Below, one piece after another: positions 1 to 64,000 of a DNA stretch of 64,000 bases. The stretch lies in the IMG/VR virus record IMGVR_UViG_3300030085_001980; one strand, 5' to 3'. Made by a program: the position numbers and the translations under genes. Source of the DNA: a virus. The notes under the pieces were generated by a model. The model was not told the origin of the DNA, ran no database searches, and saw nothing but the letters and a program-made list of their open reading frames with translations. The number at the start of each line of letters is the position of its first letter. Position 1 is the first letter of the stretch.

Positions 1-3000
1 ACCGTCACCTGGGATAACGAAATCAGGATAACGATTTCTCAGGCGACCAACTGCCTCTTCAGCAATCCAGTTGATGTTCTTACGAATAACCTCAGCACAA
101 TCTCTGAATGCCTGACGACCCAGGTCAACACCTTCAGTAGTCAGTTCAGATCTCCAGAGTTCTACCTCATCAGCAGTTGCAGAAGAAATGGTATGTGTTA
201 CATACGTAGCGTAGATTGCGTCAGTCTCCATTGCAAACGGTGCTTCACCGTCAAGTGCGAAGGAGGTGTTATCGTCGTCTACGAAGACAGTGGGGGGAGT
301 AAACGTAGAAGAGTACGTCGCGATTCCTTTACGGATAATAACGTTCTCCATCCAACCACCGAACGGACTTGCGTTGTTCCAAGCAGCACCAACTTTGATT
401 ACCTTATCAACACTATAGTCATTAGCGTCAGTGTAGTCGCTACCAACTTGTTGACCACCAACAAACAGTTTGGTTACGTTAGTTGCGCGAGTAAGTGCAA
501 TGTGATACCAGGTGTTAGCACCTTGATTAAGTGCTGAAGTACCAATGATAACGTCAGCACCTGCGATCGCTAATCTTACACTGTCATTCTGCAGTATCAA
601 GGTAAGTTGAGAATCAGATCCACTCGAACGGAAGTCGAAGAGAGTCTGTGTTCCAGTCAGTGATGTGGGACGAATCCACAGTTCCAGGGTGTAGTCTCCA
701 GTACCAAACGTTACGCGATCGGAGGTAGGGTAGGAAACATAAGAACTGGTACCAGAGAATTTCAGTGAAGCGTTGCCAGAAGCATATGTCAATGCATCCT
801 GGGTAACGTTAGATCTAGTCAGTTTGGAGTTTGTAATATACTCATTTGCCTGCAAGGTGCCAGTAATGTCCTTGGAGTAGATCCACTTGTTACCAGCATT
901 AGAACCGATAACGTCATAGGTTGCACCAGAGGTAATAGCGGTAATAACATCACCAAAGGCGAAGAATCCACCAGAGGACTTATCCTTATATGCGTGCTTG
1001 GTGCAGCGAAGTGTCTCACCATCTTGGAACGCATATGCTGGTTCGATACGAGGTACGTTACCGATAGCCCACTGATAAGTAGCGGGGTTTGCAGCAGTAG
1101 GATCCTGAAGAGTATCGGTGATAATCTTCATAAAGTTGGTGATAGCAGACACCTGGTTGACACAACCATTGGCGTAACCATCCAGAGCAGTTGTAGGAAC
1201 AGTTCTGGTGTAGGTTGCTTCAAAGTTTGCCAGAGTACCAGGAGATGCAGTAGTGCCAAGTGCGCCAGTAGCAATACCCATCAGGGTAGTGATAGAAGAA
1301 GCAACAGCAATACAAACAGGTGAAGTAGTATCAGCAGTGATTGTGTTGTCAGTTACCTGAACCCAATCGTGTGCGCCTTGCTTAACTATTGCATTGTTTC
1401 TCATCACTTCGATCGCCAGATCGCGTGCCTTGTTGAATGCAGTTACTGTGTCATCTTCATAACCAGCAACGTGAGCACCAACCATATACTTCCTGGTTGC
1501 ATCGTAAACAAAGTTGTTACCACCGTGTGCCAGGTTGTAAGTCATTGCTTCCAGCATATCCACGATGTCAGACAAGCAGTTGTTGTCTCCACCAGGTACG
1601 GTCAAGGAAGGATTGACAGTCTTAGCGTGATGAAGTGCTTCGTGAGCAATAAACCACTTGTTAGCAAGGATCAATGTACGAGCATCAGCGTGACTGTTAT
1701 CTACAACCGCGAACTCTTGAGTGATTTGGTTGTCGATATACTGCGTACGGGTAGTCCACAGTGGAGTATGTGCAATGTTTCTGATTGCTTTAATTGCAAG
1801 GTCACGTGCTTGATTGAAAGCATATACAGTCTGGTTTAGAGCACCATCCAGGTGATAAACCGAATTGCCCTGTACGTAAGTTGCTGCAGCATCCCAAACT
1901 TCAGAGTTGCCATCATATTCCAGTTGATATGCAACAACATTCAGGATGTCAACAATATCATCCTCACAATCACGGTCACCACCAACGGATTGAACCACGA
2001 ATGCAGGGTAGAAGTCCTTCATAATGCCCACTGCTTCTTCAGCAATGAAACGTGCATTCTTACGAATCAGATTAGCAGCATCATATGAACGCTGATCGTC
2101 TACACCTCTGAGAGAAGAGTTATTGAAGTAGATCTTCTTGTTGCGGATGTAGTCACCAGCAGCAAACTGGGAACCTGCCAGGTAGTTATAACGGATTTCC
2201 TGGTTTCTAACCTCTTCAAAGTCGAGGAAGTCTTGGTTGTTTGCAGTTTCACCATCGTACAACTCGGTCGGATTGATGACAGTCTCCGAAATATTGTCGA
2301 GAATGACGTTCGGATACGTGATAGAAGGAACACGCTGGAATACCAGACCAAAGAAAGTGGACGGAGGAGACAAATCGACCGTATCAATGATTTGCTGACT
2401 GACAGAATCCTGATAAGGAGCAATAGCTGACACAGTTGCAGCGATATTTGATCTAGCAGAGTAGATAATATCGTTGAACTTGAGTGCAAAATCACCAGTT
2501 TCGTATGCAGCAGTACCAGAAGTACGTGAAACGAGCAGTTCGTTACTGATTACGCCATTATTGAGGTTATTTTCTTCAATAACAGCAAAATTACCTGCCA
2601 AGTTTTTGATTGTTTCACCTTGTTCAAAGATGGTTTTGCTTGTCAGGTTAGTAACAGCACTCAAAACACCATCAAATCCAGTAGCAGAAGACAGAACATT
2701 GTCATTAATAGCAAATGTGCCTTCAATATTGACCACATCAATGTAATCAGTACCAGAATCAATGACAGTTGCAGTGCCTTCATTCTGCAAAGAACGTACA
2801 ATCTTACCAGCGGGGGGGAAGATGCCTGCAGTTGTGCTAAATGTATAGCGAGTAATCGCCATTTGGGTGTACGTTACCGTACGGAACTTGATTCTAGAAG
2901 GTGCTCTAGGGGGTTCATCAAACACAATGCTGGGTCCAGCAGTTGTAAATGACGTTCCAGGTGCCTGTGCAACACCGTTAATCAGAATAAGCATCTGATC

Positions 3001-6000
3001 ATCAGTTGCAGTAACAGATTCGCCTTCAACAGTCAGAGGGAACTGGGTCTTAATACCATTGAAATCGCTATCAATGTTATCCAGTTTCTTAACAATAGAG
3101 GTCAAAATTTCCTCAGAGTTAGTCAGACGCTTCTGTCTGAACAGAACTTCGGTATTGTTGAACTCAGTGTAGATCGGTTGTGCGTTAGCAAACGAGGTGA
3201 TCTTGTTAATATCAGTAGAACTGAAGATGTTGACCTCTTTAACAAGGTCAGAAATGACTTTACGTCCAGAAATATCCTTACCACCACTAAGTGAAAGTTC
3301 ACCGAACATATTGAAACCAACAGGGTGGTTAGTTTCGAGCAGTGAAGTTCTCCAATCGTTGATAGGAGTCTGAGACTTGACGACGTACGAGAAGTTCTGA
3401 TAGAAGTAGGAGTCTTGAAGCTTCTGGACAATCTCAGAAGGCTTACCCACGTCATCGATAAATTGACCAGTTGTGGTGGTCATAGAGTCGATATTCAACG
3501 TACCACGTGCGATTGAGAGGTTATCGATCAAACCAGATGCACGAGAGACCTGACCAGTAACTCTTTCACCAGGAGTCCAGGTTCCATCATAGTTTTCCAG
3601 TTTCAGGATACGAGGACCAATCTGCCAACCTTCGTTATTAGAAACGTAACCAGTTGCAGTTGCAGTTTCAATACTATTACCTTGATAGACCAGTTCGCCC
3701 TTCAGGAAGCGTGAGGTCTCAACGATTGCTTCAGCAACACCACCAAACACTTCAGTAAGAAGGATTTGACGACCTTCACCCTGCGTCAAGAATGTAATGA
3801 AGTTACCAGACTCAGCATCAACCTGAGTCAGTGCAATTCTCAACTGATCAGGTTCCAGAGAGTTTGCAGAACCTGCAATAGCATAGTACGTAGTGTTTGC
3901 ATTCAAACTGACCAAACCAGCAGAACTCGGTTTCGGCAGAATACCAACCGTAGAACCAAGATCTTCTGCTCTCAACTGAACAGCAGCACCAGTCGTGATA
4001 CCGTGCGGGAAGTTGAACTGCAGATAACCCAAGTCGAGGTTAACAACGTAGTTGAATTCGGACTTCAGGGTGACAGTCGGTTCAGAAGAGTAACCAGAAC
4101 CAGGGTTCTTGATGATAACTTCAGAAAGTCTGTTGTTCTTGACGATTGCTTCTGCTTCAGCACCAGTACCGCCACCACCTTCAATCACAACTCTAGGAAC
4201 AGAGGTGTAACCAGAACCAGGATCAGTGATCTTGATCTCTGACAAAATAGCGGTGTTAAACAGCTGGAGGTTTACAGGGAATGTAATTTCGGGTCTCAGA
4301 GTATAATCGTGAGAATAACCGAAACCAAATTCGTTGTTCTTCAGTTTCTTAATCTTACCGATGCTCTTACCTTGCAGGAAGACAGCAGCGCCTGAACCTT
4401 CATCAGGGATAACAACCTCAAGTGCTGCACCAGAACCAGCAAGCAGAGGTCCAAGGATGCCAGGAATAGCATCAACATCAATAGATGCAGTCTTATATCC
4501 TTTACCAGCAGATGTCAGAACGACATTTGTAATAGTTCCAAGCAATTCACCATCATCAGCAACTGTGATGTTACACAGAGCACCTTCACCGTCGCCCTCA
4601 ATAGGTACGTTGTAGTAGATGCCATTTACATATTCAGTACCGCCAGATGTGATACGGATTTTTTCAATCTCTCTATTGGATGCAATATCGGTAACGATAG
4701 GCAGTTTCTGATAGAATCCACCTGGGTTAACCAGTTTGATGTCAGAGATAGGTCCGATTGCCTTAGTAGAAGTCGTAGAGTACGACGCTCTGGTAAGACC
4801 CGTTTCAGTTTGACCCAAAGGTGCAGTGGATTTCTCAGGTTCGCTGCTCAACTCGAAGTTGAATTGAGTATCACTGAGGATTTCATTAATAGTGTACGTT
4901 CCCTTATATGGAGTCTGGATAACGTCAATAAACGAATCATCGCTAACAGGTGAGTTATCAGGGCTAGTTCTGGAAGGATCGAAGTAGTAGGAGATGTTAG
5001 TAACATCTTCGTTAACGATAAACTTGACCAGAGGTTTAGGTGATGTCTGATCAGTCAGTCCAGGAATACCTTCTCTAACAATGTTAACGAACGGATATTC
5101 CAGTTTGTACTGGTTATCCTTCGAGAAGGACATAAAGTATCCAAGGTTAGAAACATCATCCAAGTCAAAGATATATTGATGACCACGTACAAACAGAAGT
5201 TTGGGGTGCTTAGCGTAGATGTTTACACTACCAATAGTATTTTGTAAGAATGCAGGATCCTGTACAGCAACAGATCTCAATTTGTACGTAAACTCTCTAC
5301 TATTAAAGATTTCTTGAACAAAGAATGATCCAGCGTACTCATTTGTTGAGAATCCTTCAACAAAGATGATTTCATTGACTTCAAAGTTGTTCTTACTGCT
5401 AGAGGCACAGTAAACAAGATCAGTGTATGACAAAGCACCACTAGGAATAACATCCTTATCAAGATTAGATGTCAAGGTAAACTTCTTAACACCAACCAGA
5501 CCAGCAAATGTCGCAATCTTGTGGGTAGCATCAAATGTCAATACGAGACCAACAGCGGCAGCATCAATCGTGTCACCCTTAATATAAACAGAATCTGCGT
5601 AGATCTCATCAATTTTAATGATGTAGTCAGTAGGACTAAACTCTTTCCAAGTTGCATACTGTGCAAGAATGCCACCAGCATACGCAGTGTTATTGATGTC
5701 TACATCAAAGGAACCAGCAATTCTAGTAAACACCCAGTTAACAGAACCGTCAGAAACCGTACCTACATTGTGAGTAGGTGCAGTTACTCCAGACGTACCA
5801 GTGCTAGATGCGGTGTAGATCTTACCATCGTTATAAACCTCATCACCAGTGGTGTATGGGTTGTTATCACCCCACTGAGGAATTGTTGTTTCTACAGTAA
5901 AGACCTGTGCAATCGTATTTTCATCGTTTGCAGTAGACTTCAGTTTTTTCTGGGTATCAAAGTTACCAATGATCTTACCGATTTTTACAGAGTTAGTGCC

Positions 6001-9000
6001 AACTTCAACGATGGTTCCATATGCGTTAACAACATCTTGACCGCCAATGGTTTGATATTGTTGCAGGATAGAACCCTTAGTAAACGTTGCAGGTTGATTA
6101 AACGTTACTGTCTTAACAGCATCGATGCTGGTGTACAGAGCGTCTCTCAGATAGAACTTGGGAATAACTTTAGTATCCAAAAGCAATTTCTTACCCAACG
6201 GAGTGGGAACAGTTGCAGTTCTAGTCTCATAAGTCTGCTCAACAGAAGAGAACGAGAAGATACCCTCTACGTTATTGGATACAACATCGCCGTAGTCGAG
6301 GATTTGGATACCAGCAGGTCCAAGTTCCCAATCAGCAGCAGTGAGAACTTGTGACTGATAAGTGAAATCGTTGATTGTAGATGCAACGATAACCGACATA
6401 CCTTGCTCAACAGTGTTGAGTGCATACGTGCCAGTCTTAGTTTGTTCTCTATCGAGTTTGAAAGTGAATGCGGATACTTCCTTGTTGGAACCAGTTGCTT
6501 GTCCAGGAGTAAAGGTGTCGTCATACTTAACCACCTGAGAGATTGATACGTTATCAACCCAACCACCAAGAGAGGTTGTAACAACGGGTGAAGCAACACC
6601 CAGCATACGTACCTTCTCAAGATTGGTATCGACAGTCGTACTTGTGATGCTGATTTCTTCGTTACCAGCAACATATACCTTATAAACGTAGTTACCAACG
6701 CTAGGAGAGGACTTAACGAAAGCAACGTGTACAAATCCTTGGTTGTTAAACGCTGTCCACATAGCAGTGCTTGCGGAGTAGTACGTATTTGCACCCAACT
6801 CCAATACCAACTTACCAAAGTTGGGACTTGTGGAATCACCATCAACACTCAAAGTTGCATTGGTACCTGTGTTAGGAATAACTTGGAACAGGAGTGGTTT
6901 AGATGCTTGTGCATTGTATTGAGTGGTGCCAATAGCCATCCAAGCTTCGCAAGTCCAATCAGTTGCAACATCAGCAGATCCATAATCAAGCAGGACTGTA
7001 TTTGCAGCAGCAGTTGTTGATGCAGATTGAGCACCATACTTGAACTTAGAAGCGTCTAAGGTGGGAGCAGTACCCCAAGTAACTGTCAGATCATTGTTAT
7101 AAGTCGAATCTGCGCTATCGGTAGTCTCGAAATCAAGGATAGCGATTTCGTTAGTTTCGATCTTGTTACCAACAATGATGGTATCACCAGAGTTATCATT
7201 TGTAATAGATGTTGGTTTGAATCCAATACCCTGATCTTGCTTAACATAAGCAGCAGTCAGTACGTTGTTGGTGTTCCAAGAGACCTTGAAGATAACCGCA
7301 CGGTGATCATTATATGAATACTTAACATATGCACCGACATCAATGTTACCAAAAATATCGAACTTGCAACCAGTCGAGTGAATATCATCAAAAGTTGCAC
7401 CAGTTGGAGCAATAATCTTAGCAACTGAAGGAGTCTTGAGATCATCAGGACTAAACTTCATATAGAGAATACCGACTCTGTTACCACTAGAAACGTTGGT
7501 AGCAGTAGCAGTTACATATCTAGATCCATAATCATCCTGAGTCATCTTAGGATTGGTGAATCTATATGCAGCATTTCCAAATTGACGACTCCACTGAACC
7601 TCAATAGTTGCAGTATCGTAGTACGTTTCACCAATAATGATATTACCAACACCAGCAGGGTCACTTTCACCAACAAATACAGTCTTATCATTACCGATGT
7701 AATGAAGATCAGTTAGTTTCTCAGTGCCACTTGCAGAACAAATCTTACGCTTCTCTTTTACAGAACCATCAAGGTTCAGCAAACCGATCCACATATCATC
7801 TGGACTCGGTGAGTTGGTATCAGTAGTACCACCAACATAAATCTGACCGTCTTCGTCAATAGTGACAGAAGAGATATAGTCACGACGAGTAGCACCAGAA
7901 ATACCAGCAATCTCACGCTGCCATACAGGAACAGCAGTAGGATTGTTCAGACCATCAAAACCAGACCTATACTTAGCAACAACCAAGTCGGGGTTGTGAG
8001 TCAGGTTGGTAGAGTTTGGAATAGTCTCACCAACTACGTAGATATTGTGGGGAGTTGAGTTCTCAATGTAGATTCTATTGAAGATGCACTTCTTATCACC
8101 TGTGGCAGGTGCCAGAGGCAGCATAGTACGTGTCCAAAGCAGTCTTCCATCACTGTTGAACTTGGCAATCAGACCACCAGAGTCTCCACTTACATCATCA
8201 GCGTGACCAACAACATAGAATGTACGGTCATCTGCAATAGCGACATCAACAATCTTACAAACTCTATTTTCGCCACTGCTATTTTCTTTCAGGACTGAGA
8301 GAGCATATTGTGCTTTCTTAAATCTCTGTGGGTGTGAAACACGAATTTCTGGGGCTTCATTTTCGTCATATCCAGAACCAGAGTTGATGATATTGACTTT
8401 CTTAACAGCACCAGATTCTTCTCTCGTAATAGAGAGTGCAAAGTCCTGACCAGAACCACTAACAACCTGGTAAGTCGGAGGAATATCTTCAGAATAACCA
8501 AGACCTTCTTGAGAAACCGTTACTCTCTCCACACCAGAGACGACTTTAACTCTGTACGTCTTATTGGTTTGATCGATAATAGGAATACTATCAACGATAA
8601 TTTCATCACCAGCTCTCAGATCGTGCTCATCAACTGTAGTGATTCTGCCGTAAGGGAGATCATCAATGATGGATGAAGTATATCCAGTGATGTCAATACC
8701 TTTAACAGAATTGACCTTTGCAGATGCACCATAACCACCAGTGCCTTCATCATCAAAGTACAGTTTGTCATTGACTTTATAAGATCTACCAGCATTCTCA
8801 ACCACAAATCCACTAATTTGAGCATCCTCAAACTTAGTAGTAGTGTCAATTTCAATATCAACCTGAGATCTAGTAGAGACACGAGGGTAGTAATCGAAGA
8901 GTTGCAGCACAGGTTCTTCTGAAATCTCAATCATCGCATCGATTTCAGTCTGCTGAATAACTCCGTCTCTATTACTATCTTCGATCTCGAAGATGAAAGT

Positions 9001-12000
9001 ATCACCAAACTCAGTTACAAGAGTATCGGTATCTGCATTAGGTTGACGATCAATGTCAATATCAACATCTTGATATGGATCACGGAAACGAACAACATCA
9101 CCAGGAATGTTTGTTTGTACTGCATCCTGTGAATAGTTCCACTTATCAGGTGTGGAATACAGTTGAGGACCACAAACGTACGGGAAGACAGGAAGACCTG
9201 CTTCTGATGCATCAATAGCAACAAAATAAGCGTAAACACCTTCAGGGTATTCTGGTGTCTTACAATATCTACCATTATACTGGTCAAGATCACCCTGCTG
9301 GAAGACGTACTCGTAGTCTTCAATAAATGAACCAGCTGGTTCAGCTGTTAGCAGAGGACCGTCAGCACGGACAGGGTTGGGGTTGGTATCTTGATCGTAC
9401 AGAAGAACTGGTTTGATTCTGTAAGAAGATACAACTCTCTTGATACCAGAAGACTGGTCAGCAGCATCAATGTAACCATAAGGACCATAGATGGGGTTAC
9501 CATCATATGCCCAACCAATGATTGGAGAGTGTCTGAGACCTGTCTCAAGTTCTCTCAGATTACCAGTTGCAGGATCACGGAAAACATTATCACCAAGAAC
9601 ATACCTAAGTTGCTTGGGATCTGAGAGGTGAGCATACTCACCACCATACTGAGTGTTAAAACCAGCGAACACATAACCACGGGAGGGATCGAAGAGACCA
9701 TCCAGTTCTGTCTGAAGGTTCTTAGTCCACTCAAATACATTTGCGTTGAACACAGCATTCTCACCAATCGCCTCAAGACGAATAGTGGTAGTACCAGTTG
9801 CATAACCAACACCACGGTTTTCAACGGTAACACCGAGAACTTTACCAGCGTCCTCACCAAACTGACCGATAATTGCTTTACCGACAGCACCATAACCTTC
9901 GCCGTTGATAACAACTCTTGGGGGAGAAGTGTATCCGTTACCAGAAGCAATAATAGCGATGGATACAATACGACCATTAATGATGATCGGTTGTGCAACC
10001 GCACCTTCACCAGAGTTCAGTTTGATGTCAGGGGAAGATGTATATCCAGAACCAGATGAAGTAATAGCAATACTTTGAATAGGACCACGTACTTCTGCAG
10101 TTGCAGTTGCACCAGTACCATTACCACCAGAGATAGACACTGTGGGAGAAGAGGTGTATCCCTCACCAGGTGTCTCAACAAGAATCTTACTTACAACACC
10201 ATTGGTAATAACTGCGGTTGCAGTAGCGCCGAAACCGCCGCCACCAACAATAGATACCAGAGGTTGTGTGGTGTATCCTGTACCACCATTAGTAACGTCA
10301 ACAGAGAACAGAGAACCATTAACTGTTACATCTGCAGAAGCACCAGACCCTTCACCACCTGTGATTTCAATGAGTGGTTTATTTGCAGCGTCATAACCAG
10401 TACCAGCATTAGCAATATCGATACTGGTAACACCACCAAATTTAACTTTGGTTTGTGACTTATAAGACCAGGCAGCAACACCGTTAACCCAAGCACCGAT
10501 AGGACCGAAGTTAATATCTTCACGACGAGAGACCGTCTCAACATTCAGAGGGAAACGAGACAGTTTACGCTGGTTACCAGGAAGAAGTGCAGATCCAATA
10601 AACGGACCAACCTTATAGTTGGGAATACCAGTTGTTGCAATATAAGCGTAATCGCTATTAAAGAATGTGTTCTGTACGTTAGTAGTATAATCTTCAATAG
10701 AAGCATTAATACTTTCTACATCAGACTTACCCTTATTCAAGTCAACAGACATCAGGATATTACCCTGAGGTGCGTTAGGAGCAGGAGCAGCAATCTGATA
10801 TGAGAAAATAGTGTCGCTAATACGTGAAGTGACAGCGAACGTACCATTAAAGATCGTTGGGTTTGCACCGTAGATAGTTACGGAGTCACCAACAAGCAAA
10901 CCGTGATTATTTGTTGTATATACAGTTGCAGTTTGATTATTCAGACCACCAGGTTGGATTTCATTAACCTGAATCAGTTTTTTGACGTTATACAACCAAG
11001 AAGTGACCTTTTCATCTGTAGAAGATGAACCAAGAGACGCAACATTCAGTTTATCTGTGGGTAGGTAGTAAGAACCAGTATCATTCAGGACAGTACCAGT
11101 TGCCTCGGCAATACCAAGAATACGCATCTTGACTTCGGTATCAAGATTACGGTTGATATAAACAAAGATGTCAGATTGAATTTCGGAACCAGCATCCCAA
11201 TCTTCAACAACACCGTTCTTAGAACGAGTACACTCGATGAACTGGTTAAGGGATTTCTCTTTATATTGTACGTACTCTTCATCACCGAGGATGATTAGAC
11301 CATTTCTTTCTGGCCAACCAATGGTAGAGTCAACAGTGATGATTGAATCTGTTTGGTTAACTGGTTCTACGAGAGTCGTCTTATAGGGAATCGTGAACTT
11401 ACCCTCAAGAGTTTCCTCGGAAATGGACAGTTCGTAGATAGTTCCTACACCAGTGTTGATAGCAATAACGTTTTCAACCAGGCAGGTTGCGTTTCTAACA
11501 TTAGTATCAACAGCATCCGCGTACTGGAACAACTGTGAGTCAATGATATTGCGGGGATCACCGCTAATCAGTTCAACACGAAGAATCGTCTCAACGCTCC
11601 AAGTTGCGTCAGACGGTTTGATGAGTTCGTCTTTAGGATATGATACGTCAACATCTTCGGAGAACAGGATCTTGAAGAGATACTCTGTTGCAATCTTCGT
11701 ACCCTTGGAGAGGTAGAAGTCTTTAATGGTCTTGATGATCTGCGGAGCATTGACTTTTTTATAGTCAATCGGCGCATTAGGCAAGAATTGATTTACAAAA
11801 CGCTCATACAGGGTACGTGCAAAGAGTGCATCGAGGTTTTCGATGACTGTACCTGCCTCGTGAGAGGATTGGATGCTATCAACTTCCTGAGTGAATACTT
11901 GGTTACCTCTGATGTCGTAGTTAGCAACACCAGATACACCACGCTTACAATTCTTAAATTGTGAAGGCTTATAGTTCTCGCCGTGAGAATGCAGGGTAAA

Positions 12001-13836
12001 ACCAGTAATTTCACCAAAACCAACGTCACAAGACGCTGCAGCTGCCTTTGGTTCCGCAATAAAGACTGTAGGAGGTTCAGATTCGGAATATCCATCACCA
12101 AAACTGGTAATATTGATGTCAGTGATCTCTCCGTTGAAGATTGTTGCTACAGCAGTCGCGCCAGTACCACCAATGGGATTACCAGACAGATCTTTGCGAT
12201 TATCGACGATATACACGGAAGGAGCGTCTGTATAACCAGATCCGCCCGTCAAAAGTTCAATATCCGTCAATTTACCGCCAGTTACGGAAACATCGAGGAT
12301 TTGTGCGCCAATGGGATCAATAATTCTGCATCTAGGCGCAGAAGTGTAACCTCTACCACCAGAAATGATCGTAACGCCGTTAACTCTGCCCTGATCGTCT
12401 AAAGTTGTTACGGCAGAAGCGGAAATTGGGTTTACAGCGTCTTCAGTCGGAGGATCGATATAAACTGCAGGAGGAGTTGCATAATTAAGTCCTCTTTCAA
12501 TAACAGTGATGGAACCAGGTACAATAGATCCATCAGAGTCAATCTGAGAGTCGGAAATCTTTGCTCCGCCAGGATTTATGAATGAAATCGAAGGGATAGA
12601 GTCATATCCAGAACCAGAAGACTGTACGTTGATTGCAGTGACTTGACCACTCTCATCATCGACAGTTACAGTTGCTTTTGCAGGAATACCAGAGGGATCT
12701 GCAGGATTATCAAAGATAATGATAGGTGGGTTCACCGAAGTGTAACCCTGACCACCATCAATCAGAGTAATATCCTTAATACCATTGACAAGTGCCTCAG
12801 CAGTGGCATTTTCGCCAGTAGTATCTGCAGGAGTTAGGATTGTGGTCTTAGGAGTAAAATTAATGCGGTATCCACTACCACCATTTTTTACAATGATGTC
12901 TTTGAGTTGACCGTTCTCAATTTTACTAATTGCACTAGCTGCTTTACCAAATTCTGGAGCAATTAGTTCTACAGCACGTACTGACAGAACAGTACCAAGA
13001 GAAAGTGCTTGTTTGAGGATAATCTTATCCTCGTAGATGGTATAGTCACTAAATGGTGTTTTTACAACACCATCAACTGCTACCAAGCAAGAAATGGTAG
13101 ACAGGGGAATATAAGGTGCACCACCAAGGGTGAGAGAATATACTTTTTGATCTTGATTATCAACTGCAACAGTTAGGTGATCCAGTTTACGAACTGGCAC
13201 ACTGGTATAACCAATAAGGTACTCAATACGGGTAACAGCAGTAGAACCCTGAATAATTACTGGAGGAGTTTGGAAACGGATGTTAGATCCATCAAGGAAA
13301 TAGTCTACATCTGGTTCCAGTTGAATTCCATTGACAATAACGCGCAGATACTCGGCAGCAGAGGGCGTTACAGGAGTTCCGAGGAGTTTTAGAGGGAAAG
13401 ACGTACGACTTCCGTCAAACAACAACTTGATACTCTCAAGTTCTTGGATCTTCTTGTTAAATTCGGCAAGATTGACTCCAGGAGTGAAAACAACCTCTGG
13501 AGACTTGGAAATCTCTTCATAGTAGATGATTTCATTGTCAATCTTGATCGTACCGTCTCTTTCGAGGAAATAATCGATGTTTTCTACATCGATATTAATA
13601 TCGGAAGGTCCAACACGGTTCAGAACGATAGATTCCGACCCAATAAAGTTCGGATCGTACTCACCCGAACTAATATCGGTGTACGATAAGATGTTATTGA
13701 GAATATCGTAAGGTTTACCAGATTTCTCCTGAGATCTGTAGTATTCTACAATCAGATCAACAAAAGCTTGATCCTCTTCCTTGATAAAGGCAGGAATCTG
13801 GTCCTTTACTCTCTGGGATACCTTAATTGACTTCAT
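1..13836 (-). CDS. gp7: Giant baseplate wedge protein (gp7-like), at least 4612 aa, 3' end beyond the window
   Basis: ATG at 13836 (MKSIKVSQRVKDQIPAFIKEEDQAFVDLIVEYY). Hand translation found no stop down to base 1, and the ORF track lists no terminated ORF in this frame. Contains gp7-type segments (IKDFYLSKGT, HPVGFNMFGE) and many G-x-G-Y repeats. Lies directly downstream of gp6. Confidence 0.88.
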   Translation of the reverse strand, partial: MKSIKVSQRVKDQIPAFIKEEDQAFVDLIVEYYRSQEKSGKPYDILNNILSYTDISSGEYDPNFIGSESIVLNRVGPSDINIDVENIDYFLERDGTIKIDNEIIYYEEISKSPEVVFTPGVNLAEFNKKIQELESIKLLFDGSRTSFPLKLLGTPVTPSAAEYLRVIVNGIQLEPDVDYFLDGSNIRFQTPPVIIQGSTAVTRIEYLIGYTSVPVRKLDHLTVAVDNQDQKVYSLTLGGAPYIPLSTISCLVAVDGVVKTPFSDYTIYEDKIILKQALSLGTVLSVRAVELIAPEFGKAASAISKIENGQLKDIIVKNGGSGYRINFTPKTTILTPADTTGENATAEALVNGIKDITLIDGGQGYTSVNPPIIIFDNPADPSGIPAKATVTVDDESGQVTAINVQSSGSGYDSIPSISFINPGGAKISDSQIDSDGSIVPGSITVIERGLNYATPPAVYIDPPTEDAVNPISASAVTTLDDQGRVNGVTIISGGRGYTSAPRCRIIDPIGAQILDVSVTGGKLTDIELLTGGSGYTDAPSVYIVDNRKDLSGNPIGGTGATAVATIFNGEITDINITSFGDGYSESEPPTVFIAEPKAAAASCDVGFGEITGFTLHSHGENYKPSQFKNCKRGVSGVANYDIRGNQVFTQEVDSIQSSHEAGTVIENLDALFARTLYERFVNQFLPNAPIDYKKVNAPQIIKTIKDFYLSKGTKIATEYLFKILFSEDVDVSYPKDELIKPSDATWSVETILRVELISGDPRNIIDSQLFQYADAVDTNVRNATCLVENVIAINTGVGTIYELSISEETLEGKFTIPYKTTLVEPVNQTDSIITVDSTIGWPERNGLIILGDEEYVQYKEKSLNQFIECTRSKNGVVEDWDAGSEIQSDIFVYINRNLDTEVKMRILGIAEATGTVLNDTGSYYLPTDKLNVASLGSSSTDEKVTSWLYNVKKLIQVNEIQPGGLNNQTATVYTTNNHGLLVGDSVTIYGANPTIFNGTFAVTSRISDTIFSYQIAAPAPNAPQGNILMSVDLNKGKSDVESINASIEDYTTNVQNTFFNSDYAYIATTGIPNYKVGPFIGSALLPGNQRKLSRFPLNVETVSRREDINFGPIGAWVNGVAAWSYKSQTKVKFGGVTSIDIANAGTGYDAANKPLIEITGGEGSGASADVTVNGSLFSVDVTNGGTGYTTQPLVSIVGGGGFGATATAVITNGVVSKILVETPGEGYTSSPTVSISGGNGTGATATAEVRGPIQSIAITSSGSGYTSSPDIKLNSGEGAVAQPIIINGRIVSIAIIASGNGYTSPPRVVINGEGYGAVGKAIIGQFGEDAGKVLGVTVENRGVGYATGTTTIRLEAIGENAVFNANVFEWTKNLQTELDGLFDPSRGYVFAGFNTQYGGEYAHLSDPKQLRYVLGDNVFRDPATGNLRELETGLRHSPIIGWAYDGNPIYGPYGYIDAADQSSGIKRVVSSYRIKPVLLYDQDTNPNPVRADGPLLTAEPAGSFIEDYEYVFQQGDLDQYNGRYCKTPEYPEGVYAYFVAIDASEAGLPVFPYVCGPQLYSTPDKWNYSQDAVQTNIPGDVVRFRDPYQDVDIDIDRQPNADTDTLVTEFGDTFIFEIEDSNRDGVIQQTEIDAMIEISEEPVLQLFDYYPRVSTRSQVDIEIDTTTKFEDAQISGFVVENAGRSYKVNDKLYFDDEGTGGYGASAKVNSVKGIDITGYTSSIIDDLPYGRITTVDEHDLRAGDEIIVDSIPIIDQTNKTYRVKVVSGVERVTVSQEGLGYSEDIPPTYQVVSGSGQDFALSITREESGAVKKVNIINSGSGYDENEAPEIRVSHPQRFKKAQYALSVLKENSSGENRVCKIVDVAIADDRTFYVVGHADDVSGDSGGLIAKFNSDGRLLWTRTMLPLAPATGDKKCIFNRIYIENSTPHNIYVVGETIPNSTNLTHNPDLVVAKYRSGFDGLNNPTAVPVWQREIAGISGATRRDYISSVTIDEDGQIYVGGTTDTNSPSPDDMWIGLLNLDGSVKEKRKICSASGTEKLTDLHYIGNDKTVFVGESDPAGVGNIIIGETYYDTATIEVQWSRQFGNAAYRFTNPKMTQDDYGSRYVTATATNVSSGNRVGILYMKFSPDDLKTPSVAKIIAPTGATFDDIHSTGCKFDIFGNIDVGAYVKYSYNDHRAVIFKVSWNTNNVLTAAYVKQDQGIGFKPTSITNDNSGDTIIVGNKIETNEIAILDFETTDSADSTYNNDLTVTWGTAPTLDASKFKYGAQSASTTAAANTVLLDYGSADVATDWTCEAWMAIGTTQYNAQASKPLLFQVIPNTGTNATLSVDGDSTSPNFGKLVLELGANTYYSASTAMWTAFNNQGFVHVAFVKSSPSVGNYVYKVYVAGNEEISITSTTVDTNLEKVRMLGVASPVVTTSLGGWVDNVSISQVVKYDDTFTPGQATGSNKEVSAFTFKLDREQTKTGTYALNTVEQGMSVIVASTINDFTYQSQVLTAADWELGPAGIQILDYGDVVSNNVEGIFSFSSVEQTYETRTATVPTPLGKKLLLDTKVIPKFYLRDALYTSIDAVKTVTFNQPATFTKGSILQQYQTIGGQDVVNAYGTIVEVGTNSVKIGKIIGNFDTQKKLKSTANDENTIAQVFTVETTIPQWGDNNPYTTGDEVYNDGKIYTASSTGTSGVTAPTHNVGTVSDGSVNWVFTRIAGSFDVDINNTAYAGGILAQYATWKEFSPTDYIIKIDEIYADSVYIKGDTIDAAAVGLVLTFDATHKIATFAGLVGVKKFTLTSNLDKDVIPSGALSYTDLVYCASSSKNNFEVNEIIFVEGFSTNEYAGSFFVQEIFNSREFTYKLRSVAVQDPAFLQNTIGSVNIYAKHPKLLFVRGHQYIFDLDDVSNLGYFMSFSKDNQYKLEYPFVNIVREGIPGLTDQTSPKPLVKFIVNEDVTNISYYFDPSRTSPDNSPVSDDSFIDVIQTPYKGTYTINEILSDTQFNFELSSEPEKSTAPLGQTETGLTRASYSTTSTKAIGPISDIKLVNPGGFYQKLPIVTDIASNREIEKIRITSGGTEYVNGIYYNVPIEGDGEGALCNITVADDGELLGTITNVVLTSAGKGYKTASIDVDAIPGILGPLLAGSGAALEVVIPDEGSGAAVFLQGKSIGKIKKLKNNEFGFGYSHDYTLRPEITFPVNLQLFNTAILSEIKITDPGSGYTSVPRVVIEGGGGTGAEAEAIVKNNRLSEVIIKNPGSGYSSEPTVTLKSEFNYVVNLDLGYLQFNFPHGITTGAAVQLRAEDLGSTVGILPKPSSAGLVSLNANTTYYAIAGSANSLEPDQLRIALTQVDAESGNFITFLTQGEGRQILLTEVFGGVAEAIVETSRFLKGELVYQGNSIETATATGYVSNNEGWQIGPRILKLENYDGTWTPGERVTGQVSRASGLIDNLSIARGTLNIDSMTTTTGQFIDDVGKPSEIVQKLQDSYFYQNFSYVVKSQTPINDWRTSLLETNHPVGFNMFGELSLSGGKDISGRKVISDLVKEVNIFSSTDINKITSFANAQPIYTEFNNTEVLFRQKRLTNSEEILTSIVKKLDNIDSDFNGIKTQFPLTVEGESVTATDDQMLILINGVAQAPGTSFTTAGPSIVFDEPPRAPSRIKFRTVTYTQMAITRYTFSTTAGIFPPAGKIVRSLQNEGTATVIDSGTDYIDVVNIEGTFAINDNVLSSATGFDGVLSAVTNLTSKTIFEQGETIKNLAGNFAVIEENNLNNGVISNELLVSRTSGTAAYETGDFALKFNDIIYSARSNIAATVSAIAPYQDSVSQQIIDTVDLSPPSTFFGLVFQRVPSITYPNVILDNISETVINPTELYDGETANNQDFLDFEEVRNQEIRYNYLAGSQFAAGDYIRNKKIYFNNSSLRGVDDQRSYDAANLIRKNARFIAEEAVGIMKDFYPAFVVQSVGGDRDCEDDIVDILNVVAYQLEYDGNSEVWDAAATYVQGNSVYHLDGALNQTVYAFNQARDLAIKAIRNIAHTPLWTTRTQYIDNQITQEFAVVDNSHADARTLILANKWFIAHEALHHAKTVNPSLTVPGGDNNCLSDIVDMLEAMTYNLAHGGNNFVYDATRKYMVGAHVAGYEDDTVTAFNKARDLAIEVMRNNAIVKQGAHDWVQVTDNTITADTTSPVCIAVASSITTLMGIATGALGTTASPGTLANFEATYTRTVPTTALDGYANGCVNQVSAITNFMKIITDTLQDPTAANPATYQWAIGNVPRIEPAYAFQDGETLRCTKHAYKDKSSGGFFAFGDVITAITSGATYDVIGSNAGNKWIYSKDITGTLQANEYITNSKLTRSNVTQDALTYASGNASLKFSGTSSYVSYPTSDRVTFGTGDYTLELWIRPTSLTGTQTLFDFRSSGSDSQLTLILQNDSVRLAIAGADVIIGTSALNQGANTWYHIALTRATNVTKLFVGGQQVGSDYTDANDYSVDKVIKVGAAWNNASPFGGWMENVIIRKGIATYSSTFTPPTVFVDDDNTSFALDGEAPFAMETDAIYATYVTHTISSATADEVELWRSELTTEGVDLGRQAFRDCAEVIRKNINWIAEEAVGRLRNRYPDFVIPGDG

Positions 13837-13857
13837 TCTGCGTTTTCTGCCGTCTAA

Positions 13858-15954
13858 TTAGAAGCAAGCGTCGAATTCTGGGAACTCAAACACTGTCGTC
13901 GGATAATCAATGATATTTATCGAGGTTCCGTCGAAGTTAATTGGCGTAAAGTCGAACGGATCGAAGTTCGGAACTACTGTTCCGTCAATGGTGTAGTCAA
14001 TCGTGATGACTTGTGGGTTAAAGATCGTAGGATCAACACCTGTACCGATATTTACGTTTCCAGACGCAATCAAAGCAGTAATCGGAATACGATTTGTGCC
14101 ATCAGGCGTAGTTTGGACGTTAATAGGTCCAAGACAAACTTCGCCACTCTTATAGTTGACTGTTCCAACACCTTTTTTGAGGATAACCTCTTTCTCATCA
14201 AGTTTTGAGACCATAATCAGTTCACCCTTACCGTCATCACGTACATTTACAGGCAAAAGTGCCGATGTATCGTTATCGATGAACGTACTGGTGCTCAGAA
14301 CTGAGTTTGTAGTCAACTGTTGTGACTGAACTGCCAGTTCGAGAAGATTTTCGGTGTATCCAGTCGAATAGAACGTACCTGACTTAACAGAAGAGAACTT
14401 AGGATCGCAAGTTCCGCCCCCACCAGCGCCAGTACCAGTTGTACCACCAGAAATGTCACTAGGATTGACAATTTCGTTGTTAAAATCGACACATTGGGTA
14501 AACGTACTGCCAAATGGGAACCCTTCGACGTTCAAACCGAGGGTCATTGAGGTCTGATTACCAACAATCGCGTTATTTGAGTTATCTACCATCGACTGGA
14601 AGGCAGATGTGTCGATTCTGCCGTTAAATCTGTTGGAAGAACCCTGATTATTGTATTGATCGATAGCAGACAACACAGTTGTCGCCATTTCATTGTTGGA
14701 AAGGTTGGTTCTAGTGCCATCGAAGAAGACGTACGACTTCGGACGGATGTATAGAGTGGTAGGATCGATGATGACTGGTTCGATTGCCGCCATCGAATAC
14801 TTCAGAAGGTCATTCTTGATACGCTTCTTAGTTGTTTCGTTCAGTGCTGCACCACTTTTGGTTTTGACAGCAACAAATACCTTGCCATAGATCGGGGGAG
14901 CAAGTCTTTCACCACCATAGGCAGTAACAGACTTTGCCATCGGATATACCATCTTGGTGATATACTCATAGTCCGACTCAGTAACCGCTCTATTCTGCGC
15001 TGAGAATGCCCTAGGAGCGTTATATTTAATGCTAACGATGTCTTCCCCTACCTCACCGTCTTGAGAGGCGTCTACGGTCGTTACAGAGATGTTAGAGGAG
15101 GGTATGATGCGACCAGTGTTATCAACGGCGCGACCAATGAAAGTAAACTTTTTACATCCATTAGCAAGGGGACCATCTGTACGTACATACTTGAATCTGA
15201 TGATCTCACCAGCAATCAATTCTCTACCGATGATACCATCACCAAAGATGACTTTATATCTCAGGTCATCAGTCTCTTCTAGAAAATAACCACGAGTAGT
15301 ACCATCAACTCCAACAATATCAGTAATCCTATTGTACGTGTCGATCTCCTCTGATTGAGCATTAGGAGAAATACTAACGTAAAGCAGATCTGTATCAACA
15401 TTATCAACGGGAATATCATAACCACGCTTCTTGACATCCTCAACGGTGTACTTGTACGTTAACAAGTTGCCTTGATAAACGACAGTTTTATTAAATTCTG
15501 CAATGCCAGTAGTCTGATCTACAGCAACCGTCAGATCTTGAGGCAGAGTGAACAGATAAGATTCACCATCCACGGAAGATACGAAAGTATCACCCTGTGG
15601 CAAGGTTACTGTTGAGGGGAAAGTTGTGCTACTACCAACATATTGCGTCTGTACAGCGAAATGCAAACACGCTTTTGACGCTTTGATGGATCTTGGTGTA
15701 TAATTAAGTTGCTTCGCAATCTTAACAACGTTGTCTCTAATCGTTGCAGATTCAAGGAACGCCTCATTCATCGCCATATTAGCGTTGAACGCAGCATAGT
15801 AAGTGTTATATGCCAGTACGTCTAACAAATACGACGCAGCAGAACCCTCAAAGTCGTAATCAGTAAACTCAGTTCTAGTTCTCAGATACGATCTGATAGA
15901 TTCTTTGATCTCTGTAAAGTCCAGAGATGTTAAATTTGAAGGGATTGCTGCCAT
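13858..15954 (-). CDS. gp6: Baseplate wedge subunit gp6
   Basis: LDFTEIKESIRSYL...FTDYDFEGS...LLDVLAYNTYY and AQNRAVTESDYE are typical gp6 / baseplate-J motifs; adjacent to gp25. Confidence 0.93.
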   Translation of the reverse strand: MAAIPSNLTSLDFTEIKESIRSYLRTRTEFTDYDFEGSAASYLLDVLAYNTYYAAFNANMAMNEAFLESATIRDNVVKIAKQLNYTPRSIKASKACLHFAVQTQYVGSSTTFPSTVTLPQGDTFVSSVDGESYLFTLPQDLTVAVDQTTGIAEFNKTVVYQGNLLTYKYTVEDVKKRGYDIPVDNVDTDLLYVSISPNAQSEEIDTYNRITDIVGVDGTTRGYFLEETDDLRYKVIFGDGIIGRELIAGEIIRFKYVRTDGPLANGCKKFTFIGRAVDNTGRIIPSSNISVTTVDASQDGEVGEDIVSIKYNAPRAFSAQNRAVTESDYEYITKMVYPMAKSVTAYGGERLAPPIYGKVFVAVKTKSGAALNETTKKRIKNDLLKYSMAAIEPVIIDPTTLYIRPKSYVFFDGTRTNLSNNEMATTVLSAIDQYNNQGSSNRFNGRIDTSAFQSMVDNSNNAIVGNQTSMTLGLNVEGFPFGSTFTQCVDFNNEIVNPSDISGGTTGTGAGGGGTCDPKFSSVKSGTFYSTGYTENLLELAVQSQQLTTNSVLSTSTFIDNDTSALLPVNVRDDGKGELIMVSKLDEKEVILKKGVGTVNYKSGEVCLGPINVQTTPDGTNRIPITALIASGNVNIGTGVDPTIFNPQVITIDYTIDGTVVPNFDPFDFTPINFDGTSINIIDYPTTVFEFPEFDACF

Positions 15955-15957
15955 CTG

Positions 15958-16368
15958 TTAGGTTCTCTCTAGGAGGAAATCAACTGTTTGTACTAAAGTC
16001 TCACCAACAATAGTGTAGTCTACCTCTATATCTAGGGTATTATCATCATCTCCAGGATTGATACGTACCTCATTCAGTACGACTCTGGGTTCAAATCTTG
16101 CTACTACGTTCTTGATCTCTTCTTTTAGATCTTCTCCCAAAAAGACATCATAGGGTTCAAATAGCATTTCTCTCAAACGAGACCCTGTGTTGGGTTGAAA
16201 GGGTCTCTCGTACATACCTGTGGATATTAAGTTGCGGATAGACTGCTTAATAGCGTTCTCATTCTTTACAACAGAAAAATCTTCAGTATTAGGATTCGCC
16301 TTGAATCCAATACTGAAGTCCTTAAATGCTCTGCTGAGCGTTCTATCTGCTCTAAATTTGTATGCCAT
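15958..16368 (-). CDS. gp25: Baseplate wedge subunit gp25
   Basis: NENAIKQSIRNLI...ERPFQP..GSRLREMLFE...RFEPRV is the gp25 family signature. Confidence 0.92.
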   Translation of the reverse strand: MAYKFRADRTLSRAFKDFSIGFKANPNTEDFSVVKNENAIKQSIRNLISTGMYERPFQPNTGSRLREMLFEPYDVFLGEDLKEEIKNVVARFEPRVVLNEVRINPGDDDNTLDIEVDYTIVGETLVQTVDFLLERT

Positions 16369-16556
16369 TAAGTGTCAAAGCGTTCGACGTAATCATCGAA
16401 ACCACCTTCACCACCACATTGTCTAGATAAACGATCCGTAGGGGGATCGTTGGGTTTGTTTCGGTTCAAGTATTTATCAGCGCGGGGGTCGGTTATTAGA
16501 ACCATCCCACTTTTAATGAAATCTTGACTTTGATCAGGGATAGGACTGTTTGCCAT
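16368..16556 (-). CDS. Hypothetical protein, 62 aa
   Basis: ORF tightly abutting gp25, downstream of a late-promoter-like motif. Confidence 0.7.
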   Translation of the reverse strand: MANSPIPDQSQDFIKSGMVLITDPRADKYLNRNKPNDPPTDRLSRQCGGEGGFDDYVERFDT

Positions 16557-16609
16557 TGTGCTCTGTAGATGAGGACAGAACTTTTATAGCGGTTACTATC
16601 GCTGTTTAG

Positions 16610-16617
16610 TATTTATC
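16610..16617 (-). promoter_or_regulatory. T4-type late promoter variant (GATAAATA)
   Basis: Plus-strand tatttatc, one mismatch to TATAAATA, upstream of the gp25-gp6-gp7 run. Confidence 0.55.
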
Positions 16618-16762
16618 GCTTACCCTGACCCCTGTAACGCTTGCGTGCCTTATTACGGGAACTTGAAGCGTACTTGGTGTGCTGACCGTTACCTTGACGA
16701 GTTTTCTTGGGAACCGATTCAATCAGCTTCTGACCAGAGAGACCAACTTTTGCGCGTGCCAT
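16613..16762 (-). CDS. Small basic protein, 49 aa (not in ORF track)
   Basis: Hand translation MARAKVGLSGQKLIESVPKKTRQGNGQHTKYASSSRNKARKRYRGQGKR; fills the gap between the PAAR gene and the 16556 ORF. Confidence 0.8.
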   Translation of the reverse strand: MARAKVGLSGQKLIESVPKKTRQGNGQHTKYASSSRNKARKRYRGQGKR

Positions 16763-16797
16763 AGAATTGTGTGTAGGACTCGCAAATTATAGCACGA

Positions 16798-17331
16798 TTA
16801 TCCAGCGAGGACAGTAGGAGAACCATATGCAACCACTGACTTACAGGGCCAAGAAACGAATGGTTTACCAATGCCAAGAGGGTCTAGCATTCTACCAATA
16901 GGTCTCTTCAGAGCGTACACTGTAAACGTTGTTGCCTCACACATACGGAAGTGACCAACACCACCCATATCTTCCACTGTGAGCATACCGCAAGTAGTGG
17001 GTGTTGGGATAATACACATTGCCTTACCACAAGGGCACAGGTAATTAATGATGTTTGCCGTGGTTGATGTATGTGGTGTAAACGTGTCACCAAACAACAT
17101 AACGGGCAAACCGTTGACTAGCACAGTTGCTCTAAGAGGATTGACCGCTTCAAGTGGAATTAGCGGTTGAGGTGCCCACCAACAAGTAAGGTCCTTAACA
17201 ACGATGCCAAAGGGGATAGGAGGCGTGCCACAGGGTTGTTGATTGTGGATAGATGCGGGTACGGGTAGTCCGTGTCCAGAACAAGGAAGACCGTTAAGAG
17301 ACGCAACTGGTTTTAGAATTCCTAATGCCAT
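16798..17331 (-). CDS. PAAR-like spike tip protein (gp5.4-like)
   Basis: CSGHG, TVLVNGLPVMLFGDTF.PH, RPIGRMLDPLG and C-terminal VAYGSPTVLAG; baseplate context. Confidence 0.8.
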   Translation of the reverse strand: MALGILKPVASLNGLPCSGHGLPVPASIHNQQPCGTPPIPFGIVVKDLTCWWAPQPLIPLEAVNPLRATVLVNGLPVMLFGDTFTPHTSTTANIINYLCPCGKAMCIIPTPTTCGMLTVEDMGGVGHFRMCEATTFTVYALKRPIGRMLDPLGIGKPFVSWPCKSVVAYGSPTVLAG

Positions 17332-20300
17332 CAGTCAAACGTAATATCGCACTCATCAAAGTACGGGTTACCATAGTTATTTAACGTTTCATCCAGCAAA
17401 CGCGCAGATCCTGTTGAGTAGTTTCTCCAAAGCATACTACCCTCGTACGGTCCCATCTCAATATGGTTGTCATCATTGATACGCTTGGGGTCAATAGCGA
17501 TAGCAGCGTGCTGCACTTCATTCAGCGCAAGGCATCCTTGGAATGGTGGATTGGAGCAAAGGTCGTTTGCGGTAATAGGATTGCCACTATTGTCATATCC
17601 AGAGTTTACAGTTAGCACACCATCTGTAACAAAGTTGTGCCAGTTGTCATTACTGAACTTACCACCGCTACAACTGTTCAATGTGACACTGTTATACGTA
17701 CCCCAACCAGCTCCACCTGTAAAATTACCCGTGTTTGACTGTGATGTGCTGGTCTGCCCTGTATTAGGATCAGTGGTAGTAGTCTCGCTGTACTCATATG
17801 AGGTCCAGGTAAACGGGGAGAACGTACCGTAGTTTCCTGATCCGATCCAAGTTTCCAACTGATCAAGCTCTGTCATACCCTGATTAAGACCATAGTCAAA
17901 GGTATTTTCGTCACCACCAAGAGGAACGAACGCATATTGACCGCTAGAAGTCTCATAGCAGCGCCCTTTAGCATCACCATTAGTGCAAGGATGCGTTTTT
18001 TCATCTCCAGTACCACCAGATTTAGGTACTTTGCGCGGTCTAGTGAGTTGTGGACGCCCCAAAGACTTCAACCAGTTCATAAAACGAGTGTTTACAGCCG
18101 CACCTGCGCCACTTACGTCACCATCTACTTGAATACTTACCTTCACTTTCGCAAGATCTAGTTTAGAAGCGCAGTATTTGTACGGCATCCACCCAAAAAG
18201 AAGTTCATTACCCTCCGAATCAAAGGATTGATACGGACAGGGGATGTCAAAGAAGCGTCGAACCCCATAAAGATTGCTCTGGGCAACCTCAACACACCCT
18301 CCAGGAAAGATTCCTGCCATACCATTGGACAGTTTTTCCTCAATCTGGTCCGCGTACGGTCTAGAACGTGAGAACAAATCACCAAGCATACCGTTGTTGG
18401 CGTTAAAGTCGCCATCTAAACCGCGTAAATTGCCAAAGAGTGCCTGTTCATCATAGTATTGCGCCCAATCTGACCACCCTTTACCAGAATCTGGTTGGAA
18501 ACACAGACCAGGAACAATCTTATCGCAGAACTTTTGCTTCTCTTCTGCGTTAACATCACCCATTTTGATGTATCCACGCGGATATATGGTTGTCTTCTCA
18601 GTGTTAAACAACTGAGAGTTCTCTAGAATGATGTCTCTATCTGCCTGCAGTGCCGCATTTGCGCTTGCATCGTTGTTACCGAACTGACTGAGAGAGCGTT
18701 TGATCTCCACTTCATAGGGGTTCATACCCTCAGCAACGTACTTGTCCTTCCTAATACCCGTCTCACGGTCTACCACAAGCACTTTAGGGCGCGTACCAGG
18801 GGAGTATCCACGACCTTTATTGGTAATAATTACGTCAATGATGGAACCATTGTCATCTAGAACCGCTTTGAACTCTGCTGCTTCGAGTGTTCCGTTGACA
18901 TCAGACTCAGTAACGAAGGATTTGTTGCTAATTTTGGATGCAGACCTACGTACTTTCTTGTCAAAGCGTTTGAAATCCGTCTCATCCTCTACATCTAGCT
19001 GTACTTTTGTCGAAAAATCATCCTCAAAGAACTCATCTACGTTAGATCCCGAGTCAGCGAATCCCTGTTCGCGCAATACCTCAGGGAATTCACAGGAAAG
19101 TTGTGGATTTACGTAGTCTTTTCCCGAATTAATGATCTTAACGCTCTGTACTCTACCCTTTTTATCGATTTTTGCTTGTAATACCGCCTCATCTATCGTA
19201 CGTTGCGGGATCAAAGCGTTCTTATCGATCTCTACACGCATATAGGAGACCTGTTTAGGGAACTCAAACACTCCCCAGAACGCTCCTTTGTTAGGAATTC
19301 CGTATCCTGCCAGTACAGTGATGACACCATTGTTAGCAGAAGTGAAGTTTTGACCGTATGTGAACGCACTTCCTTGCCCTTCTTGTTGCAAAGAAGACAA
19401 TTCCATATACCCACAGTTCATCTCATCACCAAAATAGCGACAAGCAGTGATCATCCAACCATTAATACGCTCACCAATCTTAAAGAAACCGCTACCAGTG
19501 AGGTATCTAAAGAAGATACGGTGGTCATCTGTACCTGCTGTCCAGAAAGATTCGTTTGCACCTGGTGTTAGATCAGGAGCATCAACAAACAATGTGGTCT
19601 TTTTAGTTACCCAAGCATCCTGACGGATCACATAGTTATAGTTGTGGTACGTTAGAGTGGGCTCTGGCGGTGTACTGTCATCCCTGTAAGAAGTAGGAAG
19701 ACACGGTGCATCAGTCTCAAAGAAGTTAATACCATAGATCGGTCCATTCCAGGGGTACGATGTGTCGTACAGGTAGAATACAAACTGACCTTCAAAGGCA
19801 TCGTGAAAGTTGATTGAGCGGGGCACTGCTGCCTTCACAGCGCCGTTCTTTCCATAAAACCACTCAAAGTATGCATCAGTGTCTAATAGGTCAACACTGT
19901 TGCCCCAACCACGAGAAGACGTAGCAGGCACACCATCTCTATCTTTCAGGTAATCCATAATGGTGTATGGTGTACCGTACGGTCTTCTATTACCGTTACT
20001 ATCGTTATCTGATACCCAGTCATACCAACTTGATCTATTAACTAGACCAGTGCTCTGTGGACCACCAATCTCCTCATACCGTGCAATGGCACGAGGACCT
20101 GGTGTAAGAGTTACGTACCCAATGATACCTTGATACCGATACTCTTCACCTCTTGGGTCATTACAATCTGGTACACCAGATACACCAGTCTCCAGGTTAT
20201 TTTCAACTACAGGATTGACCGTATAGAAGTCGTTAGGACCTCTTTTACTGTCTCCAGGGTGTCTATAGTGGTAAAGGGGTCTTATCGCCTCTCCAGTGAC

Positions 20301-20816
20301 CAGCAAACCGCTGCTGTTGGCGTTTGATTCACTGGTCCAGATATACCCCAGATTCTCTCCACCACCATTACCAGTCTCTAGTTTGTGATTCTTCTCACTA
20401 CTATTGTACACAGAGCGAAGACGCACTGTACCACTTACTGAATCTCTCAGTGTAGTGAAGTACCTTGCGCCTCTCTGACGTGGTTCTCTATTGTATGACC
20501 TATGCTTATGTTCGTCTTCCTTGACTTCCTTGTTCTTACTATACAGGTGGTTCCTCAACTTACCTGAATAGAACCTAAAAATAGTTCTTCTTTCACTGGC
20601 GCAGAATGCTACGCAAGTCTCTTGTCTCTCGCCAATATAAAATACCTCATCCTTTCCAAACTTATACCCACCAGGACCATTGTCCTCGTACGTTATCTGG
20701 TATCCGTTTGGAACGTTAGCAGCATCTGCTTCTGCACCCGACCAAGTTTTATTATAATCTTCGGAGTCAACGGGGTTCTCATAAGAGCGCCCCGTCTCCT
20801 GTACGTAAATTGCCAC
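17331..20816 (-). CDS. Large virion structural protein, 1161 aa
   Basis: Long ORF in the baseplate cluster with SGKDYVNP / KGRGYSPG repeats like those in gp7, and N-terminal (I/L)(F/Y)R(F/Y)...H(L/F)Y(S/T)-like repeats. Confidence 0.75.
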   Translation of the reverse strand: MAIYVQETGRSYENPVDSEDYNKTWSGAEADAANVPNGYQITYEDNGPGGYKFGKDEVFYIGERQETCVAFCASERRTIFRFYSGKLRNHLYSKNKEVKEDEHKHRSYNREPRQRGARYFTTLRDSVSGTVRLRSVYNSSEKNHKLETGNGGGENLGYIWTSESNANSSGLLVTGEAIRPLYHYRHPGDSKRGPNDFYTVNPVVENNLETGVSGVPDCNDPRGEEYRYQGIIGYVTLTPGPRAIARYEEIGGPQSTGLVNRSSWYDWVSDNDSNGNRRPYGTPYTIMDYLKDRDGVPATSSRGWGNSVDLLDTDAYFEWFYGKNGAVKAAVPRSINFHDAFEGQFVFYLYDTSYPWNGPIYGINFFETDAPCLPTSYRDDSTPPEPTLTYHNYNYVIRQDAWVTKKTTLFVDAPDLTPGANESFWTAGTDDHRIFFRYLTGSGFFKIGERINGWMITACRYFGDEMNCGYMELSSLQQEGQGSAFTYGQNFTSANNGVITVLAGYGIPNKGAFWGVFEFPKQVSYMRVEIDKNALIPQRTIDEAVLQAKIDKKGRVQSVKIINSGKDYVNPQLSCEFPEVLREQGFADSGSNVDEFFEDDFSTKVQLDVEDETDFKRFDKKVRRSASKISNKSFVTESDVNGTLEAAEFKAVLDDNGSIIDVIITNKGRGYSPGTRPKVLVVDRETGIRKDKYVAEGMNPYEVEIKRSLSQFGNNDASANAALQADRDIILENSQLFNTEKTTIYPRGYIKMGDVNAEEKQKFCDKIVPGLCFQPDSGKGWSDWAQYYDEQALFGNLRGLDGDFNANNGMLGDLFSRSRPYADQIEEKLSNGMAGIFPGGCVEVAQSNLYGVRRFFDIPCPYQSFDSEGNELLFGWMPYKYCASKLDLAKVKVSIQVDGDVSGAGAAVNTRFMNWLKSLGRPQLTRPRKVPKSGGTGDEKTHPCTNGDAKGRCYETSSGQYAFVPLGGDENTFDYGLNQGMTELDQLETWIGSGNYGTFSPFTWTSYEYSETTTTDPNTGQTSTSQSNTGNFTGGAGWGTYNSVTLNSCSGGKFSNDNWHNFVTDGVLTVNSGYDNSGNPITANDLCSNPPFQGCLALNEVQHAAIAIDPKRINDDNHIEMGPYEGSMLWRNYSTGSARLLDETLNNYGNPYFDECDITFD

Positions 20817-21085
20817 TAATCACTAGAGAGTTTCTCTTCGATTTTATTTAGTCGCTCAAACAGATTATCAAACAGTTTTGTCAGGTTACTGTAGTCAGTA
20901 TCACCAGGGATTTTATACTGAATCATATCAGCACCGCGTGATAGCAGTTGTTCCATTCTACCAACGCGCTGTGCAAGATTCGTACAAGTCTTGGCAATCA
21001 TTTCAAATCGCCACTCGTTCTCTTCTTCTTTATTAGCAAAGTTGGGGATCTCTAGATCCTGTGGGATTTCAAAGTCTTCAGACAT
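20816..21085 (-). CDS. Hypothetical protein, 89 aa
   Basis: ORF with 1-nt overlaps to both neighbours. Confidence 0.75.
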   Translation of the reverse strand: MSEDFEIPQDLEIPNFANKEEENEWRFEMIAKTCTNLAQRVGRMEQLLSRGADMIQYKIPGDTDYSNLTKLFDNLFERLNKIEEKLSSD

Positions 21086-21630
21086 TAAAAATAATTGATG
21101 TTAAGGACAACACGGTACTTCTCGTTAGTAGTAGACGTACCGCTATGAGGGGTGTTCACAGGGAATTTTACCAGACGGTTGGCAACAGAGTCAACCCTTC
21201 CATTATGGAACTTGGTATATCCGTCATTACTATTAAGATAAAGGATAGCAGTCGTTGCTCCTTCAAACTCTTCACTACCATACTCACCACAATCAGTATG
21301 GAATGCATACTCTTGTAGACTATCCGTATGGTGATTCAGGTTTGCCTTAATACGGATGAGCGCACGCGGTTGTAACAGGTTGATAATAGGCAATACGTAC
21401 TCATACATCTGACTTAATGGTTGACCATTACCATACAGGTAGTTTACCATTTGCCAGTTGTAGATTTCTGCTGCTTGTAGTTCAGGATCAAACATCCGTG
21501 CTACGTGCATTACCTTCGCCTTATTCACAAACCAGGGAAAATCCTGACCCGTAAATGCTTCAGAGATACGTTCAAACTCCTCAGGAGGTAAGAAGTTATC
21601 AATGATTTCTAGATTTGCCAATGGATCCAT
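21085..21630 (-). CDS. 2OG-Fe(II) oxygenase family protein
   Basis: EIIDNFL, FHTD (HxD), TAILYLNSNDGYT, NRLVKFP..TPHSG. Start placed at MDPLAN (21630), not the track's 21699. Confidence 0.85.
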   Translation of the reverse strand: MDPLANLEIIDNFLPPEEFERISEAFTGQDFPWFVNKAKVMHVARMFDPELQAAEIYNWQMVNYLYGNGQPLSQMYEYVLPIINLLQPRALIRIKANLNHHTDSLQEYAFHTDCGEYGSEEFEGATTAILYLNSNDGYTKFHNGRVDSVANRLVKFPVNTPHSGTSTTNEKYRVVLNINYF

Positions 21631-21676
21631 AGTCTTTAGAATAGTTACGACGCTCGCGGGGGCGCGGTTTTTGAGG

Positions 21677-21868
21677 CTAGTCAATAAAGCTCGATGCATT
21701 CAGTTTGGTTTGGATACTTCGCCATAGGTTCTGTACCTTGGTGAGTTCCTTGCCGCCCTGAACATCTGCTTTGTATATGAGACACCACTGTGCTGAGTTG
21801 CACAGTAGTTTGCGTTCCGCATCAGTGAGTGTGATAGTCCACTCAGTCGGTTTCTCTGTAGGGTCCAT
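21677..21868 (-). CDS. Hypothetical protein, about 63 aa
   Basis: C-terminal part of the track ORF, from MDPTEK; the upstream part is occupied by another gene. Confidence 0.55.
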   Translation of the reverse strand: MDPTEKPTEWTITLTDAERKLLCNSAQWCLIYKADVQGGKELTKVQNLWRSIQTKLNASSFID

Positions 21869-22016
21869 AGAGGTTAACACGTTGTGCGATTTTCTGCAGG
21901 ATTGCATCGCACTCATCATAGCGATCTTTTTTGAATGGTCCAACCGTATTCGATTGGTAGTAACGAACTGCATTATATACAGTTTTGAGTTCATCAGTGG
22001 TGAGGAGTTTACTCAT
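21843..22016 (-). CDS. Hypothetical protein, 57 aa (not in ORF track)
   Basis: MSKLLTTDELKTVYNAVRYYQSNTVGPFKKDRYDECDAILQKIAQRVNLYGPYRETD; short overlap with the upstream gene. Confidence 0.65.
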   Translation of the reverse strand: MSKLLTTDELKTVYNAVRYYQSNTVGPFKKDRYDECDAILQKIAQRVNLYGPYRETD

Positions 22017-22170
22017 TAATTTTGCGAAGAATTACAGAATCATCTTGGACATCATACTCTAGGGTGTCGCCATAGTCCCATCCTGCTTCATCTAACAGAG
22101 CATCTGGTAAAGTAATGAACAGATCTCCGTGTTCATCCTCCTCCACTGGAAGAATGTATCTTTGTGACAT
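22009..22170 (-). CDS. AbrB/MazE/SpoVT-like small DNA-binding protein, 53 aa (not in ORF track)
   Basis: MSQRYILPVEEDEHGDLFITLPDALLDEAGWDYGDTLEYDVQDDSVILRKINE fits the swapped-hairpin pattern I-x-L-P...G(W/L)..GD.L.......I.L. Confidence 0.7.
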   Translation of the reverse strand: MSQRYILPVEEDEHGDLFITLPDALLDEAGWDYGDTLEYDVQDDSVILRKINE

Positions 22171-22613
22171 TAGACTTTACGAAGTACGTATCGTATATGT
22201 GGTATATAGGACTTTACGTACTCTAGACGTGAAACGTCGTTTGCTTTCTGATGTAATAGAATACCTTCCCCTAGATAGATCGCAGCGTGCTTCAGACGCC
22301 CCCTAGAGGACGTTATATGGGGTTCTGAGGAGTCGAATGACATCACTAGGACATCATACTTCTCCAACACAGACATATCGAATAATTCTTTTTCTTCTGA
22401 CTCTACGACAGACTCCCACCCTTCGCCAGTCCACAGATCTCTTACGAAGTCTCGAAGGCGAAGTGAGTAGTCTTCCTTACACGTGTGATAACCTGTACTC
22501 TTGCCAAACTCGAAGAGCAGGTTGAAACATCCACCACCTCTCTGACCACCCCAAGGGCGACCTAGAAACTCACCGTACTCCTCAGAGTATTTTTCCATCA
22601 ACTTGTCACTCAT
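22170..22613 (-). CDS. NlpC/P60 (C40) cysteine peptidase-like protein
   Basis: GGCFNLL (catalytic Cys), DVLV, HAAIYLGEGILLH. Confidence 0.8.
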   Translation of the reverse strand: MSDKLMEKYSEEYGEFLGRPWGGQRGGGCFNLLFEFGKSTGYHTCKEDYSLRLRDFVRDLWTGEGWESVVESEEKELFDMSVLEKYDVLVMSFDSSEPHITSSRGRLKHAAIYLGEGILLHQKANDVSRLEYVKSYIPHIRYVLRKV

Positions 22614-22732
22614 AATTTTTCTCCGAGAATTTTTTTGTATATGGGGGGACCCAAAGTGCGATTTCGATAATATATGCTCCCCTATACTGTTGTAGGTTAG
22701 CAGAGGGGACCCTTTTTAATATGTCGAAAGTG

Positions 22733-22921
22733 TCAACAATCGTCCCCCACATTCACAGAGTAGCAGAGCCCTTCGGTCACATAATAATCGATGAGTTGTT
22801 TATACTCAGTGTACCACGGTTCTTGTTCAGTGTCAACCAAATATTGCACCCACTCGATGATCTCTTGAGGGGGCAGATTACCCTCCTCATAGAGTTCAGC
22901 GAAGATCGAATACTTCTTCAC
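22733..22921 (-). CDS. Hypothetical protein, 62 aa
   Basis: ORF with 4-nt overlap to the upstream ORF. Confidence 0.65.
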   Translation of the reverse strand: MKKYSIFAELYEEGNLPPQEIIEWVQYLVDTEQEPWYTEYKQLIDYYVTEGLCYSVNVGDDC

Positions 22922-23067
22922 GATTGTGTAGTGTAATCGAGGTCAATATCCCCATAGGATTGATCATCAAACTCTAGGTCCTCAAATATATCTTCCGAGG
23001 TATCTTCGAGCATTTGATCAATCCAATCGTCTGCTGTAGTTAGTGACATCAACTCCTCTTCGTTCAT
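22918..23067 (-). CDS. Small acidic protein, 49 aa (not in ORF track)
   Basis: MNEEELMSLTTADDWIDQMLEDTSEDIFEDLEFDDQSYGDIDLDYTTQS; fills the gap exactly. Confidence 0.6.
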   Translation of the reverse strand: MNEEELMSLTTADDWIDQMLEDTSEDIFEDLEFDDQSYGDIDLDYTTQS

Positions 23068-23069
23068 TG

Positions 23070-23252
23070 TCAATAATCCTCCGAGTCTATTTGATAGTTT
23101 TTACCTTGACGGTTCTTGTTAGTTTGTGTGTCATCGAGAGTATCACTGTACGTGTCGCTCGATTTCTTTCTACTACCGTAAGCACGTTTCTCTCTCAAAC
23201 TCTTAGGACGGTTTGATCTATAAACGTCGTTCCGTTTGTATGTACGACCCAT
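23070..23252 (-). CDS. Small basic hypothetical protein, 60 aa
   Basis: First ORF downstream of the sigma70-type promoter at 23292-23320. Confidence 0.7.
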   Translation of the reverse strand: MGRTYKRNDVYRSNRPKSLREKRAYGSRKKSSDTYSDTLDDTQTNKNRQGKNYQIDSEDY

Positions 23253-23291
23253 TGAAATGTGTTGGATAGGTGTTCTTCAGTGGACAACGGT

Positions 23292-23320
23292 AATATAGAA
23301 GATTTTTCAGAATTTGTCAA
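23292..23320 (-). promoter_or_regulatory. Sigma70-type promoter TTGACA-17-TATATT
   Basis: Plus-strand tgtcaa at 23315-23320 and aatata at 23292-23297, with a 17-nt spacer. Confidence 0.8.
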
Positions 23321-23352
23321 AGGTGTGTCAGAAACTGTTTCGTCCCTATGTG

Positions 23353-23381
23353 TTGACAAACCCTCGCTCGTGTGCTAACGT
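23353..23381 (+). promoter_or_regulatory. Rightward sigma70-type promoter TTGACA-17-TAACGT
   Basis: Perfect -35 box, 17-nt spacer, TA-N3-T -10 box; no obvious ORF downstream. Confidence 0.55.
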
Positions 23382-23500
23382 CCTAAGGTTGCAACATCTA
23401 GGAGGTTTCTAACACTTTATTCCACAGTTTAGATATACTTTTCCACAAGGATGTGGAGAGAGATAAAATACATAACTATGTTTTTTTAACCATTTATTTA

Positions 23501-23842
23501 TTACGGATTAAACCACCGTAAGTTACTATAATGGTCATTTAGTTTGTCTCCGTCGATGTGTCTAACCTGTTGGTAATACTGGTCATTAGTTGATATAAAG
23601 GCGTCTGCACATAGACGCGCAATTCTTCTTACTACTGTCTTACCATTTTGTCTTAGTGTTACTCTCCTATAACCATTTTCGTTTAGATGTGTGTTTAACT
23701 CTCTCCACTTGCCATACTTTGTGGAAAACACATTGCCGTGTTCGTTGATAAAATATTCTTCGTAATTAGGGATGGGTTTGTATAACGTACCGTCTTGATC
23801 TTTGTACGTTGTTTCATCTACTTTGGTGAATGAGTAAATCAT
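23501..23842 (-). CDS. NUMOD4 + HNH homing endonuclease-like protein
   Basis: KPIPNYEEYFINEHGNVFS (NUMOD4), NGYRRVTL, VRHIDGDKLNDHYSNLRW (HNH). Start placed at MIYSF. Confidence 0.85.
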   Translation of the reverse strand: MIYSFTKVDETTYKDQDGTLYKPIPNYEEYFINEHGNVFSTKYGKWRELNTHLNENGYRRVTLRQNGKTVVRRIARLCADAFISTNDQYYQQVRHIDGDKLNDHYSNLRWFNP

Positions 23843-23843
23843 A

Positions 23844-24479
23844 TTAAAAAGGTGCAATGTTGAAGGATAATGCAATTCTATTGCCGTGACCATTGTTCTC
23901 ATATCCGTGTTGGATATTAGGGGGATGGATGATAACATCTCCTTCATTATGTGGGATCTCTGCTTCTAGTTGATTGAAGGCATTTTGTCCAGTATAGTTC
24001 ATCTGAAGCACAGGATAATGTGGCGAACCGATATAACGGCGAAACTTCATTATACTATGCTTTTGAATATCGAAGTTGATGTAATATGTGCCCGAGTATA
24101 TTACATTGCTGTGTTCGTGTGGTGCATACATTCCCCCTTCATTTGTCAATTCGATGTATGAATCAACAATGGAGATTTTATCGAGAGCATAATTGTAAGA
24201 TGACTTATTTGCCTTGTGTACAGCATCAATAATCATCTCTTTAATTGGTGCTAATTGTGGCATCTCTAGTACGTTATCTGGACCGAGTTGAGTAATACCA
24301 CGGGAGATATATGGGCGCGGTTCGTTCTTCACTTCCTGGAGTCCTTGAATATACTCCATCAGAATAGTTTTGTGCTCGATGTGATCTTTGTTGATATATC
24401 TTGCCACAGGAGTCATAAACAACCCGTACGCAGTTGCGTCAGAAATGTTTTCAAAACCGTCGCTAAGTGTCACTTCCAT
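23844..24479 (-). CDS. 2OG-Fe(II) oxygenase, TIGR02466-like
   Basis: PHEHSNVIYSGTYY...EGDVIIHPPNIQHG...RIALSFN. Confidence 0.85.
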   Translation of the reverse strand: MEVTLSDGFENISDATAYGLFMTPVARYINKDHIEHKTILMEYIQGLQEVKNEPRPYISRGITQLGPDNVLEMPQLAPIKEMIIDAVHKANKSSYNYALDKISIVDSYIELTNEGGMYAPHEHSNVIYSGTYYINFDIQKHSIMKFRRYIGSPHYPVLQMNYTGQNAFNQLEAEIPHNEGDVIIHPPNIQHGYENNGHGNRIALSFNIAPF

Positions 24480-24497
24480 AGTGTTAGATAAGACAAT

Positions 24498-24523
24498 AAA
24501 AAAGGAGGGGTTTTATACCCTCC
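24498..24523 (-). terminator. Intrinsic terminator
   Basis: Minus-strand GGAGGG-loop-CCCTCC hairpin followed by T6. Confidence 0.7.
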
Positions 24524-24552
24524 ATTATGTATCATTTTGCGTGATTTGTCAA
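24524..24552 (-). promoter_or_regulatory. Sigma70-type promoter TTGACA-17-CATAAT
   Basis: Plus-strand tgtcaa at 24547-24552 and attatg at 24524-24529. Confidence 0.7.
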
Positions 24553-24646
24553 ATGTTTGTCAGAGGGTTGGTTATTAACAAACTTGAGACGGATAGGGCG
24601 AGAATTGATACGAATAGCGTTTGCAGTACGTTGTTCACGAGACATT

Positions 24647-24778
24647 TCAAAGTTGATCGAGTTGGCGTTGAATAGTGGCGTTGCGCTCATTGATAACATC
24701 GGACAAAGTTGAGTCCATTAGTTGAATACCAAGGTTTGCACCGAGGATAACAAAGAGAGCAACAAAGAAGATACGCAT
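24647..24778 (-). CDS. Small membrane protein, 43 aa (not in ORF track)
   Basis: MRIFFVALFVILGANLGIQLMDSTLSDVINERNATIQRQLDQL; hydrophobic N-terminus. Confidence 0.55.
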   Translation of the reverse strand: MRIFFVALFVILGANLGIQLMDSTLSDVINERNATIQRQLDQL

Positions 24779-24810
24779 TTGTGTTAGTGAAGAAGGTGAA
24801 CTTAGGGTTA

Positions 24811-25158
24811 TCAGGCGAAGATGTAACCGTTGTCAAATTCTTCAGTCACAAACTTAGATTGTCCGTTGATTGCGCCTGCAAACTTACGAACAAACCACTT
24901 ATAGTTCTTCTGAAAAACACCTTCGCCATCAATACAAAACTCCTCGCAAAGTGCATTAAGACGAGATTTTGTAGTGACAGTTTGCCAACCACCATCGAAG
25001 ATTGTCATATCGTTGTCAGAAACCTCAGCAATTTTGTTGCCGTGGAGACGTACAATAGAGACGCCAGATTCTTCGTTAAAGTGAACCGAAGTGTTGCCAG
25101 ACTGCCAGTTGATGTTCTTCTGAACAGCGGCACACATTTGAGATTCGATCTTACGCAT
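24811..25158 (-). CDS. Early hypothetical protein, 115 aa
   Basis: First ORF after dyad element copy 1; resembles conserved cyanophage early proteins (RLHGNKIA, TTKSRLNAL). Confidence 0.8.
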   Translation of the reverse strand: MRKIESQMCAAVQKNINWQSGNTSVHFNEESGVSIVRLHGNKIAEVSDNDMTIFDGGWQTVTTKSRLNALCEEFCIDGEGVFQKNYKWFVRKFAGAINGQSKFVTEEFDNGYIFA

Positions 25159-25222
25159 TTTGTGGTTGAAAGTGAAGTGAATTGGTGTCGGTTGGTTGGT
25201 TTCCCTCCCTCCCGATGTCTTT

Positions 25223-25280
25223 ATTATAGGGCGTCAGGAGCGCCTGTAAGGGGGTTCGGTGACAGTTTATGGACTGGCAC
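25223..25280 (-). promoter_or_regulatory. Early promoter module copy 1 (dyad + -10)
   Basis: GTGACAGT-ttatgg-ACTGGCAC at 25259-25280; TATAAT at 25223-25228. Confidence 0.75.
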
Positions 25281-25292
25281 ACCCTAGAGGCG

Positions 25293-25505
25293 TTAATTGA
25301 TACTTTTGAGCATATAATGGTAGTCAATATCTAACACAGGAAAACCGATCGCAGTTGTTATCTCCTCCACCAAATCTTCGCTGTCTGCTGCTTCCCAAAC
25401 CGTGCACAATACTTCGTCGATAATATCTTGCTGCATTTGTGGTGATGCTTCAAAGTCATCATCTTTGAAGTCGATGTTAATTGCTTCAACGCGGAAAGTG
25501 TTCAT
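25293..25505 (-). CDS. Early hypothetical protein
   Basis: MNTFRVEAINIDF...; start trimmed to avoid overlap with the upstream gene. Confidence 0.65.
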   Translation of the reverse strand: MNTFRVEAINIDFKDDDFEASPQMQQDIIDEVLCTVWEAADSEDLVEEITTAIGFPVLDIDYHYMLKSIN

Positions 25506-25539
25506 AATAGTGCGGAGAATTGGTGTACGTTGCGCGGTA

Positions 25540-25767
25540 TCAACCGCCAAACATTTCATCGAAGAGGTTTTCAGACTCTTGCAATTCTGCGTGGCGATCA
25601 AGTTCATCACGAGCAGAAACCAACGCCGCTTGCTTCATCTTAATTTTGTTAAGTTCCTCGTTGATGTAATGCAAACGAGTGTTAATTTGACAGCGGTCCA
25701 TACCATTCACGGTGGGCATATCGTAAGAAGTGCCGTTGATGATTCGTGGTTGCATAATAACAGTCAT
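25540..25767 (-). CDS. Early hypothetical protein (coiled coil)
   Basis: MTVIMQPRIINGTSYDMP...; start trimmed. Confidence 0.65.
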   Translation of the reverse strand: MTVIMQPRIINGTSYDMPTVNGMDRCQINTRLHYINEELNKIKMKQAALVSARDELDRHAELQESENLFDEMFGG

Positions 25768-25796
25768 TGTGAAAAATTGAGTGAAGTTTGTGTTAA

Positions 25797-26033
25797 TCAG
25801 GCGTCGAGATCTTGAGCAGCGTCCCACATATCGTAGAACAGATCCCACGCGGGACCATCAGCAACAAAGGAGGAACATTCTGCCTGATCGCATACCCAAT
25901 CGTACGCCATATCGATGTCGGCGTTGTTATCGAGAATGAATTCGTGCAGTCCTTGGATTGCACTAATGAAGGCAGGATCTTGAACGAGAGAGATATATTT
26001 TTTGCCTTGGTCGTTGGTCACTGTGATGGTCAT
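25797..26033 (-). CDS. Early hypothetical protein
   Basis: MTITVTNDQGKKY... preceded by an AAAGGA RBS, downstream of module copy 2. Confidence 0.7.
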   Translation of the reverse strand: MTITVTNDQGKKYISLVQDPAFISAIQGLHEFILDNNADIDMAYDWVCDQAECSSFVADGPAWDLFYDMWDAAQDLDA

Positions 26034-26054
26034 TTGGTTTCCTTTGTTCATACC

Positions 26055-26115
26055 AGTATGATGGCACAGAATCAGGGCGTTTGGGGAGAATGGTGGACAC
26101 TCTCCCGACTGTCAC
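26055..26115 (-). promoter_or_regulatory. Early promoter module copy 2
   Basis: GTGGACACT-ctcccg-ACTGTCAC at 26093-26115; CATACT at 26055-26060. Confidence 0.7.
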
Positions 26116-26471
26116 TGCCAACCAGTCATTTCACTAGGTTCTGAGCGAGAATCTTCGATGTAGTTTGCATCATCTAGATATGCATTAATTTCATCGTCAG
26201 TGAGCGTACCCTCAGCAAATTGTCTGAACTCGTCATCATCTGCACCGTGATAGTTGTGCACTTCGTCACACAATTCATAGTCAGATAATTGTGCCATTCC
26301 ATCAGTCAAGAGATCATAAACGAGTTGCTCCATTGTCTTATAGTCCATCCCTTCGATCATCCTTTCGGCATAAGTTTCGATGAGATCTTGACGACGATCG
26401 GAGTTGATTTCGAGCACGGGAGACATAGGATTAGGAGAGGAGAAAGGTACAAAAACAGGGTGCATATTCAT
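26112..26471 (-). CDS. Early acidic hypothetical protein, 119 aa
   Basis: ORF with 4-nt overlap to the upstream gene. Confidence 0.7.
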   Translation of the reverse strand: MNMHPVFVPFSSPNPMSPVLEINSDRRQDLIETYAERMIEGMDYKTMEQLVYDLLTDGMAQLSDYELCDEVHNYHGADDDEFRQFAEGTLTDDEINAYLDDANYIEDSRSEPSEMTGWQ

Positions 26472-26662
26472 TCGCCTACACCATAATCAGCATACAACCA
26501 TTCAAATTTGGGTGCACTTTCAGGATCAACACCATCTACAACAAACTCACTGAAGATTGCTGCTGCTGTTTCAAAATTATCGTTCTCAACGTGTTGTGCA
26601 ATCATCTTGAGATATTGCTCCGTGAGGATGTCAATACCGATGTCAACATTGTCGTTTTTCAT
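26468..26662 (-). CDS. Early hypothetical protein
   Basis: MKNDNVDIGIDIL...; start trimmed. Confidence 0.6.
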   Translation of the reverse strand: MKNDNVDIGIDILTEQYLKMIAQHVENDNFETAAAIFSEFVVDGVDPESAPKFEWLYADYGVGE

Positions 26663-26756
26663 AATCAATGGGGAACGAATGTACGTTGGAAAAATGTTAG
26701 TAGTGGGGAGATCTCGCGGCAGGAGATACAATTACATAGACCCACTATGTGATAGT

Positions 26757-27023
26757 TTAGCAGTACAGGGGCATATACTCAGAGGAAGGCATTTTGTCAG
26801 TATTGAAACCAGTAACCTTAGCACCGTTTGCGATACGTTGGTTCCAATCATATTTTGCTTCGATGCCAAGAACTGTGCTGTAGGATTTCATACCATTAGC
26901 ACGGAAAGTGACACGCTTAACGAAACGTTTGACCGTGACTTTCATACCTTTGGTGTCATCTGCCTCGGCAATAAATGCCTCAGGGAAATAATCAACAATG
27001 GTGGCGGAGTTGGTGACTTGCAT
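26757..27023 (-). CDS. Early hypothetical protein, about 88 aa
   Basis: MQVTNSATIVDYFPEAF... begins just downstream of module copy 3; the track's longer start runs through the promoter. Confidence 0.75.
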   Translation of the reverse strand: MQVTNSATIVDYFPEAFIAEADDTKGMKVTVKRFVKRVTFRANGMKSYSTVLGIEAKYDWNQRIANGAKVTGFNTDKMPSSEYMPLYC

Positions 27024-27047
27024 TGGTTGCGTTCCTTTGACTCTTTT

Positions 27048-27105
27048 AATATACACGGGATTGGTGCCCGTGGGGAGAATAGTGGACAGTTTGTGCAACT
27101 GGCAC
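27048..27105 (-). promoter_or_regulatory. Early promoter module copy 3
   Basis: GTGGACAGT-ttgtgca-ACTGGCAC at 27082-27105; TATATT at 27048-27053. Confidence 0.75.
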
Positions 27106-27108
27106 ACG

Positions 27109-27318
27109 TCAGACGATCTCAGTCCATTTTTTATGGTTTGCTTTGGTGATTCTCCCATCTGCTAACAAGTTGTCACACACATTGCAGAAGACGTTAAACT
27201 TTTCTGTGCGGTCCAATGTATCAACGCCGTTGCAGGTCTTGATAACATCGAGGATCATTTTCTTGGAGTGAACCATTTTGCTGTAGATGGGGAAAGTTGC
27301 AGTGGTCATTGTCATCAA
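27109..27318 (-). CDS. Early hypothetical protein (D-x-L-x-x-DG-x-IT...W motif)
   Basis: Track ORF; shares a motif with 27632-27796. Confidence 0.7.
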   Translation of the reverse strand: MMTMTTATFPIYSKMVHSKKMILDVIKTCNGVDTLDRTEKFNVFCNVCDNLLADGRITKANHKKWTEIV

Positions 27319-27593
27319 ACGTACTGAAGTTTACCGACGAGAGTCTTAACCTCAAAATTATTGTAGGCACCCATTGTGATCGTACGATCGTTAGGGAGGA
27401 TGCTCAGATCTTCACGAACTTGCCAGAAGTTGTCTCCTTGAATGACAACAGCGAACCCGAAACATCCAGGCACTGGCATCATAAACAAACCGTGCTTTTC
27501 TGCCTGCTTCGCTGATGCAAATCCACGAGCATTGATGGACCATTCTTTACCTTCAGAATCCTTACCGAAGTAGACACAAATGAAGTCAGTCAT
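27315..27593 (-). CDS. Early hypothetical protein
   Basis: MTDFICVYFGKD...; start trimmed. Confidence 0.65.
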   Translation of the reverse strand: MTDFICVYFGKDSEGKEWSINARGFASAKQAEKHGLFMMPVPGCFGFAVVIQGDNFWQVREDLSILPNDRTITMGAYNNFEVKTLVGKLQYV

Positions 27594-27631
27594 TGTTGTT
27601 AATGAAGAGTGAAAAGTGTTGGTGTACGTTA

Positions 27632-27796
27632 TCAGAAAGGGCAGGTCCAAGTTTCATATTGCTTCATCGTAATATAACCATCTCGGCACAACATATCGGT
27701 GTAAAGTCCCCAAGCATAACGCATTGCGGGTTTGTCGTTGAGACCTTCGGGGACAGATACTGCCAGAAAGTTTGCTTTTGCTTCGCGTTTGGTCAT
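27632..27796 (-). CDS. Early hypothetical protein, 54 aa (not in ORF track)
   Basis: MTKREAKANFLAVSVPEGLNDKPAMRYAWGLYTDMLCRDGYITMKQYETWTCPF; first ORF after module copy 4. Confidence 0.75.
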   Translation of the reverse strand: MTKREAKANFLAVSVPEGLNDKPAMRYAWGLYTDMLCRDGYITMKQYETWTCPF

Positions 27797-27822
27797 TTGA
27801 GTGGTGTTCCTTTGACTCTTTT

Positions 27823-27879
27823 AATATACACGATTTTGGGGTGCTGTGGGGCAATGGTGTGCACCTTGCCGACCGTCAC
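27823..27879 (-). promoter_or_regulatory. Early promoter module copy 4
   Basis: GTGTGCACCT-tgccg-ACCGTCAC at 27857-27879; TATATT at 27823-27828. Confidence 0.65.
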
Positions 27880-28436
27880 AGCACGCGGGTGCCGAATTGT
27901 TGAATCATTTTGTTTGGGATAGTATAACCCAGACGGGGATCTTTTCTCACCTTGGTTGACTCATACTGTTTTTTGAGGTTAGGTAGAAGAATTGCAATCA
28001 CGTCAAGTGCATCCATTCGCCAGATTTCTTGGATCTTGCCTGACTCATAGCGTGCATAGTAGTGATTAGCATACTTGCCAATCTTTTCCTCTTGAATATA
28101 CTCTACTTGTTTCTCCCAAGTATCCTGAACACTGATACCATTGTACGTTGCTGTTAGTTTCTTGCCAATCGTTGATTTATACTCACAGGGACCATCTTGA
28201 TCGTATGCATCAGCACCACTATAATCGTCGGCAATAGTGTGACCTAAGATGCCTGCCATATGTATTTCACGAGAGCGAGCATAAGAGAAAGGATCACCCC
28301 ACTCATTTGCCTCGCAAAGTGCATACATTTGCTCGAACAGTTGTTGATACTGTTGCTCAGGAGTCATTGTAGTAAGATCAGCAGTTTTATCGCAGAAAGT
28401 GTCAAATGCCTCTCTGATGTTTGTAAGTTCTTGCAT
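27876..28436 (-). CDS. PD-(D/E)xK restriction-endonuclease-like protein
   Basis: E...GAD-AYDQDGPC-EYKS arrangement fits the nuclease core. Confidence 0.6.
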   Translation of the reverse strand: MQELTNIREAFDTFCDKTADLTTMTPEQQYQQLFEQMYALCEANEWGDPFSYARSREIHMAGILGHTIADDYSGADAYDQDGPCEYKSTIGKKLTATYNGISVQDTWEKQVEYIQEEKIGKYANHYYARYESGKIQEIWRMDALDVIAILLPNLKKQYESTKVRKDPRLGYTIPNKMIQQFGTRVL

Positions 28437-28461
28437 TTGGGTGAATTGCTTTGACTCTTAT

Positions 28462-28520
28462 AGTATTGCATTAAAAAGCGCCCTCTGGGGGCGCTGGTGG
28501 ACACTTTAACGTACTGTCAC
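28462..28520 (-). promoter_or_regulatory. Early promoter module copy 5, with internal terminator-like hairpin
   Basis: GTGGACACT-ttaacgt-ACTGTCAC at 28497-28520; AGCGCCC/GGGCGCT hairpin plus T5 at 28473-28495; AATACT at 28462-28467. Confidence 0.7.
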
Positions 28521-28526
28521 ACGGTA

Positions 28527-28931
28527 TCACCAATGGGTGCCAAGGTGAGACATTGTTGATGTAAATGCTGTAAATGTTGCGGCGTCAGTGATATTTGTGG
28601 TGGAAACTCTTGCCGCTGCTTCATCCTTACCGATGTCACCATCAGATGTAACGAATCCCCAAACTTTGACGACTCCACCTCTATCAGCAGGAGCAGTTCC
28701 TACGATCTCGATGTCATCACCAGCAGCACGAGTTGCGAACGCCCAAGTAACTGAAGCGTCATCCGCTTCGATCTTACTTTTCTTCGCTTCCAGTCTAGTA
28801 TCAACACCGAAATTTGCGGTGCCGCTAGATGTCATTCTAGCGTCGATGTTTGCGAGTCTATACTGCTTTGCTTTTGCAACAAGGGCAGTACACAGTTCAC
28901 CCGCTTTGGTTGTTACTGCTTCGCTTGCCAT
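28527..28931 (-). CDS. Ala/Thr-rich hypothetical protein under a late promoter
   Basis: 134-aa ORF 29 nt downstream of TATAAATA. Confidence 0.7.
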   Translation of the reverse strand: MASEAVTTKAGELCTALVAKAKQYRLANIDARMTSSGTANFGVDTRLEAKKSKIEADDASVTWAFATRAAGDDIEIVGTAPADRGGVVKVWGFVTSDGDIGKDEAAARVSTTNITDAATFTAFTSTMSHLGTHW

Positions 28932-28959
28932 AACTTTCTAAAAGATTACTTTGCTGATC

Positions 28960-28967
28960 TATTTATA
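28960..28967 (-). promoter_or_regulatory. T4-type late promoter TATAAATA
   Basis: Exact consensus (plus-strand tatttata). Confidence 0.75.
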
Positions 28968-28968
28968 C

Positions 28969-30213
28969 TCAACGGACATACGAGTCAGGAGCAACACCTT
29001 TGACGAAGATACTATCAACAACACGCTGAAGACGCTCAACAGTATTCTTACCATAGTTTTTGTAGACAGGGACTGTCACAAATCCAGTGGATTTCTTGTA
29101 CATTTGGAGAGCACCAGCAGTGATCTTGCCTGCTTTGATGTTAGCAACGTCGTCGCGATCCATACGAATAACACGACCGATAGTTTGTGCCATCTCAACT
29201 ACATTCAGATTGCGAAGCAATACACAATGAGTGAGACCAGGCACGTTGATACCTTCAGACAGAATACTGTAGTGGAAGATGACAAATTTCTTGGTAGGAT
29301 CAGCACCCCAAGCAGTCAACGTACGGAAGAATTCTTCGCGTCCGACTTTCTTTTTGTTGACAAATGCACCGAACTTAGATGTAACGTGCAGCACATTGTA
29401 ACCACGCTCTGCAAGACGAGCGAGCAAATCTGTCTTGCCAATCATATTGCCAAGCACACGAGAAGATGGCACAGCAACCAGAATCTTTGCAGCGTGTTGT
29501 TCATCGAGATCAGCAATAATACCGTCTACAGTATCAGCATCGTTCTCGTGAGCATTGATCTTGAGTCGCTCAATATCTTGCTCGAAAGGAACAACAGTAG
29601 GAGACACGATGCAACCGTTGTTGATAAGTTCTGGTGCAGGTACGTTCTCAATAACTTGACCGTAAATCTCTGCGTTGTTCATACCCCTGCTATGAGAATT
29701 AGCAGTGCGAGGAGTAGCAGTGAAAAAATAGGTGGAATCAGAGTGAAGACTGCAAGCAGCAGTAGGAATGAAAAAATGGCGTGTGACACTGTTATGTGCT
29801 TCGTCAAAATAAGCACAATCAATATCAATCCCAGAATCGACAACACGGCGCAAAGAATGGTAAGTTGTGAAGATAATTACGGACTCACCTGCTGCACGAG
29901 CAGTGTTAGCGAACAAGGCAATCTTTTCAGACTTAGTGCTGCTGAAATACTTTGTTTCACCACTGTGGCAGTGACAGATGTGGGTCCAAGTGTTAGAAAC
30001 CTGCTGCATAAACTCATCACAGAGTTGATTAGCGAGCAGAATACGAGGAGCGACAACAACAATAGTTTTAGGACCAGTCTTCATCCTGCGGATGCAATCC
30101 TGAATCATAATGAATGTTTTACCGCCGCCAGTAGGTACAATGATTTGACCCTTATCGTGCTTGCTCATAGCAGCGAGAGCACGAACTTGATGGGGGCGAA
30201 GTGTAATGGTCAC
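28969..30213 (-). CDS. SF2 (DEAD/DEAH-like) helicase
   Basis: LRPHQ Q-motif, PTGGGKT, FDEAHN, TATP, LSEGINVP, QTIGRVIR. Confidence 0.9.
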   Translation of the reverse strand: MTITLRPHQVRALAAMSKHDKGQIIVPTGGGKTFIMIQDCIRRMKTGPKTIVVVAPRILLANQLCDEFMQQVSNTWTHICHCHSGETKYFSSTKSEKIALFANTARAAGESVIIFTTYHSLRRVVDSGIDIDCAYFDEAHNSVTRHFFIPTAACSLHSDSTYFFTATPRTANSHSRGMNNAEIYGQVIENVPAPELINNGCIVSPTVVPFEQDIERLKINAHENDADTVDGIIADLDEQHAAKILVAVPSSRVLGNMIGKTDLLARLAERGYNVLHVTSKFGAFVNKKKVGREEFFRTLTAWGADPTKKFVIFHYSILSEGINVPGLTHCVLLRNLNVVEMAQTIGRVIRMDRDDVANIKAGKITAGALQMYKKSTGFVTVPVYKNYGKNTVERLQRVVDSIFVKGVAPDSYVR

Positions 30214-30238
30214 AGTGGCGATTGATGTCGATGAATTA

Positions 30239-30295
30239 AATATACAGCAAAAAGACCCCGTGTGGGGTCAGAGTAGACAGTTATTCAACTGGCAG
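30239..30295 (-). promoter_or_regulatory. Early promoter module copy 6, with internal terminator-like hairpin
   Basis: GTAGACAGT-tattca-ACTGGCAG at 30273-30295; GACCCC/GGGGTC hairpin plus T5 at 30249-30269; TATATT at 30239-30244. Confidence 0.7.
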
Positions 30296-30437
30296 CAGCG
30301 TTCTTCAGCACTGTGATTAAGTGCATTTTACCGTGGAAATATCCAGCAGCAATAACACCTAACGTACACAGTAAGAGTACACCAAGACCAATAAGTTGTG
30401 GGATTGGTGGTGTTAAATCAGACTGATTGTGGTCCAT
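30285..30437 (-). CDS. Small membrane protein, 50 aa (not in ORF track)
   Basis: MDHNQSDLTPPIPQLIGLGVLLLCTLGVIAAGYFHGKMHLITVLKNAAAS; one transmembrane helix. Confidence 0.65.
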   Translation of the reverse strand: MDHNQSDLTPPIPQLIGLGVLLLCTLGVIAAGYFHGKMHLITVLKNAAAS

Positions 30438-30688
30438 CAGGTAGTGATACTCGTGCCAAAATCTCCTGATTCGATTGCATCCACGACTGACACTGGTGAG
30501 GATTCATACAAGGGAGATTCGTATGTTTTTGATTCGTACAAGGGGAGTCCTTCTTTTTTCCTGTGCAGTCGGTGCAACTCCCAGTACACGATTGCGAGGT
30601 GTTGTTGCAAATAGTTTTTTGTTTCAAGTTCATTAACTCTGCATCTGATTGATTCAAGATCTGCCATCAGTTGTTCTAGTTCAGTCAT
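30437..30688 (-). CDS. Hypothetical protein, 83 aa
   Basis: Coiled-coil-like ORF overlapping both neighbours by a few nt. Confidence 0.6.
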   Translation of the reverse strand: MTELEQLMADLESIRCRVNELETKNYLQQHLAIVYWELHRLHRKKEGLPLYESKTYESPLYESSPVSVVDAIESGDFGTSITT

Positions 30689-31253
30689 AATGACATTCCA
30701 AAAGTGTTCCTCGATTCACTATACCTTGTGGCATAGCGTTAAATGATAGCGTACTGCGATGTGTGCCTGGGAGTGTATAGTGTTCCACATAAGATGGGAA
30801 CAAAATTAGATCACCCTTCACACCTTGTGCAGCATATGTCATCTGTTGATTACTGATGACACATATACCTGACTGAGCATTGATTGCAGGCGAATCAAAG
30901 TACGTTGGTGAGCAATGTGTCAGATATAATATACCTGACACGAAACTATTCGGATGTTTGTGTGGGTGGTGTTCCTCGTGTGGTTCACTTACATTAATCC
31001 ACGACAATGTGGGTTTGAAGCGATCACACTGAAACTGATACAAATCTCTATAATCATCCAGTGCCACCTGAATTTCGTTGAATAGTCTAACGAATCGTGG
31101 TAGATCGTGGAGATGAGTGTTTGCTGTTTGCTTGAGATTTCCGACATTGTACTTAGTATCAATGGCGTAATCTACGACTGATTCTACAACTTCAGGATTG
31201 ATAGTGTAACGTACAATATCTGTTGAAAGTGCAGAAGTTACTACCCTGTCCAT
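30681..31253 (-). CDS. 2OG-Fe(II) oxygenase, TIGR02466-like
   Basis: SWIN...HHPHKHPNSFVSGILYL...GDLILFPSYVEH...RSTLSFN. Confidence 0.88.
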   Translation of the reverse strand: MDRVVTSALSTDIVRYTINPEVVESVVDYAIDTKYNVGNLKQTANTHLHDLPRFVRLFNEIQVALDDYRDLYQFQCDRFKPTLSWINVSEPHEEHHPHKHPNSFVSGILYLTHCSPTYFDSPAINAQSGICVISNQQMTYAAQGVKGDLILFPSYVEHYTLPGTHRSTLSFNAMPQGIVNRGTLLECHYD

Positions 31254-31393
31254 CAGAATTTAGCGTTGACACCAATAATTTGTGCATTAGGATTTCGTGC
31301 CATTGCTACCTGTCTCGCCTCTTGATAATCGCGGGCGTGTACTTCTTCTTTAATTACTTTGCCAGCGATGAACATACTTACCTCGCATTTCAT
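31253..31393 (-). CDS. Small conserved cyanophage protein, 46 aa (not in ORF track)
   Basis: MKCEVSMFIAGKVIKEEVHARDYQEARQVAMARNPNAQIIGVNAKF; overlaps both neighbours at the start/stop. Confidence 0.75.
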   Translation of the reverse strand: MKCEVSMFIAGKVIKEEVHARDYQEARQVAMARNPNAQIIGVNAKF

Positions 31394-31590
31394 AGGAGAT
31401 CTTCATCCATTTTTAAGTGCTCGGAAATAATACGCTCAATGTCAGCATTTGTCAACCCGTTGAGCATTGCCCAACGTGGATCAGTCTCGTCCCAATCAAT
31501 CACGATTGATCCATCTTCGTTGACAGTGATATTCAGACCATCATCAGGATCCGAATCCAGATCCACTGGTTTTACTTCGTTTTGCATCAA
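31390..31590 (-). CDS. Hypothetical protein, 66 aa
   Basis: Track ORF in a tightly packed run. Confidence 0.6.
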   Translation of the reverse strand: MMQNEVKPVDLDSDPDDGLNITVNEDGSIVIDWDETDPRWAMLNGLTNADIERIISEHLKMDEDLL

Positions 31591-31780
31591 TAACCTCTAT
31601 TGTTTCGATGTATTGTTTGAAGTTCCACCACGCAGTTTGTACGTCAGCGTAATCTTCAAGGATCTTAACTGATCCATCAGTGCACCACACTTTGTACCAA
31701 TTCCTGTCGTAAGGTTTGTCAGAAGTGAGTGTAAAGTAACGGTCGTCGGTGGGATCAATGTTCTGATTCACGGAGATCAC
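31544..31780 (-). CDS. Hypothetical protein
   Basis: FTLTSDKPYDR..YKV motif resembles conserved cyanophage small proteins. Confidence 0.65.
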   Translation of the reverse strand: MISVNQNIDPTDDRYFTLTSDKPYDRNWYKVWCTDGSVKILEDYADVQTAWWNFKQYIETIEVIDAKRSKTSGSGFGS

Positions 31781-31940
31781 TGAGTTGTTGTTCTAGGGTG
31801 TCAATCCTAGCACATAAACTAGAGAGAAGTATGGACAACTCCTCCCTATTTACTTTGCCAGAGATGTAATAACCATCGTCGCGTACCAATAATTTAAGGA
31901 TGTCACTTTTGTTCACTATTTCAACTCCATAATATCCCAA
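31755..31940 (-). CDS. Hypothetical protein
   Basis: Track ORF; start uncertain. Confidence 0.45.
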   Translation of the reverse strand: MGYYGVEIVNKSDILKLLVRDDGYYISGKVNREELSILLSSLCARIDTLEQQLSDLRESEH

Positions 31941-32125
31941 TTAGGGTCGTCAGGTGTATCGATCCAGAACCAATACTCTCTGTTTGCCTCACTAGAGACA
32001 AAGATTCTACCATCAGACCTACGATGTTCGATGTAAACGAACGTACTACCATTCATATAGTTGGCAAGGTTGGTCCTTGCCTTTTCACTCTTTGGTTGTA
32101 CGATTGCTGTGTTCCTAATAGTCAC
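31916..32125 (-). CDS. Hypothetical protein, 69 aa
   Basis: Track ORF with 4-nt overlap to the upstream gene. Confidence 0.7.
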   Translation of the reverse strand: MTIRNTAIVQPKSEKARTNLANYMNGSTFVYIEHRRSDGRIFVSSEANREYWFWIDTPDDPNWDIMELK

Positions 32126-32271
32126 GACCGTCTGAATACCTCATTTTTAAGTTTGTCATAAACGTGTGCCAATTTAACACCTCGATCGCGATCAATCGAG
32201 ACTTCGTGAAACTTTGAAAGATGCTGCATTGTGTCCATTAATGCTTCTAGTTCGTTACGATTTAGATTCAT
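32122..32271 (-). CDS. Hypothetical protein
   Basis: MNLNRNELEALM...; start trimmed. Confidence 0.6.
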   Translation of the reverse strand: MNLNRNELEALMDTMQHLSKFHEVSIDRDRGVKLAHVYDKLKNEVFRRS

Positions 32272-32413
32272 CCTGCTTGAAAGAGTGGGGAGGAGTGTAG
32301 TAACCGTACTTGAGGAACTTGTAAGTTTCCTCATTGTACTTGCGGCGATCTTCGATTTCCTGATAATACTTCAGGATCTCTTTGTAGTCAAGGTGCACTG
32401 CTGGGTGTGTCAT
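32255..32413 (-). CDS. Hypothetical protein, 52 aa (not in ORF track)
   Basis: MTHPAVHLDYKEILKYYQEIEDRRKYNEETYKFLKYGYYTPPHSFKQDESKS. Confidence 0.6.
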   Translation of the reverse strand: MTHPAVHLDYKEILKYYQEIEDRRKYNEETYKFLKYGYYTPPHSFKQDESKS

Positions 32414-32742
32414 CGTTGATCCATTGATGGTAGCATATCATTACCAGGGTGGTCATCAGTCTTACCCTTGTAATTCTTTACATCATAAAAATGCGTGTCC
32501 TCAATTTCAATCTCATCCCACTGATGTGGATAGATGATGAGACAACATTTGTGAACACGTTTGCTGGCGTGTGGATCTTTATTTGGATAGGCACGGAAAC
32601 ACATAGTGATGTATTCATCATCTACGAATTCAATCGTGCCCTCGTTACCTTGAAACCTAATTGGCATACCAACCTCAAGAGATTTGAGGATGTTTCGTAC
32701 TTCAAGTGGTACGGATTCGCCAATCATTAGTGGTGTTGTCAT
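32410..32742 (-). CDS. Hypothetical protein, 110 aa
   Basis: Track ORF; possible SH3-like segment (GNEGTIEFVDDEYITM). Confidence 0.7.
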   Translation of the reverse strand: MTTPLMIGESVPLEVRNILKSLEVGMPIRFQGNEGTIEFVDDEYITMCFRAYPNKDPHASKRVHKCCLIIYPHQWDEIEIEDTHFYDVKNYKGKTDDHPGNDMLPSMDQR

Positions 32743-33308
32743 TTGAGATAATACTCCAAAACGTACACATTTGTGTTCGTTGTGTTTGAACTCAGGGAAA
32801 GATCCAACAGTGATGATGGATAGATGGTCAGGTTACCTTCAGTTGGTGTAAATGTGAACTCAGTTGAGTTTAGGATGTTTGCTTCAACAAAACTATCCTT
32901 TATGCCACTATACCAACTGTCTACACCTTTGTACCCAAAGTTCATATCACAACCAGGATCTTGAAAGAACATTACACCAGAGAAGATTGTGTCATCCCGT
33001 GCATCAATCTTGACAGATTGCCCAGGTTCAATCTTCCTGACGTAAGATTCTACGATCTCGAATGTCTTATTATCCTTCACACCCAGTAGACCAGCAAACT
33101 GCTGCATCTGAGTGGAAATTAACACTCTGTACGACACTTGTTGTGTCGCAATGTCACTTGCAACAGTACGTCCCGTAGTGTTATCGAGCAGCAAACTATA
33201 TGCGTGTTGTCTCATTCCTGTGCTGATCTCCGACTGTTGAATATAAACAGGGAGACCAAATGCAGGAACGATGTCAACAGAATTGAAAGATACTCTATTC
33301 GGTTTCAT
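32739..33308 (-). CDS. Degenerate TIGR02466-like oxygenase-fold protein
   Basis: FSGVMFFQDP and FTPTEGNLTIYPSSL match the family scaffold, but the metal-binding His positions are replaced. Confidence 0.55.
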   Translation of the reverse strand: MKPNRVSFNSVDIVPAFGLPVYIQQSEISTGMRQHAYSLLLDNTTGRTVASDIATQQVSYRVLISTQMQQFAGLLGVKDNKTFEIVESYVRKIEPGQSVKIDARDDTIFSGVMFFQDPGCDMNFGYKGVDSWYSGIKDSFVEANILNSTEFTFTPTEGNLTIYPSSLLDLSLSSNTTNTNVYVLEYYLK

Positions 33309-33501
33309 ACTGAGTCGATACGTGTTTTAAGTGCAAAATGTGAGAAACCTCATCAATTACTGATAGGTCAACTCTAAGTTGCTCATCATCAATAAGTCCT
33401 TTATTGTGACGAGCGTAGAGATCTTGCAGGTACAGTAATACTGACTTGCGAAGGATCTCAATCTGTCTGTCATCCAATAGACGCGATTTTAGTCCGAACA
33501 T
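33295..33501 (-). CDS. Hypothetical protein
   Basis: MFGLKSRLLDDRQIEILRKS...; start trimmed. Confidence 0.55.
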   Translation of the reverse strand: MFGLKSRLLDDRQIEILRKSVLLYLQDLYARHNKGLIDDEQLRVDLSVIDEVSHILHLKHVSTQYETE

Positions 33502-33991
33502 TTGAACTGTCGTGGCAACGGTATTCGTAATACTGTCCGACGAGTTTGACTTCGCCATTTCTCCAAGCAACGGTCTGCCTAAGTCTAGCGCGGTCATCGT
33601 CGATTAGGCGAATTTCTTCACGAAATATCCAGGAATCATAACTTGTGTGGAACACTACTGTGTCGTTGTCAATAAATGACGTATCACAGATCGTTGCAGA
33701 GTCAGTCATATACCCTTGAGATCTGTAAAACTTTCCGTTGCCATACCCACACTGCATTTCACCAGATGAAGATGGTTTACCATCCTCTAATACGCTGTCC
33801 CAAACAAGACGAACATATCCCTGGTTGTAATCATCTGGAATCGCCTCTTTTTCAGCATCTGTAATATCTATACGTACACTTAAGTCCGTATAGATCATCT
33901 GTGGTTTGAATTTATCCTTTCCAGCATATAGGTATCTCCTATCGCTTTTCCAATCACCTTCAGCACGTTGAAACCATTCATTAAGGGTCAT
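33470..33991 (-). CDS. cpeS: S-type phycobiliprotein lyase (CpcS/CpeS/CpcV family)
   Basis: EWFQRAEGDWKSDR, RLVWDS, FYRSQGY, VFHTSYDSWIFREEIRL, RLRQT and YEYR follow the CpcS/CpeS motif order (FF..S.G.W.S.R / V.W / L.R..GY / L.T.Y....EE / R.R / EIR). Subfamily uncertain. Confidence 0.75.
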   Translation of the reverse strand: MTLNEWFQRAEGDWKSDRRYLYAGKDKFKPQMIYTDLSVRIDITDAEKEAIPDDYNQGYVRLVWDSVLEDGKPSSSGEMQCGYGNGKFYRSQGYMTDSATICDTSFIDNDTVVFHTSYDSWIFREEIRLIDDDRARLRQTVAWRNGEVKLVGQYYEYRCHDSSNVRTKIASIG

Positions 33992-34671
33992 AACAGGGGG
34001 ATAATAGAGAACTGATCGTCGGGAAGTGTAGGTTCGGTAATAATATCAAACCCTAGTGTAATCCTTGGTCCTTGGTAGTCATCGTTTACAACAACTCTGT
34101 GCATACGTTTCCATCCTGGTCCAAAGTATATGTTCCCAACTTCATTCTCAATATCGTATGTTATGTCGCCTTCTTTGAACTGTGTTGTACTATTCTTAGG
34201 ATCTATGCTGATGTAACCGTGAAAAGGAAAGTGATGATCGTGCCACCCTAATACTTCTTTAGGGTTATGCATATTCATCCAACATTGCATCCACAGTGGT
34301 TGTTCTGCTGGTGCACGTAGTTCTAAACGTACGATGCGACTTACTTCCTTAAGTAATCCCCAGAACAGAGGACTTGGTGATGTAAGTGCAAATACATTAT
34401 AGAATCTGTACCCAGACAGATCTTGTCCCTGCATTTCTTCTAGTTGTTTATGATCCTCATTGTAAGAATCACTCGGGTTGAATAACTCTGGTAGAGCACT
34501 CAGTGTGAGTCCATCATTCTTCAATGATGAATCACAACCAGTAAATGTATTTTTGAATTGACGATAAGCACGTCCTAATTGTGCTTTCATCTCTTCAGAT
34601 TCGTGTTCAATTACCTCTGAACGGTAAAGTACCCAATCGTCTCCACGTTTTAATAGTGTAGGATCAAACAT
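33988..34671 (-). CDS. 2OG-Fe(II) oxygenase-like protein
   Basis: CWMN...LGWHDHHFPFHGYISI...GNIYFGPGWKRMHRV...RITLGFD. Confidence 0.75.
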   Translation of the reverse strand: MFDPTLLKRGDDWVLYRSEVIEHESEEMKAQLGRAYRQFKNTFTGCDSSLKNDGLTLSALPELFNPSDSYNEDHKQLEEMQGQDLSGYRFYNVFALTSPSPLFWGLLKEVSRIVRLELRAPAEQPLWMQCWMNMHNPKEVLGWHDHHFPFHGYISIDPKNSTTQFKEGDITYDIENEVGNIYFGPGWKRMHRVVVNDDYQGPRITLGFDIITEPTLPDDQFSIIPLL

Positions 34672-35281
34672 TGCTGTATGCTCGGTAAGGATCTTGTACT
34701 GGATTTTTGCTGATGTTGATATTCACAACAGGTCTCCAGTTTGTGCTGGGTGTTGTTGAGGCGTGGAACATATCGCCCTTAAACATCACAGCACGACCAC
34801 GTTTAGGTGACACACGCTCGCACACTGTAAAACTATCTTTCTCCAGATATTTCTGGTAGTCGTAATCATTCAGCGTACGCTCATTGTATATTACTGTATC
34901 ACCATCACTTTCGTCAAGGTAATACACAACGTTCCAAGAATCAGGAACGTAACTATCAATGTGTGGCAACTGTGTGTGGTTAGCAAACATATTAGGAACT
35001 GCATTGATACGCATACGCATCAGGTGATAGCAGTTAATTACGTCCATAGCATTTAATGCCAGTGGCACAAATGCATTGCAGAGAGGAGAGATGTTACCAC
35101 CTTTATCACCCTCGTACATATAATGAAAGTTGCAGAATCCATTGCGAGGATCCTGCTCACGTCCATCCATAATTGCACTATCTTTCCTGTGCCACATTAG
35201 GTTCTCATCTTTAATAAGAGTGAGCAACCAGTTCTGGTACGTTGGAGAGATTAATTCATCGACAACAATCACATCATTCAT
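34664..35281 (-). CDS. 2OG-Fe(II) oxygenase family protein
   Basis: LPHIDS...VYYLDESDGDT...PKRGRAVMFKGDMFHAS. Confidence 0.85.
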   Translation of the reverse strand: MNDVIVVDELISPTYQNWLLTLIKDENLMWHRKDSAIMDGREQDPRNGFCNFHYMYEGDKGGNISPLCNAFVPLALNAMDVINCYHLMRMRINAVPNMFANHTQLPHIDSYVPDSWNVVYYLDESDGDTVIYNERTLNDYDYQKYLEKDSFTVCERVSPKRGRAVMFKGDMFHASTTPSTNWRPVVNINISKNPVQDPYRAYSNV

Positions 35282-35988
35282 AGAAGTTCCTCAAGTGCTT
35301 CATCATCTTCATCGATACCTTCGCCTGTGTTCTGTTCACAGGGACCATAATATGGGTTGTGGTTCTGATTACTTTGTTCATTACGAATCCATTCACCCGC
35401 TGCTTCCCAAGGTGCTGCCAACATAGGACGACCATCCCATTTATTCTTGGCATATTTACCCTCTTGCTCAACATATGAGACGAAGCATTGAATTTGTTCT
35501 TTCGGTCCTTCGTAGTTAGGACGCCAGTGCAAATCCTCGTGACCCTTGAATATAATAGAGTCACCAGTATTTAAGAAGAACTCATAGGTTTTTCCCTTCA
35601 CTTCGATAAAGAAGGGCCACTTATATTGTGGGTCAGCACTAACACAAATGTTACCTACCCATTCTCCACTACTACGGTCACGATGTGCGAAGCACTCAGT
35701 GTTCTTAACGTACAGTCTGCCATATGAGAATGTCTGCCACAATTTCTTCTTGATTAACATCTCAATCAGTGGTTTGTGATATTGACCAAGTGCTTCAAAT
35801 GGCACAGGACAATACATACTAAATGCACCAGGCATTGTAGGATCGCCCATAGGAAGATCAGGATATTGATATTGCACAACATCCTTAATCATATGATATT
35901 CAAGTGCAACGTGGTCACATAATGTCTTCGGAACAGCATTACGTACGATCCACAGTCTACCCTCAATAACTTCATTAATTTGAGTCAT
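35278..35988 (-). CDS. 2OG-Fe(II) oxygenase family protein
   Basis: YGRLY...AHRDR...GDSIIFKGHEDLHWR. Confidence 0.82.
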   Translation of the reverse strand: MTQINEVIEGRLWIVRNAVPKTLCDHVALEYHMIKDVVQYQYPDLPMGDPTMPGAFSMYCPVPFEALGQYHKPLIEMLIKKKLWQTFSYGRLYVKNTECFAHRDRSSGEWVGNICVSADPQYKWPFFIEVKGKTYEFFLNTGDSIIFKGHEDLHWRPNYEGPKEQIQCFVSYVEQEGKYAKNKWDGRPMLAAPWEAAGEWIRNEQSNQNHNPYYGPCEQNTGEGIDEDDEALEELL

Positions 35989-36620
35989 AATGCTCTGCCA
36001 AAAAATACGAGAGTGAGTCTACCACTCTGATTGTCAGTGCCAAAGAACTCACCACCAGAATGATACTTCCTACCATCAAATATAACGCATCGATTGTATC
36101 GTGCTTCAACGGTAGTGTTAGGAATGAAATGTTTATTACACTCCAACCTGTGCTTATTTAACGACTTTCTAAGATCAGGATCATCCGTATTAACATTAGT
36201 CTGAAACTCTTCAGTGTAGTTAATACTATTGTCATTGTTAGGTACATCGTAGATAGATGTTCCAGCACCCTGAGGACAATTCTCGTTGAGATATATCAGA
36301 CCACCAACACCATAATTGTCAGCATCACGATGTATCCATCCAGATTCATAATCCTCCGTACAGATGTGAAAGGTCGCATCTAATTGATCGAAGTATGTCT
36401 TCCCAGGGATATATTCAATGAGTTTGGATGCAAGTCTTTGGTGAAACATCCAATCAGTTTGGTGCAACAATGGTGCTGCACGTACACCTGGCCAGTTACC
36501 TTTATCTGGGTGATCTTTGCAGGGAAGATAATCTAAACTGAGCGCCCAGTTCCTGATAACAGAGGGCGTCTCAAAAAAGTTATCTACGACGATCGTCGGA
36601 AAAGGAATCGAAAGGGACAT
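35985..36620 (-). CDS. 2OG-Fe(II) oxygenase-like protein
   Basis: IVVDNFF...WPGVR...GWIHRD...GLIYLN...GTS...YNRCVIFDGRKYHS...RLTLVFF. Confidence 0.8.
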   Translation of the reverse strand: MSLSIPFPTIVVDNFFETPSVIRNWALSLDYLPCKDHPDKGNWPGVRAAPLLHQTDWMFHQRLASKLIEYIPGKTYFDQLDATFHICTEDYESGWIHRDADNYGVGGLIYLNENCPQGAGTSIYDVPNNDNSINYTEEFQTNVNTDDPDLRKSLNKHRLECNKHFIPNTTVEARYNRCVIFDGRKYHSGGEFFGTDNQSGRLTLVFFGRAL

Positions 36621-37199
36621 TTAGGTTCCTCCTTTGTGCCGAAGATTTTCTCTTTGAGTTTGCGTAACATAATTAAAGTTAATTACTACACGATGGGTTG
36701 ATTCCACAGGGCAGTGTGATGCGTGCATTGTGAGTCCATCGAACTCTACCAATCGACCCTTCTTCGGTGTTACTGTCTGGTGTACTTCACCATCACCACT
36801 GAAGAAATAGGTGTCACCATCACTATCGTTGACATAATATAGTGCTGTAGTGTGTGGACACTCAGCGTCAACGTGAGGCATATTATACCCCATCTTAGTA
36901 GGCAAAAGCAACCCACCCTTGACTCTCATCAACTCAAAGGTGGGATCATTTAGGAATGATAGAAACAATGGAAAACAGAAGTCCCAGTATGGTGACTCGT
37001 GTTCATTCATTCTGTCATAGAATAAATGTGCAAAACCTGCTGATCCTCTTGCATTTGGATCTATACTCTTTGCTTCATCTTCCTTGCGGTACGTTACATC
37101 AGGTAGAAATGCCCAAGGAAACTGTACATTTGTCATCATCGCCTCAATTCTGTCTTGATACAGTTTGGGGATTACATCATCAATTATTCGCAAGTGCAT
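36621..37199 (-). CDS. 2OG-Fe(II) oxygenase family protein (paralog of 34664-35281)
   Basis: MPHVDA...LYYVNDSDGDT...PKKGRLVEFDGLTMHAS...RVVINFN. Confidence 0.85.
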   Translation of the reverse strand: MHLRIIDDVIPKLYQDRIEAMMTNVQFPWAFLPDVTYRKEDEAKSIDPNARGSAGFAHLFYDRMNEHESPYWDFCFPLFLSFLNDPTFELMRVKGGLLLPTKMGYNMPHVDAECPHTTALYYVNDSDGDTYFFSGDGEVHQTVTPKKGRLVEFDGLTMHASHCPVESTHRVVINFNYVTQTQRENLRHKGGT

Positions 37200-37794
37200 A
37201 GTTAAAAGTTAAGCATACACGATCATCATCCACTCTATTAACCTGTGTGCGATGTTTCAACCACCCAGGAAATATCAGGATGTCATTAGTTTCTACGGTT
37301 ACTTCATTCCACAGGTCTATCTGTGGTTCTCCAGGTGTACCCCAGCGGTGGTATTCGAGTGGATCACGATACTCAAAAGCACCAGAACCTTCAGGTACCT
37401 TGAGATAACAAGATACCACAAGTGGGGTGCCATTGTGATAATGTTCGACTGTCCTTCCAGAACGTTTGTGTACGTTGACCCAGGATCTTACTGGTTCAGG
37501 CATACCAGGACCATAACCCCAATAGTGCCAGATAGGTAAAACTTTTGCTTGTAACCATACTAGGAACTCTTCATTGATCTCCCAGTGATGTGGTGCTTGT
37601 TCTTGATTATGAGCACTGGAAAATGCAGCACCAGTTTCTAATACAGAACCAGTGCCCCAGTGTTCTTCTGTGGCATCCATAAGTTTGCCACAGTGTTCTT
37701 GTAGCGCCTCGTTTTCGTAATTGAAGTCATATTTCAACTTCCAAATGTACGTCTTCGATTGTGCTACAGCATCAAGATCAATCGGAAGTTGCAC
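37180..37794 (-). CDS. 2OG-Fe(II) oxygenase, TIGR02466-like
   Basis: SWVNVH...EHYH...VSCYLKVP...DILIFPGWLKHRT. Likely GTG start near 37794. Confidence 0.85.
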   Translation of the reverse strand: MQLPIDLDAVAQSKTYIWKLKYDFNYENEALQEHCGKLMDATEEHWGTGSVLETGAAFSSAHNQEQAPHHWEINEEFLVWLQAKVLPIWHYWGYGPGMPEPVRSWVNVHKRSGRTVEHYHNGTPLVVSCYLKVPEGSGAFEYRDPLEYHRWGTPGEPQIDLWNEVTVETNDILIFPGWLKHRTQVNRVDDDRVCLTFNYALANN

Positions 37795-38068
37795 CAATAA
37801 CCTCCATCTCTTCAGGTTCTTCGTAGGTAGGAACTCCCACAGGAGAACTGTCACCCAGCACCTGCTCTTTACAGATCAACAGTGCATCAATAGCACCGAT
37901 AAGTTCTGAACGACGCCGAAATGCATCACTGCGCTTTTCAAACTCAATAGTAGTTACACCATAAGGATTCAGTTTCTTATTACTAAAATCCTCGTCATAC
38001 TTTTCAATCTCTTTTTCTACGAGTTCTTTCTGCGCGTAGAAGTTTTGAATAAGTTCGTCAATAGTCAT
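37778..38068 (-). CDS. Hypothetical coiled-coil protein, 96 aa
   Basis: Track ORF with 4-nt overlap to the upstream gene. Confidence 0.7.
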   Translation of the reverse strand: MTIDELIQNFYAQKELVEKEIEKYDEDFSNKKLNPYGVTTIEFEKRSDAFRRRSELIGAIDALLICKEQVLGDSSPVGVPTYEEPEEMEVIGATSD

Positions 38069-38856
38069 CGGTTTTCGCCATCAGAATGAAATTTAATTGC
38101 CTTCATAGCACGTTTGATACGTCCTTGAACATTGTCGTGGACCATATACTCAGCACGGATGGAATAGTTGAAGGCGTGTTCTAGATCCCAATCCTTTTCT
38201 TTTGCTGTGTCTATAGTCATATCATACCACGTTTTCTCCAGAGTATGTCTGGGGATGGGGATGAATTGTGCCAGAGGTGTACCTGCTTTCACAAGTGTAC
38301 CTTCTTCGCCAGTATTTAGTTCGTGCCATAGCAACTGAATGTTCACTTGCAATGCATATCGTGGATCGAACACACCAGCAACTGCTTGGAATCTTGACTC
38401 ATTGTTCCACCATACTGGTTGCTGTAGCAACACAATATCATCAGATGAACGTACACGCCAAGGTGTCTCCAGTTTAATAATGTGTGCCAGAGTATCTCTA
38501 GGACTATCAATCAAAGGCATAACCTGTGACGGATCGTGATTAGAGATGTAGTTAGTGTGCCGTGAAAACTGGTTAGGAATTTCATATGAAAATGACGTAC
38601 CATCACCATTAGTCTGGATGATAAAATCCATCGGTGCAGTTACAACGTAACCTGTACGGCATAGTTGTTTGATGCCAGGGCAATTAGCACTGTTTTGTGA
38701 TCCCATAAAGGGACATCTCTTGTCCTTTCCTTCCATCCACTGACGCTTAATTGTGTGCGTGGGGATGACAGGATAACATTCAGCAATACCTGGTTCCAGT
38801 GAGAAGAATCTGATCCAGGGTTTCTTCTTCTTAAATAAATTCAGCACGAAGTTCAT
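38065..38856 (-). CDS. Hypothetical protein of the oxygenase island (CPG...GYVV...GTPLAQFIP type)
   Basis: Long ORF; C-terminal V..GTPLAQFIPI resembles trimeric dUTPase-like beta folds (weak). Confidence 0.65.
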   Translation of the reverse strand: MNFVLNLFKKKKPWIRFFSLEPGIAECYPVIPTHTIKRQWMEGKDKRCPFMGSQNSANCPGIKQLCRTGYVVTAPMDFIIQTNGDGTSFSYEIPNQFSRHTNYISNHDPSQVMPLIDSPRDTLAHIIKLETPWRVRSSDDIVLLQQPVWWNNESRFQAVAGVFDPRYALQVNIQLLWHELNTGEEGTLVKAGTPLAQFIPIPRHTLEKTWYDMTIDTAKEKDWDLEHAFNYSIRAEYMVHDNVQGRIKRAMKAIKFHSDGENR

Positions 38857-40477
38857 CACCTCCATAAATGTATTCTTTCAAGTAATCATAATGTGAAGGA
38901 CATTCGTCAGATGATACAAAGTCATAGACTTCTTTCTCATATGTACGATGTGCATTTTCAACGAACTCTAGTTCGTCTGGATCACGATCAATCAACCAAT
39001 CACGACCCAACATCATACCCATACCAGCAGCAATGTAGTTCATACCGTTCATATTGACATCCATAGTTTGATCGAGATCAAGTGAAGAACCCATACGCTC
39101 GTAATTGTCAACAACACTTACGTTCATTGCCATTTGTTCTTCCAACCACAGATTACGCTGGGTACACCAACGCCAATACGGATTATCAGTTCTCATAGAC
39201 AGTGCATAATGCATTGCTACAAACTTACTGAAACCAATAACTTCTCGCTGTGCTGCATAGTTAAACCAGTCACGTTCCATTTGAGTAACGTAACCCTTCC
39301 TGCGATTCAGGACATCAACAAGTCTAAGAATATTCTCGTGAGTTGTCAACAACCCAGTAGACTCAAGAGGTTCAACGAAACCATAGGACAGACCAATACC
39401 AAGTACGTTTAGATTCCACGCTTTCTCGTGATAACCGTGCCTAATATCAATTTTACCAATCTCATAATCACCTGGGGGAACATCAAACTTCTCTTCAATC
39501 CACCGTTCAAACTCAGGTTCAGTCTCATTCTCCATTGCAAATCGTGAGGACCAGCAGTAACCAACACCAATACGATTCCACAAAGGAATAGTCCACATCC
39601 ACCCGTTTTCTGCTGCTTCGCAGTCAGTTACGTTGTGCATATGCTTCTCACGATGTTCCTGAGTCACATACGGAATACGCGCAAAGAATGCCTTATCGTT
39701 TGCAAGATCATCAAACTTGATGAATCGTGTTCCCAGATATTGCTCCAACAATATGCTAGAGAACCCAGTACAGTCGATAAAGAGATCTCCAATGACGCCA
39801 ATCGTTCTCTGATCTTCAATTAGTCGTACCGCAAGTTGTTTGATTTCCCTGTTAGATGCAGCAGGTGATCCACCACGTTCAATATCCTTAACGGATCCAC
39901 GTACCTCACCAATAATATGAGTGAAGCGTCCCTTTTCTGACTCAGGGTAACAGATATTATCACGCAGATACTCACCGAAAAGCGTAGCATCCATATGATA
40001 CGCTACATCAGTCAACCAGTTAAAGTTTCTCCAACGCTGATCGCGATTGTCCCACTGTTTGTTGTACTTAACCAGTGCACAATTCTCTTTGTTGAAGAAC
40101 TCAGCAAATGATTCTGGTGGGTAATCGATAGGTTTCTCTCGTGCAAGATCAAACCAATCTTTCATACCTTCTACGGTATCGCTGTAGTCATACTGTCCAA
40201 ATGGATATTGGAAAGTGCTACCCTTCTCGCGAAAGTTTGTGAACTGAATACTGTTCTTGTACGTTGCATTGCAAGCAGGCATCCAGTCTTTATCTTCCAG
40301 ACCGAGTGCTCTCATATACTTGTTAATATGTCCCAGAGTAGATTCACCCACACCTACAGTGGGTTTGTCACTCTCTACCAGGACAACATTCACCCAAGGA
40401 CACAACTTAAGCAGAGCAGCACAGGTCATCCAACCTGCTGATCCTCCACCTACAATTACAATGTTTTCAACCTTCAT
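38831..40477 (-). CDS. Flavin-dependent (tryptophan-type) halogenase
   Basis: IVGGGSAGW, VGVGES, CNATYK (catalytic Lys region), GWMWTIP (WxWxIP), FVEPLESTG. Confidence 0.92.
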   Translation of the reverse strand: MKVENIVIVGGGSAGWMTCAALLKLCPWVNVVLVESDKPTVGVGESTLGHINKYMRALGLEDKDWMPACNATYKNSIQFTNFREKGSTFQYPFGQYDYSDTVEGMKDWFDLAREKPIDYPPESFAEFFNKENCALVKYNKQWDNRDQRWRNFNWLTDVAYHMDATLFGEYLRDNICYPESEKGRFTHIIGEVRGSVKDIERGGSPAASNREIKQLAVRLIEDQRTIGVIGDLFIDCTGFSSILLEQYLGTRFIKFDDLANDKAFFARIPYVTQEHREKHMHNVTDCEAAENGWMWTIPLWNRIGVGYCWSSRFAMENETEPEFERWIEEKFDVPPGDYEIGKIDIRHGYHEKAWNLNVLGIGLSYGFVEPLESTGLLTTHENILRLVDVLNRRKGYVTQMERDWFNYAAQREVIGFSKFVAMHYALSMRTDNPYWRWCTQRNLWLEEQMAMNVSVVDNYERMGSSLDLDQTMDVNMNGMNYIAAGMGMMLGRDWLIDRDPDELEFVENAHRTYEKEVYDFVSSDECPSHYDYLKEYIYGGDELRAEFI

Positions 40478-40485
40478 AATGATTC

Positions 40486-41964
40486 CTATTGTTCTTTATA
40501 TATGTGGGTAAGGTAGTAGTCAATGGTACGTGGATAATCCTCCATACTACGAGGTGATAATCGATCACTAATTACATCACTAAAATCTTCCAAGTGGAAA
40601 CCATTGGTCAGAGACCTAACCATCTCCCTAGAGAGTTCAGCATAGTGCTCAGGAATAATATCATATTCATATCCTCCTAGCAAGTACCCCATCCCCTCTG
40701 GAAGATAATCAAGTCTGCTCACCTTATCCCAATCCAGAGTGATAATATCAGGGAATTCACCTTCATTATCTAAGTCGTTATAGTATTTCCAGAATGGTGT
40801 GTCATCACGTACACCCATCGAGTAATGCTTAACTACAAAATCCCTGAATGATTCAAACTTTGTACGTACAGCGTGATTGAACTGCTGCCTCTTAAATGCA
40901 TTCCACGTGTTAGAAGATTTGGGTAGCACCTGTATCAGTTTCCACAAGAACTCGTGAACAGAATATAATCCACCAGATTCTAGAGGTTCAATGAAACCAG
41001 CAGATAGACCAATTCCAACAACATTTTTGTGCCATACTTTCTCACGCATTCCTGTTGGCCACTTCAACAATCTGCACTCGTGATCTTCACCTACACCCAG
41101 GTGATCTCTGAACTCTTTGAGTGCATCCTCATCAGAAATATAGTCACTACAGTAATTATATCCTGTACCAATACGTGACCAGGTAGGTACGTTCCATACC
41201 CAACCAGCACTCAATCCTGTGCAATTAGTATATGCAACCAGTTGATCTTCTTTATATTCATAATCGAGTCTAGTTGCCCAGGTGCTATCTGTCTTCAGTT
41301 CCCATCCCCAAGAGTTCCACGGTGTGTGAATCTTATTAAGTAACAGTGCCTTAAAACCTGTGCAGTCAATGTACAAATCTGCATCTACAAATCTACCAGA
41401 CTCCAAATGCAGCATAGAAATACCACCATCATCTGTTTGAATACCAGTGACAGTATCCATCATATATCCGATCTTATGCGAATACTTAGACTTTAGATAC
41501 TCAGAAAACTTTACAGCATCAATATGATAACCTACAAACCGATCAAGGTTCTCAGGATATAGTCTACGGTTTTCAATAGGATCAATGACATCAGAGAACA
41601 CTCTGCCAAATGTCATTGAGTCTACTTTATTATCACGTCTCCAGTTGAAATAATCACTGATGGGTACAACATTAGTAGTCTTCCCAAATGGATAGTGAAA
41701 GTTACCATTAGGATTAAAGTTTTGAAAACGTACTGAATGTTTATAGGTAGCATCACACGCAGGCATCCACTCCTCATCTTTGAGACCAAGATACCTTACA
41801 AAGTCATTAAAAAATTGTGTCGTCGATTCACCTACCCCAATCTTAGGAATAGATGATTCAATCAACACAATCTCTTTAGTATCACCAAAATGTTGGGACA
41901 ACATTGCTGCTGTCATCCAACCTGCACTGCCGCCACCGACAATGCAGATTTTATCCAATTTCAT
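40486..41964 (-). CDS. Flavin-dependent (tryptophan-type) halogenase
   Basis: IVGGGSAGW, IGVGES, CDATYK, GWVWNVP, FIEPLESGG. Confidence 0.92.
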   Translation of the reverse strand: MKLDKICIVGGGSAGWMTAAMLSQHFGDTKEIVLIESSIPKIGVGESTTQFFNDFVRYLGLKDEEWMPACDATYKHSVRFQNFNPNGNFHYPFGKTTNVVPISDYFNWRRDNKVDSMTFGRVFSDVIDPIENRRLYPENLDRFVGYHIDAVKFSEYLKSKYSHKIGYMMDTVTGIQTDDGGISMLHLESGRFVDADLYIDCTGFKALLLNKIHTPWNSWGWELKTDSTWATRLDYEYKEDQLVAYTNCTGLSAGWVWNVPTWSRIGTGYNYCSDYISDEDALKEFRDHLGVGEDHECRLLKWPTGMREKVWHKNVVGIGLSAGFIEPLESGGLYSVHEFLWKLIQVLPKSSNTWNAFKRQQFNHAVRTKFESFRDFVVKHYSMGVRDDTPFWKYYNDLDNEGEFPDIITLDWDKVSRLDYLPEGMGYLLGGYEYDIIPEHYAELSREMVRSLTNGFHLEDFSDVISDRLSPRSMEDYPRTIDYYLTHIYKEQ

Positions 41965-41984
41965 AACGACTTTTGTTTTTTATA

Positions 41985-42509
41985 CTATACCACAGGTTCG
42001 TCGTAAGTTCTACCCCAGTTAGAGTAACGCTCCCAGCAGGGTGTTTCCTGAGGGGACAGTTTACAGGGACGATTGACTGAAGGTTCCTGTTCATCTGACA
42101 TAAAGTCAGCAACTTCTTCCTCTGTCATCGTGGGATCCATCGCTTCTTCTACAGATGAAGGAGCAGTGGTATTCTCTTTTACCTGTTTGATGTGATTAAA
42201 CCACAGTGCATCTGATCCACCAAGATCTCTACCAGCAGCAAGATCTTTGTAGAGCATATCAAGTTGCTCGCCAATTTGACCATATGCAACTGTACGTGCA
42301 GTAGCAGGATCAGTGTACGATTCAGTACGCTCAACCCAGACCATATCAGAGGCAGCAGGACTCCACTCAAGAGTCCAAGATTTAGTGACATTATCGGGTG
42401 CATTTACCCACATCTGTCCACAACCACGACCAAAGAAAAGGTCGTACTCTTCACCTGGTTCAACTACGTCAGAGACGTAACCAGTATAGTCCATTAACGC
42501 TTTCTTCAT
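41985..42509 (-). CDS. Hypothetical protein, possibly a fibre assembly partner
   Basis: Follows the Gly-rich fibre gene; R..AY..IGEQLDMLY.D...W..HI..VK pattern seen in fibre-associated phage proteins. Confidence 0.6.
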   Translation of the reverse strand: MKKALMDYTGYVSDVVEPGEEYDLFFGRGCGQMWVNAPDNVTKSWTLEWSPAASDMVWVERTESYTDPATARTVAYGQIGEQLDMLYKDLAAGRDLGGSDALWFNHIKQVKENTTAPSSVEEAMDPTMTEEEVADFMSDEQEPSVNRPCKLSPQETPCWERYSNWGRTYDEPVV

Positions 42510-42520
42510 TATTTCTTACC

Positions 42521-43321
42521 TCACTTATAGTTGATGACACAGACGATGCCGTACTTGCCGTTGGCACCACGGAAACTGTGGAAGTGACCACCCGAACCGC
42601 CTGCACCAAATGCAGCGTGGTCTTGGTGGTTATGGGAGAAGTTGCCACCATTGGGCCAACCGCCCGAGACAGCACCACCGAAGTGAGAAGAACCACCTAC
42701 TCCACCGCCACCGCCGTGGTGAGACTGTCCTCCACCACCCCAGATGTTGAGGTCACCGCCAGAACCGTTTCTGCCGAGACCGCCTGAGTGCTGGTTGTTT
42801 CTGTTAGCGCCGTGACCGCCACCTGCGCTGAGATAAGGACCGAAAGAGGAACTGCCACCGTCACCACCGTGACCGAAATACCAGGTTCCACCGCCGCCGC
42901 CTCCAACAGAGATACCTACAGATGAGATGTTAGCAACGTTCAGAACACGCTCAGAATATCCTCCAGCACCGCCAGATTCGCCGTGTCCCGATCCACCGCC
43001 GCCGCCACCTTGGACGCGAACGTGAATATATTTTACTCCAGATGGACGGTTCCACGTACCGTTACCAGTCCAAGTTTGAAGAGAGAATATGTTCTCTGAG
43101 GAGACATCCGTCCAGGACATAGATGTTCCGTTGTTAGTCAGGAATTTACCACTTTGACCACTAACGGAAGGGACAATCTGGTTAGAAGAACCAGACATCG
43201 TACCATTAATGACGATGTTGCTAACAGTTAGGGTCCCGTTAGCAGTGATATTACCTGAAGCAAGCGAAAAACCACCGATGCCAGACAGGTCTCTAATAGA
43301 TGCAACTTTAAGTGTACTCAT
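42521..43321 (-). CDS. Gly-rich fibre/adhesin-like virion protein
   Basis: MSTLKVASIRD N-terminus, WNRPSGVKYIHVRVQGGGGGG glycine-rich domain; late promoter upstream. Confidence 0.75.
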   Translation of the reverse strand: MSTLKVASIRDLSGIGGFSLASGNITANGTLTVSNIVINGTMSGSSNQIVPSVSGQSGKFLTNNGTSMSWTDVSSENIFSLQTWTGNGTWNRPSGVKYIHVRVQGGGGGGSGHGESGGAGGYSERVLNVANISSVGISVGGGGGGTWYFGHGGDGGSSSFGPYLSAGGGHGANRNNQHSGGLGRNGSGGDLNIWGGGGQSHHGGGGGVGGSSHFGGAVSGGWPNGGNFSHNHQDHAAFGAGGSGGHFHSFRGANGKYGIVCVINYK

Positions 43322-43347
43322 TTTGCCTGTTGAATTTCCTCAAAAAC

Positions 43348-43355
43348 TATTTATA
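43348..43355 (-). promoter_or_regulatory. T4-type late promoter TATAAATA
   Basis: Exact consensus, 26 nt upstream of the 43321 start. Confidence 0.8.
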
Positions 43356-43363
43356 AGAATGGA

Positions 43364-44215
43364 TCAACTATAATTCTGTCTTTCAACAATGACAGTATAA
43401 GGTTGTCCAGCGTTGATTTGATGGTTCAGAATAGTAACCTCTGCTCTTTGCAGTGTACCACCTGCACCATTGGAACCATCACGGTAAAAAACCGTGGTGT
43501 TTTGACCATTAACGGTCCAACTTGTTGGGGATCCAGTACCACCATCAAATCTGGTATATACGATAAATCGTGCTGCCTGACCTGAGTCAAGAGGTACGTT
43601 AGTAATGTTGATGGTATAATTACCACCACCAGTTTTAGTAACCCAAAGGTTACCACCAGAGTTCCAATCGTGGTTTACAGTACCACTAGACTGTACATAA
43701 TATAGGTGTTCGGTGAGACCACTATGTGAAAGTGTTCCAGTGAACTTACCGTGACCAGATTCAATATCAACGAACATTGCATATGACAGGTCGTCCTGAC
43801 CCATCACCATCCAAGTTGCGTTGTTCTCAATGGTAACAGTATAACCACTCGCAATCTCTACAGGACCAGCAGTAAAACCGTTAGTAAACTCTACACCACC
43901 GTTAAATGTTGGACCTACAGTAATGTTCTCTTCAATGGTAGTTCCATTTGTTCTGATGATGGAGTTTTCACCAACAGAAGGACCGCCACCACCAACATCA
44001 TCCCAACCAGGGTTACCAGCATTAGCATCTTGTAGATAAATCTGCGCTTGGTCTTCAGTGGTGTTATACACCAACGTACCATATGCAGGTGTACCCAGAG
44101 CGTTAATCTGAGACTGGTTAAGTGGAGGAAGGTTAAGTTGTTCGGAAATAGACCAGGCAGTTACCAGACCTCTGGTCGCTGCTTGTATCTGATTACCATT
44201 AATCTTGGTTGCCAT
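43364..44215 (-). CDS. Tail-fibre-like virion protein
   Basis: IRTNGTTIEENITV...AGPVEIASGYTVTIENNATW motif seen in cyanophage fibre proteins; CTAAATA upstream. Confidence 0.7.
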   Translation of the reverse strand: MATKINGNQIQAATRGLVTAWSISEQLNLPPLNQSQINALGTPAYGTLVYNTTEDQAQIYLQDANAGNPGWDDVGGGGPSVGENSIIRTNGTTIEENITVGPTFNGGVEFTNGFTAGPVEIASGYTVTIENNATWMVMGQDDLSYAMFVDIESGHGKFTGTLSHSGLTEHLYYVQSSGTVNHDWNSGGNLWVTKTGGGNYTINITNVPLDSGQAARFIVYTRFDGGTGSPTSWTVNGQNTTVFYRDGSNGAGGTLQRAEVTILNHQINAGQPYTVIVERQNYS

Positions 44216-44240
44216 ATTGGTCCTAGAGTTCCTGTTCTAT

Positions 44241-47200
44241 TTAGATAACGAGTTCCCTGATCTGGATAACATCACCAGTTGCAGGGGCAGTGCTAATACT
44301 AAAGTCAACCGCGTTCCCGTTCACGTTGTAGTCAACACCAGGAATCTGTGCAACACCATTAAGGAATACGAGGACAGAATATGAAGTGTGACCAGCACTA
44401 ATAGCAAAGGAAGTTGTGGAACCATTTCCATTATATGTGACGCCGTTATTGCCGTTAGCAAGACCAGTCGCCAATCTATATTTATCAGCGGCACCGTAAG
44501 ATCCAGTGACATCGATGTTTCCATCGAAGAATGTATTACCACTGACCTTAAGTCTGTTATTAACATCGGGTGCCATACCGATACCATAGTTGGTAACACC
44601 ACTGAAACGACGTGCAGTGATAGGACCAGTATCGGTCATACCAAACTTATACCACGTACCTGCTTCATAGATCCAACCAAGTGAATCACCAGCAACCCAG
44701 TCAATGTTGTAGATCAAATCTCCATCATTGAATGCCTGAGTGTTATCAATATCAGGTTGTCCAGATCCATCATCCTCAGCAAGGAATGTCTGTCTCAGAA
44801 CAGTACCATCATCGTTAGCATAAGTAAGTTTTGCTACCTGTACATTCTCAGTGTTGGTAATTCTCTTCTGGAAAGTAACAGGACCAGAGAAGACAGATTC
44901 CAACTGGTTAGATGCACCACCGATAACAGTCAGTTTGTCGGTAAGAACAACCTCAGAGAAAGTCTGAATGGTAGTATTTTCTTCACCAACAACATTCAAC
45001 TGTGCAATATCTTCGTTAGTGATCTGACCCGTAACAGGGTTAATCACCTGGTTACCAACGAACAGTTCACCGTCAGAGTTCACACCAGAGTAGTATGCAA
45101 CACCTGCCGCTTCTTTTAGCGACTGTGACAGACGTACTTGTTGTGGTGTAAGAACTTCAACCTGAGTTGATGGGAATGCGGTGGAGTAGTTACCAGGACC
45201 GAAACCAAGATATTCAAACGTGTGACCAGATGCTCTAAGAATAGAGTATCTTCTCAATTCACAAAGGATAGGTGCGACAGAGTTGTCAGCGTTAAGTTTC
45301 AGAGCAATCTTACGCTCTTCTTCATCACCAAGACGTGCAGTAACAACAATACTGTTCAATGTGTTTGCAGTAGTGTTATATCCCAGGTTGTTTTCCTGTT
45401 CCAACAGGAAGAACTGGGTAGTTTCTTTGGTGATAGAGAGTTTCTTGTCTTCAGCAGGATTAGGTTGTGCACCATCAGTTGTGGTAACAGCACCAATAAT
45501 CTCGTTAGATGCAACAGAAACAGCAGGTGCAGGGTCTGCAACAGGATTGTCTCTGTCAAATGTAGGATAAACGTCTACAGTCTGCTGAGAGAATGAGAAG
45601 TCATCGAAGTTGGACGTTGCAGGAGCAACAGATGCGTTCAGAACTGACAGATAGTAGATACCATCAGAAACACCACGCTCAAACTCTTGATATGTTTCAA
45701 CTTCAAAGATGTAGTACGTTTTGTCGTACGCTGGAGAGTTAGTCTCTGACGATCTAGGTTGAATAACGAAACCAGTGATGGGAGGACGAGGAATCGGGAA
45801 TGCATCCTTGTTCAGAACATAGCGGAAGCGATAGATTCTGTCCTTCAGATCACGAGCATCAGGTACACGACGTATAAAAGTAGTAGGAGTAAATCCAAGG
45901 TTATTATACTGCGAGTTTGCAATCAGTGTAGTATAAATGTCATTGTTTGCAGAGTCAACTTGAATGTACCAGTTAGACTGTGCAGTGTCATATTTGATTG
46001 GAGATGCATCATCACCAGGAGAAGTACCAGTTACTTCAGGACCTGATGGATCAATCTTTGCAGTGTGTGTTGTAGGGTTATTTGCACCTGCTGCAATCAA
46101 CAGTACGTTGACTTTATCGGGCAGTGTGGGTGAATCTCTACGTGCACCAATCGTATAACCCTGAATCTTGCTAGGGGGTTTTGCATTCTGATTGGTGTAA
46201 CCATACAAGAACAGTTTTGTAGGATCTGCTGCTGCCTTGATCTTCTGAATGTCAAGTGTTACCCAGTTGATCGAAACTTCCGCAACATCATCTAGTGCTT
46301 TTGGAGGGATAACGTGCGTAATCTGTCCTGCCTTATCCTTTGTAAATGCTGCTCTCTTAAATCCCTTAGATCTAAGTGAGGTATTTCCGAAATTACTATT
46401 ACTGTTGGTAATAGAAAGGTCACCCCCACTGTCAGAGAAGAAATGATCGCCAAATCCCACAGCGAACACAGACACAACCTGAATGAATGAGTCATTGGAT
46501 GCCTTAATGTGGCAATGACGCCATCCTTTACGGTATTTTGCCAAACCATCAATGTGGGCACCTGATCCCGCTGCCTGTGCTTCATAATTACCCGTCGAAG
46601 GATTATATTTTACAAAGGCACGGTCATCTTTCTGTAGTGATATGCCAGTAAACTGAGCGACCACCATCGATTTGAAACCAGTTGCCTTTGAACCATCGGC
46701 GTGCATCCCTTGGATACCCCACACACTTCTCAGTGATAGGTTAAATGCATAGGGAGATGCAGAGTCAACGGTGTCAATTTCAACTTTAACCAGTACGTTG
46801 GAACCAATAGCGTTGCCTGTTGGTTCAGATGACATCTGATAGGTAAACTGGTTACCCTGTGCAGATGTTACAAGGAAGGATCCGTTATATAGATTTGAAT
46901 CTGCCTCAGTAGGTCCCGTGACGCCTGAGATGTTGACCGCGACCCCGACAGAGAAACCGTGATTAACAGGGTTATCCTGAATATCGACAGTAAATGCTGT
47001 TGCTGTTTGTCCATTACGGATGATCTGGGAAACTCTGAATTCGTCGGAAATCGGACCAACAATTCTGTTTTCTTCGACCCTTGCCTGAATCTGGTCTTGT
47101 GCAATGTTACCAGAAGTGTCAGGAATCGTAGCGTACGCTTTAGAGATCTTCTGATAGTAAAGATCCAGGTCAGTTGTAGTGGCGTACTCGAAGCAAGTAA

Positions 47201-47816
47201 TCTTGTGGTGTGAGAAGTTCGGTGCAATCGTGTCCGAAAGTTCGGGACGATAATAAACTCCGTTGTTATCACCATCAAAGAATGAGAACTGCCAGAAATA
47301 CGTACCACCAGTTACACGGAAGATGGCAGTAGTACCAGGTTCGTTGGCAGCACTAATACCAAGAGATGCCTGAGTCGTAGGATAAGGGACGTACTTAGGA
47401 ATAATTTTAGTACGACGAAGGTCAGAACCAACAACAGAAACACCTCTAGGACAGATAACACCACCGTTTACAGAGTTAAACTTGTAAAGGATGTTATTGC
47501 TAGAGGTGAGATCGAAGTTAGTATTTTCGTCGAAGGGAGTGATGTCACCGAAGTCAGATACACCTGGTCTGTTATCAATAACGTACTCAGATGGATACAG
47601 ATAGATCGAGAATGCGTCAAATTCGTCGTTTGACAGACCAACTCGATAGGAGAATCGTGCCACTTCAAGGAAGGCACGTTGCAACGTCTTAAATGGGCGC
47701 AATGCCGAGTTACCTCGGTTGTCGTATGCATCCGAGGCGTCGAAGTCGTCGGGGTTCACATATATAATGCGACCCGTTCTCGACGTGATGATATTCTTAA
47801 GACGAGTTAGTGCCAT
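44241..47816 (-). CDS. Large virion protein with probable beta-helix (pectin-lyase-like) region
   Basis: IYVNPDD...RGNSALRPFKTLQRAF, PRGVSVVGSDLRRT; C-terminal NGSTTSF...VLVFLNGVAQIPGVDY domain. Confidence 0.78.
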   Translation of the reverse strand: MALTRLKNIITSRTGRIIYVNPDDFDASDAYDNRGNSALRPFKTLQRAFLEVARFSYRVGLSNDEFDAFSIYLYPSEYVIDNRPGVSDFGDITPFDENTNFDLTSSNNILYKFNSVNGGVICPRGVSVVGSDLRRTKIIPKYVPYPTTQASLGISAANEPGTTAIFRVTGGTYFWQFSFFDGDNNGVYYRPELSDTIAPNFSHHKITCFEYATTTDLDLYYQKISKAYATIPDTSGNIAQDQIQARVEENRIVGPISDEFRVSQIIRNGQTATAFTVDIQDNPVNHGFSVGVAVNISGVTGPTEADSNLYNGSFLVTSAQGNQFTYQMSSEPTGNAIGSNVLVKVEIDTVDSASPYAFNLSLRSVWGIQGMHADGSKATGFKSMVVAQFTGISLQKDDRAFVKYNPSTGNYEAQAAGSGAHIDGLAKYRKGWRHCHIKASNDSFIQVVSVFAVGFGDHFFSDSGGDLSITNSNSNFGNTSLRSKGFKRAAFTKDKAGQITHVIPPKALDDVAEVSINWVTLDIQKIKAAADPTKLFLYGYTNQNAKPPSKIQGYTIGARRDSPTLPDKVNVLLIAAGANNPTTHTAKIDPSGPEVTGTSPGDDASPIKYDTAQSNWYIQVDSANNDIYTTLIANSQYNNLGFTPTTFIRRVPDARDLKDRIYRFRYVLNKDAFPIPRPPITGFVIQPRSSETNSPAYDKTYYIFEVETYQEFERGVSDGIYYLSVLNASVAPATSNFDDFSFSQQTVDVYPTFDRDNPVADPAPAVSVASNEIIGAVTTTDGAQPNPAEDKKLSITKETTQFFLLEQENNLGYNTTANTLNSIVVTARLGDEEERKIALKLNADNSVAPILCELRRYSILRASGHTFEYLGFGPGNYSTAFPSTQVEVLTPQQVRLSQSLKEAAGVAYYSGVNSDGELFVGNQVINPVTGQITNEDIAQLNVVGEENTTIQTFSEVVLTDKLTVIGGASNQLESVFSGPVTFQKRITNTENVQVAKLTYANDDGTVLRQTFLAEDDGSGQPDIDNTQAFNDGDLIYNIDWVAGDSLGWIYEAGTWYKFGMTDTGPITARRFSGVTNYGIGMAPDVNNRLKVSGNTFFDGNIDVTGSYGAADKYRLATGLANGNNGVTYNGNGSTTSFAISAGHTSYSVLVFLNGVAQIPGVDYNVNGNAVDFSISTAPATGDVIQIRELVI

Positions 47817-47859
47817 CTCTTAATAGGTTCCCTTATATGTCTATTTAGTTGTCGTCAGA

Positions 47860-49782
47860 TCAGGGTCCTGCTGGAGGTGCAGCACCGCCACCGCCACCAC
47901 CACCAGCAACACCAGCAGTGGGAGGTACGTAATCGATAATTTCAAAGTCAGATACAGTATTCACAAATCCATTGACTTGGAAAGACATATCCGCAGAAGA
48001 TGCGTACACGATCAGGTGTGATCCAGGACCAACAACGAGTCCTTTGTGCTCTTGTGTTGCGTTTGCACCAATAGCAGCGTCATACCACACATAATCTTCA
48101 TTAGAAAGATCAGTTGCGGCAGTTACACTACTTACAGTTGCAATAGTACGTGTTGCACCTTGGGTCGGAGGAGTGTCGGGGAAAGTGTCACTACCCGCAA
48201 AGAATGCAGGAGAGTCATTATCCACGAACACACTCAGAACACCACCAGTGCCATCCCAAGCAGTAACATATCCGAAAGCACCAGGTGTAGGAGTGCCGAT
48301 AGTTTGTGCGGCAGTACCAACCAAGAATGTGTTACCAGTTGTGGGAGTACCAACTACATCATAGATGTAAATCTGTGTGAATGTAGGGTCGGGGTTAATA
48401 TCGATAGAAGCACTATAACCTGCTGTACCATCAGCATAGTAGAAGATGGGGTCGGGTGTAGTTGAACTAACCTCGATTGTAATATGACAACCAGCAGAAC
48501 CAGGAGTACCAACTTTCGTAACACCAGTTGTATATTCAACACCAGGTGTAGGTGTTGCGTTGACACCCTCAGTAACGTCTGAGAATCTCAGCGGAAGACC
48601 AGTGTTACTAGAATCAGAGAGATCAAACTTGTAAGACTGATCAACATTCAGACTGAAAGTTGTAGAAGGAACGACCTCTTGACCAGATGTAACAGACCAG
48701 ATGTACTTAGGAGTAAAGGCAACATCAACGGTAGGTGCACCTTGATTGTTCACCGTTGCGTTAGACGTACCACCAGTCAGTGTCTCACCTGCACTGTTAA
48801 ACCAGTTAGCAGCAGAACTACCAGCAACAGTCAAAGGAGTGACAGTAACACCATCAGCGTGCTGTGCCATTGCCGTTCCCCACTGTGCACGAGTAACAGT
48901 AACATCGTTACCGTTGACAGCAGTTGCGAGCATAACCTCGTTACCAATGACGATGTAAGAACCCGAAAGGATTGCAGCACCACTTGTAACTGTCAGAGTT
49001 GTGTCACCTGTAGCAAAAGGTGCACCCTCGTTAATAGTTGTAGTAGTTCCCGAAGGAGTGTGTGCAGTGATGTACTGACCAGCAGTGTGAGCAACATCAC
49101 TTGTGCCAAGACTACCACGAGTAACAACCAACGTACCACCACCAGAGTCGCCAGTGTAGAACGTGGCGCTGCTAACCGTCATAATTTCAGCATTGGCATT
49201 ACCCGCATCCATAACGATGTAATCGCCAGCGTTGAAATTAACAGCAGAAGAAACTTTCAGTTGAGTTGCTGCCTGAGCAAAGTCTGGAATTTCAATCTGG
49301 AAACCAGTAGAACCTGCACCACGATAAGTTGCGGTAAGACCTGATGTTGCAGCAGTCAGTGTTTCTCCACCTTGGAATGTACCAGCAATCGTTGCAGAGT
49401 CAATACCAACTTCACCTGTGGTTGCAATCTTAGTGTAATACGTGGTAGTTGTAGTTGTACGTACAACGTCAGCAATCTTCGCAGTAAAGTTACTTTCCTC
49501 ACCGACGATGGCAAGACCAGGAGTTGCGTCATCAACGGTCAGACCAGGATTGATCTCAATCTGATACTTACTCACCACGTTCCCTGGTTGGAACTTGTAG
49601 GTGTTAGCATCCAGAGTCAACTTCTGACTATAATTTTTATGACCGATCCTATACGTACCAGCACTACCTCCTCGCTCACATACGTGAACGACTGCCGAAG
49701 TAGTGTCAGCAATATCGGAACTGTATAGAACCGTATTTGTTGTTGCTGCGGGTGCTACCGCAGCGAGTCTTCCTGCTGTCAT
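47860..49782 (-). CDS. Virion structural protein, 640 aa
   Basis: Thr/Ala/Gly-rich; repeated I....E.M.V..V.GN.VTVTR...GT...H modules; CTAAATA late motif nearby. Confidence 0.75.
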   Translation of the reverse strand: MTAGRLAAVAPAATTNTVLYSSDIADTTSAVVHVCERGGSAGTYRIGHKNYSQKLTLDANTYKFQPGNVVSKYQIEINPGLTVDDATPGLAIVGEESNFTAKIADVVRTTTTTTYYTKIATTGEVGIDSATIAGTFQGGETLTAATSGLTATYRGAGSTGFQIEIPDFAQAATQLKVSSAVNFNAGDYIVMDAGNANAEIMTVSSATFYTGDSGGGTLVVTRGSLGTSDVAHTAGQYITAHTPSGTTTTINEGAPFATGDTTLTVTSGAAILSGSYIVIGNEVMLATAVNGNDVTVTRAQWGTAMAQHADGVTVTPLTVAGSSAANWFNSAGETLTGGTSNATVNNQGAPTVDVAFTPKYIWSVTSGQEVVPSTTFSLNVDQSYKFDLSDSSNTGLPLRFSDVTEGVNATPTPGVEYTTGVTKVGTPGSAGCHITIEVSSTTPDPIFYYADGTAGYSASIDINPDPTFTQIYIYDVVGTPTTGNTFLVGTAAQTIGTPTPGAFGYVTAWDGTGGVLSVFVDNDSPAFFAGSDTFPDTPPTQGATRTIATVSSVTAATDLSNEDYVWYDAAIGANATQEHKGLVVGPGSHLIVYASSADMSFQVNGFVNTVSDFEIIDYVPPTAGVAGGGGGGGAAPPAGP

Positions 49783-49789
49783 TGTTTAG

Positions 49790-51115
49790 TTACCATCCTG
49801 CTGCGAAGTGTTGTTGGAGTCTGAGTCTACCACCCAGATCAGGTGCCGAGATCGGACCACCGAACGACACACCCAGTGTGCCTACGTTTGCTGTTGAAAG
49901 CAGAGTTGCGTCTGCGTTCGGAAATTGAATAGATCGTGTACCTTCGATGTTACTCAGATCAAGATTGACCTGTCGAGTATCATCAGTTTCGTCAATCAGT
50001 CTCAGAGAAACAATAGATTTGTTAGTCAGAACCTGAGTTGCATCCTCAGCAACCAGTGTGTTGTTAGCGAGGATATTTGTATTTAGCCCAGTTGCTGGGA
50101 ACTCATATCGGAGTGTTGTTGCTCCAGTGACATTCGTAGCATCAATAAAGATACGAGCAGTAGTGTCAGCACCGTTTACAAAATACGGGTCTGCATAGTT
50201 CTTGTTCGTGAATGTCTGAGTTGCGTCAGCACCAGCAATTACAAATGATTGGTCAGGGAAGGTAACTGATCGATCAGTTGTCAAAGGAGACGCATCAAGC
50301 GTCATCTTTGGCGTTGGGTTGTTCGGATCACCAGAGGCAATATCCGAAACGGTGGGGTTGATCAGGTTCTTGTTACTTACGTCCTGCTCAGTGATCGTAT
50401 CGATCAGAGTGGACTGAGAAGCAGTGGTACCATAATCAGGGAGACGATAAATGTGAGTGACAGGTGACTCCCAAGCATCAGTCTCAAATCTAGCGATCTT
50501 ACCACCATCAGAGGAACCTATAATCTGTAGGTTGTTATCCTCAATAATGATAGTCTTATTGGTGATGGTTTGTGCAGTGTCATTACCAATCAGTGTGGTA
50601 GACGTGAACGAACCAGTATTAGGTAGTGAGAACGTACGGATACCAGCGCCAGTGGTAACATTCGAGATCTCAAACTTTGCTCGCTTATCAGGGTTCTGAT
50701 CATCCGCGAGGAAGAAATTAACGTCGGTTAGTTCAGTCGGACCATTAACAAGAAACTTACCAGAACCCTGGGGTCTCAAGTCGATGTTGACGTTTGCAGA
50801 GGTCGTATCACCAGCAATCAAACGAATCGTCGCAGATCCATCCGCGTTATCTTGCTTTCTATAGTACATCGAAGACGTACCGAATGCAAGACCGATTTCA
50901 TTATACTGATTTTGGTATAGTCCAGTGTCTCTGTCCAGGTCAAAAGCTAGACCAGGTGCGGATTGACTACCTGCTGAGACTCCTTTGAAAAGTTGGTTAA
51001 TCCTTGCTTTTCTGTTAGGAATCAGAGGGTCAGAGATAACAACTGGCAGAATCGCTTCACCTGTCAGTACCTCATCCGCCAGAGTATCTAATTGTGAAAT
51101 TCTTTTTGTTCCCAC
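49790..51115 (-). CDS. Virion/fibre-like structural protein, 441 aa
   Basis: MGTKRISQL, SAPGLAFDLDRDTGLY, repeated (R)T.TLP...TL....T.Q.LTNKT units; late promoter upstream. Confidence 0.75.
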   Translation of the reverse strand: MGTKRISQLDTLADEVLTGEAILPVVISDPLIPNRKARINQLFKGVSAGSQSAPGLAFDLDRDTGLYQNQYNEIGLAFGTSSMYYRKQDNADGSATIRLIAGDTTSANVNIDLRPQGSGKFLVNGPTELTDVNFFLADDQNPDKRAKFEISNVTTGAGIRTFSLPNTGSFTSTTLIGNDTAQTITNKTIIIEDNNLQIIGSSDGGKIARFETDAWESPVTHIYRLPDYGTTASQSTLIDTITEQDVSNKNLINPTVSDIASGDPNNPTPKMTLDASPLTTDRSVTFPDQSFVIAGADATQTFTNKNYADPYFVNGADTTARIFIDATNVTGATTLRYEFPATGLNTNILANNTLVAEDATQVLTNKSIVSLRLIDETDDTRQVNLDLSNIEGTRSIQFPNADATLLSTANVGTLGVSFGGPISAPDLGGRLRLQQHFAAGW

Positions 51116-51143
51116 GTAACTCAGGCGCTATTTCGTACAGTTT

Positions 51144-51151
51144 TATTTATA
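51144..51151 (-). promoter_or_regulatory. T4-type late promoter TATAAATA
   Basis: Exact consensus upstream of 51115. Confidence 0.8.
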
Positions 51152-51154
51152 ACC

Positions 51155-51427
51155 CTAATCAAGTAGGGTACGGTTGTGCCAATCCTTTTCTAGAGGATAC
51201 AATTCATTATATCGAATGAACCGCTTGAGGTTAGGTTTGACATCCAAAGAGTAGCAGCAATCACAATACGATTGCCATTCATCTTCCAATTTTAGATCTT
51301 CTAATTTGATGAGATCTTCGTTACGTACGCCTCGAACTGGTCCGCCATTGAACGATACCCAGAACCTACGTAGATTTGACCAGAGACTACTGCCACGGTC
51401 GCGATTGCCCAAAAAACGTAATACCAT
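51155..51427 (-). CDS. Hypothetical protein, 90 aa
   Basis: Track ORF with CDCC motif. Confidence 0.6.
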   Translation of the reverse strand: MVLRFLGNRDRGSSLWSNLRRFWVSFNGGPVRGVRNEDLIKLEDLKLEDEWQSYCDCCYSLDVKPNLKRFIRYNELYPLEKDWHNRTLLD

Positions 51428-51602
51428 TGAGTTTTCACCTGATGAAGTTGTTTTCGTTTCATAAGTTATGGAAGTATTGTTGCGTGTGATACCGTTTTCA
51501 GCACTTTTATGCTATATATTAGGAGTCAAACACATTTGCGCGGAGGGCGTATGAATTGATCTTTTTTAATTCGTTATGTTTTGAATCAGAATAGGAGATG
51601 CT

Positions 51603-51776
51603 ATGCACAATTTAATTTCTTTCAACCAACTGGCAGGTTGGTTAAGGTTTGAGAAAACCTTAAACGAATCTGAACAGCAGAACACCGTGATCAACGAATA
51701 TTTCGACTGTTTGATTGAGTGCGATGAGTCTCAAAACTTATGTAAGAAATATTGTAGAGGCATCTTAGAAAGATAG
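51603..51776 (+). CDS. Small Cys-rich protein, 57 aa (not in ORF track)
   Basis: MHNLISFNQLAGWLRFEKTLNESEQQNTVINEYFDCLIECDESQNLCKKYCRGILER; GGAG RBS, upstream -10 box, downstream terminator. Confidence 0.8.
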   Translation: MHNLISFNQLAGWLRFEKTLNESEQQNTVINEYFDCLIECDESQNLCKKYCRGILER

Positions 51777-51780
51777 AAAC

Positions 51781-51806
51781 GGGGGGTCAGAGACCCCCCT
51801 TTTTTT
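51781..51806 (+). terminator. Intrinsic terminator (possibly bidirectional)
   Basis: GGGGGGTC-aga-GACCCCCC followed by T7, between converging transcription units. Confidence 0.85.
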
Positions 51807-51826
51807 CGCAGTTCCTTCACACGGAG

Positions 51827-51899
51827 TGGAGAATAACGGACTCGAACCGATGACATCCTGCTTGCAAAGCAGGCGCTCTACCAACTGAGCTAATTCCCC
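51827..51899 (-). tRNA. tRNA-Ala(TGC)
   Basis: GGGGAATTAGCTCAGTTGGTAGAGCGCCTGCTTTGCAAGCAGGATGTCATCGGTTCGAGTCCGTTATTCTCCA; full cloverleaf. Confidence 0.95.
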
Positions 51900-52096
51900 T
51901 TATTTTTCTCCTCTTTTGAAAGTTTGAAGTACAACTTATAGTACCTCTTTTTGATCTCTTCTAGAGTGTCCATATCTTCTTTGAAACCCATATACTTGGT
52001 AAGTTGATATGAACCCTCTAGTTCACTAATAAGACGTAGTATGTTGACAGATGTCACTGGGAATCCACCAAACACGTACTGAGCGCAATCATTCAA
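51890..52096 (-). CDS. Conserved hypothetical protein, 68 aa
   Basis: RLISELEGSYQLTKYMGF..DM..L.E.K.RYYKLYF pattern; stop codon lies inside the tRNA 5' end. Confidence 0.75.
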   Translation of the reverse strand: MNDCAQYVFGGFPVTSVNILRLISELEGSYQLTKYMGFKEDMDTLEEIKKRYYKLYFKLSKEEKNKGN

Positions 52097-52332
52097 TGGA
52101 ATAATCCTTTATCTGACATATAGTGAAGAGCATCCTTAAGACCTCCTACGTGCTTAATTCCTACTGAAATTTGTGGGAACTCTGCAGTTCTACCAAACTC
52201 ATCATAGAATTGTTTGGCAGTAAAGTCTTTATTTAGATAGTACGTAATTAACTCATCGAAAGCGCAAGCCTTAAGGAGAGACTCGGCACGTTCACATTCC
52301 TGATTCTTGTTGCTATAGATGATCGCTTTCAT
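52093..52332 (-). CDS. Glutaredoxin-like protein (single Cys)
   Basis: IIYS...C..A..LL...FPQI...HVGGL. Confidence 0.78.
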   Translation of the reverse strand: MKAIIYSNKNQECERAESLLKACAFDELITYYLNKDFTAKQFYDEFGRTAEFPQISVGIKHVGGLKDALHYMSDKGLFH

Positions 52333-52538
52333 TTTTTAGTGTGGTTGAATTCAATAACAAACTTTTCGTGTTCTGTTGTTCTATCACAGCAAGTGTAGTG
52401 TTTTGCTGTGCCACCTAGGAGTTCTGCAACTTGTTCAATAAGATTCTCTGCGATCACCCTATTGGTTGCAATACGCCATTTCTCCTCATTTTCCTCTCGT
52501 ACGTCAGTCACGTTGCCTCCAGTCATCAGGTTTGTCAC
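52329..52538 (-). CDS. Hypothetical protein
   Basis: Track ORF; start uncertain. Confidence 0.55.
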   Translation of the reverse strand: MTNLMTGGNVTDVREENEEKWRIATNRVIAENLIEQVAELLGGTAKHYTCCDRTTEHEKFVIEFNHTKK

Positions 52539-52821
52539 GTTGGAACCAATCTACAATTTCATCAGCACCGCTGAACCCCGTTCTATGATTGGATGGGTCG
52601 GGGTCACCTAGTCCCATCCTATTCATAAAATCATCCATACTTCCTTCCTGCATATCAGGATTTGATGCCTGACGGCGTGCTTTGTTCATCCAGTCTCTAG
52701 CAAGAGTATGTGCTTTGGCAAGTTTCTCTGCCCAGATCATATCTTCCAATGGAACTGGTTCGTTGTTTGCGATACAACGACAGATGGACTCCAATCTGAG
52801 ACGATACGCAGTTGAGAGCAT
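52504..52821 (-). CDS. Conserved cyanophage hypothetical protein, 105 aa
   Basis: MLSTAYRLRLESIC...DMIWAEKLAK...LGDPDPSNH...DWRQRD. Confidence 0.78.
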   Translation of the reverse strand: MLSTAYRLRLESICRCIANNEPVPLEDMIWAEKLAKAHTLARDWMNKARRQASNPDMQEGSMDDFMNRMGLGDPDPSNHRTGFSGADEIVDWFQRDKPDDWRQRD

Positions 52822-52842
52822 TATGGTTTCTTGAGTGTCGGA

Positions 52843-53040
52843 CTATTTAGAAATCATTTCTGATAACTCTTCAGTTTTGTTCCAGTCTGCATACGCAGTA
52901 TCAGAACGTTCCTGAAGTACGTCAAGAATGTCCTCGTAGATAGTTTCGTTGGGAATACCATCATCGAGATATGTAAGTAACGCTTCTTTTAGATAGCGTT
53001 TCCTATGCCATTCTGGACTATAGGGTTTGTAGTGTGTCAT
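52843..53040 (-). CDS. Hypothetical protein, 65 aa
   Basis: YKPYSPEWHRKRYLKEAL; follows tRNA-Thr. Confidence 0.7.
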   Translation of the reverse strand: MTHYKPYSPEWHRKRYLKEALLTYLDDGIPNETIYEDILDVLQERSDTAYADWNKTEELSEMISK

Positions 53041-53056
53041 AATAAAGGTTGATGAG

Positions 53057-53128
53057 AGCCAAATACCCGATTTGAACGGGTGACCTACTGTTTACAAGAC
53101 AGTTGCTCTACCGCTGAGCTAATCTGGC
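53057..53128 (-). tRNA. tRNA-Thr(TGT)
   Basis: GCCAGATTAGCTCAGCGGTAGAGCAACTGTCTTGTAAACAGTAGGTCACCCGTTCAAATCGGGTATTTGGCT; anticodon stem ACTGT/ACAGT. Confidence 0.92.
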
Positions 53129-53245
53129 GGTGAGGTTTCTCTTTTCCTGTTCCGCGATAAACGTACGCAGTTCAGGAGTTTCTACCCACTCCCAAATTGT
53201 ACCATCTTTTTGGATAAATTGCTTGGTCGGTGTGTGCAGTTTCAT
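53108..53245 (-). CDS. Hypothetical protein, 45 aa (not in ORF track)
   Basis: MKLHTPTKQFIQKDGTIWEWVETPELRTFIAEQEKRNLTARLAQR; last 21 nt overlap tRNA-Thr. Confidence 0.5.
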   Translation of the reverse strand: MKLHTPTKQFIQKDGTIWEWVETPELRTFIAEQEKRNLTARLAQR

Positions 53246-53251
53246 AGAAGT

Positions 53252-53506
53252 TCAAAATGGGAGTTCTTCTTCACAGACTACAGACTCAAGTTCAAATATG
53301 ATTGGGTGGCATTGCTCAATAACGAGATACTCACTTGCTTTCATAATTTCTTCGAGACTAATATAAGTCTGCTTGTGCGCTAATTCTATCACGTCATCTG
53401 TGGGATCGTCAACCTCGTCAAAGGTGAACGGTAACCCATTTAGATACCAGATACGTGCTAATCCTACCTGGGTGAGGAAACGGTAGTCGGAATAGATTTT
53501 GAACAT
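53252..53506 (-). CDS. Conserved hypothetical protein
   Basis: RIWYLNGLPFTFDE...SEYLVIEQCHPIIFE. Confidence 0.7.
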   Translation of the reverse strand: MFKIYSDYRFLTQVGLARIWYLNGLPFTFDEVDDPTDDVIELAHKQTYISLEEIMKASEYLVIEQCHPIIFELESVVCEEELPF

Positions 53507-53940
53507 CGGATGAACTGAAACGGACCTCTATTTGTACCCCAGATCATTTTACCTTGATCGTTCCATCCCTTGTCATCCGTATCAAATGTCTCCTTAGTTA
53601 GGAGAATCTTTGATTCCACCTTGTTTCCTTTACCGTTGACAGCACCAGGTAAGGTGCTTCCTTGGTACCCGTGCTCAGACTCTGTGAACACTAGATCAGG
53701 CATCTCCTCATCATCAATCCAGGTTTTCAACGTGATGTTGTTTGGATTACTGATCAGAGAGTGACGACGTTGACGATAGATTTCACCGTTCCAGTCGTAC
53801 CATTGCTTTGATCTTAATGTATCGTCTTCATCTACGTACCACCAGTAGTGGATATACGCAAATGACGATGGATACATTTGGGCTTGTTTTAGGTTGTGCC
53901 AGTGTCCTAGCAAGAGATCGAGAAAAGCATCCTGATCCAT
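53464..53940 (-). CDS. cpeT: T-type phycobiliprotein lyase, phage CpeT
   Basis: LLGHWHNLKQAQMYPSSFAYIH, IYRQR, DKGWNDQGKMIWG...GPFQF are CpeT/CpcT motifs. Confidence 0.88.
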   Translation of the reverse strand: MDQDAFLDLLLGHWHNLKQAQMYPSSFAYIHYWWYVDEDDTLRSKQWYDWNGEIYRQRRHSLISNPNNITLKTWIDDEEMPDLVFTESEHGYQGSTLPGAVNGKGNKVESKILLTKETFDTDDKGWNDQGKMIWGTNRGPFQFIRCSKSIPTTVSSPR

Positions 53941-53950
53941 AGTTTATATA

Positions 53951-54232
53951 TCAAAGATCTCCGTTCAACTCGTTAAGTGTTTCATCCACGTAACTTCTAA
54001 CATCAGCGTCAGAAGGTAGGGTGACACCTGGGATTGGTGCCATAGGTCCCATAGGCATATACTCTGCTGCCTTCTCTTCTTCCAATCGTGAATAGGCAGA
54101 ATTGACAGGCACCATCATTACATTACCTTTAGGTGCTTCGATGAGGATAGTTTCTCCTCGTTCTACGAGTGAAAAGATGAAGTCGAAGTTCTTTTCTACT
54201 TCTTCGACAGTTACTCTCAGTGGTGTTTTCAT
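53951..54232 (-). CDS. Phd/YefM antitoxin-like protein
   Basis: VTVEEVEKNFDFIFSLVERGETILI...VMMVP fits the Phd N-terminal pattern. Confidence 0.6.
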   Translation of the reverse strand: MKTPLRVTVEEVEKNFDFIFSLVERGETILIEAPKGNVMMVPVNSAYSRLEEEKAAEYMPMGPMAPIPGVTLPSDADVRSYVDETLNELNGDL

Positions 54233-54438
54233 AGAAGATAATGACGACGTTCAGGTTCGATAGTTTCTTGAATCATAGCGACGGTGTGGGCAAACCCTTC
54301 GGCACCCTCCTCGTCCCATTTCCAGTTAATAGTTTCCTCGTGACCATCATCACTGAGGAGTTTGATTGAGCGATGGGTAAAGTCAACCCACACGTACTCA
54401 AGATAGGTTTCCATTAGGTCCCAGAGTTCTTCACTCAA
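54229..54438 (-). CDS. Hypothetical acidic protein, 69 aa
   Basis: Track ORF with 4-nt overlap. Confidence 0.7.
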   Translation of the reverse strand: MSEELWDLMETYLEYVWVDFTHRSIKLLSDDGHEETINWKWDEEGAEGFAHTVAMIQETIEPERRHYLL

Positions 54439-54453
54439 TAGAGTAGCACAGAA

Positions 54454-56892
54454 TCAGTTCAGTAGCAATGGCAGACCGTAAATTTGAGTAGGTCCGACGC
54501 CGCAACCAGCAGCAAAAAGACCAGTTCCGACTCCATATGATGCCACACCAGATGTTACCTGGTTTACAATGGCACCGCCACCTGCTGTAACAAACTCACC
54601 GATGCCACCAGCAGGACAAGCAACCAGAGTTGCGTGACCACCAGAGGTACCAGCAACGATGTCTACCATACCAGAAGGCAATGAAGAACCAACTGACATA
54701 CGGATCTGTGTAGCAGGGAGAGCACTGGTTCCAGCGACCTCAGCAGTCATAGTGAGATCTGGACCTTTGATGATTGACATTCTACCAGTGATACCAGGCA
54801 GGATGTTCAGCATACCAACCATATTGAACACAACGTTGTTGACAAGATTAGTCTGCCAAGAACATTCGTTGACGATCTCACCAGAGATCGAGTTCATCAT
54901 AGAGGTTGCTTTATTGTTGATGTTACCAGCGTTGACAGCGAACTCGTTAAATGCACTGAAGGTGATGTTTGCTGCCTGAATACCATAGTTACCTTGGTAG
55001 TTCATCTCGTGGTCAGCAGCTTTGGTCTGTGAAGACTTTGCTTGCTGCTCACCAGGACTTCCACCACCAGCACCATCATCACCCTCCATACCAACACCAT
55101 TGGAAGTGTGCTCGTTGAATGCACCACGTACCTCAAGGTTGAAGTCACCGTTGACGATCAAGGTATAATCACCCTCGATAGTCTCACACTTGTTACCTTT
55201 GACAGTAGTACACTTATCACCACCAATGATCTTAGTTTCGTTCTTAGGTTGGTTGTAGTGAGTGTTACCCTGGTTATCAGAGATCTTAGTCTGACCGCCA
55301 GTATCACTGACAATAGTCTTCTCTTTACCCTTGGTATTATCCTGAATGACGGATGCACCGTTCATAAAGGTTGTAACCTGCATCGCAAATGGATCCAGGT
55401 TGGAGTACATATTACTGATGATGTCACCAGCAGTATTATTACCACCCAAATCAACCTGCACTTCCCTTGTCATAAACTCAGGGACAGTATCGCAAGTCGA
55501 TGCTCCGAATAGTGGTAACCAGAATTTTAGTTTTGATTTTCGTAGTTTCCTGCCGCAGTCCTTCTTAGGAAGCAGCATCTTAAGGATAGCGATGATCAAA
55601 GATACAACGCTGCCCCAGTTGATCTTACTGAAGTCAAATTGGAAGATTGAGTCAAGTGCTTGACCCATCTGCTTAAACTGACCAATAGTATTCTTAACTA
55701 CTTGGATTGCCTTAACGAGTGTACGTGCAACAGATGCAACTTTTTGCAGACCACTCTTGACTTTTCCTACAATGCCATTAACAGTGCTTGTTACAGATGC
55801 AGGGATAGCATCATATACTTTGGACACAATAATATCTGCCATCTGATTGGCAAAGGCAGCTGTGTCATTTAGCGCACTTTTTACAAGACCAAGAATCCAT
55901 TGACCCTCAAATCCACAAAACAGACTGAAGATGAAGTCTGCCAGTTCCAAGAGAGCATTGAGGATACCAAGAGGGATAATCTGAGTCAGGAACTTCTTAA
56001 TAGCACCAACAATAGCGTCAATCTGCTTGGCAAGAATCTCTTTCATCCAGGACATAATGCCTGAAATACCATTTGCCATCAGCAGGTTGATACCTTTCAT
56101 CGCCTTCTTCAGGATCTGGTTATCGACCTTCTTACCAGTGATGAGTGAGACTAAGTTGCCAGCAGGGTCAGATGCAAGTCCACTTGCAAGATTACCAACC
56201 TCAGTGAGCATTCTCTCCAGGTCTTTCTCAAAACCCTCTCCAGCAGGACCCTGAACACCATTGCTGATCGCTTGAGGTTCCTGTGGTACAACTTTGGGGT
56301 TAGTTGCATAATGACCTGCTAGTCCTTGCTCTGCCTTGCCAAGAATTCCTCGGTCAGTTGCTTCGCCGCCAGCCGAATCAGCAGGTGCTGAACCCGTTTT
56401 GTTGAATGGTGCTCCGCCAGGCACATCAGCACCCGCGCCATCCTTCGCGGCGGGAGGATAGTCGGGTGCATTGTCTGGACTTGCAACAGTCGTCTTGCTA
56501 ACGGCACTATCACCACCGTCTCCACCCGACTTCTTGTCATTGACATTACGCATTCCTCGGAAAGAACCCATAACGACAGGAAGTTGTGCCTCTTCACCAT
56601 CAAGGAAGAAACCCAACACCTGTGCACCAACTTCCAGTTCGGTAGTGGTGCCAGTGTTTTTGATGCCAGGTTGGTCGGTAGGCAGCAGTACAGATGCCCA
56701 AGGGAGATCCTCTGTCTTTACAGAGGACAGATATGCTTCTTTACTTTGTCCGCCAGTGTACCATCCGATGACACGTACACGAACTCGTCCAAGTTGCTGA
56801 GGATCCTTTTTATCTTCTACTTCACCTACCCACCAGGTGAATCCGTCACGACCCATCACATCGGACTTACCAATAGTATTGATAGCAGTCAT
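54454..56892 (-). CDS. gp5: Baseplate hub/spike protein gp5
   Basis: RDGFTWWVGEVEDKKDPQQLGRVRVR...LPWA...GFFLDGEEAQLPVVMGS (gp5 OB domain); C-terminal V.G....TI.GD beta-helix repeats. Confidence 0.9.
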   Translation of the reverse strand: MTAINTIGKSDVMGRDGFTWWVGEVEDKKDPQQLGRVRVRVIGWYTGGQSKEAYLSSVKTEDLPWASVLLPTDQPGIKNTGTTTELEVGAQVLGFFLDGEEAQLPVVMGSFRGMRNVNDKKSGGDGGDSAVSKTTVASPDNAPDYPPAAKDGAGADVPGGAPFNKTGSAPADSAGGEATDRGILGKAEQGLAGHYATNPKVVPQEPQAISNGVQGPAGEGFEKDLERMLTEVGNLASGLASDPAGNLVSLITGKKVDNQILKKAMKGINLLMANGISGIMSWMKEILAKQIDAIVGAIKKFLTQIIPLGILNALLELADFIFSLFCGFEGQWILGLVKSALNDTAAFANQMADIIVSKVYDAIPASVTSTVNGIVGKVKSGLQKVASVARTLVKAIQVVKNTIGQFKQMGQALDSIFQFDFSKINWGSVVSLIIAILKMLLPKKDCGRKLRKSKLKFWLPLFGASTCDTVPEFMTREVQVDLGGNNTAGDIISNMYSNLDPFAMQVTTFMNGASVIQDNTKGKEKTIVSDTGGQTKISDNQGNTHYNQPKNETKIIGGDKCTTVKGNKCETIEGDYTLIVNGDFNLEVRGAFNEHTSNGVGMEGDDGAGGGSPGEQQAKSSQTKAADHEMNYQGNYGIQAANITFSAFNEFAVNAGNINNKATSMMNSISGEIVNECSWQTNLVNNVVFNMVGMLNILPGITGRMSIIKGPDLTMTAEVAGTSALPATQIRMSVGSSLPSGMVDIVAGTSGGHATLVACPAGGIGEFVTAGGGAIVNQVTSGVASYGVGTGLFAAGCGVGPTQIYGLPLLLN

Positions 56893-56921
56893 TAATAATA
56901 ACGTTTAATTTCTTATATTGG

Positions 56922-56929
56922 TATTTATA
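56922..56929 (-). promoter_or_regulatory. T4-type late promoter TATAAATA
   Basis: Exact consensus upstream of gp5. Confidence 0.8.
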
Positions 56930-56938
56930 CAGGAAGAA

Positions 56939-57622
56939 TCAATCTTTGATATATCCTTCCTCAACGAGGTATTTACGGGTCAAAGGTGTGGGTTCGTAGA
57001 TCTCCCACATCTTACCAGTGGCACAAGCATCCAATGCTGCCTGAGTCATACCCTCAGTACGTCCTGCCCAACCTGCTTCTGCTTCCCAGGGCACAGCATT
57101 GGCGGGATAGGTGCGCTCTGCCATAACCTTCCAGATCATAGGCACATCCTCTTCTGGTTTGATGATGGCAATCAGACTATTCTCAATAGTTCCTGCCATA
57201 CAATCTTGAGCAGCGTGCCATCCTTCGTGACGCATCAGTTGCATCAGGACAGCAGGATCATCCATCCAGTCCCTGTTCAGATAAAAGTTATTACTGACGG
57301 TGTGATACACACCACGATGACCCTTAGGGAAATAGCGTTGATCGGCAAGAAATACCTCAACACCGATCTTATCCAGTGTTGTCAACAGTCGGTTGAACTC
57401 TTGCGATGCAAAAGTGTATCGTTCGGGTTTCGGATACTCCGACGAGATGTCTAAAAGGGAATTGACCTTTTTAACATCCTTAGTGCATTCACGTACCAAC
57501 ATACAACCCATAGCATCGTATGAGTTATATCCTTTGGTAATCTTGTCTTCCCCTGCATTGACAGGGACTGTCATCCCGTGGGCAGCACCCAAGAGAAGAC
57601 CTGCAAGAATGACGCTTTTCAT
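56939..57622 (-). CDS. Putative exported HExxH metallopeptidase-like protein
   Basis: Signal-peptide-like N-terminus; LMRHEGWHAAQDC...WEAEA (third ligand Glu). Confidence 0.65.
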   Translation of the reverse strand: MKSVILAGLLLGAAHGMTVPVNAGEDKITKGYNSYDAMGCMLVRECTKDVKKVNSLLDISSEYPKPERYTFASQEFNRLLTTLDKIGVEVFLADQRYFPKGHRGVYHTVSNNFYLNRDWMDDPAVLMQLMRHEGWHAAQDCMAGTIENSLIAIIKPEEDVPMIWKVMAERTYPANAVPWEAEAGWAGRTEGMTQAALDACATGKMWEIYEPTPLTRKYLVEEGYIKD

Positions 57623-57638
57623 AAAAAATTTTCGACAA

Positions 57639-57710
57639 TGGGCGAAGAGGGGATCGAACCCCCGACCGACTCGGTGTAAACGAGTAGCTCTACCGCTGAG
57701 CTATTCGCCC
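57639..57710 (-). tRNA. tRNA-Val(TAC)
   Basis: GGGCGAATAGCTCAGCGGTAGAGCTACTCGTTTACACCGAGTCGGTCGGGGGTTCGATCCCCTCTTCGCCCA. Confidence 0.93.
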
Positions 57711-58270
57711 TAAGCATATGAGATCCATCCTGTGGCAATCATTTTCTCTTCATTTGGTGCTGGCAGACCGTGATGGACGTGAGTCCAATCTGCTGGCCAG
57801 AAGAGTGTCAAACCTTTTTGTGGTTTGACTTTTTTATATTGGTGGATCCAGTAGGTTTCACCACCCTCTTCAACATCATTAAGATACGTCATCCAAGCAA
57901 GGTGACGCCACGTAGTAGTTTTATCAGAACCAATACGTTCACAATGAGGGCGGTGATAACCACCGTTGCCCTTTGGATACCACTGAATGTTGAAAGGTTC
58001 ATTCAACTCCAGATCTGCCATACGGGCGTATGTAAACTTAGTAAGGTAATCGTCTAAACAAGATTGTAGTTCTCCAAGAAAAAGACGTACTGCTTTTTCA
58101 TTCAGATATGGCGGGATTGCCATATCAACGGAGTTTTTGACTGATTTGTCAACTCCATCGGAGAACTCTCCGTTCACCTTTCTAAGGTATGTGCAATTAT
58201 CCCAGAATTCGATCAAATTGTCAATAGTCTCATCGGAGATTTTACCTCCATCAATAAAATCAGTCTTCAT
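57710..58270 (-). CDS. 2OG-Fe(II) oxygenase (prolyl-4-hydroxylase-like)
   Basis: FNIQWYP..GGYHRPHCE...RHLAWMTYLNDVEEGGET...FWPADWTHVHHG. Confidence 0.9.
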   Translation of the reverse strand: MKTDFIDGGKISDETIDNLIEFWDNCTYLRKVNGEFSDGVDKSVKNSVDMAIPPYLNEKAVRLFLGELQSCLDDYLTKFTYARMADLELNEPFNIQWYPKGNGGYHRPHCERIGSDKTTTWRHLAWMTYLNDVEEGGETYWIHQYKKVKPQKGLTLFWPADWTHVHHGLPAPNEEKMIATGWISYA

Positions 58271-58487
58271 AAACTAGACATTCTGGTTCTGAGGGATTCT
58301 GATCGCAGAAAAGTTCCAAATATGTGGGATCGTGATGATCACCTGCTTCGATTTCTTTTTTGTGGTGTTCTACATAATCCTCCAGGTCGTGCAATTCGCC
58401 TTCAATGTGACGACGCATTTGAGGATTTGTATTGGGGTTGTCAAGGATCTCTTTGTCCTTGGCAATATGTGCTTCGATGTTCTCCAT
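58260..58487 (-). CDS. cp12: CP12, Calvin-cycle inhibitor
   Basis: C-terminal DPTYLELFCDQNPSEPECLVYED is the CP12 signature; lacks the N-terminal Cys pair, as phage CP12s do. Confidence 0.93.
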   Translation of the reverse strand: MENIEAHIAKDKEILDNPNTNPQMRRHIEGELHDLEDYVEHHKKEIEAGDHHDPTYLELFCDQNPSEPECLVYED

Positions 58488-59869
58488 TAGAGTATGCTGT
58501 CCTTTGATAGATTTAGGCTTGTGGTGATACCTGACTTTGTATAAGTATGCTTCAAACCAAGTACAAGATACTTGCCTGAGTACATTTCGTCAAGTTCAAT
58601 ACGACCAGACTGTGACTGAGATGATGGAATTCTGACATTGATCACATCTCCTGCTGCAATGGATGCGTTTCCAGGGATTTTGATGTCCAATTTAATCGCA
58701 TTTAGCAGCTGCCATCTAGACGTACTATAGGCAGAAGATTGAATAGTGTCAAATGTCATATTTCCAGCATTTCCATCAGGATTTGCAGAGTTCTGTGCAT
58801 TCTTCATTGAAGGTAGTGCACGAATCTTGATCCTTGCTGGTTTCTCTGGTGAGAAGTAATCATCATTTACCTTAAAGAATGGGAACCCCTTATTAAGGTG
58901 CTTTGACATACCCCAAACTTCCTTTGCCCCCATATTAATAGGAGGATTGATAGAACCAGATGGTGAACTATCTTTCTTACCGTCAGAGGTTGAACCACTG
59001 CTAGGTAAGAACCCGCTAGTCAATGCAGGCATAGTAATACCTAAAACGGTATTACTGAACGTACCAGAACGTAAACGTTCTAGTGTGTTTGCTCTGTCAG
59101 GATAGTTGATGCTCTCAATCTTGAATGCATTGAGATCACCCCCAGGAGCAGCACCCACGTTCGCTTGTTCATAGGTATAAACAATCGGATTAGTGAATGA
59201 TGGATTTGACTCCGAACAAAGCATATCCATTGTAGCAAAATTTGTGCCTCTTGAAGTCTCCCAATAGAGATACCCAGGTCTTCCAGAAACACTACCTACA
59301 ATCTTATCTTGTACGTATGAAATAACATCATACGCTCTCCAAGACGGAGAGATGAAGTTAAAGTTGCCTCTCGCTTCTTCCCATAGTTTGTGTTTTACCT
59401 TCCTGTTCAAGTATTCCTTTTCAATTTTATTGACAACTGCACTACCTGGTTGATCGGTAAATGACTTAAATACACGATTTGCTTCGTTCAAATGTGCACC
59501 AGGAGATGTAGTGTACAGGATGTACGTAACTGCACGCTCAGATTTGGTAACTTCACCAACTTTGAATATTTTTTGAACTACCTCAATCTCAGTATCAGGA
59601 GCAGTATCGGTAGTCAGTACCAAACGAATATATTCATTACCATTGATACCAGAAATCAGATCTACGGTGTCATAAATCAAAAACTCACATCTGATAACAG
59701 GCGATTCTACTGCTTCATAGTAATTGAAGTTGGAACAAACATCTCTAAGATCAAATGCATCCTCACCCGAAAACTTCAGTTCAGACAGATCTGTTTTCGT
59801 TGAGATGTCTCCATCACCCAACAAAAGTGCGAATTCTTTTAGTTCGTAACCTTTAGGTTGTGCTGACAT
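58487..59869 (-). CDS. Baseplate hub-type structural protein (gp27-like, tentative)
   Basis: NYYEAVESP..., IPGNASIAAGDVINV...SGKYLVLGLKHTY C-terminus typical of contractile-tail hub proteins. Confidence 0.6.
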   Translation of the reverse strand: MSAQPKGYELKEFALLLGDGDISTKTDLSELKFSGEDAFDLRDVCSNFNYYEAVESPVIRCEFLIYDTVDLISGINGNEYIRLVLTTDTAPDTEIEVVQKIFKVGEVTKSERAVTYILYTTSPGAHLNEANRVFKSFTDQPGSAVVNKIEKEYLNRKVKHKLWEEARGNFNFISPSWRAYDVISYVQDKIVGSVSGRPGYLYWETSRGTNFATMDMLCSESNPSFTNPIVYTYEQANVGAAPGGDLNAFKIESINYPDRANTLERLRSGTFSNTVLGITMPALTSGFLPSSGSTSDGKKDSSPSGSINPPINMGAKEVWGMSKHLNKGFPFFKVNDDYFSPEKPARIKIRALPSMKNAQNSANPDGNAGNMTFDTIQSSAYSTSRWQLLNAIKLDIKIPGNASIAAGDVINVRIPSSQSQSGRIELDEMYSGKYLVLGLKHTYTKSGITTSLNLSKDSIL

Positions 59870-61947
59870 CAGAAGAAATTACTCAAGATAGAAGATCCCT
59901 CACCAAGGAATCCAAAACGACTTTGCAGGAATTGATTTGCTGGATTCTGCTTTCCAGGGAGAACAACAGGTGCACTTTCTCCTCCACCATCAGCAACTCC
60001 ACCAGGAAGTTCCATAATGTCAAGTACGATGGTCTTGATACCTTCAGCTGTCTCCATAGCATCTGCCTCATCAGTCGCTTCTAGGACAGTCTGAGTCAAA
60101 TTCATAATGGTCTTACCAGCACCAACAACTGGTGCCAACTGAGGGATATTTGCAGCAATGGGCGCTACAGCGTTGACAACTGGTTGCACCGTATTCATTA
60201 CGGCACCAATACCCTTACCAATACCCCCTAGGATGCCTCCTAGACCCATTTCAGGTAGTTTACCGCCTGCAGATTTCAAGTACCCACCTGCACGTGCCTG
60301 ACCGATCCTTCTAGCGGTCAAACCAGGATCTCTGCGCGTATGAGGGGTATCAAAGGGTATTACAAAACCCCCAGCGGATCTTTGTGCCACATATTCTGTT
60401 CCGTGACCGATAAAGGATACGGACCTTCCACCATCGAGTGATACTGGGTAACCTGACTGTGGTCCACGGATCCAACCACCCTTCGCCATCTCCTGCACCT
60501 TGGTGATCTGAGGTGGTGCCAAACGTGGTTTGATGTTATACACGCTGCCACCCATAGACCTCTTAGGTACGTGGACGCTGTTAACGATAGTAGTTGGACT
60601 GAATGGAAGAATTCCACCCTTTGAGAACTCTGCAGCGGATGATATTGCAGGGAATGGTCCACCCTTACTCTCTAGGATGACACCATCATTTGCTGCTTGC
60701 TGCTCTGGTGTTAATCCAGGTGTTTCAGGTGTCTCTTCAGGTTTTGTACCAGCAACCCACTTCAATACGTTAGTAAGACCCTGCATAAGCATAATCAGGG
60801 GCTTGAATGCAGTTTCACCCAAGAATGAAGCAACCTCCATTATCTTGGGTAGATGTGGCTTGATGAAGTCTACCAACTTCTGGATCGCTGGACCCAATGC
60901 CTCAAAGAATTCTTTGGTTGCCTTCTTGATAGGTTCCAGGAAGGCATTGACAACCTTCATTATCTGTTCAAAGAAATCCTTCAGCGCATTGAAGGTATCC
61001 TTGACAATAGGACCTAAGAATTTACCTGCGTGCTTACCAAGAAATCCACCAAGGGCATTACCAATCAGACCACCAATAGGACCAGCAAGTTTATTGCCGA
61101 GCGCACCCAGTGCCATACCACCAACGGCAGCTCCAGTACCAGCACCGATTGCAGCAGATCTTCTGTCTTCTTCATCACCCTCATAGTTCGCCATCACATC
61201 CTGATAAGCCATAATGCCCTGACCTGCCGCCAGGAGCGTCTGACCAATCACATTGCCACCAAGGAACTTACCAAGATTAAAAATACCTTTGGCAACGCCC
61301 GTAAGCATCTTGCCAAAAGTAGTGATAGTCTTTATGGGATTTTTGAGGAAGGCAAGACCTACCAGGACAGCAGCACCTGCACCTATTAATTTAAGTGCAC
61401 CCTCCATCCTCTCTTGGAAAGTTTTATCCTTTCCAAATGCTTTCTCCCAGTTTGTAGTTATAAAATCAGTGACACGAGTGAAGAACGCTACGACCCCTTC
61501 AAAGAACGATTTAAGTCGCTTGAATGTACGTTCTATACTCTCCCTATTCTTTGGATCAGATAACCAATCCAGTACGCCATATATCAGCATACTTTTTAGT
61601 AATTTACCCAACCATTCCATAAAGGTTGGGGATGCTGCAGCAATGACGCCACCAATCTTCTGACCGATATTTTCCTTCGGTGCTTCGATCTTACCTTCTA
61701 GATTTCTATCTCTACTCAGTTGTGCATTACGTGCTGCCTCTGCTTGTGCAGCTTGTGTTGCAGCCTGTTGTCTCTTCAGTGCTACACCAATACTATTAAC
61801 AGTAGCACCTAGGGAATTAATCGCATTTAATGTACTCGCGAAACTTGCACCAGCAACTTGCTTTCCACCAATAGATACCGTCGCACCATCCCCTTTGGGA
61901 CCAGTGACGAACTTATAAAATCTAATTGAAGGTGTTGATACTGCCAT
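59869..61947 (-). CDS. Tape-measure / hub-associated helical protein
   Basis: Ala/Gly-rich GAAVGG...GGLIG...GGFLG repeats followed by amphipathic helical repeats. Confidence 0.7.
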   Translation of the reverse strand: MAVSTPSIRFYKFVTGPKGDGATVSIGGKQVAGASFASTLNAINSLGATVNSIGVALKRQQAATQAAQAEAARNAQLSRDRNLEGKIEAPKENIGQKIGGVIAAASPTFMEWLGKLLKSMLIYGVLDWLSDPKNRESIERTFKRLKSFFEGVVAFFTRVTDFITTNWEKAFGKDKTFQERMEGALKLIGAGAAVLVGLAFLKNPIKTITTFGKMLTGVAKGIFNLGKFLGGNVIGQTLLAAGQGIMAYQDVMANYEGDEEDRRSAAIGAGTGAAVGGMALGALGNKLAGPIGGLIGNALGGFLGKHAGKFLGPIVKDTFNALKDFFEQIMKVVNAFLEPIKKATKEFFEALGPAIQKLVDFIKPHLPKIMEVASFLGETAFKPLIMLMQGLTNVLKWVAGTKPEETPETPGLTPEQQAANDGVILESKGGPFPAISSAAEFSKGGILPFSPTTIVNSVHVPKRSMGGSVYNIKPRLAPPQITKVQEMAKGGWIRGPQSGYPVSLDGGRSVSFIGHGTEYVAQRSAGGFVIPFDTPHTRRDPGLTARRIGQARAGGYLKSAGGKLPEMGLGGILGGIGKGIGAVMNTVQPVVNAVAPIAANIPQLAPVVGAGKTIMNLTQTVLEATDEADAMETAEGIKTIVLDIMELPGGVADGGGESAPVVLPGKQNPANQFLQSRFGFLGEGSSILSNFF

Positions 61948-63977
61948 TATCTGATGCTAGCTGAGGGGGATGAGAATTGTACGTCGTTGCCTCCACCAGA
62001 TGTACTCATTCTTCTAATGGCAGGTTGTAAGATGACTGCCTGGGAGGTTGGTTTCTTTCTCTTAGGTTTCTGTGGGATTCTAGTGTTGGGTTTGTCAGTA
62101 TTTATGTCTCCCACTGGGATCCTGGTATGAGGAACGCCACCATCAGGTCCTTGTGTGGCGTTTACAATCGTGTTCTGATGCTGTCTAGGAGTTCCAAACA
62201 GTTTAGGGTACGTGACGTGAGGACTCAAGTCTCCACCCCTACCACGAGGATAGACCTCAAAGTGTAGGTGAGTGTCATCAATACTTCTACCAACTCGTCT
62301 CATATCAACGAGTTTACCGATGACCTGTCCTGCCTCTACCCTGTCTCCAGGTTTGATGCTAGGAATCATATGCAAGTAACGCTGGTCGTAACCATCGTCA
62401 CCTTTAATCATAATACCTGCCAGATAATCAAGATTAGGTACGTACCTATCTGTGATCGCCTCACCACCAACAACAGCGACAACATCGATTGCAGGGTTAG
62501 GTCCGAAAGGATACTTTTCAACTAGGTCAACACCTTGGTGTGCTCCTCTACTTGATGATGCGTGAGATCTATGGTACTGATATATCTGACCATCAAAGTG
62601 ACCCTTAGGCAGAGGGAAGAATCTACTACCTTTAGGTGCACCACCAGGAGGTGCCTGAGGTCTCTGTCTGACCTCCTCCAGTTGCATAGTCTTATCTTGG
62701 ATATTGGTAGTCAGTTCACCTGCAATCCTTTCCTCCAGTTCTTTGATATGTTTCTTCTCGTGCTCAACACGATCAGCAACCGTGTTCATACCAGCATCAT
62801 TATGATCCTGCCAAGCAAATCGTACTCTATAGTCAGGACCTTCTTCCTGTACGTATCGCTCAAGTCTTGCTAACTTTTTCTTTGCATATTCCAGGTCATT
62901 CTTTGCATCCTGTTTTGCCTGCTTTGCCATACGGAGTTCTCTTTCCGCCGTCTCAGTTTCAGCCTCAAGTCCAAGAACATTTCTGAAACGACCCAACTGA
63001 TCCGCTCCACCTTGCATAATTTTCTTGGCACCCTCAACCAGATTGACAAGTTTTTGAATAGCACCTTGTACAAAGTCAGAGTTGATAACATCATTGATTT
63101 TTTGGACTGCACCCTCAAGGATGGGTGACAGTTTTTCCTTGATCAACTCCAGGACGGGTAACACTCCATCACGGAACAACTCAATCATCGGGTTGATGAC
63201 TGGCATAAAGAACGACTTGACTACTGGGAGGGCAATCTCCACGAAGAAGTTCTTGATCGGTTCCAGTATGGGAGTAATAGCATCACCAATGAAGGCACCA
63301 ACCTTTTCACCAAGGAATGATCCAAGCAACTGACCCACAATAGGACCAAATGGACCCAGGATAGGTGTCAACAGTGCAGACATAGCAAGACCACCAACAG
63401 TGGCACCAATACCAGCACCTGCTGCTACCTGCATCGAGTCACCCTTAGCAAGTCTACCCGCAAACGCAGCACCACCCGCAAGTACGGAGAGACCACCACC
63501 TTTCAGAAACTTACCACCTGCTCTGAGACCTTTACCTGCAACTGCTTTGAGTTTACGCATCTGACGGATGCGTTTGATATTTGCAGCGCGTTTACGTACT
63601 AACTGTTTATGTAATTGCTTCTGCGACTTTACTGTATTCTTTTTCATCCCCTTGGTGAGGAACCTAGTGAGACGAGCAGCGTCACCAATAAGTTTCCAGG
63701 GTTTTAATATCCTATCTGCTAACCACAGCGCCCCGAGACCACCTACAAGTTTCAGAGCACCCATAAGGATGTTCTTCTCACCAAAGGCTTCCATTATCAG
63801 GTTCACACCTGTGGTCAGTACCTTAAATACCGTACCCAACCACGCCTTGATTATCTTAAGACCAGTCTTGATCGTTTGCTTGTTCTTAGGATCACTAAGG
63901 AAGTCTAGAACAAACCACTGCAAAGCAGAGACTGCCAACCACTTGAATGGTGCTAACAACCTCTCCAACCAACCCAT
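61947..63977 (-). CDS. Tape-measure-like protein with C-terminal M23 peptidase domain
   Basis: Gly-rich hydrophobic helices plus AHQGVDL...YLHM...V.PGDRVEAGQVIG...HLHFEV. Confidence 0.82.
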   Translation of the reverse strand: MGWLERLLAPFKWLAVSALQWFVLDFLSDPKNKQTIKTGLKIIKAWLGTVFKVLTTGVNLIMEAFGEKNILMGALKLVGGLGALWLADRILKPWKLIGDAARLTRFLTKGMKKNTVKSQKQLHKQLVRKRAANIKRIRQMRKLKAVAGKGLRAGGKFLKGGGLSVLAGGAAFAGRLAKGDSMQVAAGAGIGATVGGLAMSALLTPILGPFGPIVGQLLGSFLGEKVGAFIGDAITPILEPIKNFFVEIALPVVKSFFMPVINPMIELFRDGVLPVLELIKEKLSPILEGAVQKINDVINSDFVQGAIQKLVNLVEGAKKIMQGGADQLGRFRNVLGLEAETETAERELRMAKQAKQDAKNDLEYAKKKLARLERYVQEEGPDYRVRFAWQDHNDAGMNTVADRVEHEKKHIKELEERIAGELTTNIQDKTMQLEEVRQRPQAPPGGAPKGSRFFPLPKGHFDGQIYQYHRSHASSSRGAHQGVDLVEKYPFGPNPAIDVVAVVGGEAITDRYVPNLDYLAGIMIKGDDGYDQRYLHMIPSIKPGDRVEAGQVIGKLVDMRRVGRSIDDTHLHFEVYPRGRGGDLSPHVTYPKLFGTPRQHQNTIVNATQGPDGGVPHTRIPVGDINTDKPNTRIPQKPKRKKPTSQAVILQPAIRRMSTSGGGNDVQFSSPSASIR

Positions 63978-64000
63978 CTTTGGTGGTTCTGGTTTCTCTT

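Follow-up and report, generated by a model that had tools for sequence, protein, structure and literature searches.

The window analysed here, a stretch of 64,000 nucleotides from the IMG/VR virus record IMGVR_UViG_3300030085_001980, begins inside a giant reading frame of the minus strand (1..13836) whose ATG is at 13836, whose 3′ end lies beyond the window start, and whose product is longer than 4612 aa. A gp6 homologue, in which the gp6 domains are matched, lies immediately upstream (13858-15954). PHROG families of baseplate wedge proteins (E 1e-20 to 1e-30) and of virion structural proteins match the giant ORF, and PF23786 gives a partial match of 20.9 bits, under its cut-off. Pfam places in it a YHYH domain, a beta-propeller and two Laminin_G_3 domains, and the concanavalin-A-like lectin-fold domain of the latter type at 337..753 (minus strand; PF13385, E 2e-16, 60.9 bits) sits between the module formed by repeats 1 and 2 and the start of repeat 3, both described below. 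Together, the adjacency of gp6, the PHROG baseplate matches and the Pfam domains identify ORF 1..13836, by sequence and gene order, as the predicted gp7-position giant baseplate protein of a T4-like cyanophage. Like gp7 of T4, it follows gp6 and is matched by the PHROG baseplate wedge families. The cyanophage protein is, however, four to eight times larger than T4 gp7, and its YHYH, beta-propeller, lectin-fold and phycobiliprotein-fold modules were detected only in cyanophage records.

Uncultured IMG/VR contigs encode proteins with 54-88% identity to the giant ORF, and in orthologous contigs the open frame extends up to 8864 aa and holds seven phycobiliprotein-like units. No DNA near-identical to the window was present in the phage collection. 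A search of NCBIfam gave no match, and an ESM Atlas feature search gave no usable one.

An earlier note, made from the letters alone, had picked out three helical repeats by eye within positions 1-2100, and every peptide that it quoted is present in the minus-strand frame of ORF 1..13836. Repeat 1 (1747..2103, minus strand) comprises helices A to G and has the E-helix motif C-E-D-D, with its Cys at 1966-1968; its HMM scores are 223 bits against the seed and 155 bits against the profile called A1 below. Repeat 2 (1366..1707, minus strand), again helices A to G, has C-L-S-D, with Cys at 1576-1578, and takes the PF00502 match on residues 233-298 of an 800-aa piece of the protein. Over 107 aa the two repeats share 44% identity (E 1e-23). 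Helices A and B of repeat 3 (1..123, minus strand) give an HMM match and share 50% identity with the first part of repeat 1; the window edge cuts this unit, which in orthologues continues with C-L-R-D and which is complete in an 87%-identical orthologue (L018/L004). After repeats 1 and 2 come two closing helices, each with an N-terminal Cys: closing helix 1 (1258..1326, minus strand; Cys 1312-1314, beta153/158-like) and closing helix 2 (1105..1173, minus strand; Cys 1162-1164). All four of these codons, which the note had named, do encode Cys. Its picture of three repeats is right for the window, in which repeats 1 and 2 are complete and a third begins at the edge, whereas orthologues have seven units, four of them beyond the window. 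The cysteines are conserved across homologues: that of the repeat 1 E helix is invariant in 25, that of closing helix 1 is invariant in 11 sequences of the gp7-type subclass, down to 36% identity, and that of closing helix 2 is kept in most of 25.

Why should two closing helices follow two repeats, rather than one after each? The note had suggested that one domain is nested in the other, and the wider family bears this out. The E helices of the 87%-identical orthologue have, in order, the motifs C-Q-D-D, C-L-S-D, C-L-R-D, C-I-R-D, C-E-D-D and C-I-D-D, with a seventh unit that has no Cys, and the closing helices come two after repeats 1-2, one after repeat 3 and three after repeats 4 to 6. In distant relatives (L066-L070), the F'-F loop of a C-A-R-D unit holds two complete inserted units with their closing helices, after which the interrupted unit resumes. 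Because the count of closing helices equals the number of units in each group, and because units are split in the distant relatives, repeat 2 together with its own H helix is predicted to lie within repeat 1, after helix G and before helix H of the latter. Closing helix 1 is, in the structural model described below, the H helix of repeat 2, and closing helix 2, judging from the nesting pattern, is presumed to be the H helix of repeat 1.

In cyanobacteria, red algae and cryptophytes, phycobiliproteins are known as antenna subunits that harvest light. Are the phage units true relatives of these proteins, or is the likeness an accident of amphipathic helices that have no ancestry in common with them? 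The resemblance that had been noticed by eye goes far past chance in profile searches. Pfam PF00502 scores 24.1 bits on the 800-aa piece, above its cut-off of 22.2, although the score goes down to 16.1 on the entire 4612-aa protein; two relatives (P0059 and P0112) reach 27.7 and 30.3 bits. A single-sequence search of the PDB with phmmer returned phycoerythrin beta chains only, with the Cys of phage repeat 2 on Cys82. Profile A1, built from 26 copies from the window, S-PM2, S-RIM44, S-CREM1, S-BM3 and uncultured relatives, matched 164 PDB sequences, and the best 60 of the 164 are all phycobiliproteins (best E 8e-7), aligned in the register of K-C-x-R-D-x-G ... L ... G-G of C-phycocyanin alpha (CpcA). 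The note had named CpcA among the matches, and here it must be amended: profile A4, built from the gp7-type subclass including the first closing helix, has only beta subunits among its best 56 PDB matches (best E 5e-7), so that the subclass is closest to beta subunits instead. The same profile bears out the suggestion that a closing-helix Cys resembles the beta153/155 site, as it places this residue, at the beta153/158 site, on the Cys of G-D-C-A-A-L-A-S-E in Gloeobacter phycoerythrin beta (2vjh_B); this stretch scores only 5 bits by itself, but it is co-linear with the rest.

Structure prediction, which the note had proposed as a check, gives a globin-like fold. An AlphaFold model from 25 diverse homologues, with pLDDT 82.6 and pTM 0.80, supersedes an earlier one from 8 orthologues that had pLDDT 66. 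The best 50 Foldseek rows for the 25-sequence model are all phycobiliprotein beta chains, and VIA-align superposes the model on such chains with Z of 15-17 over 130-145 residues at 1.9-2.3 Å. In the model, residues 142-241 (repeat 2) superpose on the beta chain from its residue 34, and the helix at 269-289 (closing helix 1) completes the A-H core, so that residues 142-290 match beta chain 34-172/177 and the globin-like core of helices A, B, E, F', F, G and H is complete in repeat 2 plus closing helix 1. The structural alignment agrees with the profile alignment in placing the closing helix 1 Cys at beta153/158. Closing helix 2 is modelled as a helix at 322-340 with pLDDT of about 89-94. One might argue for chance from the Foldseek E-values, which range from 5e-3 to 0.1 and never reach 1e-3, and from the middling Z-scores that helical bundles often give. 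Yet at rank 50 the VIA-align Z is still 14.9, all of the rows are phycobiliproteins and the entire A-H core is covered, while the sequence-only profile reaches 8e-7 with phycobiliproteins alone as top matches and the curated Pfam threshold is passed. The profile searches and the superposition effectively refute a chance resemblance, which we regard as barely conceivable, and it is close to certain that the phage units are genuine, globin-like relatives of the phycobiliproteins.

How do the phage units differ from their cellular relatives? They share with the beta subunits CpeB and CpcB and the cryptophyte PE and PC beta chains (PF00502) the A-H core, superposable at about 2 Å, the Cys at the Cys82 position and the Asp that follows it, the beta153/158-like Cys where helix H starts, and the motifs of helices A and B. 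In phycobiliproteins, an N-terminal X/Y helix hairpin makes the alpha-beta monomer. The phage units have no such hairpin and thus no alpha-beta heterodimer interface: by sequence and by structure, alignments to phycobiliprotein chains begin at residue 33-36 of the latter, and no separate X/Y hairpin was found ahead of the phage units. The B-E loop is 5-7 residues shorter in HMM alignments, with no equivalents of the region of beta Asn72 and Arg77/78, and acidic residues stand just before the E-helix Cys. The window copies lack the Arg of the attachment motif, and the domains are embedded, and nested, in a giant virion protein rather than being free subunits of 17-20 kDa. A cellular precedent for such an arrangement is the core-membrane linker ApcE, a host phycobilisome component that binds bilin autocatalytically and in which a phycobiliprotein-like domain, broken by a loop insertion, is part of a large multidomain protein. 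ApcE thus shows that the domain can be fused to a big scaffold protein and can tolerate an insertion; the phage differs in having whole domains inserted in each other, and in having them within a virion protein. The best explanation of the C-terminal third of the gp7-position protein is that it consists of phycobiliprotein-fold modules, each a beta-type globin-like A-H core that lacks the X/Y hairpin used for dimerisation. Their most likely origin is a capture from a cyanobacterial host, followed by multiplication within virion proteins of T4-like cyanophages.

Do these modules carry a pigment? The exhaustive profile search for the family recovered 1107 representative proteins when the E-value limit was 1e-3, of which 301 also passed 1e-30, and the domain occurs in 342-346 of 50,697 phage records, all of them cyanophages. 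Conservation was scored in 1607 domain copies from 151 proteins, about 1,520 of which have a residue at the scored positions. Among these, the E-helix Cys is kept in 97%, the Arg at +2 in 93% and the Asp at +3 in 99%, and C-x-R-D is found in 1393 of 1521 classified copies; in two separate alignments, the Cys is invariant in 26 and in 25 homologues. Overall identity to phycobiliproteins is about 20%. That exactly the three bilin-contacting residues should be retained at this identity favours a pigment, as does the single near-invariant Cys. Both observations are awkward for a second explanation, in which the fold was captured once and then reused, without pigment, as a rigid helical building block in the manner of Ig or fibronectin repeats. 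Under that explanation the Cys, Arg, Asp, Asp(+14) and Tyr(+30) would form an internal polar network or an interdomain contact and no ligand site. It is hard to see why such a network should hold the bilin-contacting positions at 93-99%, and one near-invariant Cys per domain would be unusual in an extracellular structural repeat.

Other features of the family fit the structural explanation well and count against a pigment. As many as 35 copies form arrays in proteins whose length goes up to about 7000 aa, and the domain is nested within itself as one might expect of a scaffold. The family has near-invariant polar residues of its own that are not phycobiliprotein features, Asp(+14) at 97%, Asn(+20), and Tyr(+30) at 99%, and it has the shortened B-E loop and has lost the X/Y hairpin. 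Subclasses without the Arg, which binds a bilin propionate, persist: 43 copies have C-x-D-D, and repeats 1 and 2 of the window, with C-E-D-D and C-L-S-D, belong to rare Arg-less classes. For these two repeats, alignments and codons alike agree with the note: the Cys occupies the Cys82/84 position and the Asp is retained, but the Arg is missing. Arg is present in the orthologous repeats 3 and 4, and its loss is weakly linked to the presence of a closing-helix Cys (r = 0.31). Finally, a literature search found no report of coloured, fluorescent or otherwise pigmented cyanophage particles. Reuse as a pigment-free building block is therefore a weighty alternative, plausible although on balance doubtful.

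A third explanation is that a different ligand now occupies the old bilin cleft, for instance a glycan of the host surface, a metal or a second protein of the virion, and that the module serves to recognise a receptor or to assemble the baseplate. The domain is found in proteins annotated as baseplate wedge, 'short tail fibre' and tail-fibre-like; some family proteins have tail-fibre-type N-termini, some are encoded after gp8 in T4-like contexts, and in the window the domain adjoins the lectin-fold Laminin_G_3 domain. The E helix has a conserved, polar face (C0, D3, D14 and G18), which also fits a binding role. On the other hand, many tandem copies speak against a specific receptor site, and among the structural matches, the top ones of which are all bilin proteins, no known non-tetrapyrrole ligand of the fold was found. 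We consider such a change of ligand decidedly improbable. Two further ideas concern the cysteines and the baseplate setting. The two attachment sites of the phycobiliprotein fold lie at opposite ends of the domain, and since the phage sites should by homology do so as well, a Cys-Cys disulfide within a domain is unlikely. For the suggestion that the baseplate domains act as docking decoys, no evidence was found.

If the cysteines do receive bilins, which enzyme would load them? The window has two bilin lyase genes, both on the minus strand: one for a T-type enzyme of the CpeT family (53464..53940; 158 aa; PF06206, 52.2 bits against a cut-off of 21) and one for a CpeS-like, S-type enzyme (33470..33991; 173 aa; PF09367, 43.9 bits against a cut-off of 23.3). 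The former belongs with phage ΦCpeT and host CpcT; these are enzymes and are not homologous to the domain. The domain profile and PF06206 were both run on 20 complete cyanophage genomes. Domain and cpeT occur together in 11 genomes and are both absent from 8; one genome, that of P-SSM7, has the domain and no cpeT, and none has cpeT without the domain, so that in this sample cpeT is found only in domain-bearing genomes. The association gives a one-sided Fisher p of 7e-5 for all 20 genomes, 4e-4 within Kyanoviridae and 0.03 for the ten genomes that were not chosen for having a lyase, all three values being uncorrected for common descent. More widely, cpeT is present in 257 phage records, all cyanophages, and in S-PM2 and S-RIM44 it lies immediately upstream of the giant repeat-bearing gene. 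A closer tie of cpeT to the closing-helix Cys was not found: P-SSM7 has the domain and the Cys-bearing closing helices yet no cpeT. In the P-SSM4 fragment, a regular expression detected no closing-helix Cys. Searches for CpeS and CpeT in five orthologous IMG/VR contigs, which are 12-46% fragments, were empty.

The other bilin genes behave differently. The CpeS-like gene cannot be counted in support of the domain, as all five of the phage genomes with an S-type lyase that were tested lack the domain. Its neighbours form a co-oriented run with 2OG-Fe(II) oxygenase and tryptophan halogenase genes, such a lyase is found in 13 phage records only, and it is probably a host-directed auxiliary gene unconnected to the domain. 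A bilin reductase is no better as a correlate: P-SSM2 has the reductase and neither domain nor cpeT, and S-PM2 and S-RIM44 have the domain without the reductase. P-SSM2 and the five S-type-lyase phages indicate, therefore, that phage bilin genes in general need no such target. Of cpeT, the S-type lyase and the bilin reductase, cpeT alone tracks the domain. The role of bilin genes in Prochlorococcus phages was described as unclear (PMC2984593), and the role of phage bilin genes is still so called (PMC10452541). In hosts, T-type lyases serve the Cys153-type site of beta subunits (PMC10452541). By analogy, the CpeT of the window is a candidate enzyme for the beta153-like Cys.

The course of events that we propose is as follows. 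The giant protein would be made late in infection, in a cytoplasm rich in bilins, and its E-helix Cys (Cys82-like) and closing-helix Cys (Cys153-like) might each receive a thioether-linked bilin, attached by the phage CpeT together with host lyases or autocatalytically. The pigment would stabilise the module and may make the periphery of the baseplate light-responsive. To the conserved residues noted above, which favour a pigment, can be added that all hosts of these phages contain bilins and that the domain tracks cpeT, and the restriction of the domain to such phages, like its association with cpeT, is a further difficulty for a purely structural module. Against a pigment are P-SSM7, which has the domain and its closing-helix Cys without cpeT, and the fact that the association is uncorrected for common descent. 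Weighing these points, we judge that the family, or at least its C-x-R-D copies, carries bilin with a likelihood that comes near to an even chance without reaching it. That the two Arg-less copies of the window carry one is rather unlikely.

A related issue is how light affects infection. Phages P-HM1, P-HM2 and S-PM2 fail to adsorb without light, an effect that is independent of photosynthesis and of unknown mechanism, and P-SSM2 does adsorb in the dark (PMC6628666). By our counts, P-HM2 has 6 copies of the domain, S-PM2 has 13 and P-SSM2 has none, although three or four phages make an anecdote and not a test. One scenario would be that arrays of modules in baseplate and fibre proteins, loaded covalently with bilin by CpeT, serve cyanomyovirus particles as a virion photoreceptor that gates adsorption, and that such a receptor lies behind the light-dependent adsorption of S-PM2, P-HM1 and P-HM2. 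We consider this scenario a long shot.

A full-text search of the literature found no earlier description of phycobiliprotein-fold domains in cyanophage virion proteins. It is unexpected that the repeat seen most often in baseplate and fibre proteins of cyanophages should have the phycobiliprotein fold, complete with attachment residues. A pigment on the virion, if there is one, would give cpeT a target, and could explain light-dependent attachment. Two old puzzles, why cyanomyoviruses have cpeT and how some of them attach only in the light, can now be taken to the bench. A particle with the pigment would be the first chromophorylated virion; without it, the modules clearly exemplify how a photosynthesis protein of the host can be recruited as a structural repeat.

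A domain-in-domain insertion is found both in the window and in five distant IMG/VR relatives (L066-L070), although the insertion point differs: in the relatives, two complete phycobiliprotein-like units, together with their closing helices, split a C-A-R-D unit in the F'-F loop. In the AlphaFold model of repeats 1 and 2 with their closing helices (m359c375f018d), residues 10-38, the first helix of repeat 1, occupy in some superpositions the place on repeat 2 where the Y helix would pack, with only about 7-12 extra residues aligned. The Y helix meant here is the phycobiliprotein's own.

The largest array of such units that we have seen is in P0003, a metagenomic, tail-fibre-type protein of 6382 aa, in which about 35 tandem units, nearly all with C-x-R-D, follow an N-terminal region that looks, by eye, β-helix-like. 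A shorter relative, P0059, has a sub-threshold DUF1565 match. As for the baseplate giant of the window phage, it also holds a YHYH domain (PF14240, 104 bits; gp7 residues 1370-1543, window 9205-9729, minus strand), as well as β-propeller repeats and two lectin-fold Laminin_G_3 domains.

What other genes does the window phage carry? A tightly packed, co-oriented minus-strand run (30681-41964) includes two tryptophan halogenase genes (38831-40477 and 40486-41964, both minus strand) and at least six genes of 2OG-Fe(II) oxygenase or DUF6445 type. Possibly these form one operon for the modification of proteins or metabolites. Glycine-rich, fibre-like genes (42521-47816) lie upstream of the run. Amid the oxygenase genes is a gene for a CpeS-like S-type bilin lyase (33470-33991, minus strand), which overlaps its upstream neighbor by 4 nt.

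A 2010 review (PMC2984593) states that cpeT is absent from P-SSM4; at odds with this, a 148-aa ORF of P-SSM4 (NC_006884, 16642-17064) has a CpeT-family match above cut-off.

No more than 13 phage records contain a CpeS-like lyase gene, and the five of these phages that were tested all lack both the phycobiliprotein-like domain and cpeT. The window phage is therefore unusual in combining all three.
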